In this document: positions 1 to 64,000 of the stretch, piece by piece
How positions within the stretch are numbered: position 1 is the first letter of the stretch
How the letters are laid out: the number at the start of each line of letters is the position of its first letter
Virus record (IMG/VR): IMGVR_UViG_3300037067_007163
Span: 7,496 to 71,495 of that record
DNA length: 64,000 nt
Reading direction: 5' to 3' (one strand)
Origin: a virus
Taxonomy: Duplodnaviria; Caudoviricetes
Made by a program: the position numbers and the translations under genes
The notes under the pieces: generated by a model
What the model was told of the DNA's origin: nothing
Databases searched by the model: none
The model's input: only the letters and a program-made list of their open reading frames with translations

Positions 1-2
1 CA

Positions 3-3000
3 AACATTTATTCTGAACAAGTTGGTGGAAATGTTAAACCTGCTTACCTTAAAATAGAAAATCCAGCAGATGGTAATAAGTTGTTGACTAGAGAAGCACA
101 ATCACTAGGACATGATGGTGTGATTAAACAACTTGATAGTGGGGAAAAAGTGTACATTGTTTTTGATTCCAATCAAATTAAGTCAGCCACTGGTAACAAG
201 GGTACATTCAATCCTAAAGATCCAATCATTACTCATTCAGCTAACACTCAAGTATGTAGTGCAGATTGTCACGTTCACAACTCAAATGGTCGTGTGCACA
301 ATGCAAAGGCAAAGCAACCACGTCGTACATTTAATAAGAAACCAGTACAACGTAAGTTAAGCAACAAGAAGTCACCTACAAGAATAGACCCCACTCGATT
401 GGCTACGTTGCGTAGAGTGTGGACTACTGACTTAAAACGTAGGTTCAAGAGCATTGATAAGGCATTGTACCAATTGTTAGTAGTAGATGATGCTTTTGGA
501 ATCAACGGCAATAAGGTATTCAATGTATTCTGTGCAACGGGAGAAGGTGGTGGAGTAGATCCAAGCTGTTCACCTAATGATAGTGGGGGTAAGTTGGAGC
601 ACTACGAGCAAACAATGCAGGGGGAGTTCTGGCTACAAGGTTCAACTGCTATATCAGCCGATGGTGACGTTGATGACATGAATCACGAAGGTCATGCTAT
701 TCAGCAGGCACAGTACGATGTGGCCAATGCTTTTGGTATAGAGCATGAGGAGGATTGGGATAAGACAAAAGAAGAGATTCATGGGAAGCTAATTGAGGAC
801 CGCCCCGAACTACAAAAGTCATTGGACTGGATTGATCAGTACGGTGCCCCATCAAACCCCGAGCAAGAAGCAGTGGTCAAACCCTTCTATGATCATCTCA
901 AAGAAGTTGGGTTGACCCCTGAGGACTGGGAAGTAGCCAACGGCAATGGTAACCAAGACTCTCGCATTTGGGCAGCGGATAAACACGACTGGGTGAGGGT
1001 GGCAGGCAACAGCATTCAAACGGTTGGTATTGATAGCTTGAAGATGAGTGAAATTGCTGATGGTCTTTGGGATGCTTATGGTGATGATGTAGAGCAACAA
1101 TCATTTGATGTTGAAGTCATAGCTAAGGACTCTGTTGGCAAGGGTAAGAATATCTACACCAAACTCTACCGCGACGTGCCCTACCATACCATCGCTGGTA
1201 GTTCTGTCAATGCTTTGCGTGATTACGTGACCAACGCTACGGAAAATTATGACGTGGAGAAAGAGGTAGAGAGGGCAGCTAAGGAGACGGATAGAAACCC
1301 CTCAGAGGCTCAGCGTAAGGCGGGTACATATAGAAAGGGCAAGGTGTGGGTACAGGGGTTAGAGGTTGCTATAGAGTCGCCTAGAGGGTCTACGAGGAGT
1401 GGTATAGGGGCTGACGGTAAGCCTTGGTCTACTACCATGCAGCACCACTATGGTTACATTAAGCTGACAGAGTCAGAAGCAGACGGAGACCACATTGACT
1501 GCTTCCTTGGTCCAAACCCTTCCTCTGATAAGGTATTCATTGTTGATCAAACAAAAGGGCCTGACTTCAAAGAGTTTGATGAACACAAGACTCTAATTGG
1601 TTGGGACAATGTAGAAGAAGCCAAGCAAGCATACCATGACAACTTCAGTGAAGGTTGGCAAGGATTTAGTGACATCACTGAGATGACAATGCAGGAGTTC
1701 AAACAGTGGCTTAAAGAAGGCGATAGCAGTAAGCCAGTAGCAAATGCCTTCTGTCCAACAGGTAGAGGTAACGGGCAAGACAACTCTTGTAGTCCATCTG
1801 GTTTGCCGTTCAATCCAGCAGAAGCAGAGAAGACAGCTGGGCGATGGAAAGATCTTTCCAAAGGGGAAGTGGTCTATCTTAGCAAAGCAATTACTGGGAA
1901 ACCAGAACGGTACTATCTGAAAGTAAAGGTTAGCAAAACCTCTGAGGGTGAAATTGAGGGTATCATACAACAACCCTATGTTTTGGATAAATACCACAAG
2001 TTTGATAAGGGGGAGATGGTTCGGTTCTTTGGGAACGAGGTGGTTCATGTTGAGAGTCGTACAGAAGCACCCAAAGTAAAAGAGTACAAAGCAGAAAAGA
2101 GTGAGATCCCAAAGGACAGCCATACTGGAATGTGGCTCTCAGCTTGGGTGATGGGACAAACGAACCAGGTCACTCCTGCTGTAGCTAAGGCACTTTCTAA
2201 ATACACCTCTGACAAACCAGTGACCCTTTACCGAGGAATTAACACAACCTCTCCGAACCTAGGTCCGACTAAGATGCCAACAAGTTGGAGCTTATCTAAA
2301 AAGTCAGCTGCTTCATTCGGTCGGGGAACACATATGCACCCTAATCCAACTGAAGGGAGGTTGCTCAGCCAGGAGTTTAAGCCTTCTGAGATACTTGTAG
2401 ATTTGAACCACCCACAGGTGAAGGCTTATCTGCATGAGCTGGAGTACGAAGGTGAAAAAGAAGTTATTGTTAAGCCCAAAGTAAGTTTCAAAAGTTCGAA
2501 AGTGACAAAACTCACTGTTAATCAGCTCACTGCAACCTCGAACCAAAAGATGGAACGAATAACAAAGTCCCACTGGTCCAACTATGCATTGAACCAAAAG
2601 CTTCTGCAGTTGGCTAAACAAGGGGGTACGTTGGTAGTAAACTCTTCTTACTTCGCTGAGTGTGAACGTGATGAGAAGGGTCATTGTTTACCATCTGGTG
2701 AAGTAGGTGATAAGTCTAACAGTGAAGAAAGCAAAACACCAGAGTCTAGTAAGGAAGAATCAAGTGCTGGTAAGTTTGACAGAGCAAAGTGGCAAGGTAG
2801 ACGAGAGGAATGGGGTAAGTTACCAGTTGGTCAAAGAGACAACTTAGCAGATGCAGAGAACAGTGTCAAGAGTAGAGTCAGTGAGTTGCTGAAGGGGGTG
2901 CCAGAAAGACCTAATACTGGTGACTTGAGCAAAGACTTAGAAACTAGGATTGGTCAGTTATCAGATCGTGTACATCCACAGGCTGCTGACCGTATGAAGA

Positions 3001-5921
3001 CTGTTGTTAGGGATTACACTAACTTGATGAATGAAGCTGGAGTAAAACCAGAACATCAACATGCACTAGCAATGGAAGCAGTGGACCACCTAGCTGCACA
3101 AGAGTCAGAGACAATGTCTCGTCAATTAGGTGATCACGGTGTAGCACACATCAAAGGTGACATTGATGTAGCAATGCAAACCTTAAATGCCTTACCTACA
3201 AAATCCACAGCACAAGATAAGTTAGCAGCATACACTGCTTGCATCTACCACGACACAGGCTACTTAACTGAGCCCAGTCGTTCTTTCTTAGATGAAGGGC
3301 ACCCACGTTGGAGTGAGCAGTACTACAACACCAATATAAAGCCTACAGTTGCTAAGGCATTGGGTGATCGTGCTGCTAACGAAGTCAGCCACATCATTCG
3401 TACTCATGATGCTACGGACATGGATTGGAACAGCGATAGTGTAGCCTCTTCTGTTCGATTGGCAGATAACCTGGCTGTGTTCCATCGTGAGAAGTTGCCG
3501 CCTGTATTTCGTTATGTCAATGGTAACATTGATGTGCTCAAAGACTTAGGTGCTGGCAAGATCGATAAAGCAACTGCGAATGAACGAATGGTTGCCAACA
3601 TTGACAAGTCTAATCTCACAGATAAGGTCAAGTCACAACTTCGATTGGGTGCTAAAGAGGTTTCAGAGTACACACCCAAGGTAACACTAGGCATGCTTGG
3701 TGGTACATTGACGGGTATCAAGTACAAAGAGGGAACAGTTGTAGCTGAGGTCAAAGAAAGCAAGAAGGCTACGGAGATCAATAAGTTGGGCGACTTTGGT
3801 CAAAATCAATTGGCAAAGTTGGCTAAGACATTTGATGCTGATCCCAAGCAGTTCCAGAAAGACTTGAACTTCACTTTCAAGGGCAAAGACGGTCGCACTC
3901 GTCTTCGCATTGAGATGCAAAAGGCAGTCGAAAACATATTGCTGAATGCTGGTGAAAGATTCCATTTTCAAACTTCACCAGAGCAAGTCAATTCTTTTCG
4001 TCAGTGGATAGCAAAGATTCTAAAGCAATATGTCTTAGATGAAGAAGTCAGTGCAGAAGATCAGTGGTTTCAACAGTACGTTGAGGAAGGATATCGTCGT
4101 GGCGCAAGTCGTGCATTCGATGACACAAGGCCAGCAGTAAAGAAGTGGTTACAATCAGAAGAAGCCAATAAGAAATTAGACTTCTATGACGGTACACGAG
4201 CAGACTTCTTACGATCCTCCTTTGCTAGACCAGTCAGTGTTGAGAAGGTTAAGCTATTGGCAGGTCGCAGCTTCACAGATCTTAAAGGCATCAGTGATCA
4301 GATGAGTGCTAAGCTCACTCGTGGTCTCACAGATGGTTTAGTACAAGGCAAGAACAGCAAGCAAATTTACAAGGACTTAGCCAAAGACGTTGGTATTAGT
4401 GAAAGCAGGGCCAGAGCTATTGCACAAACAGAGCTAACTCGTGCACATGCATCGGGCCAGATCCAGAGTTTCAAAGACTTAGGTGTAACAAAACTAGGTG
4501 TCATGGCAGAAATAGCAACAGCACAGGATGACAGAGTTTGTGAGGCTTGCAATGACTTGAATGGTGTAGTCTTAACAGTTGATGAAGCTGAAGGAATTTT
4601 ACCTGTTCATACCTCATGTCGTTGTGCTCTCATTCCAGCTAATGTCGGGGAAGATGAAGAAGACCAAGTGCGCAGCAAGTTAGGTATCGAGAAAGCCATT
4701 GATGCTGCTACCGAAGTGCTCGGGGGTAGTGACAAGACTACATGGCCTGGAGCAGATGTTAGTATCAGTAAGACAAGACCACAAGGTATTTTCAACTCAC
4801 GTGAAGTATTGTTCAACCAACAACAAGAAATCATCATTGAGCGATTAGACCAACTGATTGATTTAGCTAACAACGCCTTATCACTAAAGGAAGATGATTC
4901 TGTAGTCAACAACACAGAACCTGTTGTGGTAGAATCTACTGTTTTGTCAAATAAAATTGTAGACTTAGTAAATGATTCTGGAACTACAGTTGACAACCGT
5001 TCCTTCTTCGCAGAATGTGATCGGGACGAGAAGGGTCGCTGTCTACCTGGTGATCCTGTAGATGGTTTGAAGAAAGAGCACCCAGAGTTTGCAGAGCACA
5101 AGTTCAATTACGTGCCGAGCCTAGGAGAAACGATTGCTAGGTACGAGCCAAATGGAACGATCACTGTGACTGATACTTTCTTTGGTCATGGTAAAGAAGA
5201 CCAACGGCAGATACTGGCACATGAGGTCGGGCATGGGCAAGTAGCTAGTCTAACAACTCCAGAGCACGCTGAGGAGTATTGGAAGTTGGTTGACTCTGAT
5301 GTGTTAGGTAAGTACGACGAAGAGAAGCAACGGTTCGTTGGATTGCATGGGCAGCGTAATGCCGATGAAGTCTTGGCTGATTTGGCAGCTGACTACTACC
5401 TTGACCCTGACAAGCTGAAGGAGCGATACCCAGTTCAATATCCGATTATCAAGAAAATTCTAACTGAGAACAGGTCTTTCTTCGCTGAATGTCAGAGGGA
5501 TGAACATGGTCGTTGTTTGCCAGAGGGAAGTAGTGGTAGTAAGAGCCAATTGGCCACAAGAACATATAAACCTAGCACAGCAGAGAAACAACGTAAGGGT
5601 GAAGCAGAGCAGTTGTTACTGGCTAAGGCAATTAAGGGTGTCAATACCGATGACAATCAACCGTTTGATATAATCAAAGGAAAGAATGGCATTGAAGTCA
5701 AAACTTTAATGGATAACAACAACGATAAAATAACCGTTCACCCTGAGAGTAGAATTAGAAAAGAGAAAGAAGCAAAGAAACTAAACCTAGACATGCATAC
5801 GGTTGCAATAGATACTCGTGCTGGGCGTAAGGTATACTATTACAAGGCTGGTGTTGGTGCTTTTCGTATTTCCAGCATGCAACGGGTTTCGCTCTCCCAA
5901 CTCAAAGAAATGCTATCATGA
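3..5921 (+). CDS. Giant MuF/SPP1 gp7-like head morphogenesis polyprotein with multiple enzyme domains (5' truncated)
   Basis: Frame is open from nt 3 (NIYSEQVGGNVKPAYLKIENP...), so the true start is upstream of the window. MuF core RAIAQTELTRAH...DDRVCEACNDLNG...PVHTSCRC at ~4400-4640. Also ART-PolyVal-like end (AYLKIENP/GHDGVI/VFDSNQIKSATGN), inorganic pyrophosphatase-like (DGDHIDCFLG...FDEHK), ART (LYRG/SWS/EKEV), HD (YHDTG), zincin (HEVGH) and C-terminal PD-(D/E)xK (PFD...IEVK). Confidence 0.85.
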   Translation, partial: NIYSEQVGGNVKPAYLKIENPADGNKLLTREAQSLGHDGVIKQLDSGEKVYIVFDSNQIKSATGNKGTFNPKDPIITHSANTQVCSADCHVHNSNGRVHNAKAKQPRRTFNKKPVQRKLSNKKSPTRIDPTRLATLRRVWTTDLKRRFKSIDKALYQLLVVDDAFGINGNKVFNVFCATGEGGGVDPSCSPNDSGGKLEHYEQTMQGEFWLQGSTAISADGDVDDMNHEGHAIQQAQYDVANAFGIEHEEDWDKTKEEIHGKLIEDRPELQKSLDWIDQYGAPSNPEQEAVVKPFYDHLKEVGLTPEDWEVANGNGNQDSRIWAADKHDWVRVAGNSIQTVGIDSLKMSEIADGLWDAYGDDVEQQSFDVEVIAKDSVGKGKNIYTKLYRDVPYHTIAGSSVNALRDYVTNATENYDVEKEVERAAKETDRNPSEAQRKAGTYRKGKVWVQGLEVAIESPRGSTRSGIGADGKPWSTTMQHHYGYIKLTESEADGDHIDCFLGPNPSSDKVFIVDQTKGPDFKEFDEHKTLIGWDNVEEAKQAYHDNFSEGWQGFSDITEMTMQEFKQWLKEGDSSKPVANAFCPTGRGNGQDNSCSPSGLPFNPAEAEKTAGRWKDLSKGEVVYLSKAITGKPERYYLKVKVSKTSEGEIEGIIQQPYVLDKYHKFDKGEMVRFFGNEVVHVESRTEAPKVKEYKAEKSEIPKDSHTGMWLSAWVMGQTNQVTPAVAKALSKYTSDKPVTLYRGINTTSPNLGPTKMPTSWSLSKKSAASFGRGTHMHPNPTEGRLLSQEFKPSEILVDLNHPQVKAYLHELEYEGEKEVIVKPKVSFKSSKVTKLTVNQLTATSNQKMERITKSHWSNYALNQKLLQLAKQGGTLVVNSSYFAECERDEKGHCLPSGEVGDKSNSEESKTPESSKEESSAGKFDRAKWQGRREEWGKLPVGQRDNLADAENSVKSRVSELLKGVPERPNTGDLSKDLETRIGQLSDRVHPQAADRMKTVVRDYTNLMNEAGVKPEHQHALAMEAVDHLAAQESETMSRQLGDHGVAHIKGDIDVAMQTLNALPTKSTAQDKLAAYTACIYHDTGYLTEPSRSFLDEGHPRWSEQYYNTNIKPTVAKALGDRAANEVSHIIRTHDATDMDWNSDSVASSVRLADNLAVFHREKLPPVFRYVNGNIDVLKDLGAGKIDKATANERMVANIDKSNLTDKVKSQLRLGAKEVSEYTPKVTLGMLGGTLTGIKYKEGTVVAEVKESKKATEINKLGDFGQNQLAKLAKTFDADPKQFQKDLNFTFKGKDGRTRLRIEMQKAVENILLNAGERFHFQTSPEQVNSFRQWIAKILKQYVLDEEVSAEDQWFQQYVEEGYRRGASRAFDDTRPAVKKWLQSEEANKKLDFYDGTRADFLRSSFARPVSVEKVKLLAGRSFTDLKGISDQMSAKLTRGLTDGLVQGKNSKQIYKDLAKDVGISESRARAIAQTELTRAHASGQIQSFKDLGVTKLGVMAEIATAQDDRVCEACNDLNGVVLTVDEAEGILPVHTSCRCALIPANVGEDEEDQVRSKLGIEKAIDAATEVLGGSDKTTWPGADVSISKTRPQGIFNSREVLFNQQQEIIIERLDQLIDLANNALSLKEDDSVVNNTEPVVVESTVLSNKIVDLVNDSGTTVDNRSFFAECDRDEKGRCLPGDPVDGLKKEHPEFAEHKFNYVPSLGETIARYEPNGTITVTDTFFGHGKEDQRQILAHEVGHGQVASLTTPEHAEEYWKLVDSDVLGKYDEEKQRFVGLHGQRNADEVLADLAADYYLDPDKLKERYPVQYPIIKKILTENRSFFAECQRDEHGRCLPEGSSGSKSQLATRTYKPSTAEKQRKGEAEQLLLAKAIKGVNTDDNQPFDIIKGKNGIEVKTLMDNNNDKITVHPESRIRKEKEAKKLNLDMHTVAIDTRAGRKVYYYKAGVGAFRISSMQRVSLSQLKEMLS

Positions 5922-6043
5922 CTAAATTAGAACTGTTAGATGCAATTACGGAACTTGCTGAGGAGAAAGCAATTTTAGATGCCAAGCTAGCTTTCCTACA
6001 AAACGAGTTGGACGAAGGTAATTACGAAGAGGATCAGTCATGA
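5918..6043 (+). CDS. Small acidic protein (41 aa), candidate immunity/accessory
   Basis: Not in ORF track. MTKLELLDAITELAEEKAILDAKLAFLQNELDEGNYEEDQS, with ATGA overlaps at both ends. Confidence 0.6.
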   Translation: MTKLELLDAITELAEEKAILDAKLAFLQNELDEGNYEEDQS

Positions 6044-6366
6044 GCTATTGGCTGGAAGACGCAGACGGCAAGTATCTTGGTGACTTAGCTACCAACGTAG
6101 GAATCAACCAACTACGTGATGCTGGTAGTCCTGCACTCAAGACATTTTTAGACCAAGGGTTTGCTGATGAAGACTTAATTGAGGAAATGGTCAATGAGTC
6201 TCTCAACAATCCAAAGTTATCTTACATTGCAGCAATGTTTGACGAAGTGAAAGCACCTGTCTATGTAACAGACGGTTGCGGTCAAGCAGATGAAGTTGAG
6301 AACAAATCAAAACCAATTCTGGCTGAACAACTCAGTCAAATAATCAATCGAAAGGAAGTACAATGA
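6040..6366 (+). CDS. Acidic hypothetical protein, candidate immunity protein for the MuF C-terminal nuclease
   Basis: 108 aa, D/E-rich, translationally coupled downstream of the toxin-like domain; the role is inferred from position. Confidence 0.5.
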   Translation: MSYWLEDADGKYLGDLATNVGINQLRDAGSPALKTFLDQGFADEDLIEEMVNESLNNPKLSYIAAMFDEVKAPVYVTDGCGQADEVENKSKPILAEQLSQIINRKEVQ

Positions 6367-6842
6367 CAAAGTTAAAAGTACAAGAGAAGAATACCCAAGT
6401 GTTAAGCCTATTGCAAGCAGCAGTGAATGGTGAAACTACTTCACGCAACCTATACTTTGCTCGTGCTGTGTTTTGGGATAGCATTGGATTTCACAAGCTG
6501 GCAGAATACTATGAGAAGCAAAGCCAAGAGGATCATTGTCAGCTAAGTGCTGACCGCATGGCTTTCTTAGGAGAGCAGCCAGCCTTTAGCCCTTCTCCAG
6601 TACAGTCATTGACAGAAGAGTCTATTGCAGAACAGTACCTAATTGATTTGCAAGTGGAAGTGGCTTTGGCTGAGAATTACACCGAGAGCATTAAGACTGC
6701 TGAGACTCTTGGTGATTACATCACTGCTCAAATTTGGAAGGGTGTACTACAATCAACCCAAGAGCACTGTGATTATCTTCAACAGGAATTGAAGAAAATT
6801 GAACTTGTTGGTGAGCAGAATTACCTTACTGCATGGGTGTAA
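6363..6842 (+). CDS. bfr: Bacterioferritin-like (ferritin superfamily) protein
   Basis: Aligns by eye with Bfr along its whole length: NGETTSRNLY, GFHKL, DRMAFLGEQP, DLQVE, GDYIT, EHCDYLQQELKKIELVGEQNYL. Confidence 0.85.
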   Translation: MTKLKVQEKNTQVLSLLQAAVNGETTSRNLYFARAVFWDSIGFHKLAEYYEKQSQEDHCQLSADRMAFLGEQPAFSPSPVQSLTEESIAEQYLIDLQVEVALAENYTESIKTAETLGDYITAQIWKGVLQSTQEHCDYLQQELKKIELVGEQNYLTAWV

Positions 6843-6875
6843 ATTTCAATTGTTTCCTACGAAGAAGAATCAGTT

Positions 6876-7160
6876 ATGATTGCAGGAGCAAGTACCTTGG
6901 AAACGCCAAAAGTGAGACTGTCACCAATCCAACAAAGGATGCTACAGGTATTGAGTGATGGCTTACCTCATAGCAGGGAAGCAATGCTAGAGTGCCTTCA
7001 GGATGACCAGTGCAGTCAGACAGGTCATTTGGCTCACTTGACTGCCATTCGTAAGGTATTACGCCCAAAAGGTGAGGATGTGCTTTGTGAGTACCGACAG
7101 CGGCGTCCTTTCTACAGACACGTTCGTCTTTTACCATCTGCATATGACGGGTATCAGTGA
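6876..7160 (+). CDS. Hypothetical protein, possible winged-helix
   Basis: LSPIQQRMLQVLSDG...HLTAIRKVLR pattern; coupled to the next gene. Confidence 0.45.
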   Translation: MIAGASTLETPKVRLSPIQQRMLQVLSDGLPHSREAMLECLQDDQCSQTGHLAHLTAIRKVLRPKGEDVLCEYRQRRPFYRHVRLLPSAYDGYQ

Positions 7161-7576
7161 TGAAAAGAACTTATCAGCAAATCTGCTCCATGACTGAAGA
7201 ACAGCTTAGAGCACTGTCAAAGAAGAGCAGACGAACTGCTATTCGGGTATTGTACAGTAGGGCAGTAAGTAAGCATAACAAAGTTACCTACATTCAGACA
7301 CTGCAATTTTCTAATCAACCTAAGATAAGCAGGCACATTCGCAAAAAGCGTAAACACAGCCGCAAGTACGAAGACTATTTGAAATCAAAGCATTGGAAAT
7401 CCTTCCGAAAGCAGGTCATCAAAGAATCGGGAGACCAATGTGAGATGTGTTTAATCGTTCTTCATCGGGGGTTACAAGTGCATCATCTCCACTACCTGAC
7501 TTTGGGCAATGAATCTCGTGGGGACGTAAAAGTGCTTTGTAGAACCTGCCATAGCAACCTGCATGCTAAATACTGA
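7157..7576 (+). CDS. HNH endonuclease
   Basis: CEMC...LQVHHLHY...LCRTCH motifs. Confidence 0.85.
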   Translation: MMKRTYQQICSMTEEQLRALSKKSRRTAIRVLYSRAVSKHNKVTYIQTLQFSNQPKISRHIRKKRKHSRKYEDYLKSKHWKSFRKQVIKESGDQCEMCLIVLHRGLQVHHLHYLTLGNESRGDVKVLCRTCHSNLHAKY

Positions 7577-7666
7577 TGGGTCGATTATCTAAAGTATTTA
7601 GATTCTGTCGTTCTGACAACTTTTCTACTTTACTCTTCTCAAGAGATAATTTAAGTTGTCAGGTGT

Positions 7667-9718
7667 ATGGAGCACCTGACAGTCAATATCTCTGGTAAAG
7701 TCAGGCAGGTCAACGAGGGTGGTAAGTCATTCCTCGTTGCCCCGCTTTCTTTAATTGTCCCTGGAGTCCTATCTGGATCCAAGGGGCCATTGCTCTACGA
7801 GCCTTCTGAGATAGCTAAGAATCATCAACAGTGGAATGGTATGCCATTGTTGGTTTATCATCCCCACGACCCCATTACTAATCAGCCTCTATCAGCCCAA
7901 GATCCTGATCAAGGGCCTTCTATCATAGAGAAACAAGGGGTGGGTGAAGTTCGCAATACCCATGTAAAACATGGAAAGTTGCGAGCAGAAGGTTGGTTTG
8001 ACGTAGAGAAGACCACGAAGGTTGACCCTCGTATCTTGGCGGATCTTAAAGCCAACCGTCCTTGTGAACTATCGACAGGTTTGTTCACGGACAACGAGGA
8101 TACTCCGGGCAACTTTCGTGGTCGTCCTTACACCCAAAAAGCAAGGAACTATCGCGCAGACCACGTGGCCATACTGCCCGACCAAATTGGAGCCTGCAGT
8201 ATTAAAGATGGATGTGGAGTTTTGGTAAACAAAGCATCCTCTTCACTGCAAGAGAAGATTCATCTGCTAGCAAATTCTTCTTTGGTAATCAATCCTGATT
8301 GGGTTGAAGATCATGACATTTGGGAAAAGGCAAAGAATGCAGCTGATAAGAGTGACTATGACGATGACAGTTACTATGCTGTTGTAACCAGCATCTACAA
8401 GAATATGGGTGGTGGCATTAAGGAGAGCAAGATGACCAAGAATGAAAAACTACACATCCTTGCTAACGAGAACCCTAACCGTGACGAGTTGGGTAGGTTT
8501 GCTAGTGGTTCCGGTGGCGGTAGTAAGGGTAGTGGCAAGGGTAGTGCAAAGGTTCACGGTGCAGCCAAGGGTGGTCATCAGAGTTGGGCCAATGACGTTC
8601 ATACAATAAATCAAGGAACTCATAACATGTCTTCTACCCTTCAAGATAAGTTGGCCGGTATTCTGGGTTCAGTTGAGAATGCTGATGTAAAAGAAGACAA
8701 CAGTGTCACTAAGTTGAAGCAAGCTGATGGCCCTAAAACAACACTTGCACCCGTTGGATCTAGTGAACAGGAAACAGAACTAAGACTGCGAGATGGTGGC
8801 GAAGTTGGGTCAGATGAAATAGATACAGAAGACCATGACATGATTGAGAAAGGTGCTGAGTCACCGTTGAAGGCTGATGCTACAGCACTAGGAGCAGAAG
8901 AGATCAAACCGAAACCATTTAAGAAACCCGAGCAGAGTAATGCTCAAACACATAACCAAGAAGAAGGAGGCCACACGATGGCTACTGTGACTTTGAACGC
9001 GGAAGAGCGAGAGGCTGTCGTAAACGGTCTCATTGAAGGTGAGTGCTGCTTCGAGGAGAGTGAGCGTGCTGTGCTCAACTCCTTGAGTGATCGCACTCTT
9101 GCACGTCTAACCTTGAATGCTAAGGAAATGCCGAAGTTCATTCAAGACAAGATTGATGCCAAGAAGGCAAAGGAAGATTCTGCCATGGAAGAAGCAGACT
9201 CTGAGGATGAAGACGAAGAAGAGGAAGTCGAAAACGAAGATCAGAAGACTGAGGAAAAGGATCGAGCTGGTCTTGGTGTACGTGCTGGTAAGGGCACTGG
9301 CAAGAACGAATCTCAAGCCCAAGGCAATGTGAAGCCTTGCGGTGAGTTGAATCCGAAGATGCCTACGGATAATCAGCTCAGTGCTGACGATCGTCAATTC
9401 TTGGCCATTGGCCGTAAGGTAGTCTCTGATCGTCGATCCGACATGATCAAGACCATTACTGCCAACAGTCGCAATCCTTTTGATAAGAAGGAACTTGCCA
9501 GCATGGAATTTAACCAATTGGAAAAGCTTAGCCAATTGGCTGCTGTGGAAAGTGAAGCAGTTGTTCCTTCCTTCACTCTCAATCGCTTCAGTGGGTTCAT
9601 GGGTGCTGCTGCTGGCGTTGGCCAGGTTAACAATGACAGTGGTGTGGACGATGACGTCTTGGAAACTCCAACAATCAACTACAGCGAGATTGCTTCGAAG
9701 GGAATTCAAAAACGATAG
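7667..9718 (+). CDS. DUF2213-type prohead protease/scaffold fusion
   Basis: N-terminal ELSTG...NYRADHVAILPDQIGAC domain, long acidic scaffold-like C-terminus, located just before decoration and capsid genes. Confidence 0.75.
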   Translation: MEHLTVNISGKVRQVNEGGKSFLVAPLSLIVPGVLSGSKGPLLYEPSEIAKNHQQWNGMPLLVYHPHDPITNQPLSAQDPDQGPSIIEKQGVGEVRNTHVKHGKLRAEGWFDVEKTTKVDPRILADLKANRPCELSTGLFTDNEDTPGNFRGRPYTQKARNYRADHVAILPDQIGACSIKDGCGVLVNKASSSLQEKIHLLANSSLVINPDWVEDHDIWEKAKNAADKSDYDDDSYYAVVTSIYKNMGGGIKESKMTKNEKLHILANENPNRDELGRFASGSGGGSKGSGKGSAKVHGAAKGGHQSWANDVHTINQGTHNMSSTLQDKLAGILGSVENADVKEDNSVTKLKQADGPKTTLAPVGSSEQETELRLRDGGEVGSDEIDTEDHDMIEKGAESPLKADATALGAEEIKPKPFKKPEQSNAQTHNQEEGGHTMATVTLNAEEREAVVNGLIEGECCFEESERAVLNSLSDRTLARLTLNAKEMPKFIQDKIDAKKAKEDSAMEEADSEDEDEEEEVENEDQKTEEKDRAGLGVRAGKGTGKNESQAQGNVKPCGELNPKMPTDNQLSADDRQFLAIGRKVVSDRRSDMIKTITANSRNPFDKKELASMEFNQLEKLSQLAAVESEAVVPSFTLNRFSGFMGAAAGVGQVNNDSGVDDDVLETPTINYSEIASKGIQKR

Positions 9719-9787
9719 CAATTGATTGGTTTCAATTGCTTTGTAACTTAAACTTGAAACTGAATTTTTGATAAGGGAGAATTTGAG

Positions 9788-10273
9788 ATGGCAAAAGGCA
9801 ACGAAATCATTGTGAGCGCAGACCCCAAGGGTGTATTCCTTGAGGGGACTGTGTATGGTACGCCGAAGCCTGGCACCGTGATGCAGGTTCGAGCAACAGC
9901 CTTGATTGGTGGGCGTCCTGTGTGGGAAGCCTATAACGTGACTGGTGATGGATACCCTGGCATTATTGCTGTATTGCTGCCTGACCAATTGCAAGGCAGC
10001 TTAGCCACTACTGCTTATGTCACTGGTACCCACTGCTTCCTGTATTGCCCGATCGCTGGTGAAGAGCTGAATATGCTCGTAGCTGACGTTTCTGGTACGG
10101 GCACTAGTGGTAGTGAAGCTAAGGCTATTGGTGACATCTTGATGGTAGATGATACCACTGGCAAGTTGGTGGATGACAGTTCTGGCTTGAGGAAGCCTTT
10201 TGTACTGTTGGAAACTCAAGCAGAGCCTATCTCAGCAGATGCTCTGTTGCACTGCATGTACACTGGTCAATAG
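9788..10273 (+). CDS. Head decoration/cement protein (putative)
   Basis: 161 aa between scaffold and MCP; strong SD (GGGAG). Confidence 0.6.
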   Translation: MAKGNEIIVSADPKGVFLEGTVYGTPKPGTVMQVRATALIGGRPVWEAYNVTGDGYPGIIAVLLPDQLQGSLATTAYVTGTHCFLYCPIAGEELNMLVADVSGTGTSGSEAKAIGDILMVDDTTGKLVDDSSGLRKPFVLLETQAEPISADALLHCMYTGQ

Positions 10274-10351
10274 CCAGTTAACAATCAAACAAGACGATTT
10301 TTGAAATTACCTTGGCTCCGGCCAAATTAACTAAGAGAAGGAGAATTCTGA

Positions 10352-11611
10352 ATGTTCACAGATTTTATCGAGAATGGACGAGCGACCGGAGCCGTCGCAA
10401 CCCACATCATGGGTGGCAATGTTCCTGGTGGCTATGACAAGGGTTATGATCGCCCTTACATCAATCGCAAGGGTCAACGGGCTGTCACGATCAACACTGG
10501 TAAGATGGTGTTGAACGAGAAAGGCACGTATGTTCCTGAGAAGCGTGAAGTGTTGATCAGCAACCTGTTGGAACAGGGTATTTACAATCCTGTGTTCAAT
10601 GCCACTTCTCTTCGCAAGGAAGAGTGGATTAGCTTGGACCAAGTAGTGCTGCGTGAGGCTCGTCTTCGCCTTCGGGCATGGGCTGACCTCTCCGCAGCGA
10701 GTAGCTACGGCGGTTTCAACGGCATGGCTAAGAGCATGCTGGAGCATGAGACCATGAGTGATCCCGGCGAAGCCTTGGTCGACATGGACGGTTTGACCCA
10801 AGGTCATACGGATAGCCCGACGTTCCAACTGCAGGGTATTCCGTTGCCGATTACCCACTCGGACTTCTGGTACTCTTCGCGTCGGTTGGCGGAGTCTCGT
10901 AATACGGGTACTCCGTTGGATACGACGATGGGTGAGGCTGCTGGTCGTCGTGTTGCGGAAATGATTGAGCAGACCCTCATTGGCACCACTACGGGCATGA
11001 CCTATGGTGGCACGATGACTCAGTATGGTGGTTACGGTTCCGGTCGTAATGGTGACCGTACCTCGACAGTCTATGGGTACACCAATTACCCTGACCGCCA
11101 CACGTTTGCTAACACCACCGCCCCGACCAGCACGAACTGGTCCCCGGAATGGACGCTGAAAGACGTGTTGGCCATGCGTGACCTGTTGCGCAACGGCCGA
11201 TTCTATGGTCCTTACATGCTGTATCACAGCACGGATTGGGATCAGTACCTTGACAGTGATTACTACGCTGTTCGTACCTCTGGTGCCTTGGCTCCTACCC
11301 AGACGTTGCGTGAGCGTTTGATGAAGATTGGCGACGTTCAAGATGTTCGACGTTTGGACTTCTTGGGATCGTCAACCAATCCGTTCAACCTCCTGTTGGT
11401 CCAGATGACTCCCGACGTTTGTCGGGCGATCAATGGTTTGGACCTCACGACGGTTCAGTGGGAATCCGTTGGTGGCATGCGATTGAATTTTAAAGTGATG
11501 GCAATCCAGGTACCACAAATCCGTTCGACTCAAGCGGGCCGTTGTGGGATTTGTCACGCAACCGTAACAGCAGGTACGGATAGCACCTATCCGACTGGCA
11601 CCAATGCCTAA
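10352..11611 (+). CDS. Major capsid protein, HK97 fold, encapsulin/linocin-M18-like
   Basis: LRKEEWISLDQVV, PLPITHSDF, SRRLAESRNTGTPLDTTMGEAAGRRVAEMIE resemble family-1 encapsulin/linocin-like capsids; AAGGAG SD; position in module. Confidence 0.85.
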   Translation: MFTDFIENGRATGAVATHIMGGNVPGGYDKGYDRPYINRKGQRAVTINTGKMVLNEKGTYVPEKREVLISNLLEQGIYNPVFNATSLRKEEWISLDQVVLREARLRLRAWADLSAASSYGGFNGMAKSMLEHETMSDPGEALVDMDGLTQGHTDSPTFQLQGIPLPITHSDFWYSSRRLAESRNTGTPLDTTMGEAAGRRVAEMIEQTLIGTTTGMTYGGTMTQYGGYGSGRNGDRTSTVYGYTNYPDRHTFANTTAPTSTNWSPEWTLKDVLAMRDLLRNGRFYGPYMLYHSTDWDQYLDSDYYAVRTSGALAPTQTLRERLMKIGDVQDVRRLDFLGSSTNPFNLLLVQMTPDVCRAINGLDLTTVQWESVGGMRLNFKVMAIQVPQIRSTQAGRCGICHATVTAGTDSTYPTGTNA

Positions 11612-11667
11612 GTAAGGGCATGATTAAATGTAAACTGGTCACTTGTTGAGTGATTAGTCTAGTATCT

Positions 11668-11704
11668 CCCTCTGCCACTTGACGCTGCAACAGGTGGCAG
11701 AGGG
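11668..11704 (+). terminator. 11-bp stem-loop after MCP
   Basis: ccctctgccac ... gtggcagaggg inverted repeat; no clear U-tract. Confidence 0.45.
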
Positions 11705-11757
11705 TTACGGTAAACATAAGCAGCAATACCTTTGACACTGATTGGGGAGCGAATATC

Positions 11758-12153
11758 ATGGCGAAGTACAGAATCTTGCGTGGTTGTCATGCAGAAGGTT
11801 TCTATCCTGCTGGTCATCCGCAGGCTGGTAATCCCATTGTCTATGAACCTGGTGAGGTAATCGAGACAAACAACTGCTTGCTGAAGCACAATAGCCGTCC
11901 TGGCACGCAAGGTGCCTTGGGCGATAAGTTTCAACTGGTAGACGATGATCGTATTCAACCGACGGAAAAGATTAAAGTCAAGCCAGTTGAAGAACATGTT
12001 CAAGAACCCAGTCAGCCTGAGGATGGTCTCAGTGGTATGAGCGTGCCAGAATTGAAGGAATTGGCTCGAGGTGATAGCATTGAGCTGGGCCAAGCCAAAA
12101 CGAAGGCTGACATTCTCAAGGTCATCCGCGACGCCTATGCTGCCACTGCGTAG
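11758..12153 (+). CDS. Hypothetical protein with C-terminal Rho-N/HeH-like domain
   Basis: LSGMSVPELKELA...KTKADILKVI; common immediately after phage MCPs. Confidence 0.6.
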   Translation: MAKYRILRGCHAEGFYPAGHPQAGNPIVYEPGEVIETNNCLLKHNSRPGTQGALGDKFQLVDDDRIQPTEKIKVKPVEEHVQEPSQPEDGLSGMSVPELKELARGDSIELGQAKTKADILKVIRDAYAATA

Positions 12154-12188
12154 TCGTTGCTCTAAGGGTAGAGAGGAGCGACTCACTG

Positions 12189-12608
12189 ATGGCCAGAACA
12201 ACTTCTATCGCAGTGCAAAGAGTTTTGGGTGGTCACTATGACACTCAAAACAAACCAGCACTAGATCCATTCATCAAGACTGCAAATATCTTGGTGGGTC
12301 AAGTTGCTCTCCAAGTTGGAACCCCGGATGCTGCCACACTGGCCGAGATCGAGTGCTACCTCTCGGCACACTTCTATGCTCATGCAGATCAGATCACCCA
12401 AACAAAGAGTACGGGTGGGGCCAGTGGCAGCTTCCAGGGTACTACGGCAATGGCTTTGAATGGCACACAATACGGTCAAACAGCAATGCTGTTAGACTCT
12501 AGTGGTTATCTTGCCAAGCGTAGCAAGGAAGTAGAAACAGGACAACGACGTGTTGCCACTTGCACATGGTTGGGTGAAGACCCTGACGACCAAACTCAGT
12601 ATCAATAA
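12189..12608 (+). CDS. Head-tail adaptor (gp15-like)
   Basis: IECYLSAHF...TQYGQ motif, size and position. Confidence 0.7.
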   Translation: MARTTSIAVQRVLGGHYDTQNKPALDPFIKTANILVGQVALQVGTPDAATLAEIECYLSAHFYAHADQITQTKSTGGASGSFQGTTAMALNGTQYGQTAMLLDSSGYLAKRSKEVETGQRRVATCTWLGEDPDDQTQYQ

Positions 12609-12973
12609 TGCCACCCATTGAATCCCAAAATCTGAATCAGCACGCAGTTCTTTGGGCAAGGGGTGACTATGACACCTATGGTCGGTACACAGTGTCTTCT
12701 CCCATAGAGATTAACGTGCGGTGGGAAGAGGGTCAAACCCAAAGCAGTGGTGCACAAGATACTGTTATTGCTGTAAGTGTTACACTGTTTGTAGATCGAG
12801 TAATCACACCTGGTAGTTTGGTATGGAAAGGAAAGTTGAAAGACTTACCTGCTTCTCCAACAAACATTAAAGAGGTGGAGAACTACGATGAAGTGCCTGA
12901 CCTGAAGGGTAGAAGGTTTCGTCGAAGGGTGACTTGCAAGCGATACGAAGAACAACTACCAACGGTTGTGTAA
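12608..12973 (+). CDS. Head closure/stopper protein (putative)
   Basis: Size, synteny after the adaptor, beta-rich. Confidence 0.6.
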   Translation: MPPIESQNLNQHAVLWARGDYDTYGRYTVSSPIEINVRWEEGQTQSSGAQDTVIAVSVTLFVDRVITPGSLVWKGKLKDLPASPTNIKEVENYDEVPDLKGRRFRRRVTCKRYEEQLPTVV

Positions 12974-12975
12974 TC

Positions 12976-13674
12976 ATGGGAATTATCTTAGCAATACTAA
13001 GCGTGATTGGTTCCGTTCTTGGTGCCATTGCTAGCTTTGTTGCACAAGTGTTTAGTTGGGCTGTCAAGACATTTCCTTGGTACGTGTGGGTAATACTAAT
13101 TGGTGTTTGTATTGCCTTCAGCTATGGAATAAAGTTAGGAGCCAATTGGTCTGGCAGTGGAACGAATTTTGGTTGCTCTTGTCGAGACTTCATGTGCCGT
13201 AGACAACGAGATCCTAGACCACCTCATGTGACAACAGAGAGCGTTGTTTCCGTGACCAATGGTGTTACGTTGTCTTGCAAGGCAGGATTGAGAGGCAGAC
13301 GAACACACACCGTTACTTTGATTGATGTTGCTGCTCCAGAGAGTGGAAGTGTTTTAGCTGAGCAAAGTAGAGCTAATCTGGAAAAGATTGCTGGCAAAAC
13401 CATTAGAGTAGAAACGAATCGAACTGGCATTTTTAGATCAGAAGCTCAGCCTAGCCTGCCACAGCAGGAAGAAGAATCAACGATGACTGTGGAAGCATCC
13501 GAGGAAGTTGAAGCATTAGGACCAGTTACTGGTGTTGTGTATGGAGAAACAGGCAGTTGTTTACAAGTGGAACAACTCTATGCTGGGATGGTTAAGTGTT
13601 TACCCAGTGCTTCAAAGGAATGGAAGAGAGTGGAAGCAACAGCGAAACGTCAAAAGTTAGGGGTGTGGAAATGA
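12976..13674 (+). CDS. Membrane-anchored thermonuclease (SNase)-fold protein with degenerate active site
   Basis: N-terminal hydrophobic segments; VVSVTNGVTL, VTLIDVAAPE and EATAKRQKLGVWK match the SNase layout. Confidence 0.65.
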   Translation: MGIILAILSVIGSVLGAIASFVAQVFSWAVKTFPWYVWVILIGVCIAFSYGIKLGANWSGSGTNFGCSCRDFMCRRQRDPRPPHVTTESVVSVTNGVTLSCKAGLRGRRTHTVTLIDVAAPESGSVLAEQSRANLEKIAGKTIRVETNRTGIFRSEAQPSLPQQEEESTMTVEASEEVEALGPVTGVVYGETGSCLQVEQLYAGMVKCLPSASKEWKRVEATAKRQKLGVWK

Positions 13675-13829
13675 CTGCAAAATGGTATTGGATTTGTGGT
13701 ATTTCAGCATACGTCGCACCGGCAATTATTATGTTGGTGTACATCTTGGCCAACAGTTTAGACCGTCCAGTAATTGGCAGTCTATTGTGGCCCTTGCGAC
13801 TAATCAAGATGCTTTTAGGGGAAGGTTAG
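13671..13829 (+). CDS. Small membrane protein
   Basis: ATG overlaps the previous stop; hydrophobic 52 aa. Confidence 0.55.
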   Translation: MTAKWYWICGISAYVAPAIIMLVYILANSLDRPVIGSLLWPLRLIKMLLGEG

Positions 13830-13833
13830 TAAC

Positions 13834-14211
13834 ATGGTACAGATGATTGGTTGGGGAGTAATCGTAGCAGCAGTTTTGATACTGCTCTATTACGTTTGGA
13901 CAACGTGGTTCAAAACGGCTAATGTCGGAACCAGCACGGTGGGTAAGTTTATCACTGGAGCATTGGAATCTGCCCAGCTGACAACTAACCTAGGGTATGT
14001 CGAATTGTTGAGCAAGGTAGATGTGGTAGAAGCTTCTGAGGAAGCAGTGAAGGCTTGCGATGTGCTTTCAAACGTCTTGTGGCAGGGAGCAATGGCTGCA
14101 TGGAAGAAAGCTCAAACGGAATCTACAACTACAACCACCACAACAACAGAAGTTAAGACTGCTAAAATCACAACTGTAGATGGTACTGTTGTGGAGGTGC
14201 CTGTTCAATGA
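13834..14211 (+). CDS. Membrane protein with Thr-rich tail
   Basis: N-terminal TM segment; STTTTTTTTE run. Confidence 0.6.
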   Translation: MVQMIGWGVIVAAVLILLYYVWTTWFKTANVGTSTVGKFITGALESAQLTTNLGYVELLSKVDVVEASEEAVKACDVLSNVLWQGAMAAWKKAQTESTTTTTTTTEVKTAKITTVDGTVVEVPVQ

Positions 14212-14588
14212 AGAAAGCATTACCTGTTGCTGGGTTACTGCTATTGATGTTGTTGGGGGTGGGTTTAGTTGCTAGACCAGACCTAGTAGCTATGCCTGGA
14301 GTGAATGCCCCTAATACTGCAGTAATTATTCATGAGTCTGGAGTCAATAAACCGTTGTCTTTTGCAATGGTAGAAGTGCTAGCCAAAGCACCCTCTCTAG
14401 GCATTAACGTGTGGGACCAAGGAATCTTAGGCAAGAATAAACAACCCTCAAAAGAAGCTCAACCCTTCTTAGAAGCAGCAAAGGGTAAAGACCTGCCTGT
14501 GTTGGTGCTACGATGGCCTGGTGGTTCTTACACAGTTAAGCCTTGTCCTACAACGCTGGTTGACTTGAAGAAGGAGGTTGGACAATGA
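14208..14588 (+). CDS. Secreted/membrane-anchored hypothetical protein
   Basis: MKK plus hydrophobic signal-like N-terminus. Confidence 0.6.
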   Translation: MKKALPVAGLLLLMLLGVGLVARPDLVAMPGVNAPNTAVIIHESGVNKPLSFAMVEVLAKAPSLGINVWDQGILGKNKQPSKEAQPFLEAAKGKDLPVLVLRWPGGSYTVKPCPTTLVDLKKEVGQ

Positions 14589-15349
14589 TTCTAATCAATG
14601 ACGACAACTGGCAAGAAGTGGTTCAAGAATCTCAGAATCAAGGATTCTCAGTAGGTGCACTACCCCGCCAAACAGGCATTGGGGAAATGTCTTGCGCAAC
14701 AGTGTTTGCAGAGCAGGTTCCTATTATTCCAGAGAGTGAATGGAAACCTCGTATTGCAGAAATGACTGCCAGTGGACTGTTTATTGGACAACGGTGGAAG
14801 TCTGACACAAAGTTAGACTACCAGAATGGGTTAGGATTCTGTTGGGCTAAGTCATTAGCACAAGCATGCATGGCTGTACGTGCTGCTCAAAATCAACCTT
14901 TTGTACAGTTGATGGGAGAATCTCTAGCAGAGTGCGTTGGCTACCGAAATCGTGGTTACTACTTGGATCGAGCGTTAGAGTATGCCAACAATCGAGGCAT
15001 TGCTAGCATTGCCACAGTGCCACACTTGAAAATCACTCAAGGTGAATGGAATCCTCAATATGCCGAAGAACGGCAAAGCTACATGCCCTTAGAGTGGTGG
15101 GACTTGGGGGGCAAGGAAGTTTGGGCAGAAACAATTACTGCTCTCTTGATGGGGTATGGCTGTTACGTTGGTTATGATTGGTGGGGTCATGCTGTATTCC
15201 TCGACATGCTCAGGGTCAATGCTAAAGGTCAAATTGAAGTGCATACCCCCAATACCCACGGACAAGGCAACGATGCTTGGTTGGCAGGTAGCAAGGCTAT
15301 TCCCAGCATGGGATCCTTTGTACTACGTGGAATGAACTTAGCAATTTAG
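14585..15349 (+). CDS. Papain-like (C1-type) cysteine peptidase
   Basis: YQNGLGFCW (oxyanion Q and catalytic C), WWGHAV (His), downstream PNTHG (Asn). Confidence 0.7.
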   Translation: MILINDDNWQEVVQESQNQGFSVGALPRQTGIGEMSCATVFAEQVPIIPESEWKPRIAEMTASGLFIGQRWKSDTKLDYQNGLGFCWAKSLAQACMAVRAAQNQPFVQLMGESLAECVGYRNRGYYLDRALEYANNRGIASIATVPHLKITQGEWNPQYAEERQSYMPLEWWDLGGKEVWAETITALLMGYGCYVGYDWWGHAVFLDMLRVNAKGQIEVHTPNTHGQGNDAWLAGSKAIPSMGSFVLRGMNLAI

Positions 15350-15358
15350 GAAATAGTT

Positions 15359-15541
15359 ATGTTGCAATGCATTTGTGACATGTATAAATTACATAGTGCC
15401 CATGGTGGAATGCCACTTCCACCAGAAGTGTTGTTGATTGGTGCACTATTGTTAATTCTGGTGCTTATTTCTTGTGGAGCATTGGGATGTTATGGATTAT
15501 GGTGGTTGTTTAAGTTTGCTGTTCAAATGGCCACGAATTAA
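15359..15541 (+). CDS. Small membrane protein
   Basis: Long hydrophobic segment; SD-like AGGAA upstream. Confidence 0.45.
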   Translation: MLQCICDMYKLHSAHGGMPLPPEVLLIGALLLILVLISCGALGCYGLWWLFKFAVQMATN

Positions 15542-15584
15542 AGTTTGTGTTTTATGCTGATTCAATTCAGCAGAAAGCGAGGAT

Positions 15585-16085
15585 GTGATGAAAAACGTAG
15601 TTCCTATTCTATGCTGTGTGTGCTTGTTAATTGGTGGTAGCTTGCTAACTGCTCCAGCAAGTACGACGAGCACTTATCTGTTGCCGTTGACGTATACGGT
15701 GGCCACTGCAGACATTCCTCAAGACATACAGCAACCAGCAGTTGTTATTCCTGCCAAACCGGCAATTGTCGATAGTAAGTTGGTAATTTCTCCTCAATAC
15801 GTTGATCAGTCAAAAAATCCTGACAAGATCAATTTGGAGATCTCTATAGCAGACCAGCCTTGTGCAAATGGCGGTTGTGCTAATGGAGTGTGTCCTATGA
15901 GACGATCTGTCAGTACAGTGAACACTGAGACAACGACTACGTCTACTGTAGCTGTTTCAGAAGAAAGGGAATTGCATCTGCTAGGACGTGTTGCAGTTAG
16001 GGCTCAAGGTGTTGTTGGTAGGGTTTGTAACCTATTAGGTTGCGAACGACGTCAAGAAAGACGGGCTACCCGACGTGGGGGTTGA
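15585..16085 (+). CDS. Secreted Cys-containing hypothetical protein
   Basis: Signal peptide; CANGGCANGVCP; Arg-rich C-terminus. Confidence 0.55.
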   Translation: MMKNVVPILCCVCLLIGGSLLTAPASTTSTYLLPLTYTVATADIPQDIQQPAVVIPAKPAIVDSKLVISPQYVDQSKNPDKINLEISIADQPCANGGCANGVCPMRRSVSTVNTETTTTSTVAVSEERELHLLGRVAVRAQGVVGRVCNLLGCERRQERRATRRGG

Positions 16086-16116
16086 TAGCCTTTGCTGCAT
16101 GGGGCAGTCCCCCTAA

Positions 16117-16154
16117 CTACCCAGCGGTTGTTGTCCCCGATGACCGCTGGGTAG
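16117..16154 (+). terminator. 12-bp stem-loop
   Basis: ctacccagcggt ... accgctgggtag in an intergenic gap. Confidence 0.45.
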
Positions 16155-16176
16155 ATTCTACTTACAGCAACCAATT

Positions 16177-16578
16177 ATGATCACCATTCGTCTAGTTCGA
16201 GAAACACATAGTGCAAAGACTGCAGCTTATTGGGAAGGCTGGCAGTGTGTTCGTACAAGGCAACCTTGTCGTTTCACAACAGACGAAGAGAAGAAAGATT
16301 GGGCACTAGGGTTTGAAGCAGGAATTGAAGACACCAAAGATAAAAAACCTTGGTATAGAAGCAAGACATTGTTAGTAGGTTCAGTGCTATTGGTTTTTGG
16401 AATTGTACTGTGGGCCACGGAAAGATCTGTTGAACCTACGGGTGGTCCCTTCATGTCTTCTGGATTCGGACAAGGTGTCACCATGTCCAGTCTCTTAATG
16501 ATCTTTTTAAGAACGATAACCAATGAGGGGGTTGGAATGACTTCAGGTCAATATACTCCACCCCAACCACCAATATGA
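16177..16578 (+). CDS. Holin-like two-TM protein with extra N-terminal domain
   Basis: KPWYRSKTLL followed by two TM segments, a pattern seen in small phage holin-like proteins. Confidence 0.5.
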   Translation: MITIRLVRETHSAKTAAYWEGWQCVRTRQPCRFTTDEEKKDWALGFEAGIEDTKDKKPWYRSKTLLVGSVLLVFGIVLWATERSVEPTGGPFMSSGFGQGVTMSSLLMIFLRTITNEGVGMTSGQYTPPQPPI

Positions 16579-16973
16579 CAAGACAAAAAATTAAACATGA
16601 AGATCAGCCACACACTGCTAGTCAAGAAAGAAATGGTGAAGCTTTTGGACAGGCTTCAATACAAGTTTCCTCAACAATAAATGAGGATAGGCATCTGAAA
16701 GGAATTGAATCCATGTTGTCAGATGAAGTACAAATACCCCTACCAGAATATGTCAGAATGATTGCCAGGGAAGCTGGATTGGTAGCTGCTCGGGAAGTCT
16801 TAGAAGAGCACCGCAAAGCATGTCCTGCTGCTACGTCAGCAGAGTCTGTATCTAAGTCCATAAAGAGTCTTGAGATAAGATTTGGCATGTTGATTGGTAT
16901 TATGATTGGCAGTGGGACACTTGGTGGCATAGTTGGTGTGGGAGTAAGTGCTGTAGTGAAGTCATTGGTGTAA
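16575..16973 (+). CDS. Coiled-coil protein with C-terminal TM (holin/antiholin-like)
   Basis: C-terminal GMLIGIMIGSGTLGGIVGVGVS. Confidence 0.5.
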   Translation: MTRQKIKHEDQPHTASQERNGEAFGQASIQVSSTINEDRHLKGIESMLSDEVQIPLPEYVRMIAREAGLVAAREVLEEHRKACPAATSAESVSKSIKSLEIRFGMLIGIMIGSGTLGGIVGVGVSAVVKSLV

Positions 16974-17013
16974 TGTTTAGGTTGATCCAGCAAGGCGAAA
17001 CGGGGAAGAAATA

Positions 17014-18606
17014 ATGCCTGCATACACCATTTACGTTAGTCCCGATGACGGCGATGACGCCCGCACGCTAACGCAGGCTCAGTCACCGGATACGCCCTGG
17101 AAAACGATCAATCGCGCGACAAACTTGCAGGCGTATTCACCGGGCGATTCCGTGACGATCCTGGTACGCACGCCCTCCGGCACGATTGCTGACAGGTTGC
17201 GATTTACAACCGCTAACCATGCTGGAGTCACCTTTGCCGTCGGCCCTGAAACACCGGGTGATCGTATCCCGATCAATCCGGTCGGAATTTCCACTTACCT
17301 GGTATCACTAGCGAATGAGTTTACCGACGCAGCGCCGCTTGGCATCACTGTTGCCAATTTAGATATGGTGAGCGCTGCCGGGGTGTCTTTTCTTGGCGCA
17401 TCCGGGCAGCCTTCGGCTACGATTGTAATCGATAATTGCACCGGCATCAGCACCGAAGCCACTTGCCGCTGGATACAGGTCGGAAACACCGGAAATTACG
17501 ATATGAACTTGACGATTCGAGACACTACATTTACTGGCGGGCGGACATATCTTTACCTGCCACGAGCCGGGCATGTGATCCTTGATGGCGTCACCGTAAC
17601 CGTTGGCAATAGCTCAACCGATACACCGACGCTGTATTTGGGCCGAATCGCCAGTCTGACTATTTGTGGCCACTGCCAGTTCACGTTACAGCAGAGCAAA
17701 AACTATGGCTGGCTATCATGGCTGCCACGAGAGTGCAGCAGCATCAGCATCGGCGGAGAAACTGACGCTGACGCGGTGGTTGTCGATGGAACCGGCATTA
17801 CTGGGAGCGTTTCTGCGATGCTCCGAATTGATACGATCAGTCCGACCAGCACGGTTACGGAATGTGATTTCTCGCTGCGCCACACGACTATTAAATGCGC
17901 CCAGGCGGCTGGCGGTGTCGTTCGGCTGGGCGTTTTCGACGACTCTGGTTTAAGCCGCGTTGCAAGTAGAGCAGCACTCCCCGGCATCTTCACAAATGTC
18001 GTTATCGATGATAATCAGCTTGTCAATACTGTTTCTCCGATTGTGGCGACGACGAGTGGATTGTGGATTGGGCAGGGATTTGACAACGGAAAAGTCCGAA
18101 GGAACTACATCTGCAACGGCGACCTAACCGCCACTTCTGGGCATGGCTTTCGCGTCGATGCCGATGGAATGTCGATCGAGGCAAATCTGGTTTACGGTTC
18201 GTTGACGATGCTGCTGTTTGGGAATAACAACACCGTTCGGCGCAACACCTGTTTTGCATACAGCACAACATTGCTGTTCGGCCGTACCGGGACGGGTGTG
18301 TGGGACGGGTCGCAAGGTAACATTGTCACTGACAACATTTTTTATGTGGCCAGCCCAACCTCCTATACCTATTCGGATTATGAGTATAACGTGCATTGCT
18401 ATGCGGCGGTGCCGTTCACAAACAGACTCGACCGCAATCTCTACTTTGCACCTAATGAATCCCCGTTGGCAAATATCAATTCGATCGAGTGCTACAGTCT
18501 GTCCGAGATACAAGCGGTCTGGGCGACGTGGGGGACGCACCCGGACAACGACTCGCACACCTACGCGATTGACGCCCCGATCCAGTATTACAGCGGAGAC
18601 AACTAA
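17014..18606 (+). CDS. Right-handed beta-helix (pectate-lyase-like) virion/spike protein
   Basis: YVSPDDGDD...PWKTINRA N-terminal motif, parallel beta-helix repeats (VRRNYI, IEANLV, VRRNTC, VTDNIF), LDRNLY. Confidence 0.7.
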   Translation: MPAYTIYVSPDDGDDARTLTQAQSPDTPWKTINRATNLQAYSPGDSVTILVRTPSGTIADRLRFTTANHAGVTFAVGPETPGDRIPINPVGISTYLVSLANEFTDAAPLGITVANLDMVSAAGVSFLGASGQPSATIVIDNCTGISTEATCRWIQVGNTGNYDMNLTIRDTTFTGGRTYLYLPRAGHVILDGVTVTVGNSSTDTPTLYLGRIASLTICGHCQFTLQQSKNYGWLSWLPRECSSISIGGETDADAVVVDGTGITGSVSAMLRIDTISPTSTVTECDFSLRHTTIKCAQAAGGVVRLGVFDDSGLSRVASRAALPGIFTNVVIDDNQLVNTVSPIVATTSGLWIGQGFDNGKVRRNYICNGDLTATSGHGFRVDADGMSIEANLVYGSLTMLLFGNNNTVRRNTCFAYSTTLLFGRTGTGVWDGSQGNIVTDNIFYVASPTSYTYSDYEYNVHCYAAVPFTNRLDRNLYFAPNESPLANINSIECYSLSEIQAVWATWGTHPDNDSHTYAIDAPIQYYSGDN

Positions 18607-19940
18607 TGCGAATTGCTCCTGCAACAACCTCTGCCATAATCGAGATAGGCCTGCTGGACAGCAGCGGGTACGAGTTTACCGGGCTGACTTACAACACTGC
18701 CGGCCTTGTCTGCCATTACATTCGGGCAGGTGAGACGGCTTGGACGGAAATCACGCTGGCCGACATGACGTTGGGTGTATGGGCGAGCGGTGGATTCGTC
18801 GAAATCGATAACGGGCTATATCAGTTTGGAGTGCCGGATGCCGTTCTCGCAGCCGGGGCCGACCGAGCAATTATTCGCGTGGCCGGGCCAGCAACACTCC
18901 GGGAAGCACACTATCTAATTGAACTTGAGCTAGCCCCTATTGCTGCCCTTGCAGCCTACAACACGACTGGCGTTGCAAAGGAGGCAAGCGTAGGGGCGAT
19001 TGCAACTATACTTGCAGGCATCAACTCGTTAGCCAAGTGGCTTGGTTTACTTGCCGGAAAGACTGAAGACGCCGCAACACTTGCAGAAGTCAATGCGACT
19101 ACGGCAGGAGCGACATTCAGCAATACAACAGATAGCCTTGAAGCCATTCGAGATAGAGGCGATGTGGCATGGACAACTGGGAATACGACGGCTCCACTAG
19201 ATGCCCAGGGTACTCGTGATGCCATGAAGTTGGCCCCAACGGCAGGCGATCCAGCTGCGGGAAGTGTAGATAAGCACCTGGATGACACAGTTACTCAAAC
19301 AACAGCTTCGGCTATCCGTGGCGATTTGGGCATGGCTTCAGCCAATCTCGATGCGCAATTGCTGCCATTGGCTTCTATATCGTTAGGTACAGGAGCACGA
19401 ACTGTTACAATTACTGTGACAGATGGTACTGATGCACTAGAAGGTGCTCGTGTGCGCGTAACTAGCGGATCAACTAGTCAAGTAGGTGATACTAATGTCT
19501 CTGGTGTTATTGTGTTTGGAATAGATGATGCAACATGGTCTGTAACAATCACAAAGTCTGGTTATTCATTTACACCAACCACGTTAGTAGTTGCTGCTGA
19601 TACTTCTCATACCTATGCTATGACAGAAGCTACTATTCCTGCTAGTGATCCAGATTTCGTGACAGGTTATCTCTACTGCTATGATGAAAATGGGGAAGTG
19701 GAGGAAGATGTTATAGTACAAATGAAGATTGTTTCCCTATCTGGAAGTGGTAGTGGCTATGATACAGCAACCAGATCTGAAACTAGTGATGCAACAGGGT
19801 TAGTTACCTTTACAAATCTTGTACCTGGTGCTCTGTATTCTATTCGTAGAGGCACAGAAACTGATTGGGTTGATATAACAATCTCAGCAGCAGCAACGGA
19901 TCCATACGAAATAGATAACCTGTTTGGAGAAGATAGTTGA
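18606..19940 (+). CDS. Putative virion structural protein with C-terminal Ig/carboxypeptidase-regulatory-like domains
   Basis: Ala/Thr-rich; VTITVTDGTDALEGARV...T..SG...F; WSVTITKSGY. Confidence 0.55.
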   Translation: MRIAPATTSAIIEIGLLDSSGYEFTGLTYNTAGLVCHYIRAGETAWTEITLADMTLGVWASGGFVEIDNGLYQFGVPDAVLAAGADRAIIRVAGPATLREAHYLIELELAPIAALAAYNTTGVAKEASVGAIATILAGINSLAKWLGLLAGKTEDAATLAEVNATTAGATFSNTTDSLEAIRDRGDVAWTTGNTTAPLDAQGTRDAMKLAPTAGDPAAGSVDKHLDDTVTQTTASAIRGDLGMASANLDAQLLPLASISLGTGARTVTITVTDGTDALEGARVRVTSGSTSQVGDTNVSGVIVFGIDDATWSVTITKSGYSFTPTTLVVAADTSHTYAMTEATIPASDPDFVTGYLYCYDENGEVEEDVIVQMKIVSLSGSGSGYDTATRSETSDATGLVTFTNLVPGALYSIRRGTETDWVDITISAAATDPYEIDNLFGEDS

Positions 19941-20404
19941 AGGTAGAAAACCTAGAACGATTGAAAGAAAAACTAAGGCAAAAGATAGCTGAGAAGTTGG
20001 TATCACCAAATGCAACAGCAGGAGAAAGTGTAGTCGTTGGCTACACAGCAGCCTACGCAGTTTATGTACATGAAAACTTAGAAGTAAAACATGGCTCAGA
20101 TTACAATGCCTGGCATGGTGAAGAAATTTCAGCTGGAAAAACAAAGAGTGGTAAGACAAAGAAAGGTTGGAAAGGTAAGACCAGTCGTGGTCCCAATCAA
20201 CAGGCAAAGTTTTTAGAGCAGCCTGCAAGACAGTTAAACAATAGTGGTGAACTGACCAATGACATCAACCAAGCAGTAGCTGCTGGTGCAAAACTACAAG
20301 ATGCTCTTCTCGTAGGAGCAGTGCGGATACAGCGTGAGAGTCAATTGATAGTTCCAGTTGACACAGGAAATCTTCTAGGTTCTGCCTTTACAGCCAAAGA
20401 ATAA
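19937..20404 (+). CDS. HK97 gp10-like neck/tail-completion protein
   Basis: VVVGYTAAYAVYVHE, QAKFLEQP, VPVDTGNL. Confidence 0.8.
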   Translation: MKVENLERLKEKLRQKIAEKLVSPNATAGESVVVGYTAAYAVYVHENLEVKHGSDYNAWHGEEISAGKTKSGKTKKGWKGKTSRGPNQQAKFLEQPARQLNNSGELTNDINQAVAAGAKLQDALLVGAVRIQRESQLIVPVDTGNLLGSAFTAKE

Positions 20405-20853
20405 TGAGCGGAATACTAACCCATTCACCTGCTGAAGTATTGAGATACCTACTGATTCAGTTAGGTCATGGAGTACTTCCACCTGCATCTAGTGGTTGGC
20501 CCATTTCCGTTAGCAGTGAACAAGACTTACCTGACCAGGTAATCACAATCTATGACACTGCTGGCAGGTACGACGGCCGTAGTATGCAGACTGGACAGAA
20601 GTGGGAATTCTACGGTGTGCAAATACGGGTTCGAGGTCTAAACCACTCTGACTGTCAATTAAAGGCAAGACAGATTGCAGTAGCATTGGATGAGTCTATA
20701 AGAAACAATGTGGTCACAATTAGCACAACACAGTATGGTGTTTATTCCACGTCAAGGACGAGTGGACCAATGAGTATTGGGAAGGAACCTAACACAAATC
20801 GTGTATTGTTCACTATCAACGCCGTGGTAGCCCTGCGGCAGATTACTACTTGA
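20404..20853 (+). CDS. Tail terminator (minor capsid protein family)
   Basis: PDQVITIYDT...VQIRVRG motif; synteny. Confidence 0.75.
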   Translation: MSGILTHSPAEVLRYLLIQLGHGVLPPASSGWPISVSSEQDLPDQVITIYDTAGRYDGRSMQTGQKWEFYGVQIRVRGLNHSDCQLKARQIAVALDESIRNNVVTISTTQYGVYSTSRTSGPMSIGKEPNTNRVLFTINAVVALRQITT

Positions 20854-20866
20854 AGGAGAAATTGAA

Positions 20867-21316
20867 ATGGCTGACTTGGTAAAAGCAATGCGAGATGGTT
20901 ATCGGACCACGATTGACTTCACAGGAGCTGGCACGGTATTCGAAGAAATCAGTGTGCAACCGCCTGGATTAGACGTTGGTACTCCTATTGATACCACAAC
21001 GATGCGTCGTACAAAGTATCGTGGCAAAGCACCCCGCAAATTGTTGGACGCCCCTGATGGTGATCTAACGGTTGCTTATGACCCCACAGCATACACCACG
21101 TTTGCAACTCTGTTGGGCAACAACCAATTGATCACGGTTACTTGGCCTGATGGTGGTACTCGTGCATTTTGGGGGTATGCCGGATCTTTTATTCCCGATG
21201 CCCTTGAAGAGGGAAAACGTCCGACGGCAAAAATCAGAATTGTTGAAACCGATACCAATGCTAGCGGTGTTGAGACCGATCCGGTCGAAACTGCTGCGAC
21301 CGGCACTGGTTGGTAA
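20867..21316 (+). CDS. Major tail tube protein
   Basis: IDTTTM, LTVAYDP, ITVTWPDG...FWGY; AAGGAG SD. Confidence 0.8.
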   Translation: MADLVKAMRDGYRTTIDFTGAGTVFEEISVQPPGLDVGTPIDTTTMRRTKYRGKAPRKLLDAPDGDLTVAYDPTAYTTFATLLGNNQLITVTWPDGGTRAFWGYAGSFIPDALEEGKRPTAKIRIVETDTNASGVETDPVETAATGTGW

Positions 21317-21335
21317 CTTAGACCTCCTAGCATCT

Positions 21336-21398
21336 GATTCTAGGGGCCTAGCGTCCGTTTCTAGGGGTTCTTAGGTACTGGGGTAATAATCTACCTTT
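21336..21398. repeat. Intergenic bipartite element, copy 1
   Basis: GATTCTAGGGGCCT and GGGGTAATAATCTACCTTT; second copy at 43960-44023. Confidence 0.7.
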
Positions 21399-21454
21399 AA
21401 TACTATCGGACCCTTAGAAACGGGCAAAGAAGTCATAAAATAGAAGAAATCACG

Positions 21455-21793
21455 TTAAACCAGGGATGTGGTATATGGATTGGGACAAGGTAGATGGGTT
21501 CTAATGCGTTCTCCGTTGATTGGAGAAATGTAAATTATTTTGTTTGACGGTAACACCAATGCGGTCCAAGTATCATGTCCAACTGGAAATTGTCGTTTAA
21601 TACGGTAGTAATCACTACAAAGGGAAATTGCTGCTCTTGCACAAAACAATTTAACTATGATTCCACATTGAAATGCCAATAAATGAGGAATGCGAGCATT
21701 CGGTTGATTTGTAGGGGTAAAACAAGTCCACCCATCCAAATTTAGATGTCTTGACACTTTTCTAATAACTAAAGATTGAGTTGAACTAAACAT
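21455..21793 (-). CDS. Antisense moron-like hypothetical protein
   Basis: AAGGAG SD 7 nt before ATG on the minus strand; inserted between tail tube and chaperone genes. Confidence 0.6.
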   Translation of the reverse strand: MFSSTQSLVIRKVSRHLNLDGWTCFTPTNQPNARIPHLLAFQCGIIVKLFCARAAISLCSDYYRIKRQFPVGHDTWTALVLPSNKIIYISPINGERIRTHLPCPNPYTTSLV

Positions 21794-21909
21794 AATACTA
21801 CTCCTTGTTGTAGTTCTTGAAAAGAAATGCAGCAGCCGGTCAAGGGTCCGGTTTTCGGGTGTACTGCCCTAGCTGCAATTTAATTATACCCTAACTTAGG
21901 AGCGAAACA

Positions 21910-22338
21910 ATGGAAGAAGAACTGGTCTTTGAAAGCCTTGATTGCATCGAAATACCTGTCACAGTAGGCAATCAAAAGTACATATTGCGAGAAGCCAATG
22001 GTGACACGGCTGTCAAGTTTCAGAATGCCCGTTTAGCCAAGCATGAGTACAACGAAGAGGGTCGTCTTGTTCGTTTGAAAGACACTGCTGACTTGGAACC
22101 ATTTCTCGTAAGCATGTGTCTATTCAAAGAAGATGACAACACACCCGTAAGCGAAGATACTCTTCGCAATTGGCCTTCTCACATCTCATCAAAGTTGTTT
22201 GATACTGTAAAGAAGATCAGCCACATTGATGAAACGGAAGATCTCGAATCCTTAGAGAAACAACTCATTCAACTTCAAAAACGAATTGAGCAGTTGCGGA
22301 AGAAGGAGACCCCCTTAAAAAACTTGTCAGCCGGTTAG
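21910..22338 (+). CDS. Tail assembly chaperone (G)
   Basis: Position between tail tube and tape measure; slippery site near the 3' end. Confidence 0.8.
   Translation: MEEELVFESLDCIEIPVTVGNQKYILREANGDTAVKFQNARLAKHEYNEEGRLVRLKDTADLEPFLVSMCLFKEDDNTPVSEDTLRNWPSHISSKLFDTVKKISHIDETEDLESLEKQLIQLQKRIEQLRKKETPLKNLSAG
22317..22323 (+). other. -1 programmed frameshift slippery heptamer A AAA AAC
   Basis: In X XXY YYZ register of the G ORF; the -1 frame is open through 22661. Confidence 0.8.
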
Positions 22339-22661
22339 ATGGTTGGTTCGTATTAGCAAGCCATCGACACTGGCAAGGTACTATCAGTGACCTGCAAAAG
22401 CAAACTAGCAATCGTGAGTACTTGGCATGGATGGAATGGCTGGATCGACAATGGAATGAGCCAAGTAGAACTGACTTCTATCTAATGCAAATTGCGCACG
22501 ATGTGGAGCGTGCAAATGTTGGCAATGGAAAAGTCAGTGACAAGAGAATCAAGCTGGTCAAGAAAGCAGAAGAGAAAGAAGTGAAGCCTAAGAATCGCAA
22601 GGAAGCAGGGGAACTGGCAAGAGCACGTTGGTCTACTCTTGGAGTAGGAAAGAAGAAATAG
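22320..22661 (+). CDS. Tail assembly chaperone GT extension (-1 frame)
   Basis: LVSRLDGWFVLASHRHWQG...AWMEWLDRQW...; continuous with track ORF 22422-22661. Confidence 0.75.
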   Translation, partial: KLVSRLDGWFVLASHRHWQGTISDLQKQTSNREYLAWMEWLDRQWNEPSRTDFYLMQIAHDVERANVGNGKVSDKRIKLVKKAEEKEVKPKNRKEAGELARARWSTLGVGKKK

Positions 22662-22662
22662 C

Positions 22663-24516
22663 ATGTCTGAAGAAGTAGAACTCGAACGCCTTGTGGTGCG
22701 CCTAATGGGCGATGGCTCAGACTATTCCTCCATGATGAACAATGCACAGCAGCAGGCAGAGGCATTCCACCAGCAATCCCAACGGGATGCTGATCAGATG
22801 GCCAAGTCTGTGTCCGGAGTTAGTGACGAGATGGCCAATGCTGCTCAGGTAATGGGTTCTTTCGATAGTATCAACCGTGGCACGGGTCGTTCTTTAAGCA
22901 TGTTGGGCAGAACAACCTCTCAGTTCGGATTGGCATTGAGTATGGTTAATCCAGCACTGGGGCAATCAGTATCTATGATGGGCATTTTGTCCAGTACTGG
23001 CGGTCAAGCAACTAGAACCATATTGGGGTTAAACAACATTGTTCGTACATTGGGGGCATCCATCGCAGCCAATCCATTTGGTTGGGCTGCGGGTGGGGCC
23101 ATGTTGGCAGGAGCTGCCGTGGTTGGAGCGGCATATAAAATGGCGTCCAAAGAAATCAGCAATGCTGCTGAGAATAGTGACAAGCTAGAAGACTCGATGA
23201 AGCAGTTACGGGAAGAAGAGGCAAGCAGGGTCAGCAAGGAAATCAGAAAGGAGGAATGGTTGCCAGAAAAAGCGTCCCAATTCGACAAGGCAGAAAGCGA
23301 CGCAAGAAAGAGATACAACAAGGCACTGAACGACGCCAGCATAGCAAAGGCAAAGTTAGAGAACATTCATTGGTACAGTGATATGGGCATGGCCAATCTT
23401 GACAAGCCAATATACAGTCAGCAGCTTAAAGAAGCAAGAGAGGCTGCAGAAAATGCCAAAAGAGAAATGGTTAGCTATCAAGAAGAAGCAGAGAAAGCCC
23501 GAGAAGCGTACAAAGAATTTATCAATGAGCAGTCCCGAAACAGGCTTAAAGGAATGATTGGAGAGCTGAATAACCTAGAGAGCAATCTAGCCAGCCTTGT
23601 CTTGACCCCAAAGGCGGCTGCGTGGGAAAAGTTTTCCGATGATTTTCAGCTAGCATTGAAGCCAAACCCGACGATTGAGAAAGGTTGGAATGAACTCTGG
23701 GACCAAGTGGCAGAAGCGAAAGTAGATAAAGTTGTACAGGATATGTCTGATTCAATGGTTGATCTGCAAAGCAAAAGCGAAGAACTGCTAGACCCGTTAA
23801 ATTCCCAGTTGAGGATAACCAATGCAGTAGCAAAAGCAGCACGTGATTATGCTAAAGCACACAATGATATTGAAGAAAACATCCCGAAAGCTATCCTAGG
23901 AACACAACAATTAGTTGCACACCAACAAGAATACAATCGAATGATTCAAGAGGGGGCTTCTTACATAGAGAAGTTTAAGGAACCCTTGGACAGGATGATT
24001 GATAGTCAAAAGAAGCTTGGTCAGATACAAGATGCGGGAGGATTTGGTAAAGGGGTAAAAGGAATCAAAATCTATGATGCCTATGCTCAAGCCCATAAAG
24101 ACTATACTGTTCAGTTCAAGAGCAGTGGGTTGGATGCATTAGTTGTTGGCACTTCGGAGTACGAGAAGTCTTTGCAAAACTTCAAACTGGCGACGACGGC
24201 GATTCCGCGAGAAAGGAAAGAAAAGCAAAAAACTGGATTCGAGATACAGACACCAAAAGAAAAATTAAAGTTTGAGCGAGAGCTGGCAGCAGCACAAGAT
24301 AAACTGACTAGGTTTACATTTACAGGACCTGAATCTAGTGTTAGTACCCAAAAAGAGCGACAAGCAGTTATTGATAAGGGTGACCAATCTGGGGGATTGC
24401 CTTTTGGTAAAGAAATAGCCGATGGGACTAAAGACATGGCACAGTTATTGAGGGAGTTGGTAGATCAAGGAAAAAAGAAATCTAATTCAATTGAAATACC
24501 CCTAGCAAATTTGTAA
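22663..24516 (+). CDS. Tape measure protein
   Basis: ELERLVVRLMGD N-terminus, helical Ala/Glu/Lys-rich, central hydrophobic segment. Confidence 0.85.
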   Translation: MSEEVELERLVVRLMGDGSDYSSMMNNAQQQAEAFHQQSQRDADQMAKSVSGVSDEMANAAQVMGSFDSINRGTGRSLSMLGRTTSQFGLALSMVNPALGQSVSMMGILSSTGGQATRTILGLNNIVRTLGASIAANPFGWAAGGAMLAGAAVVGAAYKMASKEISNAAENSDKLEDSMKQLREEEASRVSKEIRKEEWLPEKASQFDKAESDARKRYNKALNDASIAKAKLENIHWYSDMGMANLDKPIYSQQLKEAREAAENAKREMVSYQEEAEKAREAYKEFINEQSRNRLKGMIGELNNLESNLASLVLTPKAAAWEKFSDDFQLALKPNPTIEKGWNELWDQVAEAKVDKVVQDMSDSMVDLQSKSEELLDPLNSQLRITNAVAKAARDYAKAHNDIEENIPKAILGTQQLVAHQQEYNRMIQEGASYIEKFKEPLDRMIDSQKKLGQIQDAGGFGKGVKGIKIYDAYAQAHKDYTVQFKSSGLDALVVGTSEYEKSLQNFKLATTAIPRERKEKQKTGFEIQTPKEKLKFERELAAAQDKLTRFTFTGPESSVSTQKERQAVIDKGDQSGGLPFGKEIADGTKDMAQLLRELVDQGKKKSNSIEIPLANL

Positions 24517-24518
24517 TC

Positions 24519-25580
24519 ATGGCAGAAGTACTTGGCGGACCCGTAACGTGGAATTGTAGTCGTGACGATGAGGGATTTCGCACCTATAAAGTGACTTGGA
24601 GAGTAAAAGCTGAAGTAACAGAGAGTCCTGTTGCTGTCATGTTAGCCTCTGGTTTACCCAGTATTGGTACAGCATTGTACATTATTGGGTTTACCGGAAT
24701 TGACTATGGCGTATGGTGTAGACCAGAAATGTCAGTTCGTATTGATCAAGAAAAAACAGGAGACCCAGCACAGTACTACTTAGTGGAGTGCACCTATTCC
24801 AACAACTGGAAGAGTGGCAAAAGCCAGCGATGTCAAAACACTTCGATTGATGATCCACTATTGGAACCCATGAAAATCAGTGGCAGCTTTAGTAAGGGGC
24901 AATATCTTGCCAGGTATGACAAGGATAAATTGCGTCTGGTTACTTCTGCGAATGAGACCCTGTATGGTCCTGACTGCACATTCGATTATGCTAAACCCAC
25001 TGTTCACATTGAGCAAAATGTGGGGTCTCTAGGACTAAGTACATTCGCTGGCATGGTCAACACTGTGAATGACAGACCTTTGTGGGGAGTACCAACTCGT
25101 TGTGTCAAGCTAGTTCATGCTTCCTGGGATAGGAAGGTATATGGACAATGCAATTTCTTCTACACACGAGCATTTGAATTTGAAATTGACTGTTACAACA
25201 AAGATACGAACGGCAACCTCATCGGATTTGATAAAGAAATTTCCGACAGTGGAGAAAAAATGCTAAGAGGGGAATGGCAGACACATGAAAAGCTGGCAAA
25301 TGGATCACCGAACCCTGACTATGGTGCATATAAGATTCTTTGCTCAACGAAAGCCACCACTTCTAGCAACCTGAGTACGATAAGCGAAGGCGATTTAGTG
25401 AGAGTCAAGGATATGAATGGTGAGTATTCCAGAATGCTATTAGATGGCAAAGGGCGACCTGCAAATGCTAGACTAATCGACGCAGGTGGAGACAGCGTTG
25501 CAGGTCCGAATGCCACTAAAGTTCTACAATACTACCAAGAAAGTAATTTTTTAATGCTCGGGATACCTGTATCGTTTTAA
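24519..25580 (+). CDS. Putative distal tail/baseplate-proximal protein
   Basis: First gene after the tape measure; beta-rich. Confidence 0.5.
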   Translation: MAEVLGGPVTWNCSRDDEGFRTYKVTWRVKAEVTESPVAVMLASGLPSIGTALYIIGFTGIDYGVWCRPEMSVRIDQEKTGDPAQYYLVECTYSNNWKSGKSQRCQNTSIDDPLLEPMKISGSFSKGQYLARYDKDKLRLVTSANETLYGPDCTFDYAKPTVHIEQNVGSLGLSTFAGMVNTVNDRPLWGVPTRCVKLVHASWDRKVYGQCNFFYTRAFEFEIDCYNKDTNGNLIGFDKEISDSGEKMLRGEWQTHEKLANGSPNPDYGAYKILCSTKATTSSNLSTISEGDLVRVKDMNGEYSRMLLDGKGRPANARLIDAGGDSVAGPNATKVLQYYQESNFLMLGIPVSF

Positions 25581-25615
25581 CTGTAGAGATGGTTACTGGA
25601 TTCTAGGAGAATACC

Positions 25616-26062
25616 ATGAGTGGTGAAGCACAAATGCAAGTAAGCTTGCAAATCACTAAAGATGACACTGCTGGAATTTTGAACTATCGTAGTTATCCAA
25701 CCCAATTTACTGCTGATGTCAGTGGGGCATTGGGACCTACACCAGGGGCATTTATTGCTTCTATCACAGGTACTGATGTAGATCTTACTCAGCTAACGGT
25801 GCCTGGACTATGCAAGATTACCAATCAAGACGATACTAACTATGTTACTTACGGAATTCACGAAGAATCAACAAACCAGTTTTACCCTCTTGGTGAAGTA
25901 TTAGCTGGTGAATTTTACATCATTCGTCTCAGTCGTTGGTTAGGACTTGAGTGGGCTGAACCAGGAACTGGCACAGGCACTGCATTAGGCAGCAACAATA
26001 AATTGATGATTAGAGCTAGTGTAGCACCTGTAGTTGTACTGGTAGAAGCATTTGAAGCATAA
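25616..26062 (+). CDS. Hypothetical tail-region protein
   Basis: AGGAG SD; synteny. Confidence 0.55.
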   Translation: MSGEAQMQVSLQITKDDTAGILNYRSYPTQFTADVSGALGPTPGAFIASITGTDVDLTQLTVPGLCKITNQDDTNYVTYGIHEESTNQFYPLGEVLAGEFYIIRLSRWLGLEWAEPGTGTGTALGSNNKLMIRASVAPVVVLVEAFEA

Positions 26063-26107
26063 TCAGTAAACTGCTTATTCTAACTGACTATTCTATAGGA
26101 GCGAACC

Positions 26108-26623
26108 ATGACTTCCGACGAATCTATTCAGACCATTTCAAATGAAGAGCAATCTGACAATCCCACTTTTTTGAAAGTTTTGGAAAACCTTGCTTCGCAA
26201 GATTCATTGAAAAGCCGACTCTCTGTCGTTGAAATGGTTTACCATCAGCCCTTTGGTGGCCCGCCGACGACGGCACTTTCAGATGGCATTAGATTCACTA
26301 GAGAATTAGAATCTAACGAGCAGCCCTACGAACGACATAAAGTTGCGAAGGAGGAATGGCAGCAGTTGGATTGTGGTTGGATTGAACAATGCGGCATGCT
26401 GCTAATCAAAAACGATGAGGGGCAATTTTTCGTAAACCCAACCAAGGAAGATCGCACTACTGTCTCAGAGAAGGTCATTGATGTGACTTATGATGCTCTA
26501 AATCCACATTACTATATTTTGCCAGGCGAATCCATGCGAGTTTGCCCAGTCAATGCTGGTGATCTACGCATCCGATGTCGCAAAGGAACTGCGAAATATA
26601 CTATCTACATGGTGCCAAGCTAA
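26108..26623 (+). CDS. Hypothetical tail-region protein
   Basis: AGGAG SD; synteny. Confidence 0.55.
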   Translation: MTSDESIQTISNEEQSDNPTFLKVLENLASQDSLKSRLSVVEMVYHQPFGGPPTTALSDGIRFTRELESNEQPYERHKVAKEEWQQLDCGWIEQCGMLLIKNDEGQFFVNPTKEDRTTVSEKVIDVTYDALNPHYYILPGESMRVCPVNAGDLRIRCRKGTAKYTIYMVPS

Positions 26624-26672
26624 GTTTCTACCCAATCCGAAGCAAACTATCTACGTTTTTCTAGGGTCGATT

Positions 26673-27569
26673 ATGGCTGAAGGATACCTACTTTCAGAAG
26701 AAGATCGTAACAAACTTAAGAAGTTATTAAGTGAATCTAATACAACCTGGATTCACAACGATCCTTTAGGGAGTATGCAGAATACACCAGAAGTCTACAT
26801 TGCAAAGGTTCAACCGGACGGTACAACATCAAAAACTATTCCAGCACTTAAGATAGTTGACAATGAGTGGGATCACCCTGGCTGCGCTCCTTGCGATATT
26901 TATCAAATTACTACCAGCACAACATCAGAAGATTGGGACATTGTCCCTATCAGTGGTCGAACAATTCCAGTCTACAATCTTACTGCATCAGATATCCAGA
27001 ATGATTGGTTTCTTGTAATCCGGGATAAGTCGGGTAGGTGGATTGCTGCTCAAAGTGGTTCTTCTCTCACCCCTGGATTTCTCTATGACGACGCTGTGCC
27101 TGATGCCACTGGGATCAATATGCACCCAGCTAAAATTGAAAGTGGCTCTTGGGTAGCAGATACAGATGCTGACAAGATTTTAGTTGATAACACACATCCA
27201 GGTACGTTTCGTGGCTATGGATCAAACCATTCTGGATTTTCTGCTACAACTGCGGCAAAAGTATGGGTCACACCAGGTCCTGGAGGCAATCCTGTCATTG
27301 TTTGTGGTAAAGGTCTTGCCAAACGGTGTAAGTGCCAACTGACAGCCACCTTGACTGCCACAACTGCAAGCTGCACGGTAGACAACGTGACAGCCACTGA
27401 TAGCGGACAATCGCCAACAGCGAGTAGCAGCACCACCATGACCGTATACATACAACTGAACCCAAGCAGTAGCGGCGGGTATGCAGGTGCAGACAATACC
27501 GTTTGCTACATCGAGTGGCACGAAGATGATGACAAGTGGTACATCTACGATATGCCGTGTTCGGCTTAG
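26673..27569 (+). CDS. Hypothetical tail protein
   Basis: Likely start ATG 26673 (MAEGYLL); Thr/Ser-rich C-terminus. Confidence 0.55.
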   Translation: MAEGYLLSEEDRNKLKKLLSESNTTWIHNDPLGSMQNTPEVYIAKVQPDGTTSKTIPALKIVDNEWDHPGCAPCDIYQITTSTTSEDWDIVPISGRTIPVYNLTASDIQNDWFLVIRDKSGRWIAAQSGSSLTPGFLYDDAVPDATGINMHPAKIESGSWVADTDADKILVDNTHPGTFRGYGSNHSGFSATTAAKVWVTPGPGGNPVIVCGKGLAKRCKCQLTATLTATTASCTVDNVTATDSGQSPTASSSTTMTVYIQLNPSSSGGYAGADNTVCYIEWHEDDDKWYIYDMPCSA

Positions 27570-27578
27570 GCGGAAATT

Positions 27579-28640
27579 ATGGGTAGACGCGGAAGAGCCT
27601 GTTTTTGTTCATCCTGCAAGTGCGGCGAAACTACCATCACCGCAGATGGCACCGTTACGTGGATTTCTCACACCGTTGCCGATGGCGTGATTACCCGCGT
27701 CAACAACGAATCTCCTTGCATCACCTACTACGTTGATTCAGTCAGTGGCGGCGGTGCGGAATCAGGTACAGGCACGGAACTTGATCCCTGGACGAACTTG
27801 AACACCGTTTTCTCTGATACGTGTATCTACACGATTTGCAATGGCGGTTCCGAGGGATCGAGCGGTTGTCCGATGGTCAAGGTATTGGTGAAGGGCACAA
27901 TTGACTATGCAGTAGTGGGCAATAGCGGGCAGAACTATCAAAGAAAGTTGGTGATTGAACCGTGGGACGCTGAAACAATTACGATAAATGTTACCGGAAC
28001 TGGCGTAACTGCTTGTGCGGTGAAAGACTGTATTGGCTGCATCTGGAAAAGTACAGATGCAGCCAGCACTTGTACTGGATCTGCCAGCTATGGCTTCTAT
28101 GGCTGCTCTTCCTCGATATTTAATGCATGCACTGGAACTGGTACAGGAAATGGCACCACCTTCTATAGCAACGGTTATGGATTTTACTATTGCAATTCTT
28201 CTACGTTTGATACATGCACTGGCACGGGTAGTGGCGATGACCTCGGAAATGGTTATGGCTTTGCTAGATGCTCTTCTTCTACGTTTGATACATGCACTGG
28301 AACTGGTACAGGAAACGTAACTGGATACAGTATCTACTTCGGAAATGGTTATGGCTTCGAGAGCTGCTCTTCTTCTACGTTTGATACATGCACCGGCACT
28401 GGCACGGGAAACGACGACGGCTGGGGTTATGGCTTCGAGAGCTGCTCTTCTTCTACGTTTGATACATGCACCGGCACTGGTATTTCCGGCAGTTATGGCT
28501 ATGGCTTTTCCCAATGTTCTTCCTCCGATTTTAATGCCTGTGGTGGTGTTAGTACGACCTGCGGATTTGCGGGGTGCTCTTCTGGTTCCACATTCACCAA
28601 CTGCACGGCAACACCAACCGGATCACCTTGCGACACGTAA
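27579..28640 (+). CDS. Cys/Gly/Ser-rich repeat tail fibre-like protein (beta-solenoid)
   Basis: About 7 repeats of GYGFxxCSSSTFDTCTGTGTG. Confidence 0.7.
   Translation: MGRRGRACFCSSCKCGETTITADGTVTWISHTVADGVITRVNNESPCITYYVDSVSGGGAESGTGTELDPWTNLNTVFSDTCIYTICNGGSEGSSGCPMVKVLVKGTIDYAVVGNSGQNYQRKLVIEPWDAETITINVTGTGVTACAVKDCIGCIWKSTDAASTCTGSASYGFYGCSSSIFNACTGTGTGNGTTFYSNGYGFYYCNSSTFDTCTGTGSGDDLGNGYGFARCSSSTFDTCTGTGTGNVTGYSIYFGNGYGFESCSSSTFDTCTGTGTGNDDGWGYGFESCSSSTFDTCTGTGISGSYGYGFSQCSSSDFNACGGVSTTCGFAGCSSGSTFTNCTATPTGSPCDT
28347..28480 (+). repeat. Two identical 56-bp direct repeats (78-bp period) within a coding repeat array
   Basis: ggttatggcttcgagagctgctcttcttctacgtttgatacatgcaccggcactgg at 28347 and 28425. 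Confidence 0.9.
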
Positions 28641-28643
28641 ATT

Positions 28644-29111
28644 ATGCCAGAATCATTTTCCAACACAACACCAGAAGAAGCGGCGGCCCACAGGGCCAAG
28701 CTAGAAGCACAACGCACATGTCCGACGTGTGGTGCCGAACGAGACAAGGCCATGCGGATGCACGGCTTCGAGCAGGGCATCGTCCAACACATCCGAGAGC
28801 AGCGACTTGTCAAACGCGACTCCTGTATCTTGTGTGTGGAGAAGCATATAGGCAAGGCTCTTGTACTCTACAAAGAATTGCTGACGGCCGCCGAGACGAA
28901 CAACGTCAACGTGGAATTGAATCACCTGGAGATTATCGGAAACCTGCAAGCGGCAACCGATGAGGCAGAACAGTGGCCGGAGTTGCACAAGGCCATCGAT
29001 ACAGCCGAGCGAGAATATCGCTACAAGGGCAACGGTCCAGATTGGAGAGAAATTTTTGGGATGATCCAAGTTGCAAAGAATGCGGTAGAAACGATGCCCA
29101 CGGAGAAATGA
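28644..29111 (+). CDS. Hypothetical protein with CxxC motifs
   Basis: CPTC and CILCVEKH; last gene of the rightward tail block. Confidence 0.55.
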   Translation: MPESFSNTTPEEAAAHRAKLEAQRTCPTCGAERDKAMRMHGFEQGIVQHIREQRLVKRDSCILCVEKHIGKALVLYKELLTAAETNNVNVELNHLEIIGNLQAATDEAEQWPELHKAIDTAEREYRYKGNGPDWREIFGMIQVAKNAVETMPTEK

Positions 29112-29129
29112 CAGATAGGGAAGTAATGG

Positions 29130-30395
29130 TTATTGCGGCAGAAAATCCTGAACAACGGTCACTTCACGGACCTGTTTGCTATCAGGCTCAAACGTGCGAA
29201 TCTTGACCTGAATGCCCCGCAGGGGAATTGGGTATGGCGGGCATGTTAATTTCTCAGCATCGTCATCGACTATTCCGTTTCCATCGGTATCAAACCCGTC
29301 ACTACTGCAACCTGCCCTCGAATCAGAAGCGTAGCAGCCAGTCGCCTCGTAGTGGCTCGAATAAGTATCGTAGACTCTGGCCGTCGTACTCGTTGCTTGC
29401 AGACCTGAAAGAGACTGTCCAAATCCGCAGAATGGCGTTGCCTTGGATGGATCGTATCCAAGATCCACATAAGCCATCACGCCAGTATCAAACGCTTTCA
29501 CGTCGAAACCAATCACGTTAGTGAGAATAACATCGTCAGCAATCCGCGTCTCTGTACTTGGTGAGTTGGTCAGATAATTATCCGCGAAACGATTGGTAGT
29601 ATCATTAGTCCAAAAATCCATTGTCGCCTTTGTCGGCAATGACCCAGGGAAAGGAAGCGAAGCGGCACTTAGAATTGAGCATTCTCGAATTGTTGGCAAT
29701 CCCAACTGACCCCAGCCCCTGACATCATAGGGCCAATTATTCTGATTATTTTTCCATGGCTTATGTGCATATCGACACTCTCTTTTAGTTAAGTCACCTA
29801 GTGTGTTTGGAACGTATCCTGCAAAAGCACCTATTGCATCCCACGTAGCATGCAATGACAAATCATGATAAGCATGGAATCCAGCCTCTTTAACACTACT
29901 CAAGTTGGCACCAGGTGCTACAAGAAGCACACGGCGGTGGAGCGTGTTGCCTCGCAGGAACCACGCCACCTCAGCTACGTCGGATTGAATGGTATTCGCA
30001 CCACTTTTGCCCACGAACGGCTGGCCATTGCTATGCGTGGTGAACATCAAGATGTCGTCGAAATCGCCAACGGTTGTATCTGCCGGAGTGTTAGCCACTT
30101 CACTGTTTCGTGCATAACTTGGAGCTGTTGCTTGTATAATTGGTCCCTCAATGTACTCAAAATACCCAAGATTCTTTTCTGCATCAAGAGGGGGGATCAT
30201 TGTGGCAGTGGCCCCTTGTAAATCTAACTGTAGTCGTATTTCGGCTAAACGTATCCTATCAGCCGATTCAAGCATAGATCGAGAATCAGTAATGCTTTCG
30301 GCAACTTTTCCAAACATTTGAACAACAGCACCAATAAGCACAAGAGATAGTGCAGTGGCAACCAACATTTCAACAAGAGTCGTTCCGTGTTTCAT
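29130..30395 (-). CDS. Type IV pilin/T2SS pseudopilin-like protein (PilW/GspJ-like, large)
   Basis: MKHG|TTLVEMLVATALSLVLIGAVVQMF prepilin cleavage motif with Glu5 and hydrophobic helix; GAGGTG SD. Confidence 0.8.
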   Translation of the reverse strand: MKHGTTLVEMLVATALSLVLIGAVVQMFGKVAESITDSRSMLESADRIRLAEIRLQLDLQGATATMIPPLDAEKNLGYFEYIEGPIIQATAPSYARNSEVANTPADTTVGDFDDILMFTTHSNGQPFVGKSGANTIQSDVAEVAWFLRGNTLHRRVLLVAPGANLSSVKEAGFHAYHDLSLHATWDAIGAFAGYVPNTLGDLTKRECRYAHKPWKNNQNNWPYDVRGWGQLGLPTIRECSILSAASLPFPGSLPTKATMDFWTNDTTNRFADNYLTNSPSTETRIADDVILTNVIGFDVKAFDTGVMAYVDLGYDPSKATPFCGFGQSLSGLQATSTTARVYDTYSSHYEATGCYASDSRAGCSSDGFDTDGNGIVDDDAEKLTCPPYPIPLRGIQVKIRTFEPDSKQVREVTVVQDFLPQ

Positions 30396-30588
30396 TAGAC
30401 ACCTCTTTATCTGCGCTGTATTGCTTTCCAGCGACTATTGCCCAGATCGAAATAAACAAGGACACGTGTACAAATTCAGCAATCACTCCATATCCAACAC
30501 CATAAGCCTGACTAATAACAACAATTGTACCTGGCAGACTAAGGCCAAGAGTCAACAAAAGAGTGGCACGACAATTAAGCCTCAACAT
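30370..30588 (-). CDS. Small two-TM membrane protein
   Basis: Hydrophobic; overlaps neighbouring genes in the leftward cassette. Confidence 0.5.
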   Translation of the reverse strand: MLRLNCRATLLLTLGLSLPGTIVVISQAYGVGYGVIAEFVHVSLFISIWAIVAGKQYSADKEVSNETRNDSC

Positions 30589-30773
30589 GTTGTTTGCCCC
30601 CCACGTTGTTTATTTTGCAACTCTTCCTTTAGTGCTTCTGCTGTAGCTTTCCAAGTTGACGATTGTGCATTGATTTCCCTTTCGAGATCCCAAACACGTT
30701 TCCATCCAGCAGCCGCTATAATAAGCAGTGCAGCATCAAAAAAGAATGATCCAAACGATGGTAAATCTAACAC
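30582..30773 (-). CDS. Small membrane/coiled-coil protein
   Basis: GGAGGTG SD; TM followed by coiled coil. Confidence 0.55.
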   Translation of the reverse strand: MLDLPSFGSFFFDAALLIIAAAGWKRVWDLEREINAQSSTWKATAEALKEELQNKQRGGQTTC

Positions 30774-30849
30774 GATACACCTCCAATGACTAAATTTGCG
30801 AAAACGTAATTGTAACTGATTGGTGTTGTTAAAGGTTTAGCAGCCACAT

Positions 30850-30881
30850 CTATTATACTAAGTACAAACAAAACCGTAAAT
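30850..30881 (-). promoter_or_regulatory. Sigma70-like promoter for the leftward pilin cassette
   Basis: Minus strand TTTACG-17 nt-TATAAT. Confidence 0.65.
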
Positions 30882-30903
30882 AACTAGCTTAGGGGGTAAG
30901 TAA

Positions 30904-31167
30904 GTGGTTGGGGTAGGAACAGAATTGAAGCGATTGTTGCAAAAGTTGTGGATACAACCTTGTGAAAAATGCGATGGTAGAGCCATCATCATGGATGAAG
31001 AAGGGCCACAATGGTGTAGAGACAATGCAGACTTGATTGTTGGTTGGATGCAAGAAGAGGCAAAGCAGCGTGGTTTACCCTTTATTAAATTTGGAGCTAA
31101 GTTATTGCTGATGCAGGCAATTATTAGCACAGAAAAGAAACTAACAATTTTAGGAGAAAAATCATGA
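30904..31167 (+). CDS. Small Cys-containing protein at the start of the glycan cluster
   Basis: GTELKRLL...CEKC...GPQWC...IVGWMQEEA; overlaps the next gene. Confidence 0.55.
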   Translation: MVGVGTELKRLLQKLWIQPCEKCDGRAIIMDEEGPQWCRDNADLIVGWMQEEAKQRGLPFIKFGAKLLLMQAIISTEKKLTILGEKS

Positions 31168-31871
31168 GATGGACCTGTGGTATCACAACAGTAGCAGAAA
31201 GAGTTTGTGGGGGAATGCTAGCAAAAACACAAGAGTCATTGAAGAATGCTGGGTTCACAATTGACCGGCTATTCATTGATGGTCATGCAGATGTAGAAGA
31301 TACTGCTACTATACGTGAACCAAAGATTAGCATTGTAGGTAACTACCTATTAGGAATGTTGGAGCTGTATATTCGTGAACCTCACGCTGACCTGTATGCC
31401 ATGTTTCAAGATGATATTATTGCTGTAAAGAACCTACGGCAGTACATTGAGCAACATGAGTTTCCGCATAAGGGTTACTTGAACCTTATTACATTCCCAG
31501 AAAATACAATTCTCAGTGGTGGTAAACAAGGGTGGTTTGCTAGCAATCAATTAGGACGAGGAGCAATAGGATTGATATTCAATCAAGAGGGGTTGTTAAC
31601 ACTGCTAGGTAGTCCAGTAACACTAGACAAGCCAAGATTGATAATCAACCATGCACACCGAGTTTATCCCCACAAGAACTTGGATGGTATGATTGTAACT
31701 GCTATGAAACGTGCAGGTTGGAAAGAATACGTACACAATCCAAGCTTATTGCAACATACTGGTGGTGGGCAAACCACATTAGACAATCACATTGGTAATG
31801 ATCGTTGGCCTGGAGCTGATTCTTTTCCAGGTGAAGAATTTGATGCACTATCATTGCTTGGAGTAGAGTAG
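31164..31871 (+). CDS. GT-A fold glycosyltransferase-like protein
   Basis: MFQDDII (DxD-like), PSLLQHTG. Confidence 0.65.
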   Translation: MRWTCGITTVAERVCGGMLAKTQESLKNAGFTIDRLFIDGHADVEDTATIREPKISIVGNYLLGMLELYIREPHADLYAMFQDDIIAVKNLRQYIEQHEFPHKGYLNLITFPENTILSGGKQGWFASNQLGRGAIGLIFNQEGLLTLLGSPVTLDKPRLIINHAHRVYPHKNLDGMIVTAMKRAGWKEYVHNPSLLQHTGGGQTTLDNHIGNDRWPGADSFPGEEFDALSLLGVE

Positions 31872-31872
31872 C

Positions 31873-33069
31873 ATGAAGATTTGTTTGGTTCGATGCCCCT
31901 CACCGTTCTTAATAGAAGACAAGGCTTTTCCACCCTTGGGTCTATTGTCTGTTGGTACAGGCTTAAAACTGCATGGACACGAAGTAGTGATACATGATGG
32001 ACCACTGGCTGAGATACCAATAGGACATGAAGGCTACGGATTTGGTCCTACTGCTCCAGAGTATCCCCATGCATTGCTTGGCATGGACTTGATTCGAGAA
32101 TACGCTCCAAAAGCCAAAGTAATACTAGGTGGACCGCATGCTACGTTGAATTTTAAGTCTTGCTGTAATGATGGTTGGGATTGTATCGTTGTAGGGGACG
32201 GTGACTTAATTGCACACGACGCATTTGTTGGTGAAGAGCATTTGCTATTTGCAGAAGATCAACCTTTAGACAATTACCCCATTCCTGATCGCACATTGAT
32301 CAACCTGACAGATTACGAATATTGGTTGAACGGTCGTTTAGCTACAACATTGGTAACTTCACGTGGCTGTCCTTTCCGTTGTGCCTTCTGTTGTAAGAAT
32401 CACAATCGTGTTAGGTTTCGTAGTGCAGCTAAGGTGATTGAAGAGATTGACCTGCTGCACTTTCAATTCGGGTACAACGCATTACTATTCCCCGAAGACA
32501 TTTTTATTCTAGATAGAACTCGTGCAGAAGTTGTGTGTTACCATCTAAAAAGTCTTAACATCACTTGGCGTTGTTTAGTGCGTGCAGATGTGCTAGTCAA
32601 ATATGGTGTTGAATTCATAAGAATGATGAAGGATTGTGGTTGTGTAGCAGTTGGTATTGGTGTAGAGTCTGGGTCACAAGCAATTCTTGAAACCATTCAA
32701 AAGGGCGAGAGTTTAGAGACAATCAAAACTGCAATTTACTTGCTCAAAGCAGAAGGAATCCATGTGAAGGGATTCTTTGTGATTGGATTGCCCAGTGAGA
32801 GTCCAGAAACATTGGCAGAGACAGAGCAATTCATTGCAGAGATGCCTTTGGATGACTTCGATTGCAAAATATACAATCCCTATCCTGGTAGTCCTATCTA
32901 TGATCACCGTGAACAATATGACATTCATTGGACAGACGTGAATTTGTCTCAGTCATTCTACAAAGGAAGACCCGGAGAATATCATGGTAATGTGTCCACT
33001 TCATTAGCAACTACAGAACAAATCGTAGCTTCTTGGAAACGTATAGAACAAACATACAAAAGATGGTAG
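31873..33069 (+). CDS. Cobalamin-dependent (class B) radical SAM enzyme
   Basis: N-terminal B12-binding region (PPLGLL, ILGGPHAT), SRGCPFRCAFC, IGVESG, FVIGLPSE. Confidence 0.9.
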   Translation: MKICLVRCPSPFLIEDKAFPPLGLLSVGTGLKLHGHEVVIHDGPLAEIPIGHEGYGFGPTAPEYPHALLGMDLIREYAPKAKVILGGPHATLNFKSCCNDGWDCIVVGDGDLIAHDAFVGEEHLLFAEDQPLDNYPIPDRTLINLTDYEYWLNGRLATTLVTSRGCPFRCAFCCKNHNRVRFRSAAKVIEEIDLLHFQFGYNALLFPEDIFILDRTRAEVVCYHLKSLNITWRCLVRADVLVKYGVEFIRMMKDCGCVAVGIGVESGSQAILETIQKGESLETIKTAIYLLKAEGIHVKGFFVIGLPSESPETLAETEQFIAEMPLDDFDCKIYNPYPGSPIYDHREQYDIHWTDVNLSQSFYKGRPGEYHGNVSTSLATTEQIVASWKRIEQTYKRW

Positions 33070-33074
33070 GAAGC

Positions 33075-33830
33075 ATGACCCCAGACCGAATAATTTCCGT
33101 ATGTATTGGTATTAGGAATCAAGCACACTTAATACCTTACACATTAGACAGTATCTATGCTCAAAACATCAGTGGCTACGAGTTGGAAGTGATTGTCACG
33201 GATGATGGGTCTGATGACGGTGTCAGTGAAATCTTAGATAGGTATCCACTCACCCACTTGTACTTAGAAAATCACACCTACCACAATGGTGTGTACGCTA
33301 AGAATTCAAGCCTTAAAAGTGCACACGGTGACTTGATCATACAGCAAAGTGCTGATGTTATTCACTCCACCACAAATGTAATCAAGTCTTTAGTGGAAGC
33401 ACTGCCAGGACGTCGTGCTACCTTTGCCTCTGTTCATAACTACCATCGAGACAAGGGTATTGCAGACGACTTTCAGTATACGGGATTAGCAAACCGCAGA
33501 CCATTCTTCTTTCTTGGTGCATGCTATCGAGAAGACGTATGTAGTGTTGGGGGATATGATCCACTGTTAGGTGATGTGGTTTACTATGATGACAATTGGC
33601 ATGCTGACTGCTTGCTCAATACCTGTCATGTAAAACCCCTATTCTTAGAAGTGGTGGGGTGGCATCAGAACCACGACCGTTGTATCTATGACACAGCACC
33701 TGCAAAGAGTGTTTACTATAGATTGTTGAGAGAAGCAGTGGAAGGAAAGATCAAGTACATTTCTTCTAGTGGCCCTTGGCCCTACATTCCTGGCAGGTCT
33801 GTAGCAGAGATAGATCGAGGTGCAATATGA
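33075..33830 (+). CDS. GT2-family glycosyltransferase
   Basis: EVIVTDDGSDD, KNSSLKSAHGD, QSAD. Confidence 0.85.
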   Translation: MTPDRIISVCIGIRNQAHLIPYTLDSIYAQNISGYELEVIVTDDGSDDGVSEILDRYPLTHLYLENHTYHNGVYAKNSSLKSAHGDLIIQQSADVIHSTTNVIKSLVEALPGRRATFASVHNYHRDKGIADDFQYTGLANRRPFFFLGACYREDVCSVGGYDPLLGDVVYYDDNWHADCLLNTCHVKPLFLEVVGWHQNHDRCIYDTAPAKSVYYRLLREAVEGKIKYISSSGPWPYIPGRSVAEIDRGAI

Positions 33831-34375
33831 CAACGGCTGTAATCACATTAGATACTGGGGGTAAACAGCAGGAATGTTGTACTCTATTTAATGACCTCTC
33901 TCAGTATAGTAACTTACCAAGTTCTGTGGACAAGTTGATACTCTGTGATCCCAGCACCCCTGCTATAGACTTTGCTACCTTAGTTCCTGTAACCACAGAC
34001 TATTCAGGATTGTCCCCTAACCCAAAAGATCAAGACTCCTTTAAGAAGCTGTTTACATTCTTAATGCCTTACGACCGTGCTATCTATCTTTCACCAGATC
34101 TATCCTACAAGAAAGATATTTCCATACTGTGGTCAGAGTCTCACTTACTTCAACATCTGCTCTATGCTAGACACTTACCCAATGGATTTTTCGATGATAA
34201 TGTAATGGTGTTCAACCACAACTTACTGTTAGGATTCCATGACATCTTAGTTTACCTGACAAGAACTAGATTGTTTGAAGGTTACGGATACACTTGTAAG
34301 GATGTATTGAATGGGTACTTTTGCCACACCAAAAGAAAAGTTGGTGACTTGTCCAAGGAGTTAAACTTAGGATGA
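33827..34375 (+). CDS. Divergent GT8-like protein
   Basis: FKKLFTF...YDRAIYLSPD resembles GT8 YDRxxxLDxD with the DxD degenerate. Confidence 0.5.
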   Translation: MTTAVITLDTGGKQQECCTLFNDLSQYSNLPSSVDKLILCDPSTPAIDFATLVPVTTDYSGLSPNPKDQDSFKKLFTFLMPYDRAIYLSPDLSYKKDISILWSESHLLQHLLYARHLPNGFFDDNVMVFNHNLLLGFHDILVYLTRTRLFEGYGYTCKDVLNGYFCHTKRKVGDLSKELNLG

Positions 34376-35427
34376 ACAATACTTACACCCAATTCAAAGG
34401 TAGTAATCCATTTGCATCTCAGGCAAAGACTTTGTTTCACGGAGATCGTATCAGTGACTATCTAAGAACTGGTGATTGCATGCCAGTGTTCTGTGAGGTA
34501 AATCTAACAAACACTTGCAACTTGCAGTGTCAATGGTGTATCAGTGAGAACTTCAAGCATGGTCAAGACACTTTACAGACAGATGCAATGCTTAGGTTTG
34601 CTAAAGACTTTGCTGCATCTGGTGGTAAGGCAATTACATTTTCTGGTGGTGGTGAACCAACGCTGCACCCTAACTTCACAGAGATTATTGAGGGTTGCAA
34701 GCAGGCTGGTTTAGAGATTGGATTGATGACCAATGGTGCTTATGCTATTGAGCTGAATAATGTAATTGCTAACAACATGCAGTGGGTGAGATTCAGTTTA
34801 GACACATTAGACCAAGTGCACTATAAGCAATGGAAGGGGGTAGACAGACTGGATCAGGTGTTGGCCAATGTTTCTATTCTCTCACAGAAAGGGGCGGCGA
34901 AGGTTGGTATCAACTGTAATGTGCACAAGAACCTTACCATTCGAGAAGTGGATGACCTGATCAATATGCTGGATGAGTGTGGTGCATCTTACCTACAGTT
35001 TCGGCCAGTTATTCCTCGATACTTTAAGTTAGAAACAATTGAACTCAATTCTCGTGTTTGGAATTACTTATCCACTGTGCAAGATGCTCGTATCAACTAC
35101 TCACTTGATAAATACAACGACTTGGCTGCTGGCACTATATTTCCCTTTAGTTCATGTGAGGCACATCGTCTTAGCTTTGTAGTAAACAGCAACGGCGACT
35201 TATTGCCTTGCATGTACCATCCTAATGATTCACGATTTGTGTTTGGTAACATCTACAACAATCACTTCCATGAAATATGGAAATCAGAACAACGGCAGTC
35301 TACAATTCAATTCATGCAACATGGATTAGATATGCATCGTGAATGTCAACTGTGCTGCAAGTTGTGCGAATTAAATAAATTGTTTGAGTTTCTCAAGACT
35401 AATGGAATGGACGTAAACTTTCTTTAG
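34372..35427 (+). CDS. Radical SAM/SPASM-domain protein
   Basis: CNLQCQWC, FSGGGEP, C-terminal CEAH...PC...FGNI...C..CC. Confidence 0.9.
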   Translation: MNNTYTQFKGSNPFASQAKTLFHGDRISDYLRTGDCMPVFCEVNLTNTCNLQCQWCISENFKHGQDTLQTDAMLRFAKDFAASGGKAITFSGGGEPTLHPNFTEIIEGCKQAGLEIGLMTNGAYAIELNNVIANNMQWVRFSLDTLDQVHYKQWKGVDRLDQVLANVSILSQKGAAKVGINCNVHKNLTIREVDDLINMLDECGASYLQFRPVIPRYFKLETIELNSRVWNYLSTVQDARINYSLDKYNDLAAGTIFPFSSCEAHRLSFVVNSNGDLLPCMYHPNDSRFVFGNIYNNHFHEIWKSEQRQSTIQFMQHGLDMHRECQLCCKLCELNKLFEFLKTNGMDVNFL

Positions 35428-35437
35428 GAGATAAGTT

Positions 35438-36172
35438 GTGAAGACAGCTATTGTAACAGTTGCCACTGGTGACTATATTGAAGGTGCAAGGGTATTCTAC
35501 AAAAGTCTAGAAAGACATGGAATGCCTGACTGGATTGACAGGCTGGTAGTTGGGCCAGAGACATGTGACTTTGCACAACCAATACCAATGACAGAAGATT
35601 ACTCTTGGGTATCAGCTCCAAATCTAAAGAATAAAGAATCGCTCAAAAACTTCTACTCATTAACACTGGATTATGACCGCGTGCTTAGTGTTAATGCAGA
35701 CATGCTTTGCATTGGTGACCCTTCCTATCTTTGGTCAGATAGAATTGGTAATCTACCATTCTATGTTGGTCACGACACTGCTGCTCAAATCTACTATCCA
35801 GACAATCTTAAACGACTGGGATTGGATCCGTTTATTGTGTTCAATGCAGGTTTGTATGTCTACTGTCGTGGAGCATATCCAAACCTACATGAAGATCTGA
35901 TGTCAGATATAAGGGATGGTAAGTTAGAAACCTATGAGGTTGGTGATCAAGGATTTTGGAATCACTTCTTCAGTCTCCACAGATTAGAGATAGGTTGGCT
36001 ACCAACAGGGTTAAACTACTGCTTAGATCAACACTTTCCACCACCATTGGTAGCAGATCAACGGCTGGTTCATTTCTGTGGGCCGAAGCCATGGCGAGAG
36101 AAGAGAATAAACGACTGGACATTGCCTTACTACAAAATGTGGGAGAATGAGCGAGATGGAATCTATAGTTGA
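35438..36172 (+). CDS. GT8-family glycosyltransferase
   Basis: YDRVLSVNADML, FNAG, GDQGFWN, N...VHFCGPKPW. Confidence 0.85.
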   Translation: MKTAIVTVATGDYIEGARVFYKSLERHGMPDWIDRLVVGPETCDFAQPIPMTEDYSWVSAPNLKNKESLKNFYSLTLDYDRVLSVNADMLCIGDPSYLWSDRIGNLPFYVGHDTAAQIYYPDNLKRLGLDPFIVFNAGLYVYCRGAYPNLHEDLMSDIRDGKLETYEVGDQGFWNHFFSLHRLEIGWLPTGLNYCLDQHFPPPLVADQRLVHFCGPKPWREKRINDWTLPYYKMWENERDGIYS

Positions 36173-37100
36173 CGTTCCAAAGGTGTTTCGACCGGACCCC
36201 TGCTTTGAATATCCTCGTTACAACACAATAACCTTTGAGGAGTATTTTTACAGGTACTTTCTAAAGCACCAACCAGTAACCAAAAGGAAGTATCTACCAA
36301 TTTTGTGGTCCGTGTTTTACTACACACGGCATTACCGCAACGATGGTACACAAGACTTACAAAAATACTTGGATGAATTAGATCCGAGTCAATCCTATTT
36401 TACCATTTGTGCTTACGATGGTGGCACATTTGAAAGAACAAGTCATTTAGACCTCAAGGTGTTCAGCTCTATTGGTGACACTGTCAGCATGAATTGGAAT
36501 ACCTACAAAGGCAATGTAGGAGACCGTGCTATTCCTCTAACTCTTACTCCTGCTCCAAACATCAACTTAGACCGTAAGAGAGATGTACTGGCAGGATTCG
36601 TGGGTGCTCGTACCAGTCCAGAACGAGAAGTCATTTGGAATGTGCTGAGCAATGAACCAGGTTTTGAAGTAAGAGAAAGCATTGTAAGTCCTGTGTGCAG
36701 CTTTGAGAAGATGGATACAGATAAGTGGGCAACGGTAGGGTATGAAGGGTTCAAAGACCTAATGGAGCGTAGTGTATTTGCTCTTTGCCCACGTGGTAGC
36801 AGTCCCACGACATTTCGTATTTGTGAAAGCTTGCAGTATGGTTGTGTGCCGGTCTATGTTAGTGACCATTTTTGGTTCCCTTGGTCAAATCCGAAAGACC
36901 CAAGTGACCACGGTATGTTTGACCAAATCGGTATCACTTGCACAACAAGAGAGATCCCTGATCTTCCTAGAAGATTAAGAAGCATGTCAAAGTCTAGAAT
37001 CAATGATTATTTGCAAGCAGGCAAAGAACTGTACCAAGACTACTTTAGTTCTGAAGGTTGTGCAGCACGTATTGTAGAAGAGGTCAACTGCAATGGATAA
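36147..37100 (+). CDS. Exostosin (GT47)-family glycosyltransferase
   Basis: MERSVFALCPRG...RICESLQYGCVPVYVSD...PW. Confidence 0.85.
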   Translation: MSEMESIVDVPKVFRPDPCFEYPRYNTITFEEYFYRYFLKHQPVTKRKYLPILWSVFYYTRHYRNDGTQDLQKYLDELDPSQSYFTICAYDGGTFERTSHLDLKVFSSIGDTVSMNWNTYKGNVGDRAIPLTLTPAPNINLDRKRDVLAGFVGARTSPEREVIWNVLSNEPGFEVRESIVSPVCSFEKMDTDKWATVGYEGFKDLMERSVFALCPRGSSPTTFRICESLQYGCVPVYVSDHFWFPWSNPKDPSDHGMFDQIGITCTTREIPDLPRRLRSMSKSRINDYLQAGKELYQDYFSSEGCAARIVEEVNCNG

Positions 37101-37689
37101 TCAAATTCTAGAATACTGGGAACAAGCACATCAATGTCAAGATGCAACAAGATTGACTGGCACTAGCTTGGCAGGACACTTAGACTTTCTAAAGGTGTCT
37201 GTGTCACCCAATAAAAACACGTTGTGCATTGGTACTGGTGATGGAGGTTGGGTAAGAGAGATTGTACATCAATTACACAACAGCAGTGGGTGTGTTTGGT
37301 CACTAGACATTGTTGAAAGCAATATCGCTGGTGCTATATCCATTTGTGATCCTGCATTATTGTCATCTAATTTATTTGACACAGCAATGTCACTATGGGT
37401 GTCGCCTCACATGGACGATAACGATCTAGCAAAGCAAATGAAACATGTTGTTAGATCACTGTTTGGAAACGGTGTATTTGCTTTACACTACAATGAGCCT
37501 TTGAGTGCTGAACAATACATTGCTCCGGCTTGTGTTGGAACCATGATGGCTGGTACTGTGCTAAGAACTCGAGAAACATTTAATACCATGGTGAAGGAAT
37601 CTGGTGGTGTTTCAGAAATTGTCAATGTTCAACCTTGCCCTGAGTATGACATGCAAATGGTTGCTGCTCATGTTAGGAGAAAAGTATGA
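37093..37689 (+). CDS. SAM-dependent methyltransferase-like protein
   Basis: LCIGTGDG motif I, LDI motif II. Confidence 0.7.
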   Translation: MDNQILEYWEQAHQCQDATRLTGTSLAGHLDFLKVSVSPNKNTLCIGTGDGGWVREIVHQLHNSSGCVWSLDIVESNIAGAISICDPALLSSNLFDTAMSLWVSPHMDDNDLAKQMKHVVRSLFGNGVFALHYNEPLSAEQYIAPACVGTMMAGTVLRTRETFNTMVKESGGVSEIVNVQPCPEYDMQMVAAHVRRKV

Positions 37690-38030
37690 GTGAAGAGATC
37701 AAACTAACCACCAAGCTGCATGTTCGCCGTAGTGATGGATACGAACACTACTTGTTTTATTGTCCTGGTTGTTTAGAAATACACCCATTCTGTACCAGAA
37801 ATGATAGCAGTCCATCATGGAAACCTTGGCAGTTCAATGGCAACACTAGTAGTCCAACTTTTACTCCTTCACTGCTCTTGAAGCGAAGTCAGTTTGATTA
37901 TGATGGGTGTGGTCCCAGATGCCACTCTGTAGTGACAGATGGAAAGATAAGTTTCTGTACTGACTGTGAACATAATTTAGCTGGTAAGACTGTTGACATG
38001 ATTGATTTTCCGGAGGAGGCTAATTCGTGA
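37686..38030 (+). CDS. DUF6527-like Cys/His protein
   Basis: FYCPGC..H, WQFNG...PTFTPSLL, RCHSVVTDGKI.FC.DC.H.LAG. Confidence 0.75.
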   Translation: MSEEIKLTTKLHVRRSDGYEHYLFYCPGCLEIHPFCTRNDSSPSWKPWQFNGNTSSPTFTPSLLLKRSQFDYDGCGPRCHSVVTDGKISFCTDCEHNLAGKTVDMIDFPEEANS

Positions 38031-38785
38031 TTCCTAGGGTAATGAACTTCTTTTGGTCTGGTTCCCACATGACGTTCATGCGTTACATGACCCTCTACAG
38101 CTTCAGGAAGTTAAACCCAAACTTTCGTATCATTCTTTGGTCTCCTAGTAGTCCTTGTAGAGGAAAGACATGGGTTAGTAGTGAAGTTGATGACGATAGC
38201 TATCAAGGAGAAAATTACCTACCAAGAATAGAAGATCTAAAAATAGAACGCAAGACATGGAGTCCAATGTTTGAAGGGCTTTCTCACTCTCAAGCATCTG
38301 ACTTATTCGAATGGCAACTACTGTCTACTATTGGGGGCATTTATTGTGACATGGACGTATTGTGGCTCATGCCCCTTGAGTCAATCAGGCAAGCTTATTG
38401 GAATAGTGATGTTTTGTACTGCTTAGAAAATAATGGGCAGATGTTTGCCATAGGATTCTTTGGGGCTAGTCCACGCTGCACTATGTTTCAAGACATCTAC
38501 CACTCAGCGATTAGAAACTATGTACCTGAAAGATACGAATCTGCTGGCATATCAGCAGCTTATCTATCAACAGGAAGAGCACATTCTGCAACAGCCACTA
38601 TAGATTACTTCAAGTCTAAGTATCCTGGGTTGAGTATCTCTCGTCTACCTGATGTTTCTTTATACCCTTTTGACTGTCGCAATTACCCAAAGATTTTCAC
38701 CAGTACTGCAGATGTGTCAGATAGGTGCTTAGGATTACATTGGTTTGGGGGTGGTCCAGTAGCCAGCAATGGAACAGATTGTTAA
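38027..38785 (+). CDS. DxD glycosyltransferase (GT32-like), C-terminus possibly frameshifted
   Basis: GGIYCDMDVLW, GLHWFGG; an alternative frame continues to 38874. Confidence 0.8.
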   Translation: MIPRVMNFFWSGSHMTFMRYMTLYSFRKLNPNFRIILWSPSSPCRGKTWVSSEVDDDSYQGENYLPRIEDLKIERKTWSPMFEGLSHSQASDLFEWQLLSTIGGIYCDMDVLWLMPLESIRQAYWNSDVLYCLENNGQMFAIGFFGASPRCTMFQDIYHSAIRNYVPERYESAGISAAYLSTGRAHSATATIDYFKSKYPGLSISRLPDVSLYPFDCRNYPKIFTSTADVSDRCLGLHWFGGGPVASNGTDC

Positions 38786-38861
38786 CAGCCAAAAACTATA
38801 AAAATTATGACAACACTTTCACACGTTGCTGCCATAAAATACTTGATGGCAAGGGGGACTT

Positions 38862-39788
38862 ATGCGTTGTTTAGTAACAGGTGGATGCGGATTCATTGGC
38901 TCTAACTTGGTGGATCTACTGCTAAAAGAAAATCATGATGTCATTGTGTTAGATAACCTATCAAACCGACGAATGGTAGATCTACCTTCTGCATGTAAGT
39001 TTATCAAGGGTAATGTAATTCATCGGGAGGATGTAGATAGTGCCATGAGTGGTTGTCAGGTTGTGTTTCACCTAGCAGCCTCTGTAGGTAATGCACGCTC
39101 CATTGCTAGACCTGTAGACGATGCCACAATTAATGTGTTAGGTACACTTAACATACTAGAGGCAGCAAGGGAATTCAAAGTTCAACGGGTGGTGTACTCT
39201 TCTTCGGCTGGCATATTTGGAGAAATGAAACAATTGCCTGTTAGAGAAGACCATCCTTGTGAGCCAGATTCTCCCTATGGCTGCACCAAGCTGTGTGCAG
39301 AGAAGTTGTGCCTAGCATACACACATGTACATGAATTAAGTGCAGTTTGCTTGCGGTACTTTAACGTGTATGGACCCAGACAAAGGTATGATGCCTATGG
39401 TAACGTAATTCCTATTTTTGCAAAGATGTTACTTGCCAACACACCATTGACTGTTTGTGGTAATGGTGAACAAACACGAGACTTTGTTAATGTTAGAGAC
39501 GTAGTACAGGCTAACTTTCTAGCAGCTACTGTTCCCAATGCTTCTGGAGTATACAATATTGGTAGTGGAGTAGGAACTTCTGTCAACAGGTTGATTGAGA
39601 TAATGGGTGGCAATGAAGTTATCTACGTCAATCCTAGACCTGGAGATGTGCTACACAGTACAGCAGACATTGAAAAAGCCAAGAGAGAATTGGGGTACTC
39701 ACCCTCAATAACACTCACAGGAGGAATCAAGGAATACTTAAATTGGTTCAAACAAGACCAAGCAACGGAAGCACTAACAATGTTGTAG
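38862..39788 (+). CDS. NAD-dependent nucleotide-sugar epimerase (GalE/WbpP-like)
   Basis: TGGCGFIGS, YSSSA, YGCTK, LRYFNVYGP. Confidence 0.9.
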   Translation: MRCLVTGGCGFIGSNLVDLLLKENHDVIVLDNLSNRRMVDLPSACKFIKGNVIHREDVDSAMSGCQVVFHLAASVGNARSIARPVDDATINVLGTLNILEAAREFKVQRVVYSSSAGIFGEMKQLPVREDHPCEPDSPYGCTKLCAEKLCLAYTHVHELSAVCLRYFNVYGPRQRYDAYGNVIPIFAKMLLANTPLTVCGNGEQTRDFVNVRDVVQANFLAATVPNASGVYNIGSGVGTSVNRLIEIMGGNEVIYVNPRPGDVLHSTADIEKAKRELGYSPSITLTGGIKEYLNWFKQDQATEALTML

Positions 39789-39799
39789 TGGGGGGATCC

Positions 39800-40543
39800 A
39801 TGAGAACGTCTATTTGTATTGCTACGCACGACAAGCCAATGTTGCTAAAGAATACATTACGCAGTATCTTTAGCCAATCAATTACAGATGCTGAAGACAT
39901 TGAGGTTATTGTAGTAGATGATCGTGGTACTGGACAATGTAACCATAGAGTCTGTGAATTGTTTCCTGCTAAGTACATTCGATTAGAAGGGGAACCAGGA
40001 TTTAAGAATCCTGCTAAGGCTAGAAATGTTGCCTACAAAGCAGCAACAGGAGAAGTTGTCATTTGTCAAAGTGACGATGTAATTCATGGCTGTGACACAA
40101 TACGACGACTAACAGAGGAATTAAGGCATGGGGAGTTTTTGATTGCTACGGTGTGGAATGTAGACGATGAGCTGTTGCCTGTAGGATTACGGGGACTTGG
40201 AGAACGGGGTGAAAACATAAAACTGTTGACGGGCAAAGACAATAAACGTCCCTTGTTCTTTTTAGGTAGCCTTTGGCGTAAAGATTTGTATGCTGTTGGT
40301 GGTAATGATGAAGACTTCATCACTGGTGGAAGAGAAGATATTTGGTTTGCAGATTGCCTAATCCGTGGTTTGAAGTTGACCACAAGATACATTGATGTAT
40401 TGGGATACCATCAAGACCACGCTAGGCCGGCAAACGCCGAAGAGATGGGGCGGGCTGCTGCTGAAGTATATAGCCGTAAGAGACAAGCAGCACAGAAAAG
40501 CCATGTCTGGTGTTCAGCCAGTGGACCATGGAAGTTTGAATAA
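39800..40543 (+). CDS. GT2-family glycosyltransferase
   Basis: EVIVVDD, ARNVAYKAATGE, QSDD; paralog of 33075-33830. Confidence 0.85.
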   Translation: MRTSICIATHDKPMLLKNTLRSIFSQSITDAEDIEVIVVDDRGTGQCNHRVCELFPAKYIRLEGEPGFKNPAKARNVAYKAATGEVVICQSDDVIHGCDTIRRLTEELRHGEFLIATVWNVDDELLPVGLRGLGERGENIKLLTGKDNKRPLFFLGSLWRKDLYAVGGNDEDFITGGREDIWFADCLIRGLKLTTRYIDVLGYHQDHARPANAEEMGRAAAEVYSRKRQAAQKSHVWCSASGPWKFE

Positions 40544-40558
40544 TCAACGGAGGTTTCT

Positions 40559-41572
40559 ATGTTTTTAGATAAAGTTTTGTTAGTGACTGGCGGCACTGGT
40601 TCATTTGGCAATGCTGTGATTCGTAGGTTTTTGAAAACTGATATTCAAGAGATTAGAATATTTAGTAGGGATGAAAAGAAGCAAGATGATATGAGAAGGA
40701 AATATTGTTCACCGCTATTGTCATTTTATCTTGGTGATGTACGTGATGAACATAGTGTGGTCAATGCAATGGCAGGTGTAAACTATGTTTTTCATGCTGC
40801 AGCTCTTAAACAAGTACCTTCTTGTGAATTTTACCCACTTGAATCTTTGCGTACTAATTCATTAGGTGCTGAAAATGTAATGAATGCTGCAATAGCTAAC
40901 CATGTAAAGCAGGTTATCATTCTTAGCACTGATAAGGCTGTTTATCCAATCAATGCAATGGGTATATCGAAAGCCATGGCAGAAAAGCTAATGTTAGCTA
41001 AGTCACACGCAGCATGGGGAGCCGGCACCACACTATGTGGCACTCGGTATGGAAATGTAATGGCTTCTCGCGGATCGGTAATCCCTCTGTTTGTCAAACA
41101 AATTAAGGAAGGGCTACCATTGACAATCACTGAACCTGCTATGACTCGGTTCATGATGTCAATTGACAATGCTGTTGATCTTGTGTTATATGCCTTTCAA
41201 CATTCAACACCAGGTGACTTGTTTGTTCAAAAGGCTCCAGCAGCTACAATTGAAACATTGGTCTTGGCCATGAAAAAGATTTTTAAGGCCGAGAATCCGA
41301 TTCGGGTAATAGGCACTCGTCATGGTGAAAAGATTTACGAAACTTTGCTAACGCGAGAGGAAATGCAGAAGGCCAAGGATTGTAGTAATTATTATTGCAT
41401 CCCAGCAGACATGAGAGACTTGAATTATGAGGCATTTTTCTCCAATGGTATACCTGCTATTGCAAAGCAAGAAGATTATAATTCACACAACACGCGAAGA
41501 CTTGATGTGGATGAAATGGTTGGGATTTTACTCAATCTAAAATACATTCAGGACGAATTGAAGGGATGGTAG
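40559..41572 (+). CDS. fnlA: UDP-GlcNAc 4,6-dehydratase/5-epimerase (FnlA/CapE/WbjB)
   Basis: TGGTGSFG, SRDEKKQDDMR, HAAALKQVPSCEFYP, STDKAVYPINAMGISKA. Confidence 0.95.
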   Translation: MFLDKVLLVTGGTGSFGNAVIRRFLKTDIQEIRIFSRDEKKQDDMRRKYCSPLLSFYLGDVRDEHSVVNAMAGVNYVFHAAALKQVPSCEFYPLESLRTNSLGAENVMNAAIANHVKQVIILSTDKAVYPINAMGISKAMAEKLMLAKSHAAWGAGTTLCGTRYGNVMASRGSVIPLFVKQIKEGLPLTITEPAMTRFMMSIDNAVDLVLYAFQHSTPGDLFVQKAPAATIETLVLAMKKIFKAENPIRVIGTRHGEKIYETLLTREEMQKAKDCSNYYCIPADMRDLNYEAFFSNGIPAIAKQEDYNSHNTRRLDVDEMVGILLNLKYIQDELKGW

Positions 41573-41574
41573 TC

Positions 41575-42696
41575 ATGATAGTTCTCATTACTGGCGCTCT
41601 GGGGTTTGTTGGTAGAAATCTTGTTCAAATGTTGCGACTTCGCGATGACGTGGAGATTATCGAGTATGACATCGGTTTTCCAGAACAGCAACTTGTTGAC
41701 GGAATAAACAAGTCTGATCTTATTTTTCATTTAGCAGGTGTGAGTCGTCCGCCAAATCCAGACGATTACGAGGCTAGCAATGTTGGATTCACCGAGGAGA
41801 TCTGCAGTCGTCTTGCCAATGCCAGCCGTGCACCGACAATCGTCTTTGCCTCGTCAATCCAAGCAGAGTTGGACAATCCCTACGGCCGCAGCAAGTTACA
41901 CGCCGAGGAATGCCTGCGCCGGTTTTCCGACACCTCGGGCGCTCGGGTCATGATTTTCCGTTGGACTAATTTGTTTGGCAAGTGGTGTCGGCCAAATTAC
42001 AACTCAGTGACAGCCACATTTTGCTATAATGTTGCACGAGGATTGCCATTTCAGGTTTCAAATCCAATCCGAGAAATTGAACTAGTATATGTTGATGATG
42101 TAGTGGCGTTGCTTATGGCAGAACTAGACGACAACAAAAGCCGTGAACAGGTTGTCATTGCACGAGTTAAGCCTACCTACCGCGTGACGCTAGGCAACCT
42201 AGCAACCACAATTCAGTCACTACACGATTCTCGAACGAATCTGACGATGCCTGATATGAGCAACAAGTTCATCCGTTGTCTTTATGCAACATATCTTTCA
42301 TACTTGCCAGAAAACGAGTTTGCATACCCATTGAACATCAAAAGAGACAACCGAGGCGAGTTGGCTGAGTTTCTAAAGTCACCGACGTTTGGCCAAATTT
42401 TCGTTTCACGCACGAAGCCTGGCATTACTCGCGGCAATCATTGCCACCATACCAAGGTAGAAAAGTTTTTGGTTGTTGAAGGTGACGCCGTCATCAGACT
42501 CCGCCACATTGAATCGAATGAAGTTATTTCATACCATGTATCTGGCAATGAATTCCGCGTCGTTGATATTCCTCCAGGCTATACGCACTTGATCGAAAAT
42601 GTTGGAACCAGTGAGATGGTCACGTTGTTCTGGGCCGACGAAATCTTCGATCCGGCAAATCCTGAAACGTATTTCATGAAGGTGTTACATGAATAG
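41575..42696 (+). CDS. fnlB: FnlB/CapF/WbjC reductase with C-terminal cupin
   Basis: [48 protein letters not shown]. Confidence 0.95.
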
Positions 42697-43816
42697 GCTT
42701 AAAATCGTAACCGTTGTTGGTACTAGACCCGAGATTATTCGTCTATCAAGGGTTATAGCGGCATTGGATCGCGAATGCGAGCACATCTTGGTCCATACCG
42801 GCCAAAACTACGACTACGAGCTTAACGAAATCTTTTTCCAAGACCTCGGTATTCGCAATCCAGATTATTTTCTCAAAGCAGCTGGTGCAAATGCAGCCGA
42901 GACGATCGGACAAGTAATTGCCAAGTCAGATGTTGTTCTTGAGAAAGTTGCACCACAAGCATTTTTGGTATTAGGTGATACGAATAGTTGTTTGGCGGCA
43001 TTAGCAGCAAAACGTCGCAAAATTCCAGTTTTTCATATGGAAGCTGGCAACCGCTGCTTTGATCAACGAGTACCTGAGGAAATCAACCGTAAGATTGTTG
43101 ATCATATCAGTGACATCAACATACCCTACAGTGACATTTCGCGAGAATACTTGCTGCGAGAAGGATTGTTGCCAGATCGGATCATCAAGACTGGTAGCCC
43201 AATGTTTGAGGTTCTTGCCCACTACCATGAAAAAATTGAGCATTCCGACATTCTTAATCTTCTGCAACTGAAGCAGTATGATTACTTTGTTGTCAGCGCA
43301 CATCGAGAAGAAAACATTGAATCACCTACCCAATTTGCTAAACTGGTTCAGCTGCTTAACGGATTGGCCAAGAATTATGGCAAGCAAGTAATTGTTTCAA
43401 CACATCCCCGCACCCGCAAACGAATAGATGCTGAAAAGGTCATGATTGACTCTCGTGTCAAGCTGATAAAGCCATTGGGATTTTGTGACTACAACAAACT
43501 ACAAATCAATGCAGCAGCAGTACTGTCAGACAGCGGTACCATCAGTGAAGAATCATCAATTCTAAATTTTCCGGCCTTAAACATTCGAGAAGTGCACGAA
43601 CGGCCCGAGGCCATGGAAGAAGCAGCTGTGATAATGACAGGGTTGGAGTTCGAGAACGTCGAGCGAGGGCTGGCTGTATTGTCTTCCCAAAAACGCGGTA
43701 AAGAACGCAGCCTGAGGATTGTGACTGATTATAGTGTTCCTAACGTGTCAGAAAAGGTTGTGCAAATCATTTTTAGCTACATTGATTATGTCAATCGTGT
43801 GGTTTGGCACAAATAG
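42689..43816 (+). CDS. fnlC: UDP-HexNAc 2-epimerase (FnlC/CapG/WbjD)
   Basis: [46 protein letters not shown]. Confidence 0.95.
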
Positions 43817-43822
43817 AAAATA

Positions 43823-43886
43823 CCCTACCTCCCTCCACCAGAGCAGATTCGCTCCCTGTATCCTGGTCTGAGGTGGGGTAGGGTTC
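43823..43886. terminator. Branched stem-loop at the end of the glycan operon
   Basis: accctacc ... ggtagggt outer stem followed by TCTTT. Confidence 0.5.
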
Positions 43887-43959
43887 TTTATACCCCCTAT
43901 AAGCAGTAGAGTGCAGAAATAGTGGGGTATCTACCTTGAGCATAGTAACCCTAATAGCC

Positions 43960-44023
43960 GATTCTAGGGGCCTGTAGCGTTGTTTTAAGCGTCCCTAGGG
44001 CGTAGGGGGTACTAATCTACCTT
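43960..44023. repeat. Intergenic bipartite element, copy 2
   Basis: GATTCTAGGGGCCT and GGGGTACTAATCTACCTTT. Confidence 0.7.
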
Positions 44024-44179
44024 TTCGTCCCACACCCCCTTGCTAGGCCCATATCTCTGAGAATTTACGGAATTGGGACCGTTACCCGTCTTGGGTATCG
44101 CTTTAGAGCAAAGGTGCCGTCTTTCGACTCAACAGAAAGGCTTAGACAACAATTCTGTGTGCACCCTTGCTCCCCTCTG

Positions 44180-44464
44180 CTAGAGTTGTTTTAACAGACG
44201 CAATATACGCTCTGTTGATTCTACTCCAATCTTAGAGATTGTGATTATGTCCTTCTCTAGCAATGGTGAACCTTCCACGCCAGTGCTTGTTGCTTTTCTA
44301 GCCATCTTCTTGTTGGCAGTACGACAAGAGTACACTTGTTGTACTGTCAAATTCAAGTCTGCAGCCACCAAGTGTACATTCTTTCCTTGGTTTGCAGTAA
44401 CCTCATCGTAATCAGCAACCCGTTCACGCATTGACTTCTTTTCGATTTTGGCTCTTCGCTTCAT
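44180..44464 (-). CDS. Hypothetical protein, possible HTH
   Basis: VAADLNLTVQQVY. Confidence 0.5.
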   Translation of the reverse strand: MKRRAKIEKKSMRERVADYDEVTANQGKNVHLVAADLNLTVQQVYSCRTANKKMARKATSTGVEGSPLLEKDIITISKIGVESTERILRLLKQL

Positions 44465-44705
44465 GATTGTAAATCTCCTTTCTTAATAGTCGAACATTCA
44501 TCCCAACTGCTTTCGCCAGTAGAAAGATTGTTCGTAGTTGCGGAAACCTTGTGTCTCGGTTTCCTAAATTGTACACTGTAGTAGTGGAGAGGCCAGACTT
44601 GTTGGCCAATCCAATCCACGTTAGTCCTTCCATGCAAGCTGCTTCAAAGATTTCATCCGTAACCTTTTCCAAGAACCTTTCGTAGTGGGTCATTTCTTTC
44701 CTCAT
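44424..44705 (-). CDS. XRE-family HTH regulator
   Basis: LTWIGLANKSGLSTTTVYNLG...PQLRTIFLLAKA. Confidence 0.75.
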   Translation of the reverse strand: MRKEMTHYERFLEKVTDEIFEAACMEGLTWIGLANKSGLSTTTVYNLGNRDTRFPQLRTIFLLAKAVGMNVRLLRKEIYNHEAKSQNRKEVNA

Positions 44706-44757
44706 TGGTTAGAAATTAGTAAAGACTAAAATTGCTACTCACATTCACATGATTCGT

Positions 44758-44973
44758 CTATCTCCTGGATCTTCGTTCTGCTATCATTTCTTCCAAGGAT
44801 TTACGGGGTGCTCGTGGGTAGAACCCACTATTGCGTGGGTAATTATAGCTGGGCACTGGGGAACAGCCACAGTGAGCACAGGTGCTTCTTATTCCCCTAT
44901 CCAGTTGTTCCCAATGACAGTTAGCACATCGCACTGTTCTAGTTTCCTTCTGTATCGGTGGTGCTTTGGGCAT
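44758..44973 (-). CDS. Small zinc-ribbon protein
   Basis: CANC...CAHCG. Confidence 0.55.
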   Translation of the reverse strand: MPKAPPIQKETRTVRCANCHWEQLDRGIRSTCAHCGCSPVPSYNYPRNSGFYPRAPRKSLEEMIAERRSRR

Positions 44974-45209
44974 TATACAATTTCCCTTCCTGTAATGGGG
45001 TCAAATCCGTCAGCTACTTTACACCCATCTTTGGCCAGTCTTTGTAATACTGCTTCGCGGACGTAGTTCAAAGCAATACCATCATTTTGGTAGTTCTCAA
45101 ATGGAGAACAACCACAAAATCCGTCAGAAGAATGGGTGTATTCACCAACACTGTGATAAGCTAATGCTACAATAGCACATGCTTCTTTAATTGCTTCTTG
45201 TTTAGTCAT
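44973..45209 (-). CDS. Hypothetical protein
   Basis: Coupled in the leftward operon; AAGAG SD. Confidence 0.55.
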   Translation of the reverse strand: MTKQEAIKEACAIVALAYHSVGEYTHSSDGFCGCSPFENYQNDGIALNYVREAVLQRLAKDGCKVADGFDPITGREIV

Positions 45210-45408
45210 GAGTTATCTCTTTTGGTTGAGGTTTGAAGTCTCCATCAGCATCACAATGAGATGGGGGCCAACCTGCATTCTTAATGTTCCTACTTCTAAG
45301 CCACCTATTCCAACACTTGAACAAGCAGCTGCATACAACACTCAAACTCAGATAGAGCAGGATTGGTATAAACACCCAATGCTCAATTACTAATTGCCAA
45401 AACATCAC
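45202..45408 (-). CDS. Small membrane protein
   Basis: Single TM; overlaps the next gene. Confidence 0.55.
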   Translation of the reverse strand: MMFWQLVIEHWVFIPILLYLSLSVVCSCLFKCWNRWLRSRNIKNAGWPPSHCDADGDFKPQPKEITHD

Positions 45409-45536
45409 TTGCCCCTCCTATTTGATTCTTGTTAATCTATTCCAACATAGAAATAAACATTGAAAAACAATAAAGCATACAATGCTCAATAGGATTGGTG
45501 TGACTATGTACTGTCTAACTACTAGTTGCCAATGCA

Positions 45537-45845
45537 TCACTCATCCTCCTCTTCCCAAGAGTTGTGTTCAATTACATCTTCGTAGTCTTCCTCTTCTTGA
45601 TCATCATCTTCGTCGTCAAAGAACCCGTCATTGGCAGATTCTGTTGGCTCTTCGCAATGAGCAATAAGGGTTTGAAGCAAATGATCATAGTCTCCTGACG
45701 TTGCTTCTTCTACAACATCATTGATCTCTGCTTGCAACCAACCCTCTTTTCTTGCTTGACGTTGAAATTCTGCTAACAGGTTAAGCGCATTGGCATTTAA
45801 CCCAACAAGACTCAAACTGACTTTCTTTGGTTCTACAGTAGACAT
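45537..45845 (-). CDS. Conserved phage hypothetical protein with acidic tail
   Basis: LVGLNANA...EATSGDYDHLL motif familiar from phage/ICE small proteins. Confidence 0.7.
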   Translation of the reverse strand: MSTVEPKKVSLSLVGLNANALNLLAEFQRQARKEGWLQAEINDVVEEATSGDYDHLLQTLIAHCEEPTESANDGFFDDEDDDQEEEDYEDVIEHNSWEEEDE

Positions 45846-45996
45846 GTTTGGTTCCTTTGTTAGAGAATTGCTGCCAGTGTGATTAGTGCTACAATTGTAC
45901 CAATCAAAAACAACACAAAGAATAATACTTCGTTCACTACACTGCCCCTTGTTAAAGTGTTGATACTTCAGCCAAAATTACAAATGTTGGCTACAG

Positions 45997-46230
45997 TTAA
46001 TTACCGAGTCTTAGCAATCCGCACTTGTTACAACGGTCAACAGTTTCGCAAGTGAATACATTCAAACGAGAAGTGATGTCTCTCCAATCATGTTGGGTTT
46101 TCCAGAACTCGTACCATTGCCTAGTTATAGGGAGACAAGGATCCACTTCACTGTTTAGGTTATCTATGCTTTCCTTCCAAGACCCTTGCTTGTCAATTTT
46201 GAACCTTTCAATCTGTTCTTCAAAAGTCAT
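45997..46230 (-). CDS. Hypothetical protein
   Basis: GGAG SD; C-terminal CNKC. Confidence 0.55.
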   Translation of the reverse strand: MTFEEQIERFKIDKQGSWKESIDNLNSEVDPCLPITRQWYEFWKTQHDWRDITSRLNVFTCETVDRCNKCGLLRLGN

Positions 46231-46319
46231 TACTATACTCCGAATATAGGTTTTGAAATATGCTCCAGCTCAGCCAAGACGACGAGCCTTGACTGAAACT
46301 GAAGCATGCTACGGACTAA

Positions 46320-46493
46320 CTACACTTCACCCAATGGCAGTTCAGTCTTTTCAGTTGTCACTTTACCTCCATCACGAACTGCCCAATCAGCTCGACTAGC
46401 AAACTCCCTTTTGGCATCCCAATCATTCCAATCAATGACCCGCTTGTGACATTCACCAGTATCAGGATAAAAAACAGTACAAAGAACATTCAT
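46320..46493 (-). CDS. Hypothetical protein (57 aa, below track cutoff)
   Basis: MNVLCTVFYPDTGECHKRVIDW...; AAGGAG upstream. Confidence 0.5.
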   Translation of the reverse strand: MNVLCTVFYPDTGECHKRVIDWNDWDAKREFASRADWAVRDGGKVTTEKTELPLGEV

Positions 46494-46512
46494 CACTCAA
46501 TCTCCTTGTTAT

Positions 46513-48867
46513 TCAAATTGCTCTGTAAGTTGCAATACCGTTGACTTCTTGAACTGCACTGCCGAGTCTCTTCTTGGATTTGCTGCCATCCTTGCGTTCT
46601 ACGTCTACTGTTTCCCCAGTGTGGCCAGAAGGCCCACGTATCAACCAAGCATTCTCTGTTGTACTCTTAGACCAAGTGAAGGTTGTCAATGTTGGTGGAA
46701 CACTTGGTGTTGGTGGTAAGATTTCAGTGGGCATGGGTTTGTTTTGACCAGACAAAATGCTATCAATGCTGAGGGAATCATTTCCTGTGAAGAAAGGGCA
46801 ATCCCCTACATCTAATTGCAGCTTTGCTCTGGTCACTGCAACGTATAGTAGCTTACGATCTGCATCACAACACTTGCTTGCTGTAGGAAAGTCGGAAGCT
46901 AATCGTACACTATCCCATTCACGACCCTTAGATTTATGCGCAGTACTGATTACAAGGTCAGCATCTTTCTCTTCCGGCATAGCACGCAAAGCACTTAGGA
47001 TAGTATCAGCCCCAAACCCGTCAATTAACTTCACGAGCAGTTTGAGATCAGCACCATCCTCATCTGTCTTCACATACTCTTGCACCTCACACCAGCTGCT
47101 GAAGCAAGCCAACTCAGGGTGGCCAGTAGGTTGCAATTGCTGTAGGTTCTTAGCTGCCTCTACGAAAGCAATGACATCTGAACCACCCCCAACTAGGAAT
47201 GGCTTTCTTCCTTCAGCAATGGCTTCTAACAAGGAAGCTACTGCTAAGGCATTAGTGCGACAGAGGATTGCTCTTGGTTTAGCAATTGGCACAATCTTGC
47301 TAGGGATAGAGGGCAACCCCTTCAATCGTAGTGGTGTAGGTTCCTCTAAGGTTTCTAGCACTTTGTTGGCTAGGTTAGCAATGGCTTCACCAAACCGAAA
47401 CGACTGACTTAAAAACAATCGATTGGCATTGGGGAAAGAATCTAATGCATTCACTGCTCCACGCCATTCGTAGATTTGTTGAGCACTGTCACCAACCCCA
47501 ATTAGTACGGGTGGGTTTGGTTTGTCTAGCTGCTGTTGTAAGATAGAGATCAATACCTTCGCGGTGTCCTGGAATTCATCAATCATAATGTAGTCTGCTG
47601 AGATAGTGGGATTATTTAATTCCCATATCTTAACATAGTGATCATGGTTGAATGGTAATTGCCCATCTGGGTCACTCAAATCCCTCCAAGCATCTTCTAC
47701 ATACGGTAATAGGTATTCTCGCAATTGGTTGTTGTTTTCGTAAGTACGATGACCGTCTTTTGGTAGATCAATACCATCGACGTATCGGAAATGGTCTGCC
47801 ACAACTTGCTTATCAGCGGACTGGCAGAATCTGCGAATTGCACCCATTACTTGAGAAGCCATCCAACCGGGGGATAGTCTCTTAGTTATTGACTTGGTTT
47901 GCTTTGTTTTTTCGTCAACAACTTCACCAATGGTCAATACCAATTCTTCAATGTCTAGTATCTTCGCTAGTCTATCAGCACGCACTCGACCTTGATTCAG
48001 CCGATGGGCAAACCTTTTGCCCTCCGCTCGAAAGGCAAGACTGTGAGTAGTGTTACAAGCAACTTTTGTACCTTGGAACTTTGCTTTGCTTTCAGCAACC
48101 AGTGATGTGTTGAACGCTGTGTATTGCCCAATGCCAGACAGCACGTCGGCTAACATTCGTAAAGTTGCTGTTTTGCCACACCCAGCTCCAGCTTCAACCA
48201 TCAATATGCTCTTGTCCTTCATGCACTGTTGTACAGCTTCAAGAATTGCTTTCTGCTCTTCCGTTGGCTGCAGCTTCTGCTTAACAATTGGTTTTGAGTT
48301 TTCTTGTTTAATCTTGTCAGCTAGGTTGGATACTGATGAGGAATTCTGTGCAGAACTTTCTGCATCGATTGGTTCACAAATTATGGAATCATGAATTTGT
48401 CCTACTTTTTTGAACCCTGCTGGAATGCATAAAGGTATGGGAGTTGCTTCCGCAGATTCCCACTGTTTCTGAAAGTTACTAATTGTTTTCTTTGCTAGAT
48501 CTGTTGAGTATCTTTTCATTCCATCCTTGTAATCCTCAATTTGCTGGCGAATGTCAGAGGTCTCCGCAATCGTCGTTGCATCCCCAGTCATCCCAGTTTG
48601 GGTCGTAGTCTGGGTGTCCTGGGTTTGCTTCTCCGCAGGGGTATGGGGGTAGGTAGTTAGGTTGTCGAAAGGGAGTGGCTGCTTGGCTGCCTCCAACACT
48701 TCCTCAGCAATCCGTTTCTTTTCAGTTTTGCCACACTCTGGTTTTGCATTTTGTGCTGTTTTTCGACAAGTAGTACATTGCCCTTGGCTGTTGAGACTAC
48801 TAGGGTCTCTCAACTGCTTGCAAGTCGAACAACGCACACGACGGGGTTTCTTTTCTTTCTTAGCCAT
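46513..48867 (-). CDS. SF1 UvrD/Rep-like helicase with N-terminal zinc finger
   Basis: AGAGCGKT, IDEFQD, VGDSAQQIYEWRG, SQSFRFG, STAHKSKGREW, LYVAVTRA. Confidence 0.9.
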   Translation of the reverse strand: MAKKEKKPRRVRCSTCKQLRDPSSLNSQGQCTTCRKTAQNAKPECGKTEKKRIAEEVLEAAKQPLPFDNLTTYPHTPAEKQTQDTQTTTQTGMTGDATTIAETSDIRQQIEDYKDGMKRYSTDLAKKTISNFQKQWESAEATPIPLCIPAGFKKVGQIHDSIICEPIDAESSAQNSSSVSNLADKIKQENSKPIVKQKLQPTEEQKAILEAVQQCMKDKSILMVEAGAGCGKTATLRMLADVLSGIGQYTAFNTSLVAESKAKFQGTKVACNTTHSLAFRAEGKRFAHRLNQGRVRADRLAKILDIEELVLTIGEVVDEKTKQTKSITKRLSPGWMASQVMGAIRRFCQSADKQVVADHFRYVDGIDLPKDGHRTYENNNQLREYLLPYVEDAWRDLSDPDGQLPFNHDHYVKIWELNNPTISADYIMIDEFQDTAKVLISILQQQLDKPNPPVLIGVGDSAQQIYEWRGAVNALDSFPNANRLFLSQSFRFGEAIANLANKVLETLEEPTPLRLKGLPSIPSKIVPIAKPRAILCRTNALAVASLLEAIAEGRKPFLVGGGSDVIAFVEAAKNLQQLQPTGHPELACFSSWCEVQEYVKTDEDGADLKLLVKLIDGFGADTILSALRAMPEEKDADLVISTAHKSKGREWDSVRLASDFPTASKCCDADRKLLYVAVTRAKLQLDVGDCPFFTGNDSLSIDSILSGQNKPMPTEILPPTPSVPPTLTTFTWSKSTTENAWLIRGPSGHTGETVDVERKDGSKSKKRLGSAVQEVNGIATYRAI

Positions 48868-48869
48868 GA

Positions 48870-49106
48870 TTATCTTCCTCCTTTAACATTAGGTCCATGT
48901 ACACGAACGCGGGCATCATCAAATGCATGATGCATCTCATCCTCAGTCATACCAGACAATTCCTTTAGTAAGTCTAGTAATGGCTCAGCATCCACAACCC
49001 AACAAATATGAATTCCCCCTCCAAATCCATGCATGGGATCATAACAACTTTTCGTGATGTGTTCTAATATTGGCTCTATTGGTACATCTTTAATTTTTGT
49101 GGTCAC
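48870..49106 (-). CDS. Hypothetical protein
   Basis: Start revised to GTG after AAAGGAG. Confidence 0.5.
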   Translation of the reverse strand: MTTKIKDVPIEPILEHITKSCYDPMHGFGGGIHICWVVDAEPLLDLLKELSGMTEDEMHHAFDDARVRVHGPNVKGGR

Positions 49107-49488
49107 AATTTTGCTCCTTTTCTGAATAGATCTTCCCAGGCCAACTTTCAATGTTTGTTTTAAGCATTGGAAACTTATCCGCCAAAACAAGTTTGAACAT
49201 TCCAGGAGGAATTGGCTCTGACGGCAGCTTATGGGAAAATGCAATAAACTTTTGATTCATTTCCTTCAAAATGGCAATTATTGCACTGTCGCATTTAGCC
49301 TTTCTTAATTCTTGCAAAGCAGCAGCTTCTTTGATCAGATCTAAGCAAATGCCGAGCATGGCATCAAGCTGTGAATCAGACTGTTCCCCACTTGGTTTAT
49401 CCTCCCAAACTTTAGGTGGGTGATTTTTGTATTCCAAATACTTAGAAACATATTCTATTGCTTTCACAATCTTGCTCCTATTGTTCAA
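49090..49488 (-). CDS. Hypothetical protein
   Basis: ORF in the leftward operon. Confidence 0.5.
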   Translation of the reverse strand: MNNRSKIVKAIEYVSKYLEYKNHPPKVWEDKPSGEQSDSQLDAMLGICLDLIKEAAALQELRKAKCDSAIIAILKEMNQKFIAFSHKLPSEPIPPGMFKLVLADKFPMLKTNIESWPGKIYSEKEQNCDHKN

Positions 49489-49504
49489 TTGGTTGATAGT
49501 GTAG

Positions 49505-49900
49505 TTAGTCTAATCGGTCCCCAGCATATGCTCGAATTCCAACCTTGTTGAGGTATTCTGCCATGGCTCCAGCATGTGCTACTTTCTTTTGGTGGCATTG
49601 GCTATAAGCACTGACCCAGATTGAAACACCACCGTAGTAATGTGATTTTGCATGCCCATGCTTCACTAACCATTTAGCAAATGCTGAAGTGCCTGGTTTA
49701 ATAACAACCCAAGCAAATCCACAAACCCCAGACGGAACATCCCAGTACCGTTGAATTTCAGATGAGTCATCTAACGGATTTGCATGCTGCACCACTGTCA
49801 TCGGAATAGGTGTACACTTTTGAGCTGCTAAAGCACCTTTGGCTTGAGCGGAATGATAGATGGTCTCAAACATTTCATTTTGTAATTTGCCATTCATCAA
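49505..49900 (-). CDS. Conserved phage hypothetical protein
   Basis: GVCGFAWV...GGVSIW...YAGDRLD motif. Confidence 0.65.
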   Translation of the reverse strand: MMNGKLQNEMFETIYHSAQAKGALAAQKCTPIPMTVVQHANPLDDSSEIQRYWDVPSGVCGFAWVVIKPGTSAFAKWLVKHGHAKSHYYGGVSIWVSAYSQCHQKKVAHAGAMAEYLNKVGIRAYAGDRLD

Positions 49901-50179
49901 TTACTTCCTTTGCAGTTCTAATTTTTGACACTGTAATTACAAGTAGCAGGTCTAGATGGTGTTCTTATGCGTCTTGAACACCACCTAGACCCACCACCCT
50001 AGCTGTTGTCACTCAGCTATCTGTTGGGTGGTGGGCCAAAGCTAAGGCCATCCTCCTCGACCATCACAGTCCAAGTCTTCGGCTGTATCACAGCCATCAT
50101 CTTCTATTGCCCCCCAGCCCGTTGGTGACAAGGCCAGGATAATGCTAATGTTCAGTAACATGTTTAGTGTCCCTACTAA

Positions 50180-50608
50180 TTATTTAATGTTGACTTTTGG
50201 CCAGACATAGGGCAACTTGCCCTTGGTATTAGGCACTGCTGGCTGTTCCTGCCAACCAAACTTGCTGTACCAATTCCAATCTTTGTATAGCAACGCTGCT
50301 CGATGGCTAGCATGAAAAGCAAGGTCACCTAGCCAAGGCGGCATTTGACTACCATTGTTCAAGTACTCAGAAAACGTAGCAACGTGGTGTGGGTAATGTC
50401 GTCCACGCCTACTCAATTCAGCCAAACCAAACAGTGCATATCTAGCCAAAGCACACTCGTATCCACGCCACATCTTAGCTACGGGGTGGTTTGGCCAGCC
50501 ACCTCGAATGATTGTCAAACACTCACGGTAAATTTGATTACCCAACCGCTTTGGATCAAGGCATTGCACTGATTTTTCAAAGTCAGGATAGGGTAGAAAA
50601 ACTTGCAT
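50180..50608 (-). CDS. Pyrimidine-dimer DNA glycosylase-like (T4 EndoV/MSMEG_6728 family)
   Basis: MQVFLPY...LDPKRLGNQ..E, HPVAKMWRGY, PWLGD..FH.SHRAALL.K, YVWP. Confidence 0.8.
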   Translation of the reverse strand: MQVFLPYPDFEKSVQCLDPKRLGNQIYRECLTIIRGGWPNHPVAKMWRGYECALARYALFGLAELSRRGRHYPHHVATFSEYLNNGSQMPPWLGDLAFHASHRAALLYKDWNWYSKFGWQEQPAVPNTKGKLPYVWPKVNIK

Positions 50609-50615
50609 CAATAGT

Positions 50616-50882
50616 CTACCTTTCAATAGTATTAGTGTATTTTCCGTATACGGTTTCTTTCTGCTCGGCTTCGTTGCCAATACCGGCAGCTATTAAGCAG
50701 TCAACAACCAGATCAGCATTATTGTATTGTGGGTATCTTGAGTTGACCCAATTTATAAGATCAGCTCTAGAAATGTGAGACCAAGAAGCTATTTCCGTCA
50801 GGTCATCACTGAACATGGATTGGTCACGATGTTCATCAATCCATTGGTGAATGATGGGTAAAATGTTGACAAATTCCTTCAA
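50616..50882 (-). CDS. Hypothetical protein
   Basis: GGAG SD. Confidence 0.5.
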   Translation of the reverse strand: MKEFVNILPIIHQWIDEHRDQSMFSDDLTEIASWSHISRADLINWVNSRYPQYNNADLVVDCLIAAGIGNEAEQKETVYGKYTNTIER

Positions 50883-50885
50883 AAT

Positions 50886-51095
50886 CTAACTCCTCTTGTT
50901 GGTTCTTACTTTTACATCCTTGATTGTACTGACTACAAATCCACGTTTCCAAGATTGTTCTAGCACTTGCCTACGTGCTTCTAATTCATTGAATGCACGT
51001 ACATTGGTGCATTGATATTCCCATTCTGGCCCTTGCTCTTCACCAAATGGTTTATCACTGCGTAACACTACGGTCATCGTGTAATTGTTCATCAT
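50886..51095 (-). CDS. Hypothetical protein
   Basis: AAGGAAG SD. Confidence 0.5.
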   Translation of the reverse strand: MMNNYTMTVVLRSDKPFGEEQGPEWEYQCTNVRAFNELEARRQVLEQSWKRGFVVSTIKDVKVRTNKRS

Positions 51096-51147
51096 TATCT
51101 TCCTTGAATTTGGTGTTTACAACTAAACAAAATAGAAAATCAAATGT

Positions 51148-51348
51148 CTAGGTGTCAGCGGTCAAAGTTTCTAGTCCTTCAATTGATGCTGTACCATAGT
51201 TTTTTGCAAATAACTCACCAATTGGTGAGTTAGATTGGTGGGTTTCCACATCTAACAGCGTTACACTGCCAATAATAGCGGCAGCTTCCATTGGTTCAAT
51301 TTCTCCACTGCGAATTGCTGTCAGTAAAATGGATTCAAGCCTGGTCAT
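51148..51348 (-). CDS. Hypothetical protein
   Basis: Start revised to ATG after GGAG. Confidence 0.5.
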   Translation of the reverse strand: MTRLESILLTAIRSGEIEPMEAAAIIGSVTLLDVETHQSNSPIGELFAKNYGTASIEGLETLTADT

Positions 51349-51447
51349 AATTATTACTCCACAGATAGCATTAACAACTAAGAACAGGAACTGCTGTTGG
51401 AGTCGAACCAACAATTAGGTGGCCTACCACTGCAGTTCTAACTGGCA

Positions 51448-51690
51448 CTAGCCATAGCCGTAGCCGTAGCCGTCGCCGTAGCCGTAGCCGTAGCCGTTGC
51501 CGTAGCCGTAGCCGTAGCCGTCGCCGTAGCCGTTGCCGTCGCCGTCGCCGTAGCCGTAGCCGTAGCCGTAGCCGTTGCCGTCGCCGTCGCCGTTGCCGTC
51601 GCCGTAGCCGTAGCCGTAGCCGTAGCCGTTGCCGTCGCCGTCGCCGTAGCTACAGTAAATGTCAACCAGTAATGTGTTTGTTCCAGGCAT
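51448..51690 (-). CDS. Gly-Tyr/Asp/Asn dipeptide-repeat protein
   Basis: MPGTNTLLVDIYCS followed by about 33 G(Y/D/N) units; GAGG upstream. Confidence 0.6.
   Translation of the reverse strand: MPGTNTLLVDIYCSYGDGDGNGYGYGYGYGDGNGDGDGNGYGYGYGYGDGDGNGYGDGYGYGYGNGYGYGYGDGYGYGYG
51451..51650. repeat. Hexanucleotide tandem repeat (GCCGTH)n
   Basis: gccgta/gccgtc/gccgtt units over ~200 bp. Confidence 0.95.
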
Positions 51691-51970
51691 TTTGATCGAC
51701 CTCAATCATGTGAATAATTTGGGATTCAGTAACTAGCACAGTGCAAGATGCGCCTAGCTTGGTTTCTTTTAGTGGTCCACCCACCAATTCACCAAGATGT
51801 TGGCTACTGCCCCAACGAATGAGAGAACGAGCACCGTGAATGGTGCAACCTTTCTCATTTGGGCAAACTCTGCCAACGTACACGAATCCCCGTTCGATGA
51901 CCACGATCTTGATTGGCCCAGTTTCTTGAAGCGGTACATACTGAACACCATCTACAGTAATCGTTTTCAC
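51662..51970 (-). CDS. Conserved phage protein (DUF6948-like)
   Basis: IVVIERGFVYVG...ARSLIRWG...LGELVGGP; typically adjacent to Gly-rich repeat ORFs. Confidence 0.65.
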   Translation of the reverse strand: MKTITVDGVQYVPLQETGPIKIVVIERGFVYVGRVCPNEKGCTIHGARSLIRWGSSQHLGELVGGPLKETKLGASCTVLVTESQIIHMIEVDQNAWNKHITG

Positions 51971-52017
51971 TTTTGATTCTCCAAAACAAAAACGCCTTGG
52001 CAAAGTGCCTCAGCAAG

Positions 52018-52079
52018 TGGCCAGTGAGAGAATCGAACTCCCGTCTGCTTCTATTATTTTGCAGACACCATTCAGGCCA
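52018..52079 (-). ncRNA. Degenerate tRNA-like element (T-arm present, no D-arm)
   Basis: GGGAG-TTCGATT-CTCTC T-arm, TGGCC/GGCCA acceptor-like stem, GTCTGC/GCAGAC hairpin. Confidence 0.45.
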
Positions 52080-52098
52080 ACAGATCTAAATGTTAAGA

Positions 52099-52509
52099 TC
52101 AAATTGCATCTACCAACCGATGAAGTTCAGATTTTGCTTCTTCATTGATACTGAACTTACCGTTGCCGCAGCGATGGTTCTCGATTGCCGCAATCAAGCT
52201 TTTGACTGCCGCTTGGCATCGTCTGTCTTCCGTCTTGGCATCAATCTTACTTTGCAGCCATTCAACAGCACAAAGTTGACGACAACCGTAGCCTTTCTTG
52301 AATTCATTGCCATGCTTGTCATAGACTTGGGTGTCAAAATTGTCTGGAACACCATTACCATCTGCGATGATGGTAATGTGACCATGGCCATTGATCTTTG
52401 AAACAGTACCAAACCCGTGGTTTAGCAAAGTTCCGTAGTGAGTGCGACAGAATCCAACACGATCTCCAACCTTGAGATCAGCAATTACTAAATCTAATAC
52501 TGTAGCCAT
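52099..52509 (-). CDS. Hypothetical protein
   Basis: GGAG SD; KVGDRV SH3-like start. Confidence 0.6.
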   Translation of the reverse strand: MATVLDLVIADLKVGDRVGFCRTHYGTLLNHGFGTVSKINGHGHITIIADGNGVPDNFDTQVYDKHGNEFKKGYGCRQLCAVEWLQSKIDAKTEDRRCQAAVKSLIAAIENHRCGNGKFSINEEAKSELHRLVDAI

Positions 52510-52756
52510 GATTTTCGCTCCGTAGTATAGTGGTCAAAATTAGAAAGCAAACAGTAGCCTGCCGTGGTTGCCAAGCCATTGAAATCCAGATTAGGTTTCG
52601 CAATGGGGTATTGGCTAAGACGGCAGGTTCACTTTTTGCTCTCAGTAACGGTTGGTCTTGGTTGCCTCTCTGGACGTGACCAGGGCTCAACGGAGTAACC
52701 CCAGCAGTTTGGGGCTAACACCCTTTGTGCTTACCTCCTCCTAACTTAGTCAACAC

Positions 52757-52969
52757 TCAATATAACTCAATATAAAATCGAAAGTTGCACTCATCAGGAT
52801 GCGTTTCAGCAATTTTGGGCATCATTGCTTCGAGCCTCTTGCGAGAAGTATCACGATAAATCACATGTCCATCTTTCTCACAAGCAAAGTCACGTATCTC
52901 ACGTCCTTGCGCATCCTTTACTCCAGGTTTCCAATCACCACAAATTACGCGACATTTTTGCTTACTCAT
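52757..52969 (-). CDS. Hypothetical protein
   Basis: Likely start MSKQKCR. Confidence 0.45.
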   Translation of the reverse strand: MSKQKCRVICGDWKPGVKDAQGREIRDFACEKDGHVIYRDTSRKRLEAMMPKIAETHPDECNFRFYIELY

Positions 52970-53180
52970 GATATTTGCTCTGTAACTTTTGAGAACTTGG
53001 CTAGACATCGTCAGGCAGTGGGTAGCCAACCCATTACGACCCACCACTAGAATGGTAGGTTTCGTCATTGCCTTCATCCCGTCGGGCGTTGTACCGATCA
53101 CCACCTGAAGGCCAGGAGGGCGGGAAATATTAAGTTTTCAAAGACCGAACCGGCGGGGCCTTATTAACCCCGCACAACAA

Positions 53181-53211
53181 CTATTATACTAAGTTAGGCG
53201 AACAAGTAAAT
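53181..53211 (-). promoter_or_regulatory. Sigma70-like leftward promoter
   Basis: TTTACT-16 nt-TATAAT; shares ACTTAGTATAATAG with the 30850 promoter. Confidence 0.65.
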
Positions 53212-53307
53212 AGCAAGTGGCCATAATTATAGGGGGGTATTGACGGATTTTTAGTATTCGTAAACCCATGAAACGTAAGGAGTTACGATTTCACCTGAAA
53301 TTTAGGC

Positions 53308-53338
53308 AAAAGAAAAGCCTCCGATTGCTCGAAGGCTA
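53308..53338 (-). terminator. Rho-independent terminator
   Basis: AGCCT..AGGCT hairpin followed by TTTTCTTTT on the minus strand. Confidence 0.7.
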
Positions 53339-53369
53339 ATTGCAATTGATAGTGGCTAAGTAAGCAGGG

Positions 53370-55103
53370 CTAAACAGCGTCTTCTGATTGAGTTATTGGC
53401 TGCTTCTTGGACAAGCTCTTGGTCCAAACCATTTTAATGTTGCCAGCGCCTTGATATCCTGTTTGAATTTTGAGTTTGGCACTGTTCTTGCTCAGCTCAA
53501 TAATCTTGCCTTGCCAATCCTCACCGCCCTTCTCGCGAACCCAAACAACTTGGCCAATTTTCCAAGTGGAGACTTTTTCACCCTTATTCTTCGAGGTCAA
53601 GACAGATTCCTTTCCATTGTTAGGCTTCATGAGAAATAGATCTACAGTGTCTACCTCCCATTCCTTGCCAGCAGCAGTCTTGACATCGACGAGAATCCTA
53701 TCAGAATTCTCTACCTTCCAAGGATCACTAATCAATCGTGCTAGATAGTGTTCACCGTCTGGATCCTTGACCCATGCCACGTCGTCAATAGCCCAACTCT
53801 TGCCAGACTTGCTAGGACGCAAGGTAGGAATAGGTAACTTTTTGCCAACTGCTTCTTTCTCCTTGCGGACATGTATCTCTTCAGGAGTGGGGTCTTCGGT
53901 CTTACCGTTGGCTAATACCAATTCCTCCTCATCAATTTCCTCAACGTCCCCTAGATCAATGCCCCCAACGGTTGGGGTATAGGATAGTGTTTCATACCCA
54001 TCCTCGTCTGCATCGTATTCGAGAGCCAACGATTCCAGCGTGATGTCCTCTTTTTCAACGTAGAGGTTCCATGCTGTAGCCAATAGTGCCCAACGGTCTG
54101 CACTGCTGATACGGTTGGCTTCAATCATTGCCGCCCAGGCATCTCGATAGCCTTGTAGTTCTTTTGCATTGCCGGCGATGAGCACAATAAACGTCTGTGC
54201 CTGGTCCCATCGTGCAAAGTCTAACAACTTCTCTTCTGGGGCAGCAGCGGATCGGTAGTCTCCTTCTTTGCTGCCGTCCGAAGTAGAGCACCCCATGAGG
54301 TACATGAACCCAGCAGCGTAGCCAGGGGATAAATACTTGCTAATCTTGCCATCATCGCCGTTTTCTTCTGTGACATGACGCACTGCAGCGAGTAGGCGGG
54401 GGTGCCTGTCTAAAAGATCAAGGTAGTCTGCATGGGACCAATTAGGGCAGAAGGCATTCAGATCCGAACCAACTCGTGTCTTGAAAAACTTGCACGTGGA
54501 TTGGGCATACTTTGCACACCGTTTACGATCTGACGGATTGAGGTCAGCAAAATAGGGGCTGCGATAAATCACGTCGCTAAGGTCACGACGTTCTCCTGTA
54601 TCGATCGTATTGACTACAGCGTCACTTTCTTCAATACCAGAAGTGACAACCGTTTGAAGCACTGGCTCTGACTTCCAAGCTGGCCAACGATCCTTATCTT
54701 TCCGCCATTCCTGCACGGCTAATACTAAACCAATTAAGCGGTGTTGGCCACTAATCAGGATTTCCGTACGACCTATAAGAATAGGTTCACCGTTTAGCTG
54801 CCAATGCCCAGCCAGAATCTCTGATTGCCAACGTCTGGTTAGAGGTGACTTGAAGGGTCGGTTGCCAATGTTCTTAGTACAGCGAATCTTTTTGCCTTCT
54901 ACGTCTAACAACAGATAGTCACTGCCAAACTTCTCTGTACCCTCTTCCTCCCAACCCAATAGTTCCTTGGCATCATCAATTGTAAGGGCTGCATCACCCT
55001 CACACACGTCAGAGGTAACAGTTTCGTACCGTACCTCTCTTTGCTCAACACTCTTCTTTGTGGCTTTCTTCGATTCCTTTTTTGCTTTCGCTTTTGGCGA
55101 CAT
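53370..55103 (-). CDS. ParB/Srx-like domain protein with C-terminal SH3/KOW-like modules
   Basis: NRP...WQLNGEPI...ISGQHRL...IDTG.RR.LSDV. Confidence 0.65.
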   Translation of the reverse strand: MSPKAKAKKESKKATKKSVEQREVRYETVTSDVCEGDAALTIDDAKELLGWEEEGTEKFGSDYLLLDVEGKKIRCTKNIGNRPFKSPLTRRWQSEILAGHWQLNGEPILIGRTEILISGQHRLIGLVLAVQEWRKDKDRWPAWKSEPVLQTVVTSGIEESDAVVNTIDTGERRDLSDVIYRSPYFADLNPSDRKRCAKYAQSTCKFFKTRVGSDLNAFCPNWSHADYLDLLDRHPRLLAAVRHVTEENGDDGKISKYLSPGYAAGFMYLMGCSTSDGSKEGDYRSAAAPEEKLLDFARWDQAQTFIVLIAGNAKELQGYRDAWAAMIEANRISSADRWALLATAWNLYVEKEDITLESLALEYDADEDGYETLSYTPTVGGIDLGDVEEIDEEELVLANGKTEDPTPEEIHVRKEKEAVGKKLPIPTLRPSKSGKSWAIDDVAWVKDPDGEHYLARLISDPWKVENSDRILVDVKTAAGKEWEVDTVDLFLMKPNNGKESVLTSKNKGEKVSTWKIGQVVWVREKGGEDWQGKIIELSKNSAKLKIQTGYQGAGNIKMVWTKSLSKKQPITQSEDAV

Positions 55104-55165
55104 TGCAATAATCCTTCATACAATGAGACATTCACTGCTGAGCTACCCGCTCGGCTAGGCGGCTT

Positions 55166-55194
55166 AGTATAATAGTTGCAAAAGAAAAAGTAAA
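55166..55194 (-). promoter_or_regulatory. Sigma70-like leftward promoter
   Basis: TTTACT-17 nt-TATACT upstream of the ParB-like gene. Confidence 0.55.
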
Positions 55195-55512
55195 TCCCTT
55201 TCCCAAGACTAAATAAATTTGAGGTAGTCTAGGGTAAATGGAAGAATAAGTAGTGGGCAAGCAATGGGCAGTGTAGAGACTGCAGATTTTCGTAAGTCGT
55301 TGCCCCTACTCTACTTAACTATACTTCGTATAGTATCGTCGTAGAGTCCCGCATAACTATTGTACCCTAGTTTCTAGGGTTAATAAAATTGAAATTAGAT
55401 CGACGGAGGAGTCGTCTGGCGATGCGGCAATGCAGCAATGCAAGGGCGAGAAAGTTGTGGGCCAAAGGCATAGTATAATAGTTCCTGCTGAATTTTTAAC
55501 CAAAGGAGGATT

Positions 55513-55746
55513 ATGATGATTCAAGTTGGTACCAAGCTAAAGCGACATCCATGGGATGCATGGCTAAATCGTAAACGTGGAGAAAAGGTGAAATTGGTTA
55601 AGGGCAAGGACTTCACTTGCCAAACCTATGCGATGACTGTACAGATACGTACTGCTGCTAAGAAGCGAGGTCGGTCCGTATCTCTTCACGTAGAGGAACA
55701 TGGCAAGAATAGTGTAATTGTTGTCACCATTACAGGGAGAATTTAG
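55513..55746 (+). CDS. Small basic protein, first gene of the rightward early block
   Basis: AAGGAGG SD; TATAAT at 55474. Confidence 0.65.
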   Translation: MMIQVGTKLKRHPWDAWLNRKRGEKVKLVKGKDFTCQTYAMTVQIRTAAKKRGRSVSLHVEEHGKNSVIVVTITGRI

Positions 55747-55928
55747 TGATGTCTGGCATTAGCTCCTTTAGTCGGTTTGCTTCTTTTTACATAACTGCTT
55801 TTCTATCCACTGTTTGGACAGTAGAGAAGACGTTGAGCCCAGAGAAACAATTTCCTGCATTTGTGCCTTTACTGCTGGTGTTCTTGCTAGGAGTATTTAC
55901 AGTAATTGGTTGGAGAGGGAGAAACTAA
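55746..55928 (+). CDS. Small membrane protein
   Basis: Two hydrophobic segments. Confidence 0.5.
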   Translation: MMSGISSFSRFASFYITAFLSTVWTVEKTLSPEKQFPAFVPLLLVFLLGVFTVIGWRGRN

Positions 55929-56143
55929 TGATGCCCCACTACTTAGAGACAGTTTCCTTTCTAGCACGAGATCTAACATTCTTGGCTACAGCAGCATTGT
56001 CTCATGTGTGGACGGTGAATGCACTATCCAACCATGATAGATACCCTGAATACAATGTGGTTATTTTAGTATTGACAATTTGTGTGGGAACACACATAGG
56101 GTGGCCAACAACATATTGGAGAAGTAAGTTATGCCAAAAGTAG
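55928..56143 (+). CDS. Small membrane protein
   Basis: Start revised to ATG 55928; two TM segments. Confidence 0.5.
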   Translation: MMPHYLETVSFLARDLTFLATAALSHVWTVNALSNHDRYPEYNVVILVLTICVGTHIGWPTTYWRSKLCQK

Positions 56144-56652
56144 GTAAGTCTAAAAAAGAACAATCCACCAAAGAAGAGATAGCTTACATTGGCATTGACC
56201 CAGGTAAGTCTGGTGGCATTGCTGTTCTATTTGGTAAGGAAGTAATTACTACAAAGATGCCAGAAACAGAAGGTGACGTGCTGCATTGGATCAAGACTCA
56301 TTCCCTTAATGCAGTGGCTGTCATCGAAAAGGTGGGTGGCTATGTTGGCAAAGGCAAAGATGGCAAGGGAGGACAGCCTGGGTCTGCCATGTTTGTTTTT
56401 GGTATGGGGTATGGTGGACTACGTATGGCGTTGTTAGCTTGCTCTGTTCCCTTTGAAGACCATACTCCACAACGATGGCAAAAGGCAATTATGAAGTCTT
56501 CAAGGGGTAAGAGCGAAACAAAGAGTCAGTGGAAAAATCGTTGCAAAGCAAAAGCACAACAACTCTTCCCCACCCAAAAAGTTACTTTAGCAACAGCAGA
56601 TGCTTTATTGATTGCCCTCTATTGCAAAAGACTTCATGAAGGCACATTGTGA
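56131..56652 (+). CDS. ruvC: RuvC-like Holliday junction resolvase
   Basis: IGIDPGKSGG, AVIEKV, TPQRWQK, ADALLIA. Confidence 0.85.
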   Translation: MPKVGKSKKEQSTKEEIAYIGIDPGKSGGIAVLFGKEVITTKMPETEGDVLHWIKTHSLNAVAVIEKVGGYVGKGKDGKGGQPGSAMFVFGMGYGGLRMALLACSVPFEDHTPQRWQKAIMKSSRGKSETKSQWKNRCKAKAQQLFPTQKVTLATADALLIALYCKRLHEGTL

Positions 56653-56918
56653 TGCCAAAGACGCATCTTAATCCCATGTTTTTACCATTAGATGCTATTG
56701 CCGTTTACGGAACACCAGAGCAACTGAAAGAGTTGTCCGCTGCTGTTGATGAATACAATCAAATGCTTTCTGCTGATTTATTGGGCAATAGATTAGCAGC
56801 AGAAATCATTTTGCGCGATCATTCTCGTAGAATTGTGGTACCTTCCGTAAGTGAATGGTGTGGTGTTAATTGGTTGGAGTATGACAGTAAACTAAAAAGG
56901 GACTACAACAATGCCTAA
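56649..56918 (+). CDS. Hypothetical protein
   Basis: Coupled ORF. Confidence 0.5.
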   Translation: MMPKTHLNPMFLPLDAIAVYGTPEQLKELSAAVDEYNQMLSADLLGNRLAAEIILRDHSRRIVVPSVSEWCGVNWLEYDSKLKRDYNNA

Positions 56919-57081
56919 AGAATATTTAGGTGACAGTGTTTATGTTGAAGTAGTGGAAGGTGGATTGAAGCTAACTACTGAAAATGGTGAGGAACCAAAC
57001 AACACAATCTGGTTAGAAAAGGAAGTGTTTAATGCTTTGGTATTATTCACCAGACAAGAACAAGTAAGAGAGGTGTTTTAA
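56911..57081 (+). CDS. Hypothetical protein (56 aa, below track cutoff)
   Basis: MPKEYLGDSVYVEV...NTIWLE.EV pattern. Confidence 0.55.
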   Translation: MPKEYLGDSVYVEVVEGGLKLTTENGEEPNNTIWLEKEVFNALVLFTRQEQVREVF

Positions 57082-57082
57082 C

Positions 57083-57319
57083 GTGGTTGAACATATTAAA
57101 GATACCAGTTGCAATGGTAATTGCGGAGGAACTTGTAACATTTGCTGCTTGTTCATTTGTAAGGTGTGTGGATTGTATGAAGGTAGTTTAACAACAGAAT
57201 GTCCTGGTGTTCCTTCTTACAAAGACCATGCAGCTAAAGTCTATGCTGGATTAGAAGACTTCATTGATGGCAAGTGGATTGAAAAGAAACCAGAGGAGCA
57301 ATGGAATGGTAATCATTAG
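57083..57319 (+). CDS. Cys-rich small protein
   Basis: C..C..CC...CKVCG..EGSLTTECPG. Confidence 0.6.
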   Translation: MVEHIKDTSCNGNCGGTCNICCLFICKVCGLYEGSLTTECPGVPSYKDHAAKVYAGLEDFIDGKWIEKKPEEQWNGNH

Positions 57320-58193
57320 AACAAAGAAATTACAATCTTCTCTTTCTCCTTATCAGAAGCACAAGAATAAGTGGAGTGATTGCACACGTTGCCATTTATG
57401 TAGGGGTAGGCAACACGTTGTCTTGTGTCGAGGTAAGATACCTTGTGACATATTGCTGGCAGGTGAAGCACCAGGGGTTTCCGAAGATGTCATAGGTATT
57501 CCTTTCACAGGGCCTGCAGGGCACCTGCTTGAGCAAATGATTACCAGAGCTTGGGATGGTCAGTTTGATTACTGTATTACCAATGTTGTTGGTTGTCTTC
57601 CATTAGTTACTTCTCCCGTAGTTGTCAATGCAAAGACGGAAGAGTATGACCTAATGATAGACAGGTCGTCGGAATGGGGCAATCCATTTATCATTACAAA
57701 GACTCGTAACCGTTGGCAGGTTATTGAAGACTATCGTGACTGGTTGTCTAAGCAAACAAGTCTGTTGAAGAAGATTCCTACTCTTGCAGGTAAACGATTG
57801 GGATGCCACTGCAAGCCTTTGGCCTGTCACGGTGATGTGATTGTAGAAACATTCAATCGACTGGTTGACAAAGAAAAGATGGCAGAACCACCAGAAGATG
57901 CTATCAAGGCTTGTATGCCAAAACTACAAGAAATGGTGATGATGTGTAAACCTAAACTTATTGTCACTATTGGCAAGCTAGCAGACAAATGGGTCCCCAA
58001 GGCTGTAGAAGGGTTGTTTGGGCTATCTACCTCGTCACAGGATCGTAGTTGTCTTAAGAAAATGGGTTGGAAGAAACCACGATGGTGTTCAATTCTCCAC
58101 CCTGCTTTTATATTGAGACTAGATCCTAGTCAACAAGGTCTAGCAATTCAAAAATCTGTTGTGTCTCTAGAAGACGCTGTAATAGATTTATAA
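57306..58193 (+). CDS. Family-4 uracil-DNA glycosylase with an inserted DUF4326-like domain
   Basis: CTRCHLC, GEAPG.SED..G.PF.GPAG, TNVVGC, HPAFILR; insert WGNPF...LAGKRLGCHCKPLACHGDV. Confidence 0.85.
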   Translation: MVIIRTKKLQSSLSPYQKHKNKWSDCTRCHLCRGRQHVVLCRGKIPCDILLAGEAPGVSEDVIGIPFTGPAGHLLEQMITRAWDGQFDYCITNVVGCLPLVTSPVVVNAKTEEYDLMIDRSSEWGNPFIITKTRNRWQVIEDYRDWLSKQTSLLKKIPTLAGKRLGCHCKPLACHGDVIVETFNRLVDKEKMAEPPEDAIKACMPKLQEMVMMCKPKLIVTIGKLADKWVPKAVEGLFGLSTSSQDRSCLKKMGWKKPRWCSILHPAFILRLDPSQQGLAIQKSVVSLEDAVIDL

Positions 58194-58219
58194 ATTGTTT
58201 TCACAGTTAGGAGTACATA

Positions 58220-58438
58220 ATGTACAACTCAACAAGTCATTGTCATGAGTACCATTATGAAATTGTTGGGTTTGCGCCTAGAACAGATATTGATATAGGA
58301 CGATGGGGATTTGGCATCAATCTATCAGCAAAGTATGCAGCATCACTGAAAAGTGTGCCAATCAATAAGAAACTAATCCTTACCCTACATGTCCAATGTC
58401 ACCAAGCATTAAGGCAGTTTTGGGTAAGGGGTACTTAG
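58220..58438 (+). CDS. Hypothetical protein
   Basis: AGGAG SD. Confidence 0.5.
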   Translation: MYNSTSHCHEYHYEIVGFAPRTDIDIGRWGFGINLSAKYAASLKSVPINKKLILTLHVQCHQALRQFWVRGT

Positions 58439-58719
58439 ACTTGTTTGACAGAAGTTACCCACACCTACAATTTTGGGAAGACACTTGTCTACTAACTAAC
58501 CTTTCTGTGCCAGGCAATGCTTGTGGGCTAGACATGGATTGGAACGCATTTAATAATCTTGGTAATCATACACCAACACATGACTGTATAGAGTATTACC
58601 CACACAATGTGGATACAATGCAACAATCTGTGGGTCTACTGGCTGTGTGGACTACGTGGTATGACTTATCAAACACTCTACGAGAATTGTGCATTAAAGA
58701 CGATTTGCCCACCGCTTAG
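58396..58719 (+). CDS. Hypothetical protein
   Basis: ORF in operon. Confidence 0.4.
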   Translation: MSPSIKAVLGKGYLDLFDRSYPHLQFWEDTCLLTNLSVPGNACGLDMDWNAFNNLGNHTPTHDCIEYYPHNVDTMQQSVGLLAVWTTWYDLSNTLRELCIKDDLPTA

Positions 58720-58787
58720 TTTTTCTTCATAGAAAATCCAGTGGGGGCAAAATTACTTTTAGAATCGTAGTATAATAGAAGGTTCCT

Positions 58788-58847
58788 GCGGCAGGGCAGT
58801 CCGTAGCCCTTAGTCTTAGGGACGAGTGATTCTCGTGGCTGCCGCTG
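58788..58847 (+). ncRNA. Three-way-junction structured RNA candidate
   Basis: GCGGCAG/CTGCCGC closing stem, CCCT/AGGG and ACGAG/CTCGT hairpins, just after TATAAT. Confidence 0.4.
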
Positions 58848-59118
58848 TCACACTTTTATTTTCAAAGGTGAATTATGACACTATTAGAGCTAAGAAACTT
58901 GTTGACTTGGCGGATGGTAAGTTATCCTTGGCCAAATGAAGTAGGTTGTCAAGTGATTGAGGATTTGCTGAATAAGGAATCTCGAAAAGTAGGATTCTAA
59001 GATTGGATAGAAGCTTATCACAAGATTCCTGAACCGTCTGTTGATACTTCTGTTGCTGAAGCGGCAAAGAAAGGTTTTAACACTACATTTACAGACCAAG
59101 ATACTTAATGGGTGTATT

Positions 59119-59451
59119 ATGTTTGCTTTCATAACAGGCAGCAGAGCATATGGCAATGTTAAACCTTTCTCGGACATAGATTTAGTGGTAAGAGTTGATG
59201 AAGCAACCGCTCAAAAGTTACGCAATCTATCAGATACACCACAAAAGAATGAGTGTGGGTATGTAGTGGTTAGGTTTGGTAGACTGAATTTGATTCTTTG
59301 TGAAACAGATGTTCAATTCTCCATTTGGAAATTGGGCACTGAGGGATTAGTGTATCAAAAGAAACCAAGTGACAAGGTTGTTGCCAAAGAGACTTTTGAT
59401 GTACTAAGAAGAATTGTTGGATTACCTGATGCTGGAGACTCACGTGATTAG
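59119..59451 (+). CDS. Minimal nucleotidyltransferase-like protein
   Basis: ITGSRAYG...SDIDLVV (GS..DxD). Confidence 0.75.
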   Translation: MFAFITGSRAYGNVKPFSDIDLVVRVDEATAQKLRNLSDTPQKNECGYVVVRFGRLNLILCETDVQFSIWKLGTEGLVYQKKPSDKVVAKETFDVLRRIVGLPDAGDSRD

Positions 59452-59548
59452 GAATGGGTAAGTAGTCATGAAGGATCAATATGCAGAACCCGAAGTCACT
59501 GTATCCTGTAGTAAATCGTATCAGTGAGCAAATTTAGGAAATTAAATC

Positions 59549-60739
59549 ATGCCAGTGAGAATGCCAAAGTCAGCTTCTACACTTAGTACCAAAATTAAGC
59601 AATCAGGAATCAAGCTGCAAAAACCTAAAACAGAGCCAGTGTGGGCAGGCCCTTGTGATGAAGGGGAAACTGGCGGAATCACACAAAGCATGTTGTCGTT
59701 ATGGATTTGTTGCAGAGAACGTGCTAGGCTACGATGGATTGAAGGCATTGACGCCATTGATACCTTTTCACAACGTATGGAATATGGTTCCATGTGGCAC
59801 ACCTGCGAGGAGGCGTTGGCTGCAAATGTTAAGTCAGAAAAGTTTCAACGACCAGGTGAATTTTTTGGTTTACTGACCAAGTACTGTCAGAAACTTTGTG
59901 AAAAGTATCCTACACAGCAGCAGCAAGTTGTACATTGGTATAATGTATGTAAAGTACAATTTCCAATCTATGTGAACTACTGGCGTAAGCACCCAGATGT
60001 TAAGGATCGGACGCCATTGCTACAGGAACAAGTGTTTCATGTGCCCTATCAGTTGCCTTCAGGTCGAATAGTATGGTTGCGTGGTAAGTGGGACAGCGTT
60101 GATCTTATTGGCAAGGGTAAGACTGCTGGTATATTTCTACAAGAAAACAAGTCCAAGGGAGACATTAAAGAAGAACAGATGAAGAGACAGCTGGGATTTG
60201 ACTTGCAAACATTTCTCTACTTAACTGCACTAAAAATATATTGCAAGCAAGAAGGTGACGTTGCTTTAACAAGAAACCAATTAAAGGGGTTTAGGTACAA
60301 CGTCATTCGCCGTCCACTGAGTGGAGGCAAACACAGCATATCGCAAAAAAAGCCAACTAAATCCAACACTACTGGTGAAACTAACGCTGAGTTTTACCAA
60401 AGGTTAGGTAATATCATACAAGAAGAATCTGATTCTGCCACTAAAGAAAAGCGGGACTGCTTTTTCTTTTACCGTTGGAAAGTTGAAGTGTCTTCAGCTG
60501 ACTTGCTTAGGTTTGAGCACGAGTTTCTTATTCCTTGCCTCGAACAACTTTGTGATTGGCATGAATGGGTGTCTTCTGGAGATCCTTGGCGTAAGGGCAA
60601 CAAGTTACATTGGAGAACACCATATGGGATCTATTCACCACTTTCAGAGGGAAAAAGTACTGATGTTGATCAATATCTTGACACCGGATCTGAGATTGGT
60701 TTGATAAGGGGTTCACCTTTGTTTGGGGAATTACAATAA
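59549..60739 (+). CDS. PD-(D/E)xK Cas4/RecB-like exonuclease
   Basis: C.ERARL, LRGKWD, ENKSKG, LQTFLY; upstream of the AAA_24 ATPase. Confidence 0.75.
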   Translation: MPVRMPKSASTLSTKIKQSGIKLQKPKTEPVWAGPCDEGETGGITQSMLSLWICCRERARLRWIEGIDAIDTFSQRMEYGSMWHTCEEALAANVKSEKFQRPGEFFGLLTKYCQKLCEKYPTQQQQVVHWYNVCKVQFPIYVNYWRKHPDVKDRTPLLQEQVFHVPYQLPSGRIVWLRGKWDSVDLIGKGKTAGIFLQENKSKGDIKEEQMKRQLGFDLQTFLYLTALKIYCKQEGDVALTRNQLKGFRYNVIRRPLSGGKHSISQKKPTKSNTTGETNAEFYQRLGNIIQEESDSATKEKRDCFFFYRWKVEVSSADLLRFEHEFLIPCLEQLCDWHEWVSSGDPWRKGNKLHWRTPYGIYSPLSEGKSTDVDQYLDTGSEIGLIRGSPLFGELQ

Positions 60740-60765
60740 CACTAAATCTACCAATCAAACTTATC

Positions 60766-61014
60766 ATGGATAGTGATACACTAGAAAAAGTTCGTGATTT
60801 GGGGCACCTGTCTCAATTGGCATCGAAGAGACAATCTATTGTCATGATTGGTTGTGGTAGAGATTGTGTTGGTCACGCTGGTCGTACACCAGCTGCTTGG
60901 GCAATAAATTGGTCTGGTCAAATGATTCAACAGCTATTACCCTACATGTTTGTCTATAGACCAAAGGAAAAGAAAAGTGCCGAAAGCTCCACCGAAGAAA
61001 AAATTAGCCTCTAA
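60766..61014 (+). CDS. Hypothetical protein
   Basis: ORF in operon. Confidence 0.5.
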   Translation: MDSDTLEKVRDLGHLSQLASKRQSIVMIGCGRDCVGHAGRTPAAWAINWSGQMIQQLLPYMFVYRPKEKKSAESSTEEKISL

Positions 61015-61204
61015 GAAAAGAGGTAAAATAATCGTCCCTTCTCAACGTCTAACTATTCGAGACTTAGCAGCAGAGATGGAGCGAATAAAATCCTTGCTGA
61101 TAGAAGCCACTAGGAATTTAGATCATTTATGGGTACAGTTGTACACGGTTGGCTTAGATGATCGTGGCCCAATTGTAGAAGATAAGACAGACATTCCATT
61201 CTAA
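60950..61204 (+). CDS. Hypothetical protein
   Basis: Basic N-terminus, coiled coil, ends DIPF; true start may be later. Confidence 0.45.
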   Translation: MSIDQRKRKVPKAPPKKKLASKKRGKIIVPSQRLTIRDLAAEMERIKSLLIEATRNLDHLWVQLYTVGLDDRGPIVEDKTDIPF

Positions 61205-61206
61205 TT

Positions 61207-61494
61207 GTGATTGGTAGGTGCCAAATGAGACTTGTAGATGACTTAATGTGGTGGATGGCAAAGCACGGTAGCCAACTATCTATAGAACCAATTGAAGACA
61301 TCACTGGCAAGACTGTTGATTTCAAGATTCAGTTGGACACAATGTACAATGGAAAGCTGCTACGTGCCCGCGATTACGTTGCAGCGACCCATCTGAATAG
61401 TGATGATGCAATGGAGAATTGCTTGGCAAATATGATCTCAGAAGTAGAAACTTTGATGGAAGTTAATGGAGAAACAAGATGCCAAAAATTGTGA
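61207..61494 (+). CDS. Hypothetical protein
   Basis: ORF in operon. Confidence 0.45.
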   Translation: MIGRCQMRLVDDLMWWMAKHGSQLSIEPIEDITGKTVDFKIQLDTMYNGKLLRARDYVAATHLNSDDAMENCLANMISEVETLMEVNGETRCQKL

Positions 61495-62324
61495 AGCAAA
61501 CGAGTCATAAGGTGGTAAAGACTGGCAGTGTGTGGGATAGAATAGTTCCTGCATCAGAACAATTAGAAACAGGTCACCGCGTGCTTGTATATGGACCTTC
61601 AGGAACTGGTAAGACCACGTTTGCCTGTAGTTTTCCGAAACCCCTGCTGATGGTCAGACCAGAACGAGCAGAAGATGGAACTCGTAGTGTGCGAACAGTG
61701 AAGGGTGTAGAGGTTACACCCTATCTGACTTCACCGAATCAATTAGACGAGATTGTAGAGGCACAACAAGAATCTAAACGGTACAAGACCATTGTATTGG
61801 ATGGCATTACGAAGTTTCAAGACCTAGTGTTGAAAAAGATTTTAGATTTGTCAGCAGTGCCAGAACAATTGTCTTGGGGCGTAGCAACTCAACAAACTTG
61901 GAGTATTGTTAGTAATGAACTCAAGTCACATCTGAGAAAGTTTCTACAGCTGACAGAAGATGGTGTGCATGTAGTAATAGTTGGCGGTGAACGATCGCTA
62001 AACACTGGTGATGAAAATCCTAGCATTCTGTTAGCACCAACAATTATGGTAGCACTGACCCCCTCCTCCATGGGATGGCTACATGAGGTAATGGACTACA
62101 ACGTCAATACATTCATTCGCCGGAAGACAGAGCACCGCAGTATTAAGATTGGTGGTAAGGAAGTCAAGAAAGAAGTGTTGACCAACGATTGTGAGTTTTG
62201 TCTTCGCACTGCTCCTGACCCATTGTTTCAAATCAAATGGGGTGCTGGTCGTGATCATCCAGCACCTGGCATAATGACAGATCCCACGTTCGAAAAACTA
62301 GACAAGGCTATTCGTGGTTCTTAG
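61479..62324 (+). CDS. AAA_24/Sak4-like ATPase (recombinase)
   Basis: LVYGPSGTGKTTFA, TIVLDGIT. Confidence 0.85.
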   Translation: MPKIVKQTSHKVVKTGSVWDRIVPASEQLETGHRVLVYGPSGTGKTTFACSFPKPLLMVRPERAEDGTRSVRTVKGVEVTPYLTSPNQLDEIVEAQQESKRYKTIVLDGITKFQDLVLKKILDLSAVPEQLSWGVATQQTWSIVSNELKSHLRKFLQLTEDGVHVVIVGGERSLNTGDENPSILLAPTIMVALTPSSMGWLHEVMDYNVNTFIRRKTEHRSIKIGGKEVKKEVLTNDCEFCLRTAPDPLFQIKWGAGRDHPAPGIMTDPTFEKLDKAIRGS

Positions 62325-62361
62325 TTGTTAATTCTATTTTCTTTTGCAAGGAGGCTTAATT

Positions 62362-62589
62362 GTGCTTGTGTTATCTAGAAAACGTAACAAAAGCATTATG
62401 GTTGGAGATGGCATTAAAGTAACGGTTGTTGAAATCAGAGGAGAAAAAGTACGATTGGGATTTGAATGTGACAAGGGTGTTCCAGTACACAGGCAAGAAG
62501 TTTGGGAAGCAATCAAGAGAGGAGACCCACCAAAGATTCCGCAAGAAGTTACCCAACCAAATTCTGCATTGTCTAGCGAAGCAGTATAA
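62362..62589 (+). CDS. csrA: Carbon storage regulator CsrA
   Basis: MLVLSRKRNKSIMVGD...VRLGF..D..VPVHRQEV; AGGAGG SD before GTG. Confidence 0.9.
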   Translation: MLVLSRKRNKSIMVGDGIKVTVVEIRGEKVRLGFECDKGVPVHRQEVWEAIKRGDPPKIPQEVTQPNSALSSEAV

Positions 62590-62631
62590 TAGTTCTAAGT
62601 TTTTGTAACCATTTCTAAGAGGATGAGTAAA

Positions 62632-63705
62632 ATGCCCAAGCAAGTTTCAACAAGCAGTTTGGCCGCTCGTATTAAGGCCAAGGCAAAGAAGTCGTTTGAC
62701 ACAGCAAAAACTGCTGAGCCAACCTATGATACTGGAGGCAATTTGCCAACTGGTATTGAAGGTGGTATTGCACAGTTGGTGGACTGCTGTGTCAAGAAGA
62801 TCAAGGAAGGAAAGAGCAACGCTGGTGAGTTGATGTTCTTCGCAGCAGGTGTTGTAGTTAGCCCAGAAGAAGTCAATGGTGTTCACATCAAGGGACTCCG
62901 CACTTCAATCATGGAACCCTTGTATGACACCCCGACTCGTAGTCGGAAGACGTTCGGGGAGCACTTGGATTGGGTTATGAACGAGATGAAGAAGCTCGGG
63001 GCAGACCTCAGCGAAGTTTCGGAAGATGAGTTGGAAGGTGTTATGGCTGATCTGAAAGAGGCAAGGCCCTATTTCCGCTTCCGCACCTGGTCTGGAAGCA
63101 AACAAGAGATTGTACCTGACGGTAACAAGTGGAAGGTTGGAAACAATACCTATCCATCAGAAGATGCTGCCAAAGCTGCCAATCCGTTTGCTGGTCGTGA
63201 ACCGACGGTAAACCACACTTGGAACGGTATCAAGGGTTTAGAGGATTACATGTCCGATGAACCTGAGGGTGCTGTGGTTGACGAAACCGTTGAAGAACCT
63301 GCTGAAGAAGCAAAAGAATCTGCTGCTGAAGAGGGTGATGGCAACGATCTTTCTACCTTGGCTGAGCAAGCTGACGGCGGTGACGAAGATGCCCAACGTG
63401 AGCTGGAAAAACTGGCCAAGGAAGCAGACGTGGATGCTGCTAACATTGCTACGTGGGCTGAGGTAGCTGAGGCCATTCAAGCTGCCAGTGGTAGTGGTGA
63501 AGAGGCTGAATCTGAAGAAGAGGCTGAGGAAGAGCCCACTATCCCTGAGAAGGGTGATGTGTATTCCTTCAAGGCTAAGGGCAAGAAAAAGGCAGTAGAC
63601 CATGAAGTGGTTGCTGTGTTGCCCAAAGCCAAAACCGTCACCCTGAAAAACTTGGATGACTCAAGTTTGGTCAAGGGTATTGCTTGGTCGGAATTGGTTG
63701 GGTAG
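62632..63705 (+). CDS. Putative ssDNA-binding/recombination-module protein with acidic linker
   Basis: Follows the AAA_24 ATPase; OB-like N-domain, long acidic region. Function inferred from synteny. Confidence 0.5.
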   Translation: MPKQVSTSSLAARIKAKAKKSFDTAKTAEPTYDTGGNLPTGIEGGIAQLVDCCVKKIKEGKSNAGELMFFAAGVVVSPEEVNGVHIKGLRTSIMEPLYDTPTRSRKTFGEHLDWVMNEMKKLGADLSEVSEDELEGVMADLKEARPYFRFRTWSGSKQEIVPDGNKWKVGNNTYPSEDAAKAANPFAGREPTVNHTWNGIKGLEDYMSDEPEGAVVDETVEEPAEEAKESAAEEGDGNDLSTLAEQADGGDEDAQRELEKLAKEADVDAANIATWAEVAEAIQAASGSGEEAESEEEAEEEPTIPEKGDVYSFKAKGKKKAVDHEVVAVLPKAKTVTLKNLDDSSLVKGIAWSELVG

Positions 63706-63722
63706 CTTTCGTTGTGGGTGGC

Positions 63723-63818
63723 CAGTGCAGGGTGATAGACCGCTTCCTATCAGTTGGTAAACTTACTTCTAGGACGCCAATTGATATGGGGAGGTGGGTG
63801 CGAGCCCCACATGCACTG
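63723..63818 (+). ncRNA. tRNA-like structured RNA (non-canonical)
   Basis: CAGTGCA/TGCACTG stem, TGATAG/CTATCA hairpin, GTGGG-TGCGAGC-CCCAC 5-bp/7-nt arm. Confidence 0.45.
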
Positions 63819-63858
63819 CTTTGTGGCACTAAGTGACATTTATTAAAAGGAAGACGAC

Positions 63859-64000
63859 ATGAACGAAGAACGAATGATGAAGTGGTTTGAATTTGAGCAT
63901 TTGCCAGAGCACCTCAAAGCAGCGTCGGCGAGGTTCTGGGATATAGCGTGCCAAATCACGGCCACCATTGAGCCAGGTCCAGAGCGAACGGTTGCTCTTC
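63859..64000 (+). CDS. Conserved small phage protein (3' truncated)
   Basis: FEFEHLPEHL...PGPERTVAL. Confidence 0.65.
   Translation, partial: MNEERMMKWFEFEHLPEHLKAASARFWDIACQITATIEPGPERTVAL

Follow-up and report, generated by a model that had tools for sequence, protein, structure and literature searches.

Several phages, such as T4 (Alt and the internal proteins), P1 (DarB) and N4 (the virion RNA polymerase), are known to pack enzymes into the head and to deliver them along with their DNA. T4 cargo carries a short N-terminal address peptide, which is removed by the prohead protease. Phage-type polyvalent proteins, in which 2 to 15 domains are combined, were described by Iyer, Burroughs, Anand, de Souza and Aravind (2017, J Bacteriol, PMC5512222). 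MuF polymorphic toxins, which Jamet et al. (2017, BMC Biol, PMC5576092) describe in temperate phages, consist of an N-terminal MuF domain and one C-terminal toxin. Immunity proteins accompany polymorphic toxins in general. A large polyvalent protein of 2,811 aa, gp47 of phi24B, was found in virions by proteomics, and because it is invisible in the reconstruction it is presumed to lie inside the capsid (bioRxiv 10.64898/2026.04.10.717836).

We describe here P0002, a polyvalent MuF protein of 2,441 aa encoded by an uncultured phage on a 71.5-kb IMG/VR record. It shares with the polyvalent proteins of PMC5512222 many unrelated enzyme domains, a location among head genes, InPase, ART, predicted zincin (MPTase-like) and MuF domains, and a predicted packaging and injection. 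Its domains include ART-PolyVal, InPase, MuF, an Hjc-like nuclease, two HExxH, one ART-like and one HD-like domain, and the adjoining genes are head genes, portal upstream, DUF2213 and capsid-like genes downstream. However, P0002 has header tags between modules, and cargo between the MuF N-segment and the MuF core, neither of which is described in the passages of the paper that were searched. It differs as well in that both zincins score below every Pfam cut-off and that modules M8, M5, M4a and M2 have no Pfam family. The protein type is already known; the split and the tags heading modules appear to be undescribed.

With the MuF polymorphic toxins P0002 has in common a MuF carrier for enzyme domains and cargo of the ART type, but not the layout of an N-terminal MuF followed by a single C-terminal toxin. 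Its MuF domain is internal and split, it bears about ten modules, a tyrosine integrase (PF00589) was not found in the 82%-complete record, and none of the genes beside that of P0002 could be recognised as coding for immunity or an antidote. Both P0002 and phi24B gp47 are giant polyvalent proteins, but the domains of gp47 differ (LPD1, LPD5, LPD38, MuF-C metallopeptidase). The T4, P1 and N4 enzymes, unlike P0002, are individual proteins or combine no more than two activities, and in sequence the T4 address peptide does not resemble the P0002 tags.

Results

A long uninterrupted frame among head genes

P0002 is a real, uninterrupted single ORF. The initial annotation of the window (the whole stretch of 64,000 nucleotides analysed, positions 7,496 to 71,495 of record IMGVR_UViG_3300037067_007163) had noticed one ORF of more than 1970 aa, and this frame continues upstream of the window up to an ATG at genome position 6091 (window −1404, i.e. 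1,404 nt before the window), which is preceded by GAGGGA. In all, 7,323 nt are free of stop codons. The domain positions given in that annotation were all recovered (Table 1), to which we add the 469 N-terminal residues lying outside the window, eight repeated tags, and the recurrence of the MuF split in relatives.

The record is a linear contig with an estimated completeness of 82%. A portal gene (phrog_146, 1.4e-50) lies upstream of the P0002 gene, from which it is separated by two small ORFs. On the 3′ side are a DUF2213 scaffold- or protease-like gene (window 7667-9718), 1.7 kb downstream, and a capsid-like gene; the small downstream ORFs had no hits, except for a ferritin-like protein and an HNH endonuclease. 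Megablast of window positions 1-20000 against 50,697 phage records gave no match.

An orthologue of 3,057 aa, P0003, was found on an independent contig. It has the same leader and the same C-terminal module as P0002 and is 84% identical to it over HD and MuF, with the modules reshuffled. The one cargo module kept in terminal position, M8, is 77% identical between the two. Further giant relatives, with lengths of 1,345-4,059 aa, stem from a number of sources, and module content differs widely between close relatives. A close relative of the P0002 phage is IMGVR_UViG_3300014204_000254.

Table 1. Features of the P0002 gene within the window.
Feature	Window position	Strand	Basis or remark
In-window part of P0002 (residues 470-2441 and stop)	3..5921	+	Uninterrupted frame
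ART-PolyVal ADP-ribosyltransferase, C-terminal half	3..215	+	Pfam PF18760
MuF N-segment (P0002 591-642; RIDPTRLATLRR...DDAFGI), detached from MuF core	366..521	+	BLASTP to unsplit P0009 residues 7-46, E 2e-5
Type A header tag A4 (NVFCATGEGGGVDPSCSP)	522..572	+	
M4a (P0002 660-895)	573..1280	+	Present otherwise only in orthologue P0003, inside its InPase domain
InPase (family I inorganic pyrophosphatase-like, polyvalent-protein type)	1305..1715	+	PF18823
Type A header tag A5 (NAFCPTGRGNGQDNSCSP)	1743..1793	+	
M5a, small domain (P0002 1067-1139)	1794..2012	+	AF2 model of low confidence
M5b, probable R-S-ExE ADP-ribosyltransferase	2013..2555	+	YRG, SWS and ExE motifs; hhalign profile comparison
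Type B header tag B1 (NSSYFAECERDEKGHCLP)	2640..2693	+	
HD-like module (P0002 1367-1785), runs into MuF core without tag	2694..3950	+	PF01966 below cut-off
MuF core (SPP1 gp7 family head morphogenesis domain)	3951..4793	+	PF04233, TIGR01641, phrog_758
Type B header tag B2 (NRSFFAECDRDEKGRCLP)	4995..5048	+	
M7, probable small zincin metallopeptidase (HEVGH, P0002 2209-2213)	5049..5468	+	AF2 and fold search
Type B header tag B3 (NRSFFAECQRDEHGRCLP)	5469..5522	+	Low-confidence model
M8, Hjc-like PD-(D/E)xK nuclease (D2358, E2367-V-K2369)	5523..5918	+	AF2 and fold search

The MuF domain in two pieces

The MuF core occupies residues 1786-2066 of the 2,441; modules flank it on either side and also fill the split. 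It scores 56.6 bits (5e-15) with PF04233 and 61.8 bits (7e-17) with TIGR01641, above the curated cut-offs of 29.6 and 39.65 bits, respectively, and matches phrog_758 at 1.2e-36. The same family, at positions 20-58, is the best PHROG of the N-segment, for which tblastn against phages gave no match. A separation of the two parts by about 1150 aa had been proposed, and by alignment the split is genuine, as both parts map to the unsplit protein P0009: P0002 residues 597-636 align by BLASTP to its residues 7-46, and residues 1788-2066 to its residues 70-343, with 43% identity.

In P0002 the gap amounts to about 1,140-1,150 aa. The usual layout of the clade, from which P0002 departs, has the N-segment (DPTR..LR..F....DAFGL) directly before the core: the gap is at most 60 aa in 61 of 74 IMG/VR relatives, and the two parts are contiguous in the MuF protein of the cultured halovirus Hardycor1, and adjacent in P0009 too. 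A gap above 100 aa (174-1,254 aa) was found in 12 of the 74. The distance of some 1,140 aa therefore makes P0002 a variant layout rather than a protein outside the MuF family.

Modules ahead of the N-segment and in the linker

The N-terminus of P0002, outside the window, contains a putative zincin with HELGH (M1), module M2 and the first half of ART-PolyVal. In M1, HELGH is found at residue 150, the E in SSEMFAESV is a candidate third ligand, and Pfam matches to Reprolysin- and ATLF-like families are below cut-off. No Pfam family match and no assignable fold were obtained for M2. Its apparent kinship to the first module of P0003 was rejected, the BLAST similarity being that of the flanking tags; phmmer without the tags finds nothing. 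Searched by tblastn against phages, M1 and M2 had no match. The full ART-PolyVal module (about P0002 432-540) scores 96 bits (E 4e-27) with PF18760, its in-window part 3.6e-10.

In the linker, M4a had no match in Pfam or PHROGs, nothing usable in ESM Atlas and no assignable fold. The neighbouring InPase matches PF18823 with 169.7 bits (E 3.8e-50). A portal protein of solved structure, PDB 9b41_L, includes an InPase domain, its residues 636-762 being matched by the P0002 domain at E 2e-30, and in Cellulophaga phages InPase-bearing proteins are annotated as virion structural proteins. The identity of ART-PolyVal, InPase and MuF is strongly supported by Pfam and TIGR.

Further along the linker, M5a had no family match and no assignable fold. 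M5b displays, in this order, YRG (1212-1214), SWS (near 1230) and E1287-x-E1289; YRG and ExE are invariant in a three-member family, with S-W-S/T between them. Hhalign of M5b with the profile of an ADPrib_exo_Tox-like module gave a probability of 80% (P 1.4e-5) over 50 columns, which cover the R and S motifs only, whereas controls remained at or below 0.5%, except ART-PolyVal at 12%. M5b has no Pfam match. A full HMMER search of 1.84 billion representative proteins returned 2 relatives of M5 only, a word-indexed protein search had no hit, and ESM Atlas provided a weak lead only (viral hypothetical proteins, DUF4765). We assign M5b with moderate confidence, from its motifs and the profile comparison, as a putative second ART of the R-S-ExE type.

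For the HD-like module, the stretch recognised by Pfam (window 3210-3476) has 17.9-19.6 bits with PF01966, against a cut-off of 22, which weakens formal HD family membership and leaves the resemblance unaffected. It is the only PF01966 match in the genome. Residues H1514, H1518, H1552-D1553, H1604-D1605 and D1624 do not vary between P0002, P0003 and P0004; no support came from a profile search of PDB sequences or from PHROGs. The HD assignment, made on sequence, is weak. PHROGs yielded nothing usable on seven unassigned P0002 modules.

Modules behind the MuF core

The AF2 model of M7 has a pLDDT of 85-93 across the catalytic core. Foldseek retrieved abylysin and selecase (probability 0.99), and VIA gave Z scores of 6.1-7.5 to selecase (6.6, at 25% identity), abylysin, 1ge6 (7.5) and HtpX; a fungal zinc peptidase is among these fold matches. 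The Pfam match to Peptidase_M48 is below cut-off, and the E in NADEVLADL is a candidate third ligand. With moderate confidence, M7 is predicted from this model to be a small zincin.

M8 was modelled with a pLDDT of at least 95. By VIA it has Z 10.7 to Hjc 1gef_E (rmsd 2.5 Å, 100 of 114 residues) and Z 10.6 to the nuclease domain of SPARDA, and its matches include RecU and PrfA; the Foldseek match is 1ob8_A (E 9e-4). Across the 28 sequences of the family alignment E and V never vary, and at least 90% of them keep D and K. No Pfam family matched, and a profile search of PDB sequences gave nothing relevant. The model strongly predicts an Hjc-like PD-(D/E)xK nuclease. Nearly all members of the M8 family are joined to a portal or MuF protein or encoded alongside one: they are fused to MuF (PF04233) or portal (PF06381, PF04860), or else stand alone with the head tag, as proteins of 150-220 aa that start with leader and tag. 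Tblastn of M7 and M8 against phages gave no match.

Six enzyme domains had been listed in the initial annotation. Among them ART-PolyVal, InPase and the nuclease are well supported, the zincin and the second ART moderately so, and HD weakly. The HMM parsing and structure prediction per segment that had been suggested yielded folds for M7 and M8, and for M5 an AF2 model (from a 3-sequence alignment) of mean pLDDT 41, HD staying below cut-off.

Cys-pair tags at the module boundaries

Eight Cys-pair tags are present in P0002, each at a module boundary, in two forms, FCPTGxGGGxDxSC (type A) and FFAECxRDExGxC (type B). In the AF2 model, tag B3 has a pLDDT of about 60 and two isolated beta bridges. 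Inserted cassettes have the tag at their N-terminal edge only. The residue three positions before the first Cys is fixed: it is Asn in the P0002 lineage, and Arg in 52% of 194 distinct tag contexts. Tag A occurs also in the portal of the same phage genome, where it lies within the conserved fold; the N- and C-terminal portal regions on either side of it adjoin each other in relatives. Among 56 ORFs scanned in other phages, the tag was found in 17 portal, 11 Peptidase_S78 prohead-protease and 1 capsid ORFs. P0003 has 11 tags, one of them inside its InPase domain. A literature search on the tag motifs returned no relevant paper.

Recent repeats at the DNA level, or recombination sites, were considered and rejected, as synonymous positions differ among six copies; these differences point to conservation at the peptide level. 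The P0002 zincins were likewise discarded as a general tag reader, P0003 having no HExxH for its 11 tags. Finally, the sequence K-L-x-I-L-A-N has three occurrences in stop-free six-frame contexts of the genome, one at the P0002 N-terminus and two in the DUF2213 protein, where one copy is followed directly by the tag-like NPNRDELGRFA. As proof of a cleavage signal this was not retained, the chance expectation being about equal (a rough estimate, for a loose pattern in six frames); only the placement is suggestive.

Discussion

We propose, with a probability of roughly 0.75, that P0002 is a phage-type polyvalent protein built on a split MuF carrier, whose cargo is packaged and injected. A capsid-loaded multi-effector payload had been suggested from the start, and it is the explanation best supported by the gene context, the MuF domain, the polyvalent-type domains and the shared tags; packaging and injection, as well as the targets and any cutting at the tags, are what we infer. 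The payload reading is favoured because InPase and ART-PolyVal are Pfam families defined on polyvalent proteins, and a location inside the capsid because tags recur in portal, prohead-protease and capsid ORFs and InPase in portal 9b41_L, in line with the virion annotation of the InPase-bearing Cellulophaga proteins and with the detection of phi24B gp47 in virions. The suggestion that the cargo far exceeds that of typical MuF toxins is right insofar as P0002 is large for a MuF fusion, but it falls within the published polyvalent range.

The constant carrier would consist of the two MuF parts, an N-segment of ~50 residues and a core of ~280 residues; the example of SPP1 gp7 leads us to expect that this carrier binds the portal and puts a few copies of P0002 inside the procapsid. 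About ten enzyme modules would have been added at three permissive places around it: zincin-1, M2 and ART-PolyVal before the N-segment; M4a with InPase, the second ART and the HD-like hydrolase in a flexible linker between N-segment and core; zincin-2 (M7) and the Hjc-like nuclease (M8) after the core. Each cassette begins with one of the short, conserved Cys-pair tags. P0002 would exit the head together with the DNA when the phage infects, and become active immediately inside the host, where we propose that it ADP-ribosylates host proteins, hydrolyses pyrophosphate or signalling nucleotides, cleaves proteins and cuts DNA. M8, however, could work in packaging and not in host takeover.

P0002 may also be a true polyprotein, its tags being cleavage or recognition sites at which the head protease, most likely the DUF2213 protein encoded 1.7 kb downstream, would free the enzymes in the procapsid. 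This would refine the injected-payload reading without excluding it, and we consider it possible, though somewhat on the improbable side. T4 gp21, which cleaves the capsid-targeting sequences of the T4 internal proteins, offers a parallel. The boundary position of every P0002 tag fits such cutting, as do the fixed residue before the first Cys (Asn here, Arg in 52% of the 194 contexts), the leader and tag that begin stand-alone M8-family proteins, the tags in Peptidase_S78 fusion proteins, and K-L-x-I-L-A-N at the P0002 N-terminus and twice in the DUF2213 protein. However, cutting portal tag A or the InPase tag of P0003 would sever an essential fold, because these tags lie inside the portal fold and the InPase domain; inserted cassettes are tagged at one edge only; the protein's own zincins cannot read tags in general, as P0003 shows; and we know of no demonstrated protease activity for DUF2213.

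It is unlikely, in our opinion, that some or all of the modules serve the phage's own head assembly or DNA packaging instead of host attack, with M8 clearing branched DNA at the portal, in the way T4 endonuclease VII acts in association with gp20, and InPase and HD handling nucleotides or pyrophosphate produced at the packaging vertex. M8 lends itself to this view, being structurally closest to Holliday-junction resolvases (Hjc, Z 10.7; RecU, PrfA), and alone among the cargo in keeping its terminal position, at 77% identity between P0002 and P0003. Its family is fused to MuF or portal proteins, or carries a head tag when standing alone, which would also suit a task in DNA packaging and not in host attack. 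But MuF-bound cargo would be inside the capsid, while DNA undergoing packaging is handled on the outer side of the portal; no assembly role is known for ARTs or zincins; and module content varies widely between close relatives, as fits arms-race effectors and not assembly enzymes. As for an artefact, either a chimeric metagenome assembly or several genes read through, nothing speaks for it except that the record is an uncultured, linear, 82%-complete contig. We regard it as extremely improbable in view of the 7,323 nt without stop, of the 3,057-aa orthologue on an independent contig, 84% identical over HD and MuF, and of the other giant relatives (1,345-4,059 aa) from several sources.

A broader and more tentative idea, which we hold as rather doubtful, is that header-tagged cassettes are a general and mobile set of building parts for the inside of the capsid, the tag being a cargo signal for the assembly or maturation machinery. 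A tag with its module would then be insertable in frame into whichever protein finishes up in the head, even within folds, such as the MuF N-segment/core linker, the portal loop or the InPase loop, and the Cys-pair tags would fold as small hairpins held together by either a disulfide or a shared metal ion.

Proteins injected with the phage DNA decide the first minutes of infection, and few are known outside model phages. The layout of P0002 shows where cargo may be sought: whatever stands between the N-segment and the core of MuF, or follows a header tag, is a candidate. The linker probably tolerates inserted modules, since 174-1,254 residues are found there in 12 of 74 relatives, and is a likely site for engineered cargo. 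P0002 adds two new families, an Hjc-like nuclease associated with portal and MuF proteins and an ART-like one that is very rare, as candidate counter-defence or takeover enzymes. If the tags are indeed address or processing signals, head cargo would become predictable, and perhaps loadable, across many uncultured phages.

The giant gene and its neighbours

The IMG/VR virus record is a single linear sequence of 71,495 bp, 82% complete by CheckV estimate, and no cultured phage close to it at the DNA level was found. The window covers positions 7496-71495 of this record. With an open 5' end, the frame at window positions 3-5921 extends upstream to an ATG at genome position 6091, preceded by GAGGGA. 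From this start, the giant MuF protein P0002 is 2,441 aa long, residue n beginning at window position 3n-1407. Its neighbours are head genes: a portal gene lies upstream and genes for DUF2213 and capsid-like proteins lie downstream.

Features of P0002 and of the neighbouring genes
Feature	Location	Evidence	Support
Portal gene, 799 aa	genome 3209-5608, two small ORFs upstream of P0002	phrog_146 (1.4e-50); PF06381	
ART-PolyVal	P0002 ~432-540, C-terminal half alone inside the window	PF18760 (4e-27)	strong
InPase	P0002 904-1040	PF18823 (3.8e-50)	strong
M5b, ART-like	P0002 ~1140-1320	R / S-x-S / E-x-E pattern	moderate
HD module, HD-like	P0002	17.9-19.6 bits (Pfam cut-off 22)	weak
MuF core	P0002 1786-2066	PF04233 (5e-15); TIGR01641 (7e-17); phrog_758 (1.2e-36)	strong
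M7, zincin-like, with HEVGH	P0002 2152-2291	fold matches of model	moderate
M8, C-terminal module	P0002 2310-2441	predicted-fold match to Hjc; D/E/K residues kept	strong
Tag type A	5 copies in P0002	N-x-F-C-[PA]-T-G-x-G-G-G-x-D-x-S-C	
Tag type B	3 copies in P0002	N-x-S-[FY]-F-A-E-C-x-R-D-E-x-G-x-C-L-P	
Ferritin-like gene	window 6363-6842, directly 3' of P0002 gene	PF00210 (1.5e-18)	
Small HNH endonuclease ORF	window 7157-7576, between giant gene and scaffold/capsid genes	several PHROGs (down to 9e-10)	
Scaffold- or protease-like protein, 683 aa	window 7667-9718, downstream of P0002	DUF2213 domain at N-terminus	
Capsid-like protein, 419 aa	downstream of P0002	DUF6260; phrog_771	

Domains of P0002

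The initial annotation described a multi-enzyme protein with a split MuF domain. This was confirmed by the domain parse and by relatives, and all its domain positions within P0002 were reproduced. For the C-terminal module M8, 40 homologues were found. Its model, built from a 28-sequence alignment, has a pLDDT of at least 95 over the module and matches the archaeal Holliday-junction resolvase Hjc (1gef_E; Z 10.7, rmsd 2.5 Å, 100/114 residues). The SPARDA nuclease domain is matched at Z 10.6, and several restriction enzymes match too. All 28 sequences have E2367, and at least 90% of them keep D2358 and K2369. Among minimal zincins, the confidently modelled core of M7 matches selecase (Z 6.6, 25% identity), HtpX (Z 6.3), abylysin (Z 6.1) and, at Z 7.5, a fungal zinc peptidase.

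M5b has only two relatives among 1.84 billion representative proteins, and YRG and ExE are invariant in this small family. With hhalign, its family profile matched that of an ADPrib_exo_Tox-like module from other tagged proteins at 80% probability (P 1.4e-5); ART-PolyVal came second at 12%, and five unrelated control profiles reached at most 0.5%. The predicted structure is of low confidence (pLDDT 41). We regard M5b, with moderate confidence, as a candidate R-S-ExE ART. The HD module is the sole HD-like match in the whole genome, and its H..HD..HD..D residues are invariant in both homologues. The InPase also matches the solved portal protein 9b41_L, residues 636-762. A further zincin-like module lies upstream of the window, with HELGH at P0002 residue 150 and Reprolysin- and ATLF-like matches below cut-off. 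The parse assigned no domain to M4a (660-895), M5a (1067-1139) or M2 (256-394, upstream of the window).

A MuF carrier divided by cargo

P0002 residues 597-636 and 1788-2066 match residues 7-46 and 70-343, respectively, of P0009, a 1,547-aa MuF protein with 23 aa between these parts, versus ~1,150 aa in P0002. The split is genuine, and it recurs among relatives. The top PHROG match of the detached N-segment is phrog_758 (positions 20-58), which the core matches too, tying the N-segment to the core's head-morphogenesis family. In the cultured halovirus Hardycor1, the annotated MuF protein has the same N-segment ~37 residues before the core.

Relatives of the MuF core were sampled from IMG/VR regardless of tags and length, keeping the best 80 of at least 470. 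In this sample, the N-segment was present in 77 of 81 core-bearing ORFs; among 74 distinct two-part proteins, the gap was at most 60 aa in 61 and 174-1,254 aa in 12. When proteins were selected by tag, 17 of 20 were split; the widest gap, in P0010 (4,059 aa), was 3,708 aa. N-segment and core are therefore two linked parts of one carrier, and the linker is a recurrent site of cargo insertion. Long cargo before the N-segment is rarer: in the unbiased sample (best 80 of at least 470), over 500 aa precede the N-segment in a single protein (L145), as they do in P0002 and its orthologue P0003.

The MuF core of two relatives, P0003 and P0008, carries an intein at a conserved HPNC|RCA site; the P0003 insert (residues ~2240-2607) comprises Hint domains and a DUF559/Vsr-like endonuclease. 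The core in the window has no intein.

Header tags and movement of cassettes

Eight short Cys-pair motifs mark the module boundaries of P0002. A sixth type A copy lies within the portal gene of the same phage. Synonymous positions vary among the six copies, so that conservation is of the peptide. IMG/VR and prokaryote genomes were scanned with a degenerate DNA pattern that represents one variant of the type A tag. The pattern matched at least 118 stretches in IMG/VR and, in 185,579 prokaryote species represented by one genome each, only five, all in metagenome-assembled genomes. The type A tag appears largely absent from sequenced prokaryote genomes. The MuF core was present in 25 of 156 tag-bearing ORFs, and a Pfam scan of 56 others revealed 17 portals, 11 Peptidase_S78 prohead proteases and one capsid protein, with ART domains in 8 of these 56. 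Stand-alone M8 homologues (150-220 aa) start with a leader and a tag, either of the Cys type or a Cys-free QPRDxxGRF/W. A literature search on the type A and B motifs found no paper.

P0003 (3,057 aa, L002:5213-14383) belongs to the sole close relative, IMGVR_UViG_3300014204_000254. It has the same 12-residue leader as P0002; HD and MuF are 84% identical between the two proteins, and the last tag with M8 is 77% identical. The remaining modules differ or stand in another order. In P0003 a type A tag with M4a interrupts the InPase, between the equivalents of P0002 987 and 992, which is why Pfam reports it as two stretches. At L002:14761-15591, a separate 276-aa gene follows the giant gene; its product, a predicted stand-alone tagged cargo protein, combines an ADPrib_exo_Tox-like ART module with a leader and a type A tag.

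The portal of the phage itself (region L001:3764-4500) carries from residue 191 onwards the type A tag NVFCSTGQGGGIDPSCS and a module of ~85 aa. This cassette separates two portal regions; in relatives they lie side by side, and both align to the solved Sf11 portal. The relative's portal (L002:2546-4738, 78% identical) lacks it and has an unrelated ~35-aa stretch at that place. In P0004 (1,348 aa), type B tags connect a portal with the HD-like module also seen in P0002 (46% identity) and with another module. The same cargo hence rides on different carriers, portal or MuF.

The tags may be cleavage sites. They stand at module boundaries, an Asn or Arg is fixed three residues ahead of their first Cys, and a K-L-x-I-L-A-N element before the first tag of P0002 is also present in the DUF2213 protein. 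In the relaxed form K-[LI]-x-[IL]-L-A-N, the genome has three copies of it, one at the P0002 N-terminus and two in the DUF2213 protein (window 8255-8290 and 8447-8530), the last copy being followed by NPNRDELGRFA, a Cys-free relative of tag B, and a Gly/Ser run. Two points speak against this: some of the tags lie within folds that are essential, and P0003 lacks a zincin.

Discussion

P0002 belongs to a known protein class. Two additions to it, the recurrent cargo-divided MuF and the header tags with their Cys pairs, appear undescribed in the literature. MuF (gp7) proteins belong to the minor proteins of the head, and enzymes fused to them are viewed as injected effectors (PMC5512222, PMC5576092). 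Virions of phi24B contain a 2,811-aa polyvalent protein (bioRxiv 10.64898/2026.04.10.717836). For InPase, PMC5512222 proposes the clearance of PPi or of nucleotides induced by infection, and for zincins the processing of the chain or of host proteins. Possibly, the Hjc-like M8 serves the packaging side.

The initial annotation had read the protein as a capsid-loaded multi-effector payload, and our analysis supports this reading as an inference. We infer that the split MuF carrier would take the P0002 chain into the procapsid, and that its modules would act in the host following ejection.

Follow-up and report, generated by a model that had tools for sequence, protein, structure and literature searches.

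The head genes at this locus are arranged in the order portal, polyvalent MuF protein, protease/scaffold protein, a 161-residue protein and capsid protein, which places the protease within the head module. The window, i.e., the whole stretch of phage DNA that was analysed, comprises 64,000 nt; the full gene for the polyvalent protein (L085:6091-13416) starts 1405 nt upstream of it. The following features are relevant here (a slash in a sequence, here and below, marks a junction):

3..5921, + strand, polyvalent MuF protein, C-terminal 1972 of 2441 residues (Pfam: ART-PolyVal, InPase, Phage_Mu_F)
522..569, + strand, predicted cut site KVFN174, then Cys-pair tag A (VFCATGEGGGVDPSC)
1743..1790, + strand, predicted cut site PVAN581, then tag A (AFCPTGRGNGQDNSC), at the C-terminal edge of InPase
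2640..2693, + strand, predicted cut site LVVN880, then tag B (SSYFAECERDEKGHCLP)
4995..5048, + strand, predicted cut site TVDN1665, then tag B (RSFFAECDRDEKGRCLP), before the zincin module
5469..5522, + strand, predicted cut site LTEN1823, then tag B (RSFFAECQRDEHGRCLP), before the last module
7667..8230, + strand, DUF2213 protease domain (residues 1-188), ending in the conserved GCGVLVN188
8231..9718, + strand, scaffold tail (residues 189-683), holding 16 [VT]-x-N sites (roughly one every 30 residues)
8420..8434, + strand, candidate nested start in the protease/scaffold frame, read from the sequence (AAGGAG, 6-nt spacer, ATG of Met256)
8465..8521, + strand, ILAN267, then tag C (ENPNRDELGRFASGSGGG), in the scaffold; tag C of relatives is also preceded by phi-x-N
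10352..10600, + strand, capsid-protein leader (residues 1-83), containing the sites TIN48, VLN55 and VFN83
10601..11611, + strand, predicted mature capsid protein (DUF6260, encapsulin-like HK97 fold), with 12 Asn, 0 of them in [VT]-x-N

The polyvalent MuF protein contains ART-PolyVal, InPase, ART-like, HD-like, MuF, zincin (HEVGH) and C-terminal nuclease-like modules and, accordingly, fits the class of proteins in which several unrelated effector domains and a virion-anchoring domain are joined in one polypeptide. Two zincin motifs, HELGH and HEVGH, were identified by eye. The full protein of 2441 residues carries eight tags, all of them preceded by an Asn, and five tag-marked joints lie within the window. 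Among relatives, this Asn, which is located three residues ahead of the first Cys, is invariant in 56 of 56 distinct tag A contexts, and P3 in these contexts is V (16), T (16), L (7), A (6) or I (5), giving V/T in 57%. Tags of types B and C are likewise preceded by Asn. A tag with its Asn is also present inside the portal protein, where cutting would split an essential protein.

An earlier, sequence-only reading of this DNA had proposed that an Asn-specific prohead protease processes the head proteins at recurring hydrophobic-x-x-Asn sites. All 27 tetrapeptides that it listed are found at the positions given for them. As worded, i.e., as [VLIFT]-x-x-N, the rule fails, with 49 of the 156 Asn in the three head proteins matching against 42.7 expected (P=0.15); this literal pattern was rejected, and what is left of it in relatives is a secondary preference at P4 (LxxN, z 6.8; P4 L/I/P). 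Eighteen of the 27 peptides match [VT]-x-N; in the remaining nine the V/T position is taken by L, I or A. V or T is found two residues upstream of Asn at 44/156 Asn in the head proteins vs 74/505 in a comparison set of 35 further proteins of the window (Fisher P=1.5e-4, for a motif chosen post hoc). For the scaffold, the suggested enrichment over non-head proteins is borne out, here and across the clade, after re-registering to (L/I/P)-(V/T)-x-N. Tested ORF by ORF across the 48 ORFs of the window, [VT]-x-N is enriched only in the protease/scaffold protein (19/42 Asn, 4.7 expected, P=2.6e-8) and in the window part of the polyvalent MuF protein (22/94 Asn, 12.2 expected, P=0.004). The scaffold tail alone has 16 of its 31 Asn in the motif (3.3 expected, P=2e-8). 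The whole capsid protein is not enriched (3 sites vs 3.3 expected), and the sites that it does have are confined to its leader of 83 residues. Because the signal repeats in independent data, we conclude that [VT]-x-N, with Leu, Ile or Pro one residue further upstream, is a real signal that is one register off the pattern originally described.

These independent data come from relatives of the protease/scaffold protein. In 65 related proteins, V or T occupies P3 at 867 of 2339 Asn (37%) against a background of 11.5%, an excess that is specific for Asn among the 20 possible P1 residues and amounts to 1.24x in other proteins. Relatives share homology, and pooled counts such as these are not fully independent; among 35 scaffold tails with pairwise identity <35%, 312/916 Asn are in the motif vs 98 expected. 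When all 400 residue pairs were scanned without bias, the top ranks after CxC went to TxN (z 16.3) and VxN (z 14.5), and the 3.2x excess is confined to the offset two residues upstream of Asn, with 0.8-1.3x at other offsets. The extended motif favours L, I or P at P4, and Pro is avoided at P2, P1' and P2'. A DUF2213 gene lies beside a motif-rich scaffold at every related locus; of the loci with little or no excess in the protease ORF, seven encode a motif-rich scaffold in a separate ORF. We also considered an N-glycosylation sequon and rejected it: the motif lies upstream of Asn, and P2' has no clear enrichment of Ser/Thr, with Ser at ~1.6x when the 65 related scaffolds are taken together and 1.1x once redundancy is removed, and Thr under background.

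The capsid protein provides a second view of the motif. In 57 matchable related capsid proteins the junction between leader and mature part reads P-V-x-N/A-T, with V/T at P3 in 55; P1 (N) and P3 (mostly V) are fixed, and P2 is free. Here, N83/A84 lies at nt 10598-10600/10601, in agreement with the original proposal, and from the sequence the mature N-terminus is predicted to be A84 (ATSLRKEEW), encoded from nt 10601. N83 was placed by a profile match to encapsulins, in which the encapsulin-like fold starts at residue ~83, because the capsid-protein model is too poor (pLDDT 57). Across related capsid proteins, motif Asn account for 177/352 Asn in leaders (50%) vs 48/783 in mature parts (6%), and the motif is depleted 2.7-fold in the part that is retained; enrichment in the leader that the sequence-only reading took to be removed is, therefore, confirmed. 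The exchange of Asn for D/K/E that it had envisaged in homologues was not seen, with Asn at 57/57 matched capsid junctions and before 56/56 tags, and [VT]-x-D is not enriched in relatives (0.89x).

The statement that motifs lie at essentially every domain boundary of the MuF protein holds at tag-marked joints, of which the window has five and the full protein eight; the remaining boundaries were drawn by eye, and the objective check covered the tag-marked joints and three clusters of homology break-points. The sequence-only reading placed the motifs in linkers rather than folded domains; 5 of the 22 polyvalent window sites fall inside apparent folded domains, again with boundaries set by eye.

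The protease/scaffold protein's N-terminal domain matches Pfam DUF2213 (PF09979) over residues 54-171 with 27.6 bits, over the gathering threshold of 22. Its predicted structure has a pLDDT of 92, and Foldseek with this model returned T4 gp21 (5jbl) first with a probability of 1.00. In VIA-align, the model matches T4 gp21 with Z 11.8 (rmsd 3.2, 140 residues aligned) and herpesvirus proteases with Z 6-8.3. A sequence search with the protease profile against the PDB gave no meaningful match, and the fold search alone succeeded. H65, E134, S136, D165, H166 and C177 are invariant in an alignment (A2) of 42 sequences. We take the spacing of H65, S136 and H166 to resemble that of the HCMV His63/Ser132/His157 triad, a likeness that concerns spacing. 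As modelled, the DUF2213 domain is a gp21/assemblin-like fold (MEROPS clan SH) with a conserved Ser and His. Three [VT]-x-N (N7, N97 and N143) lie within the folded protease domain, and the motif is thus also present where cutting is unlikely. At the domain-terminal Asn188, P3 is Leu rather than V/T. In the tail, sites near the C-terminus are N639 (FTLN/RF), N656 and N671 (PTIN/YS), and relatives share a conserved C-terminal pattern, ..P[VT]xN..DDILPLP-T-I-N/W, where several relatives have Asp in place of Asn although they retain the Asn motif elsewhere.

Altogether, a DUF2213 prohead protease that cuts after Asn in (Leu/Ile/Pro)-(Val/Thr)-x-Asn is the best explanation for these sequence patterns and, in our view, probably the correct one. 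We infer each of its three parts, namely cleavage at the motif, a scissile bond on the C-terminal side of Asn, and DUF2213 as the cutting enzyme. The core of the sequence-only reading is in this way supported: with the motif re-registered, all computational tests that it proposed speak in its favour except for the D/K/E exchange. We suggest that, in the protease/scaffold protein of 683 residues, the N-terminal DUF2213 domain would be a serine protease of the gp21/assemblin fold that is active inside the prohead. There it would cut its own scaffold tail at intervals of about 30 residues, and the resulting peptides would be of a size that can exit the shell. It would also cut the capsid leader at N83/A84, and probably at N48 and N55, and the polyvalent MuF protein before each of the eight tags, thereby freeing enzyme modules inside the capsid, each of which would keep a tag at its new N-terminus. 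An insertion in the portal protein may be a further substrate.

Several findings could also be accommodated by a motif that is functional without being cut, i.e., a docking or capping element such as a strand end with an Asn cap, by which scaffold, tags and leader would attach to one another, to the shell or to the portal while the polyvalent protein stays whole. The junction Asn is also present in the capsid proteins of the outgroup phages StAshley and Hardycor1 and in one solved encapsulin without known cleavage, so that this Asn could serve as a structural helix cap. A further point against cleavage is that the capsid leader is itself conserved and its residues 40-78 fold at moderate confidence; the leader could be retained in the virion. 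The motifs within the folded protease domain and the portal, and the Asn/Asp alternation at the conserved C-terminal scaffold site, fit such a role too, as does the segment of the DUF2213 protein that remains virion-bound in Pa193 (PMC11456595). However, scaffold sequences that are unrelated would not be expected to repeat a binding motif at ~30-residue intervals, nor would binding account for a 2.7-fold depletion in the retained capsid part when half of the leader Asn are in the motif. Moreover, a free P2 between fixed P3 and P1, with Pro disfavoured nearby, is the substrate pattern of gp21- and assemblin-type proteases. We consider this reading unlikely.

It is less probable still that the sites are cut by the zincin-like modules of the polyvalent protein (HELGH, HEVGH) rather than by DUF2213. 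The protein does carry two such motifs, and autoprocessing by domains of this kind has been proposed (Iyer et al., PMC5512222). However, by a strict regex on 10-kb flanks, HExGH is found in the head module at only 8 of the 37 related loci with at least 9 kb of upstream sequence, and 16 loci carry tags without HExGH, while DUF2213 accompanies the motif-rich scaffold throughout. In addition, the motif is shared by the scaffold and the capsid leader, the classic substrates of prohead proteases. The Asn at the predicted scissile bond is also what self-cleavage via a succinimide would require, i.e., asparagine peptide lyase chemistry as in the maturation of nodavirus, reovirus and picornavirus capsids, with no protease involved, and the N/A capsid junction recalls the nodavirus N/A site. 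Yet the surroundings of the sites vary and are mostly unstructured, P1' varies as well, no conserved fold encloses the sites, and a protease-fold domain with conserved Ser and His is encoded next to them, making this reading very improbable. Finally, the refined motif was defined post hoc from the window, where the earlier pattern was not significant; against chance or a compositional artefact, which we regard as next to inconceivable, stand the 35 non-redundant relatives that repeat the signal, its confinement to one offset and one residue, and the unbiased pair scan from which it emerges.

A cleaving DUF2213 enzyme would share features with several known systems. T4 gp21 cleaves after [LI]-x-E, assemblin cleaves after (V/L)-x-A, and gp21 cuts the scaffold gp22 into small peptides. 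T4 gp21 (MEROPS S77; substrates gp22, gp23 and internal proteins) is also the closest structural match, and the systems have in common a short motif fixed at P3 and P1, many scaffold sites, and, as predicted here, loss of a leader and trimming of packaged proteins. By contrast, the motif here is [VT]-x-Asn rather than [LI]-x-Glu, protease and scaffold form one fused protein, the predicted substrates include a multi-enzyme protein of 2441 residues, and the tag follows the predicted cut whereas the T4 capsid-targeting sequence precedes it. With herpesvirus assemblin (UL26/UL80, MEROPS S21), the DUF2213 protein shares the fold (Z 6-8), the N-terminal fusion to the scaffold, similarly spaced His, Ser and His, a hydrophobic P3, and sites that, like the R and M sites, lie where the protease domain ends and close to the C-terminus of the scaffold; assemblin differs in having Ala at P1 and only two sites per precursor. 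Asparaginyl endopeptidases (legumain, MEROPS C13) are likewise specific for Asn at P1 but are cysteine peptidases of an unrelated caspase-like fold. To our knowledge, prohead proteases of worked-out specificity have Glu (T4, phiKZ and SPN3US), Ala (herpesviruses) or Lys (HK97) at P1.

SPN3US gp245 cleaves after A-x-E, and trimming of the capsid protein, the portal and numerous packaged proteins is the work of this single protease (PMC10052503). It and phiKZ gp175 are alike in that many head and ejection proteins are processed at a repeated three-residue motif, but these jumbo myoviruses have Glu at P1 and encode their ejection proteins separately rather than as one polyprotein. The polyvalent proteins described by Iyer et al. 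in 2017 (PMC5512222) similarly comprise MuF-anchored ART-PolyVal, InPase, zincin and other effectors; processing by embedded zincin peptidases was proposed there, with 0 mentions of cysteines or linkers, whereas the shared Asn motif here suggests processing by the prohead protease. PB1 gp22 (“head maturation protease”) and Pa193 gp24 (“putative scaffolding protein”) are DUF2213 proteins too, and their gene order, i.e., portal, MuF, DUF2213-scaffold, small protein and capsid protein, matches the one here. Unlike in PB1, where 1 of 10 tail Asn is in the motif, the scaffold tail here contains the Asn motif. In single sequences of PB1 and Hardycor1, two more distant DUF2213 phages, we found no excess of [VT]-x-N, [KR]-x-N or R-x-D.

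A cultured outgroup is the Brevundimonas phage StAshley, whose scaffold has [KR]-x-N at 8 of 23 Asn (1.9 expected) and whose capsid junction reads LRTN/AT, so that Asn is kept and the partner residue is now K/R as in the scaffold. The same pattern is seen again in L087. L089, a StAshley-like locus, has no [KR]-x-N excess, and the argument from co-variation, therefore, rests on two of three phages. A broader proposal, to which we give somewhat less than even credence, is that members of this DUF2213 clade are true Asn endopeptidases whose P3 has drifted (V/T here, K/R in StAshley), one enzyme clearing the scaffold, maturing the shell and cutting the 2441-residue polyprotein into up to nine tagged enzymes for injection.

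In the literature searched, we found no prohead protease that cuts after Asn, no cleavage specificity reported for DUF2213 and nothing relevant on the tag sequences. DUF2213 is a widespread family, and a testable cleavage rule would allow mature virion proteins to be predicted in hundreds of uncultured phage genomes. Such a rule would also account for the conversion of giant polyvalent MuF proteins into individual enzymes that are injected, replacing or supplementing the idea of zincin self-processing. If true, the broader proposal would describe a protease-driven system for cargo loading and release, and a new source of Asn-specific proteases on a serine-protease fold, possibly of use in protein engineering. 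The cultured Brevundimonas phages make the Asn rule testable at once.

A nested start for a scaffold-only product, which is established in herpesviruses, is a possibility here. Initiation at Met256 could possibly yield, as read from the sequence, a product beginning MTKNEKLHILAN/ENPNRDELGRF. As a feature of the clade this start was rejected, since a Shine-Dalgarno sequence with ATG right after the protease domain occurs in 8 of 44 relatives, no excess over the remaining ORF. The peptide at the nested start, MTKNEKLHILAN/ENPNRDELGRF, is similar to the N-terminus of the polyvalent protein, MQLHDKLKILAN/TFC.

The best-supported explanation for a short Asn motif that recurs in the head-module proteins is a prohead protease that, judging from sequence patterns, probably cuts after Asn. 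The motif is [VT]-x-N, with Asn at P1, Val or Thr at P3 and the predicted scissile bond (↓) after Asn. The source is an IMG/VR virus record of 71.5 kb, of which bases 7496-71495 form the window. The genes concerned are listed here; L085 denotes the left part of the source record, including sequence upstream of the window.

L085:3209-5608, portal protein (Phage_portal_3), just upstream of the window
L085:6091-13416, full gene of the 2441-residue polyvalent MuF protein (ART-PolyVal, InPase, Phage_Mu_F and zincin motifs); its last 1972 residues lie at window 3-5921, in a frame open at the 5' end
After the polyvalent gene, four small genes, a ferritin-like and an HNH gene among them
Window 7667-9718, 683-residue protease/scaffold protein with an N-terminal DUF2213 domain (residues 1-188) and a scaffold tail
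Window 9788-10273, 161-residue protein
Window 10352-11611, DUF6260 capsid protein of 419 residues, with a predicted leader (residues 1-83)

Gene order is the same in phage PB1, where the DUF2213 gene carries the annotation "head maturation protease". The ferritin-like gene (Pfam Ferritin, E 1.5e-18) and the HNH endonuclease gene, at window 6363-6842 and 7157-7576, lie between the polyvalent and protease genes, and neither protein contains a single [VT]-x-N. Upstream of the portal, the left end of the virus record encodes a sigma-70 family protein (regions 2 and 4; L085:2-805) and a DUF5662 protein (L085:2479-2931).

The sequence-only reading had listed 27 tetrapeptides ending in Asn and proposed a hydrophobic residue three positions before Asn as the recognition rule. 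All 27 peptides are present, and the rule itself shows no excess over chance (49 of 156 Asn vs 42.7 expected, P=0.15). What the peptides share lies at the next position, Val or Thr at P3. This applies to 28% of Asn in the three head proteins, compared with 15% for 35 other proteins of the window (Fisher P=1.5e-4). Among 48 ORFs, only the protease/scaffold protein (19 of 42 Asn vs 4.7 expected, P=2.6e-8) and the polyvalent protein (22 of 94 vs 12.2, P=0.004) are enriched; the scaffold tail alone has 16 of 31 vs 3.3 expected (P=2e-8), and all three [VT]-x-N of the capsid protein fall inside residues 1-83. Thus re-registered, the motif is real. Because it was picked post hoc from the window, further tests were run.

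A capsid-protein search returned more than 2000 relatives, from which 80 related viral loci were taken for comparison. In 65 related protease/scaffold proteins, V/T occupies P3 of 867 of 2339 Asn (37%) vs a V+T background of 11.5%, a 3.2-fold excess, while none of the other 19 residues shows an excess at P1 in these proteins; in the remaining proteins of those loci, the value for Asn is 1.24-fold. In a non-redundant set of tails, stripped of the conserved protease domain and clustered at <35% identity, the 35 representatives have 312 of 916 Asn in the motif vs 98 expected. When all 400 residue pairs were scanned without bias at spacings 1 to 3, TxN (z 16.3) and VxN (z 14.5) ranked behind CxC only, with LxxN weaker (z 6.8). 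The V/T excess occurs solely two residues upstream of Asn, all other offsets giving 0.8-1.3-fold, and therefore is not explicable by local composition. In its extended form the motif is (L/I/P)-(V/T)-x-N, with a bias against Pro at P2, P1' and P2' and a preference for C, W, Y, Q and A at P1'. In seven of the loci with little or no excess in the protease ORF, the scaffold is a separate motif-rich ORF (e.g., 12/27 in L007, 10/21 in L040 and 10/21 in L046). In the same pair scan, the excess of CxC (z 23) and of N-C (z 7.8) is explained by a second small Cys element immediately after [VT]-x-N in scaffolds, which reads VVN↓GLIEGECCF here (window 8990-9080) and VxN↓CDCE, VIN↓CNC or VTN↓GCCW in relatives (scaffold N-termini of L040, L046, L049, L069, L077 and L079).

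In the capsid protein, the predicted cut lies between N83 and A84. The junction reads P-V-x-N↓A-T in the 57 related capsid proteins that could be matched there. All of them have the Asn, 55 have V or T at P3 (mostly V), and P2 varies among at least twelve residues. The motif takes in 177 of 352 leader Asn (50%) vs 48 of 783 (6%) in the mature parts, well under the background of ~15%, with the caveat that the leader is itself conserved. Such a contrast, with the motif common in the part that would be removed and avoided in the part kept, is expected from selection around a protease site. The alignment of the family profile to type 1 encapsulins runs from exactly position 80-83 onward, and so the shell fold begins at the predicted cut. 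Asn is also found at the junction position in one encapsulin and in outgroup capsid proteins, so a single Asn there could be a structural cap.

Three kinds of short tag mark the boundaries in the polyvalent proteins. Tag A, N-x-[FY]-C-x-T-G-x-G-G-G-x-D-x-x-C, occurs in 58 copies (56 distinct contexts) in 29 proteins of the related loci and the window. Every copy has the Asn three positions ahead of the first Cys. At P3, V (16), T (16), L (7), A (6) and I (5) occur, the preference seen in tag-free scaffolds, and the residues next to P3 are variable. An Asn likewise precedes tag B, N-x-S-[YF]-F-A-E-C-x-R-D-x-x-G-x-C, and tag C, N-[YF]-x-P-x-Q-P-R-D-x-x-G-R-W/F. The full 2441-residue protein has eight tags, seven with V or T at P3, and the first comes twelve residues into the protein (MQLHDKLKILAN↓TFC). 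Cross-locus homology starts cluster at tag N393, sites 562-580 and N1780 (full-length numbering). Enrichment across related polyvalent proteins is slight (1.42-fold), so that the linkers "packed with motifs" of the sequence-only reading are overstated; joints are marked, and folded domains look ordinary. By cross-locus homology, MuF-related sequence is split into ~562-643 and ~1780-2070, with about 1100 residues of tagged effector modules between. The scaffold, like MuF, can apparently have cargo modules fused to it. Tag A follows the protease domain in two proteins (from loci L005 and L019), and some relatives have protease/scaffold proteins of 1100-1800 residues (L008:2752-8196, L036:5371-9348, L025:5948-9250).

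The DUF2213 domain is the candidate enzyme. In 42 aligned N-terminal domains, H65, E134, S136, D165, H166 and C177 are invariant, and a conserved GCGVLVN stands at the end. Its AlphaFold model is confident (pLDDT 92); Foldseek returned T4 gp21 first, followed by herpesvirus proteases, and VIA-align gave Z 11.8 for gp21 (rmsd 3.2, 140 residues) and Z 6-8.3 for the herpes proteases. The His-Ser-His spacing presumably resembles that of HCMV protease. T4 gp21 cuts after [LI]-x-E and assemblin after (V/L)-x-A, i.e., P3 and P1 are recognised and P2 is free. The same holds for SPN3US gp245, which recognises A-x-E (PMC10052503). Processing of polyvalent proteins has also been attributed to their embedded zincin peptidases, as proposed by Iyer et al. 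(PMC5512222), and the first module of the polyvalent protein here has a second zincin motif (HELGH; L085:6091-13416). However, by a crude test, HExGH occurs in the upstream head module of only 8 of 37 loci and tags occur without it in 16 loci, whereas the DUF2213 gene adjoins a motif-rich scaffold at every locus. It is simpler to assume a single enzyme for a single motif.

Some observations count against cleavage. At the conserved C-terminal scaffold site (…LPLP-T-I-N↓W), several relatives with the motif intact elsewhere carry Asp in place of Asn; [VT]-x-N occurs inside the folded protease domain (N7, N97, N143); and an insertion in the portal holds a tag A (GAMTFN190↓VFCSTGQGGGIDPSC) followed by a module of ~90 residues. 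The portal has 11 [VT]-x-N vs 4.1 expected, four of them clustered at residues 292-336. The insertion may be cut out of the portal; if it is not, the tag would do something other than mark a cut.

The Asn motif was not seen in the outgroups PB1 and Hardycor1. In the closest cultured relative, Brevundimonas phage vB_BpoS-StAshley (ON529865.1), KxN came first in the unbiased pair scan; its scaffold tail has [KR]-x-N at 8 of 23 Asn vs 1.9 expected (P=3e-4), and LRTN↓AT forms its capsid junction, with Ala42 (ATLLIDEW) as the predicted mature N-terminus. In a metagenomic relative of 60% identity the count is 9 of 33 vs 2.3 expected, again with LRTN at the junction; the pattern is absent in a third relative of this type. 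These counts, thin and found post hoc, suggest that Asn is kept while P3 may shift jointly in scaffold and capsid protein. StAshley, being cultured, offers an experimental system for the Asn rule. Our literature searches found no Asn-specific prohead protease, no account of the tags and no DUF2213 cleavage specificity; the DUF2213 protein of Pa193 has been named a putative scaffolding protein (PMC11456595). A prohead protease cutting after Asn would likely be a new variation on the T4/assemblin theme.

Within the protease/scaffold gene, an in-frame ATG (Met256) follows a strong Shine-Dalgarno sequence (AAGGAG) at a spacing of 6 nt (window 8420-8434). The product would start MTKNEKLHILAN↓ENPNRDELGRF, closely like the polyvalent start. 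Met256 could begin a nested scaffold gene, possibly like those of herpes UL26/UL26.5 and lambda C/Nu3; just 8 of 44 relatives have a Shine-Dalgarno sequence with ATG at that place, no more than expected from the rest of the ORF. Scaffolds that otherwise do not align share a conserved C-terminus, ..Y-[FL]-G-A..P-[VT]-x-N..D-D-[IV]-L-P-L-P-T-I-N↓W plus about 10 residues (window 9581-9718), which is probably the shell-binding end, by analogy with the M-site region of assemblin.

Follow-up and report, generated by a model that had tools for sequence, protein, structure and literature searches.

A predicted haem-free ferritin among the head genes of a phage with an encapsulin-like capsid protein

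Phage-borne ferritins have so far been viewed as scattered host-derived metabolic genes. In a 64,000-nt stretch of DNA from an uncultured landfill phage (IMGVR_UViG_3300037067_007163; hereafter the window), a first-pass annotation reported a bacterioferritin (Bfr) homolog between MuF and the prohead protease, in the same operon as an encapsulin-like major capsid protein (MCP). What does a ferritin do among head genes: is it virion cargo, or does it act in the infected cell? The genes concerned, all on the + strand, are the following.

3–5921, +, 3′ part of the gene for a polyvalent MuF head protein with ART-PolyVal, InPase and MuF domains and three RDxxG[HR]C linker tags
5918–6043, +, 41-aa acidic ORF, joined to the polyvalent gene and to g108 by ATGA overlaps read from the sequence
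6040–6366, +, g108, 108-aa acidic ORF, family unassigned by Pfam and PHROG
6363–6842, +, haem-less Bfr-type ferritin gene, 159 aa; E24, E56, H58, E99, T132 and H135 invariant within the clade
6876–7160, +, g94, small protein; nearly all related phages keep its gene at this place, after MuF and before the protease-scaffold gene
7157–7576, +, HNH endonuclease gene (PHROG HNH families, E down to 9e-10)
7667–9718, +, putative prohead protease-scaffold protein, 683 aa; N-terminal ~200 aa conserved, remainder acidic/low-complexity; one RDxxGRF tag
9788–10273, +, g161, head-module protein kept in relatives, directly 5′ of the capsid gene
10352–11611, +, MCP, DUF6260, HK97 fold; residues 86–404 nearest to family-1 encapsulin shells, with ~85 extra N-terminal residues

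Genetic context of the ferritin gene

The ferritin gene starts with an ATG that is preceded by AAGGAAG and overlaps the stop codon of the upstream ORF (ATGA). Chained overlaps of this kind link it to the polyvalent MuF gene, and the operon ends at its 3′ side with the capsid gene. As promoter or terminator signals around the ferritin gene did not exceed chance and the genes are ATGA-joined, we assign the ferritin to one transcription unit with the head genes, in line with the proposed common operon with the MCP.

The order of genes given at first pass was correct, but the 41- and 108-aa ORFs, g94 and the HNH gene intervene between the three landmarks. A MuF domain is present, but it is only part of a polyvalent protein at least 2,400 aa long, which matches Pfam InPase (E = 3.7e-50), Phage_Mu_F (5e-15) and ART-PolyVal. 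The ORF of this protein begins at record position 6091, before the window starts. The 683-aa protein, the position of which is conserved in relatives, matches phrog_760 (4.7e-15). Its identity as a protease is weakly supported, the matches to DUF2213 (3.4e-6) and phrog_2229 'head maturation protease' (0.0064) being weak, and a PDB sequence search gave no match. For the smaller genes, phmmer matched g94 in most related loci although no Pfam family did, and g161 returned nothing from Pfam or PHROG. g108 was likewise without a match in these two collections, and phmmer found it in none of the related loci, including other ferritin-bearing phages. No homologue of the HNH gene was found in related loci, and the insertion was seen in the present phage only.

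Family and metal site of the ferritin

The ferritin is a full-length Bfr homolog, as first claimed. Residues 16–148 cover positions 3–141 of 142 in the Pfam Ferritin profile (PF00210; E = 1.5e-18, 67.5 bits against a gathering cut-off of 24.5), and a PDB sequence search matched about 50 bacterioferritins (best E = 5e-15). Bacterioferritins are also the nearest solved structures to its AlphaFold2 model (pLDDT 92), which superposes on them with TM 0.84–0.88 and contains the four-helix bundle and short fifth helix of Bfr (helices 10–40, 44–68 with a break at 55–57, 88–115, 119–149 and 151–156). The NCBIfam bfr equivalog TIGR00754 scored 66.7 bits, below its cut-off of 125.55. A Dps identity was rejected: NF041388 scored 23 bits against a cut-off of 170, the basic tail is absent, and the acidic pI of 4.6 resembles that of storage ferritins, which argues against a DNA-binding Dps type.

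Four ligands of the Bfr di-iron set (E18, E51, H54, E94, E127 and H130) are kept, E18, H54, E94 and H130 corresponding to phage E24, H58, E99 and H135, and Tyr31, at the position of Bfr Tyr25, is invariant in the ferritin clade. The set as a whole is incomplete. The position of E127 is taken by T132, an invariant Thr, and that of E51 is variable or shifted; in the clade alignment an invariant Glu, E56, lies two residues before the His, between the variable positions 55 and 57. The MAFFT alignment places a two-residue deletion between the E51 position and H54, which removes M52 and K53 in 24 of 24 clade members, while position 52 is Arg or Gln in the wider lineage. The deletion falls exactly where helix B is predicted to be non-helical (residues 55–57). 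Met52, the axial haem ligand at the Bfr dimer interface, is therefore missing. The by-eye calls made at first pass were accurate: E18, E94 and both His residues kept, Thr in place of E127, and a region shortened by about 2 aa without the haem-ligand Met.

The metal site thus appears remodelled yet strictly conserved. Because both bridging-carboxylate positions of Bfr are altered, it could be inactive or bind another metal. Judged from sequence, the phage gene encodes a Bfr-derived, haem-free ferritin that falls outside bacterioferritin sensu stricto by its TIGR00754 score, the loss of Met52 and the ligand set.

Haem-free subunits of the Bfr family include Shewanella SoBfr1 (PDB 9iig), P. aeruginosa FtnA (3r2h) and the A. 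baumannii Ftn chain (9bts_a). The phage protein shares with them the Bfr-type fold, the short E helix and the absence of the Met52 haem ligand; their di-iron sites work with fewer than six canonical ligands, and the phage site also lacks part of the set. In contrast to these subunits, to which it is ~25–28% identical, it is phage-encoded and has the two-residue deletion in the ExxH motif of helix B and the invariant Thr at 127. Neither a partner haem-binding subunit nor a Bfd gene was found in the phage genome.

Distribution of the ferritin and affinity of the capsid protein

The ferritin gene is under purifying selection (dN/dS 0.05 against a strain of 85% nucleotide identity). Protein identity to two sister phages is 58–62% for the ferritin and 68% for the capsid protein, which rank second and first in conservation within the head module. 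The GC content of the gene (42.5%) is near that of the window (44.6%), so recent import is not indicated. The ferritin belongs to a small lineage (98% support) that occurs on phage-like contigs only, wherever the context is readable, and a long branch of 0.63 substitutions per site separates it from cellular Bfr (identity ~25–30%).

Within the phage group, the ferritin is confined to one capsid-protein subclade (96% support). It was absent from all 10 related phage genomes, of which 6 have a completeness of 90% or more, and not found in about two dozen related head modules. Sporadic occurrence in relatives had been named at first pass as a point that would refute the proposal, and the result is mixed: the gene is missing from these relatives, but in the closest subclade it is fixed and always occupies the same slot. 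Restriction to one subclade and absence from the 10 related genomes mark it as an accessory gene. As it was gained inside a ferritin-free phage group, an ancestral cargo link between phages and encapsulins is unlikely on the evidence of this locus.

In some relatives the slot is occupied by an ADP-ribosyltransferase, an ATLF-like zincin, a class-3 lipase or a methyltransferase. We propose that the ferritin owes its location to a recombination hot spot behind MuF, at which accessory and effector genes are exchanged. More distant phages have the ferritin too, again with MuF or effector genes as neighbours. Taken together, the gene has such neighbours in at least six separate contexts and two gene orders. 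In an unrelated phage, the portal of which is of P22 type, a related Bfr-like gene directly follows the one for the capsid protein.

The capsid protein is a member of DUF6260 (PF19774, 35.9 bits against a gathering cut-off of 26.6) and matches phrog_771, a virion structural protein; its synteny is conserved in relatives. The encapsulin profile NF041155 (encap_f1) reached 20 bits against a cut-off of 100, and PF04454 gave nothing at E up to 0.1. The top match of phmmer in the PDB was nevertheless EncA (E = 0.004), and ranks 1–22 of the Foldseek search were encapsulins or encapsulin-derived engineered cages (best E = 3.7e-18), followed at rank 23 by the first phage capsid, Sf11 (3.7e-15). By VIA, the D. 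quercicolus encapsulin gave Z 24.1 (rmsd 3.1 Å over 268 residues, 20% identity) versus Z 20.1 for Sf11, the best phage capsid. Among solved structures, the protein is nearer to encapsulin shells than to any phage capsid, and in structural comparison ordinary capsids do not come before encapsulins. The description 'encapsulin-like' therefore fits its structure but not its family.

Possible roles of the ferritin

Our favoured reading, held tentatively, is that the ferritin may well be a late-expressed, haem-free iron sink or antioxidant, an accessory protein of the phage. This reading builds on the observed fold, residue pattern, purifying selection, operon position, distribution and phage-restricted lineage; cage assembly, ferroxidase activity and cytoplasmic action are what we infer. 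The protein would be made together with the late head genes, its gene being ATGA-coupled to that of the polyvalent MuF protein, and its Bfr-type four-helix bundle would assemble into a ferritin-type cage. Fe(II) might be oxidised at the remodelled di-iron site and the iron stored, with E24, H58, E99 and H135 as putative terminal ligands, T132 in place of the second bridge, and E56 as the probable single carboxylate bridge, supplied from the locally unwound helix B. Since the Met52 haem ligand is deleted, the store would not be emptiable by the haem/Bfd electron route, and the ferritin could serve as a one-way iron sink in the cytoplasm of the infected cell. Fenton damage to replicating and packaged DNA would thereby be reduced in the iron-rich, mostly anoxic landfill leachate. 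Haem-free Bfr subunits specialised for oxidation are known to function with a reduced ligand set, and neither Glu128 nor His131 faces the site in SoBfr1 (PMC12120770). In phages, genes for ferritin, Dps and bfr have been interpreted as iron/oxidative-stress accessory genes (PMC8008677; PMC10904782; preprints). However, MuF/effector neighbours in at least six contexts, together with the relative behind a capsid gene, would be unexpected for a purely cytoplasmic 'metabolic' gene. If the ferritin is a cytoplasmic sink, iron sequestration would join the accessory functions of phages in iron-rich anoxic habitats, and the locus would represent a natural experiment in rebuilding a Bfr ferroxidase site.

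A buffered iron supply for radical SAM enzymes encoded by the phage itself might be a further benefit of the sink. The supply of Fe-S enzymes had been suggested before, and radical SAM genes were present in 4 of 4 ferritin-bearing lineages versus 3 of 10 ferritin-free relatives, a weak co-occurrence among cases that are not phylogenetically independent. That these three ferritin-free relatives also have radical SAM enzymes speaks against the link.

It is doubtful, though worth serious attention, that the ferritin is virion cargo, enclosed in the procapsid with the MuF polyvalent protein and then retained in the particle or travelling with it. It would shield the packaged genome from iron-catalysed oxidation, as a phage counterpart of iron-storing encapsulins, and the locus would then matter directly for how encapsulin cargo systems arose and how DNA is protected in virions. 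Translational coupling to the MuF polyvalent gene is consistent with this role, as proteins of that class are predicted to be packaged (PMC5512222), and so are the MuF/effector neighbours in diverged phages with two gene orders, the enzyme types in the slot of relatives, which are typical of packaged polyvalent proteins, a conservation equal to that of structural proteins, and the capsid-adjacent position of the related gene in an unrelated phage. The capsid protein is nearest to encapsulins carrying ferritin-like cargo, and a few family-1 encapsulin operons are known with Bfr cargo bearing a targeting peptide (PMC8346489). Weak structural matches to Dps-like domains within proteins annotated as prohead protease, and the detection of the ferritin-like gp346 of phage G in particles (PMC12484599), point in the same direction. 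Like the present ferritin, gp346 is a ferritin-superfamily phage protein, but the structural match is weak (E = 0.018), and gp346 is a 239-aa protein of a Dps-like subfamily, annotated as DNA-binding and encoded outside the MuF slot.

Of the first-pass proposal, the head-operon ferritin and the encapsulin-like capsid are supported, but cargo loading has no direct support: neither a targeting peptide nor a tag nor a fusion was found. A regex search of all head-module proteins returned no encapsulin-type targeting motif (e.g. GSL, LTVGSL-type), in agreement with the lack of a canonical cargo-loading peptide noted earlier. The ferritin has no N- or C-terminal extension and stops at helix E (...NYLxxW(R)). 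The RDxxGR[FWC] tag occurs three times in the polyvalent protein, once in the scaffold and not in the ferritin. Longer fused homologues were not found in a weak search, and no ferritin domain was found in the scaffold proteins of relatives, so the ferritin shows neither the fusion to MuF, portal or scaffold nor the common tag of packaged effectors. In addition, a 12-nm 24-mer would be too large to exit via the portal, and the capsids of most relatives dispense with the ferritin gene.

The family-1 encapsulin systems with ferritin-like or Bfr cargo (M. xanthus EncA/B/C/D, Q. thermotolerans IMEF and the operons in PMC8346489) also combine a structurally similar HK97-fold shell with a ferritin-family gene upstream in the operon. 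Cargo genes of this kind are expected to adjoin the shell gene in operons devoid of phage morphogenesis genes, whereas the present ferritin gene, the product of which has no targeting peptide, is separated by 3.5 kb and five genes from a downstream shell gene that misses the encapsulin cut-offs. It belongs to a tailed-phage head module, complete with genes for portal, MuF, protease-scaffold and connector. With the MuF polyvalent proteins and neighbouring effectors (Iyer et al. 2017, PMC5512222) it has in common its place in the genome and its expression with the late head genes, but not their fusions (weak search) or linker tag; a ferritin-family domain is not listed in that survey. We regard it as improbable that a free-standing, cage-forming ferritin resides inside a capsid built from the phage shell protein that is, among those known, most closely related to family-1 encapsulins. 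Such an arrangement would be a living example of 'capsid plus ferritin cargo', a possible source of domesticated iron-storing encapsulins, and would exemplify a broader practice among tailed phages, not described so far, of placing ferritin-superfamily proteins in the head.

There is only a slight chance that the ferritin is a haem-free subunit co-assembling with host Bfr subunits, as in natural heteromeric Bfrs, so that less haem per cage would block Bfd-dependent iron release or host iron homeostasis would be otherwise rewired. Heteromeric cages of haem-free and haem-binding Bfr subunits are documented (PMC12120770, PMC6529640, PMC11303784), the A. baumannii heteropolymer is matched at 1.7e-14 in its haem-free Ftn-type chain (9bts_a) versus 3.3e-7 in its haem-binding chain (9bts_A), and the Met52 deletion and T127 are both invariant, but the long branch and the low identity to cellular Bfr make precise co-assembly less likely. 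A non-iron role for which the bundle would have been recruited, be it immunity to or chaperoning of a polyvalent toxin domain or other metal or redox chemistry, is very unlikely: both Bfr bridging carboxylates are replaced and the gene directly follows small acidic ORFs, but the four terminal metal ligands and Tyr31 are invariant, the ferritin persists beside MuF proteins without a C-terminal toxin domain (e.g. the 622-aa protein of L002), and g108 is not co-conserved with it.

Other viral genes of the ferritin superfamily include bfr of a Bathyarchaeia virus (PMC10904782), Dps and Mn-catalase of gut phages (PMC8008677), and ferritin of AOB and myxobacterial phages (preprints). As in the present case, the viral bfr, ferritin and Dps genes are phage-carried, under purifying selection and interpreted as controlling iron or oxidative stress. 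They are described as recently host-derived or as located among metabolic or replication genes, whereas the present ferritin, with its altered metal site and constant position beside MuF in the head operon, belongs to a phage-restricted lineage of its own. What this locus adds is a haem-less, Bfr-derived lineage that is phage-restricted wherever its context is readable, a constant tie of the ferritin to the head-morphogenesis/MuF effector region across diverged phages, and its company with a capsid protein structurally closer to encapsulins than to solved phage capsids.

Head operon and capsid protein

The source record is a 71.5-kb IMG/VR virus, 82% complete per CheckV, and the window spans its bases 7,496-71,495. 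Upstream of the window, its + strand carries a sigma factor gene, the portal gene (Phage_portal_3), a 106-aa ORF and the 5′ part of a very long ORF, which crosses into the window, stops at 5921 and encodes at least 2,400 residues. As this product contains ART-PolyVal, InPase and Phage_Mu_F domains, it is a MuF polyvalent protein sensu Iyer et al. 2017 (PMC5512222). The sigma factor, located 5′ of the portal gene (L063:2-805), belongs to the sigma-70 family and has regions 2 and 4. The genes 3′ of the polyvalent gene are ordered as follows.

Genes of the head operon downstream of the MuF polyvalent gene (window positions)
start of the series: 41-aa ORF
6040-6366: 108-aa ORF (g108)
6363-6842, + strand: ferritin, 159 aa
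6876-7160: g94
7157-7576: HNH endonuclease
7667-9718: putative protease-scaffold, 683-aa DUF2213 protein
9788-10273: g161
10352-11611: capsid protein

Three consecutive ATGA stop/start overlaps (5918-6366) link the polyvalent gene, the 41-aa ORF, g108 and the ferritin gene, implying translational coupling of the four genes, and AAGGAAG lies upstream of the ferritin ATG. A promoter and terminator scan of the head block gave no signal above chance. The HNH endonuclease gene between g94 and the scaffold gene is found in this phage only; the lack of a homologue in every related locus suggests a recent insertion of a homing endonuclease.

The capsid protein falls in DUF6260 and below the encapsulin family cut-offs, and its PDB sequence matches at E < 0.01 are type-1 encapsulins only. 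Family-1 encapsulins or engineered cages derived from them occupied places 1-22 in a Foldseek search with the capsid model, led by M. xanthus EncA (3.7e-18), while the first phage capsid was Sf11 (3.7e-15). By an independent all-against-representatives alignment, the D. quercicolus encapsulin matched the model with Z 24.1 (rmsd 3.1 Å over 268 residues, 20% identity), compared with Z 20.1 and 17.7 for the phage capsids Sf11 and TW1. The first-pass description of this capsid as encapsulin-like is justified as a structural statement, made on a model of moderate quality (pLDDT 72). Despite this likeness, the locus is a complete phage head module. The capsid protein has an N-terminal extension of about 85 residues (residues 1-85; 10352-10606) ahead of the encapsulin-like core; this extension is absent from encapsulins, is partly a beta-hairpin and is modelled at low confidence.

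Ferritin lineage and metal site

The first-pass annotation had noted a bacterioferritin (Bfr) homologue in the head operon, and this observation is confirmed. The protein belongs to a Bfr lineage of its own that is restricted to phages in every readable context; its metal site is remodelled, and its gene keeps a constant position in the head operon. It passes the Pfam Ferritin model (67.5 bits) and scores 66.7 bits against the bacterioferritin equivalog, under the cut-off of 125.55. In the PDB, the top sequence matches are without exception bacterioferritins or Bfr-family ferritins (25-29% identity), and no PHROG family matches the protein. The AlphaFold2 model, built with 20 relatives, has a pLDDT of 92 and superimposes onto Bfr structures with TM scores of 0.84-0.88.

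Compared with P. aeruginosa BfrB, the terminal ligands E24, H58, E99 and H135 are kept, and the E127 position is T132. When more distant relatives were included in a MAFFT alignment, the two-residue gap fell between the position of E51 and H54, so that Met52 and Lys53 are lost. Seven residues (E24, E56, H58, E99, T132, Q133 and H135) are invariant in 24 clade members, and positions 55 and 57 vary. In the model, helix B is unwound at residues 55-57, from which we infer that E56 could reach the metal site from the helix break as a single bridging carboxylate. Thr127 on its own is not phage-specific, being present in ordinary haem-binding Bfrs such as that of Achromobacter (5zur). In the heteromeric Bfr of Shewanella, the haem-free subunit is able to specialise in iron oxidation; its site is reported to be formed by conserved Glu18, Glu51, Glu94 and His54, and Glu128 and His131 to point away from it (PMC12120770). 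The altered ligands of the phage ferritin therefore need not mean inactivity. A conserved N-terminal 'VQENN' considered as a tag was dropped, as most of it lines up with the 'MKGD/N' helix cap that ordinary Bfr conserves. The nearest Bfr representatives seem to owe their apparent N-terminal extensions to mis-called starts.

Among 1.84 billion cluster representatives, searched exhaustively with a profile, only seven reached E < 1e-30, including one false positive, P0025, a repeat protein of 2,247 aa with 19 stretches, which was discarded. The lineage scored 163-229 bits and ordinary Bfr at most 86. The 24 deletion-bearing sequences and three full-length representatives (P0024, P0026 and P0027) form a clade with 98% support, whose stem of 0.63 substitutions per site separates it from 65 other Bfr representatives. 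These three and the nearest outgroups (P0041, P0042 and P0091) have Arg/Gln at 52 and Thr/Ser at 127. Every readable context of the lineage is phage-like.

Genomic contexts of the ferritin lineage
immediately 3′ of a MuF polyvalent gene
between an ART gene (5′) and a g94-sized ORF (3′)
immediately 5′ of a MuF/Peptidase_Mx gene, with zeta-toxin and DUF3626 proteins upstream
5′ of C39-peptidase and NUDIX genes
L064:6001-6465: Bfr-like gene P0041, just 3′ of the capsid gene (Phage_capsid_3) of an unrelated phage
adjoining DUF3310 and CxxCxxCC protein genes

Radical SAM, epimerase and CsrA genes are common to the window and the contig with the C39-peptidase and NUDIX genes. P0041, with the signature E-E-R-H-E-T-Q, lies within the head module of that phage, which has a P22-type portal (L064:999-5361) and is unrelated to the one studied here; this is a second, independent head-module placement of a Bfr-like gene.

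Distribution among relatives and the slot 3′ of MuF

A capsid-protein pattern search found 47 related viral loci (36-93% identity), in which the common head-module order is MuF protein, g94, protease-scaffold, g161, capsid, g131, g139 and g121. The ferritin-clade HMM matched one of the 47 (L005), and none of ten related genomes, of which six are at least 90% complete, has a Pfam Ferritin match. The three phages that carry the ferritin group together as one clade in the capsid-protein tree (SH-aLRT 96), surrounded by ferritin-free relatives, a topology that fits a single gain of the gene. IMG/VR holds just three further contigs with the ferritin gene, from two samples (3300014204 and 3300014205), and landfill leachate is indicated by related contigs binned into MAGs. 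The bins of capsid relatives (Opitutaceae, Peribacteria and Melioribacteraceae) were rejected as host evidence, since whole phage contigs had probably been binned. A megablast search of 50,697 phage records with 6000-12000 as query gave no match, and tblastn of the ferritin against known phages gave distant matches only (at most 29% identity), several being bacterial contigs filed as phage.

The ferritin is an old resident under constraint and not a recent acquisition. Its dN/dS is 0.05 against strain L060 (85% nucleotide identity), and its GC content is in line with the genome. It is 62% and 58% identical to its counterparts in two sister phages, exceeded only by the capsid protein (68%); the MuF region (46-49%) and g94, g161 and the connector proteins (38-50%) are lower.

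In ferritin-free relatives, the junction between MuF and g94 is either tight or occupied by other stand-alone genes, among them small ORFs and the following.

Genes in the MuF-g94 slot of relatives
L006:4120-6099: ADP-ribosyltransferase
L025:6027-6731: ATLF-like zincin
L027:6639-7457: class-3 lipase
L042:7195-7785: methyltransferase

The slot is a hypervariable effector cassette site 3′ of MuF, and because other genes fill it in relatives, the ferritin occupies an exchangeable accessory or effector position. The 1,041-aa protease-scaffold of a sister phage (L002:10912-14043) shares a homologous stretch with the N-terminal portion of the window's polyvalent protein (E 1e-9); MuF and scaffold proteins apparently exchange effector-type domains. 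Where domains of the polyvalent protein meet (2667, 5022 and 5496), a short tag, [RK]DxxG[RHK][FWC], is repeated in the form F-A-E-C-x-R-D-E-x-G-x-C-L-P. It is found once in the scaffold (8480; NPNRDELGRFASG), at the N-terminus of the stand-alone ART of a relative (L006:4195) and in the MuF ORF of L027 (L027:6137), and may be a processing or packaging signal.

Proposed iron handling and possible packaging

The first-pass annotation proposed that the ferritin may be packaged, for iron and ROS protection and supply of the phage Fe-S enzymes, or may poison host Bfr, a reading that is supported in part. We favour an accessory iron-handling protein made alongside the late head proteins. A haem-free ferritin would probably act as a one-way iron store and could reduce free Fe(II) and limit Fenton chemistry inside the infected cell, in a habitat that is iron-rich and largely anoxic. 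The Dps, Mn-catalase and bfr genes of phages have been suggested to play comparable roles (PMC8008677, PMC10904782). Dps-like DNA binding is disfavoured by the acidic pI of 4.6.

Enclosure of the ferritin in the capsid is the rival hypothesis. In its favour, MuF and effector genes persistently accompany the ferritin, a free-standing, full-length Bfr-type subunit, and two unrelated phage lineages place such a gene in the head module. Against it, the protein has no address peptide, tag or fusion, and most relatives do without the gene. A regex for encapsulin-type targeting peptides found none in any head protein, the scaffold proteins of relatives contain no ferritin domain, and no fused form appeared among proteins of 364-2000 aa, a search that is weak as evidence. 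As the gain of the gene took place inside a phage group that lacks ferritin, the locus is at most an analogue, not an ancestor, of encapsulin cargo systems. Packaging, if shown, would make this ferritin of high interest. In BFVD, the ferritin model weakly matched (E 0.006-0.02) ferritin- or Dps-like domains in long uncultured-Caudovirales proteins of 290-763 aa annotated as 'prohead protease' or 'Dps', which serve as leads only.

The phage encodes two radical SAM enzymes, and iron supply to them by the ferritin is weakly supported by gene content: radical SAM genes occur in 4/4 ferritin-bearing lineages and 3/10 ferritin-free relatives, which are phylogenetically non-independent cases, and the contrast fell from an initial 4/4 versus 1/8 when two more relatives were added. 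A role as an immunity protein was rejected, as the gene persists beside MuF proteins without a toxin domain.

Neither the Bfd ferredoxin (PF04324) nor a CxxCxxCC domain (PF03692) was found in the phage record. On two contigs (L065:3176-4113 and L066:330-1267), P0042, another member of the wider lineage, is followed by the gene of a 149-aa CxxCxxCC protein (PF03692, putative Fe/Zn-chelating), which could be a conserved redox partner in the role of Bfd.
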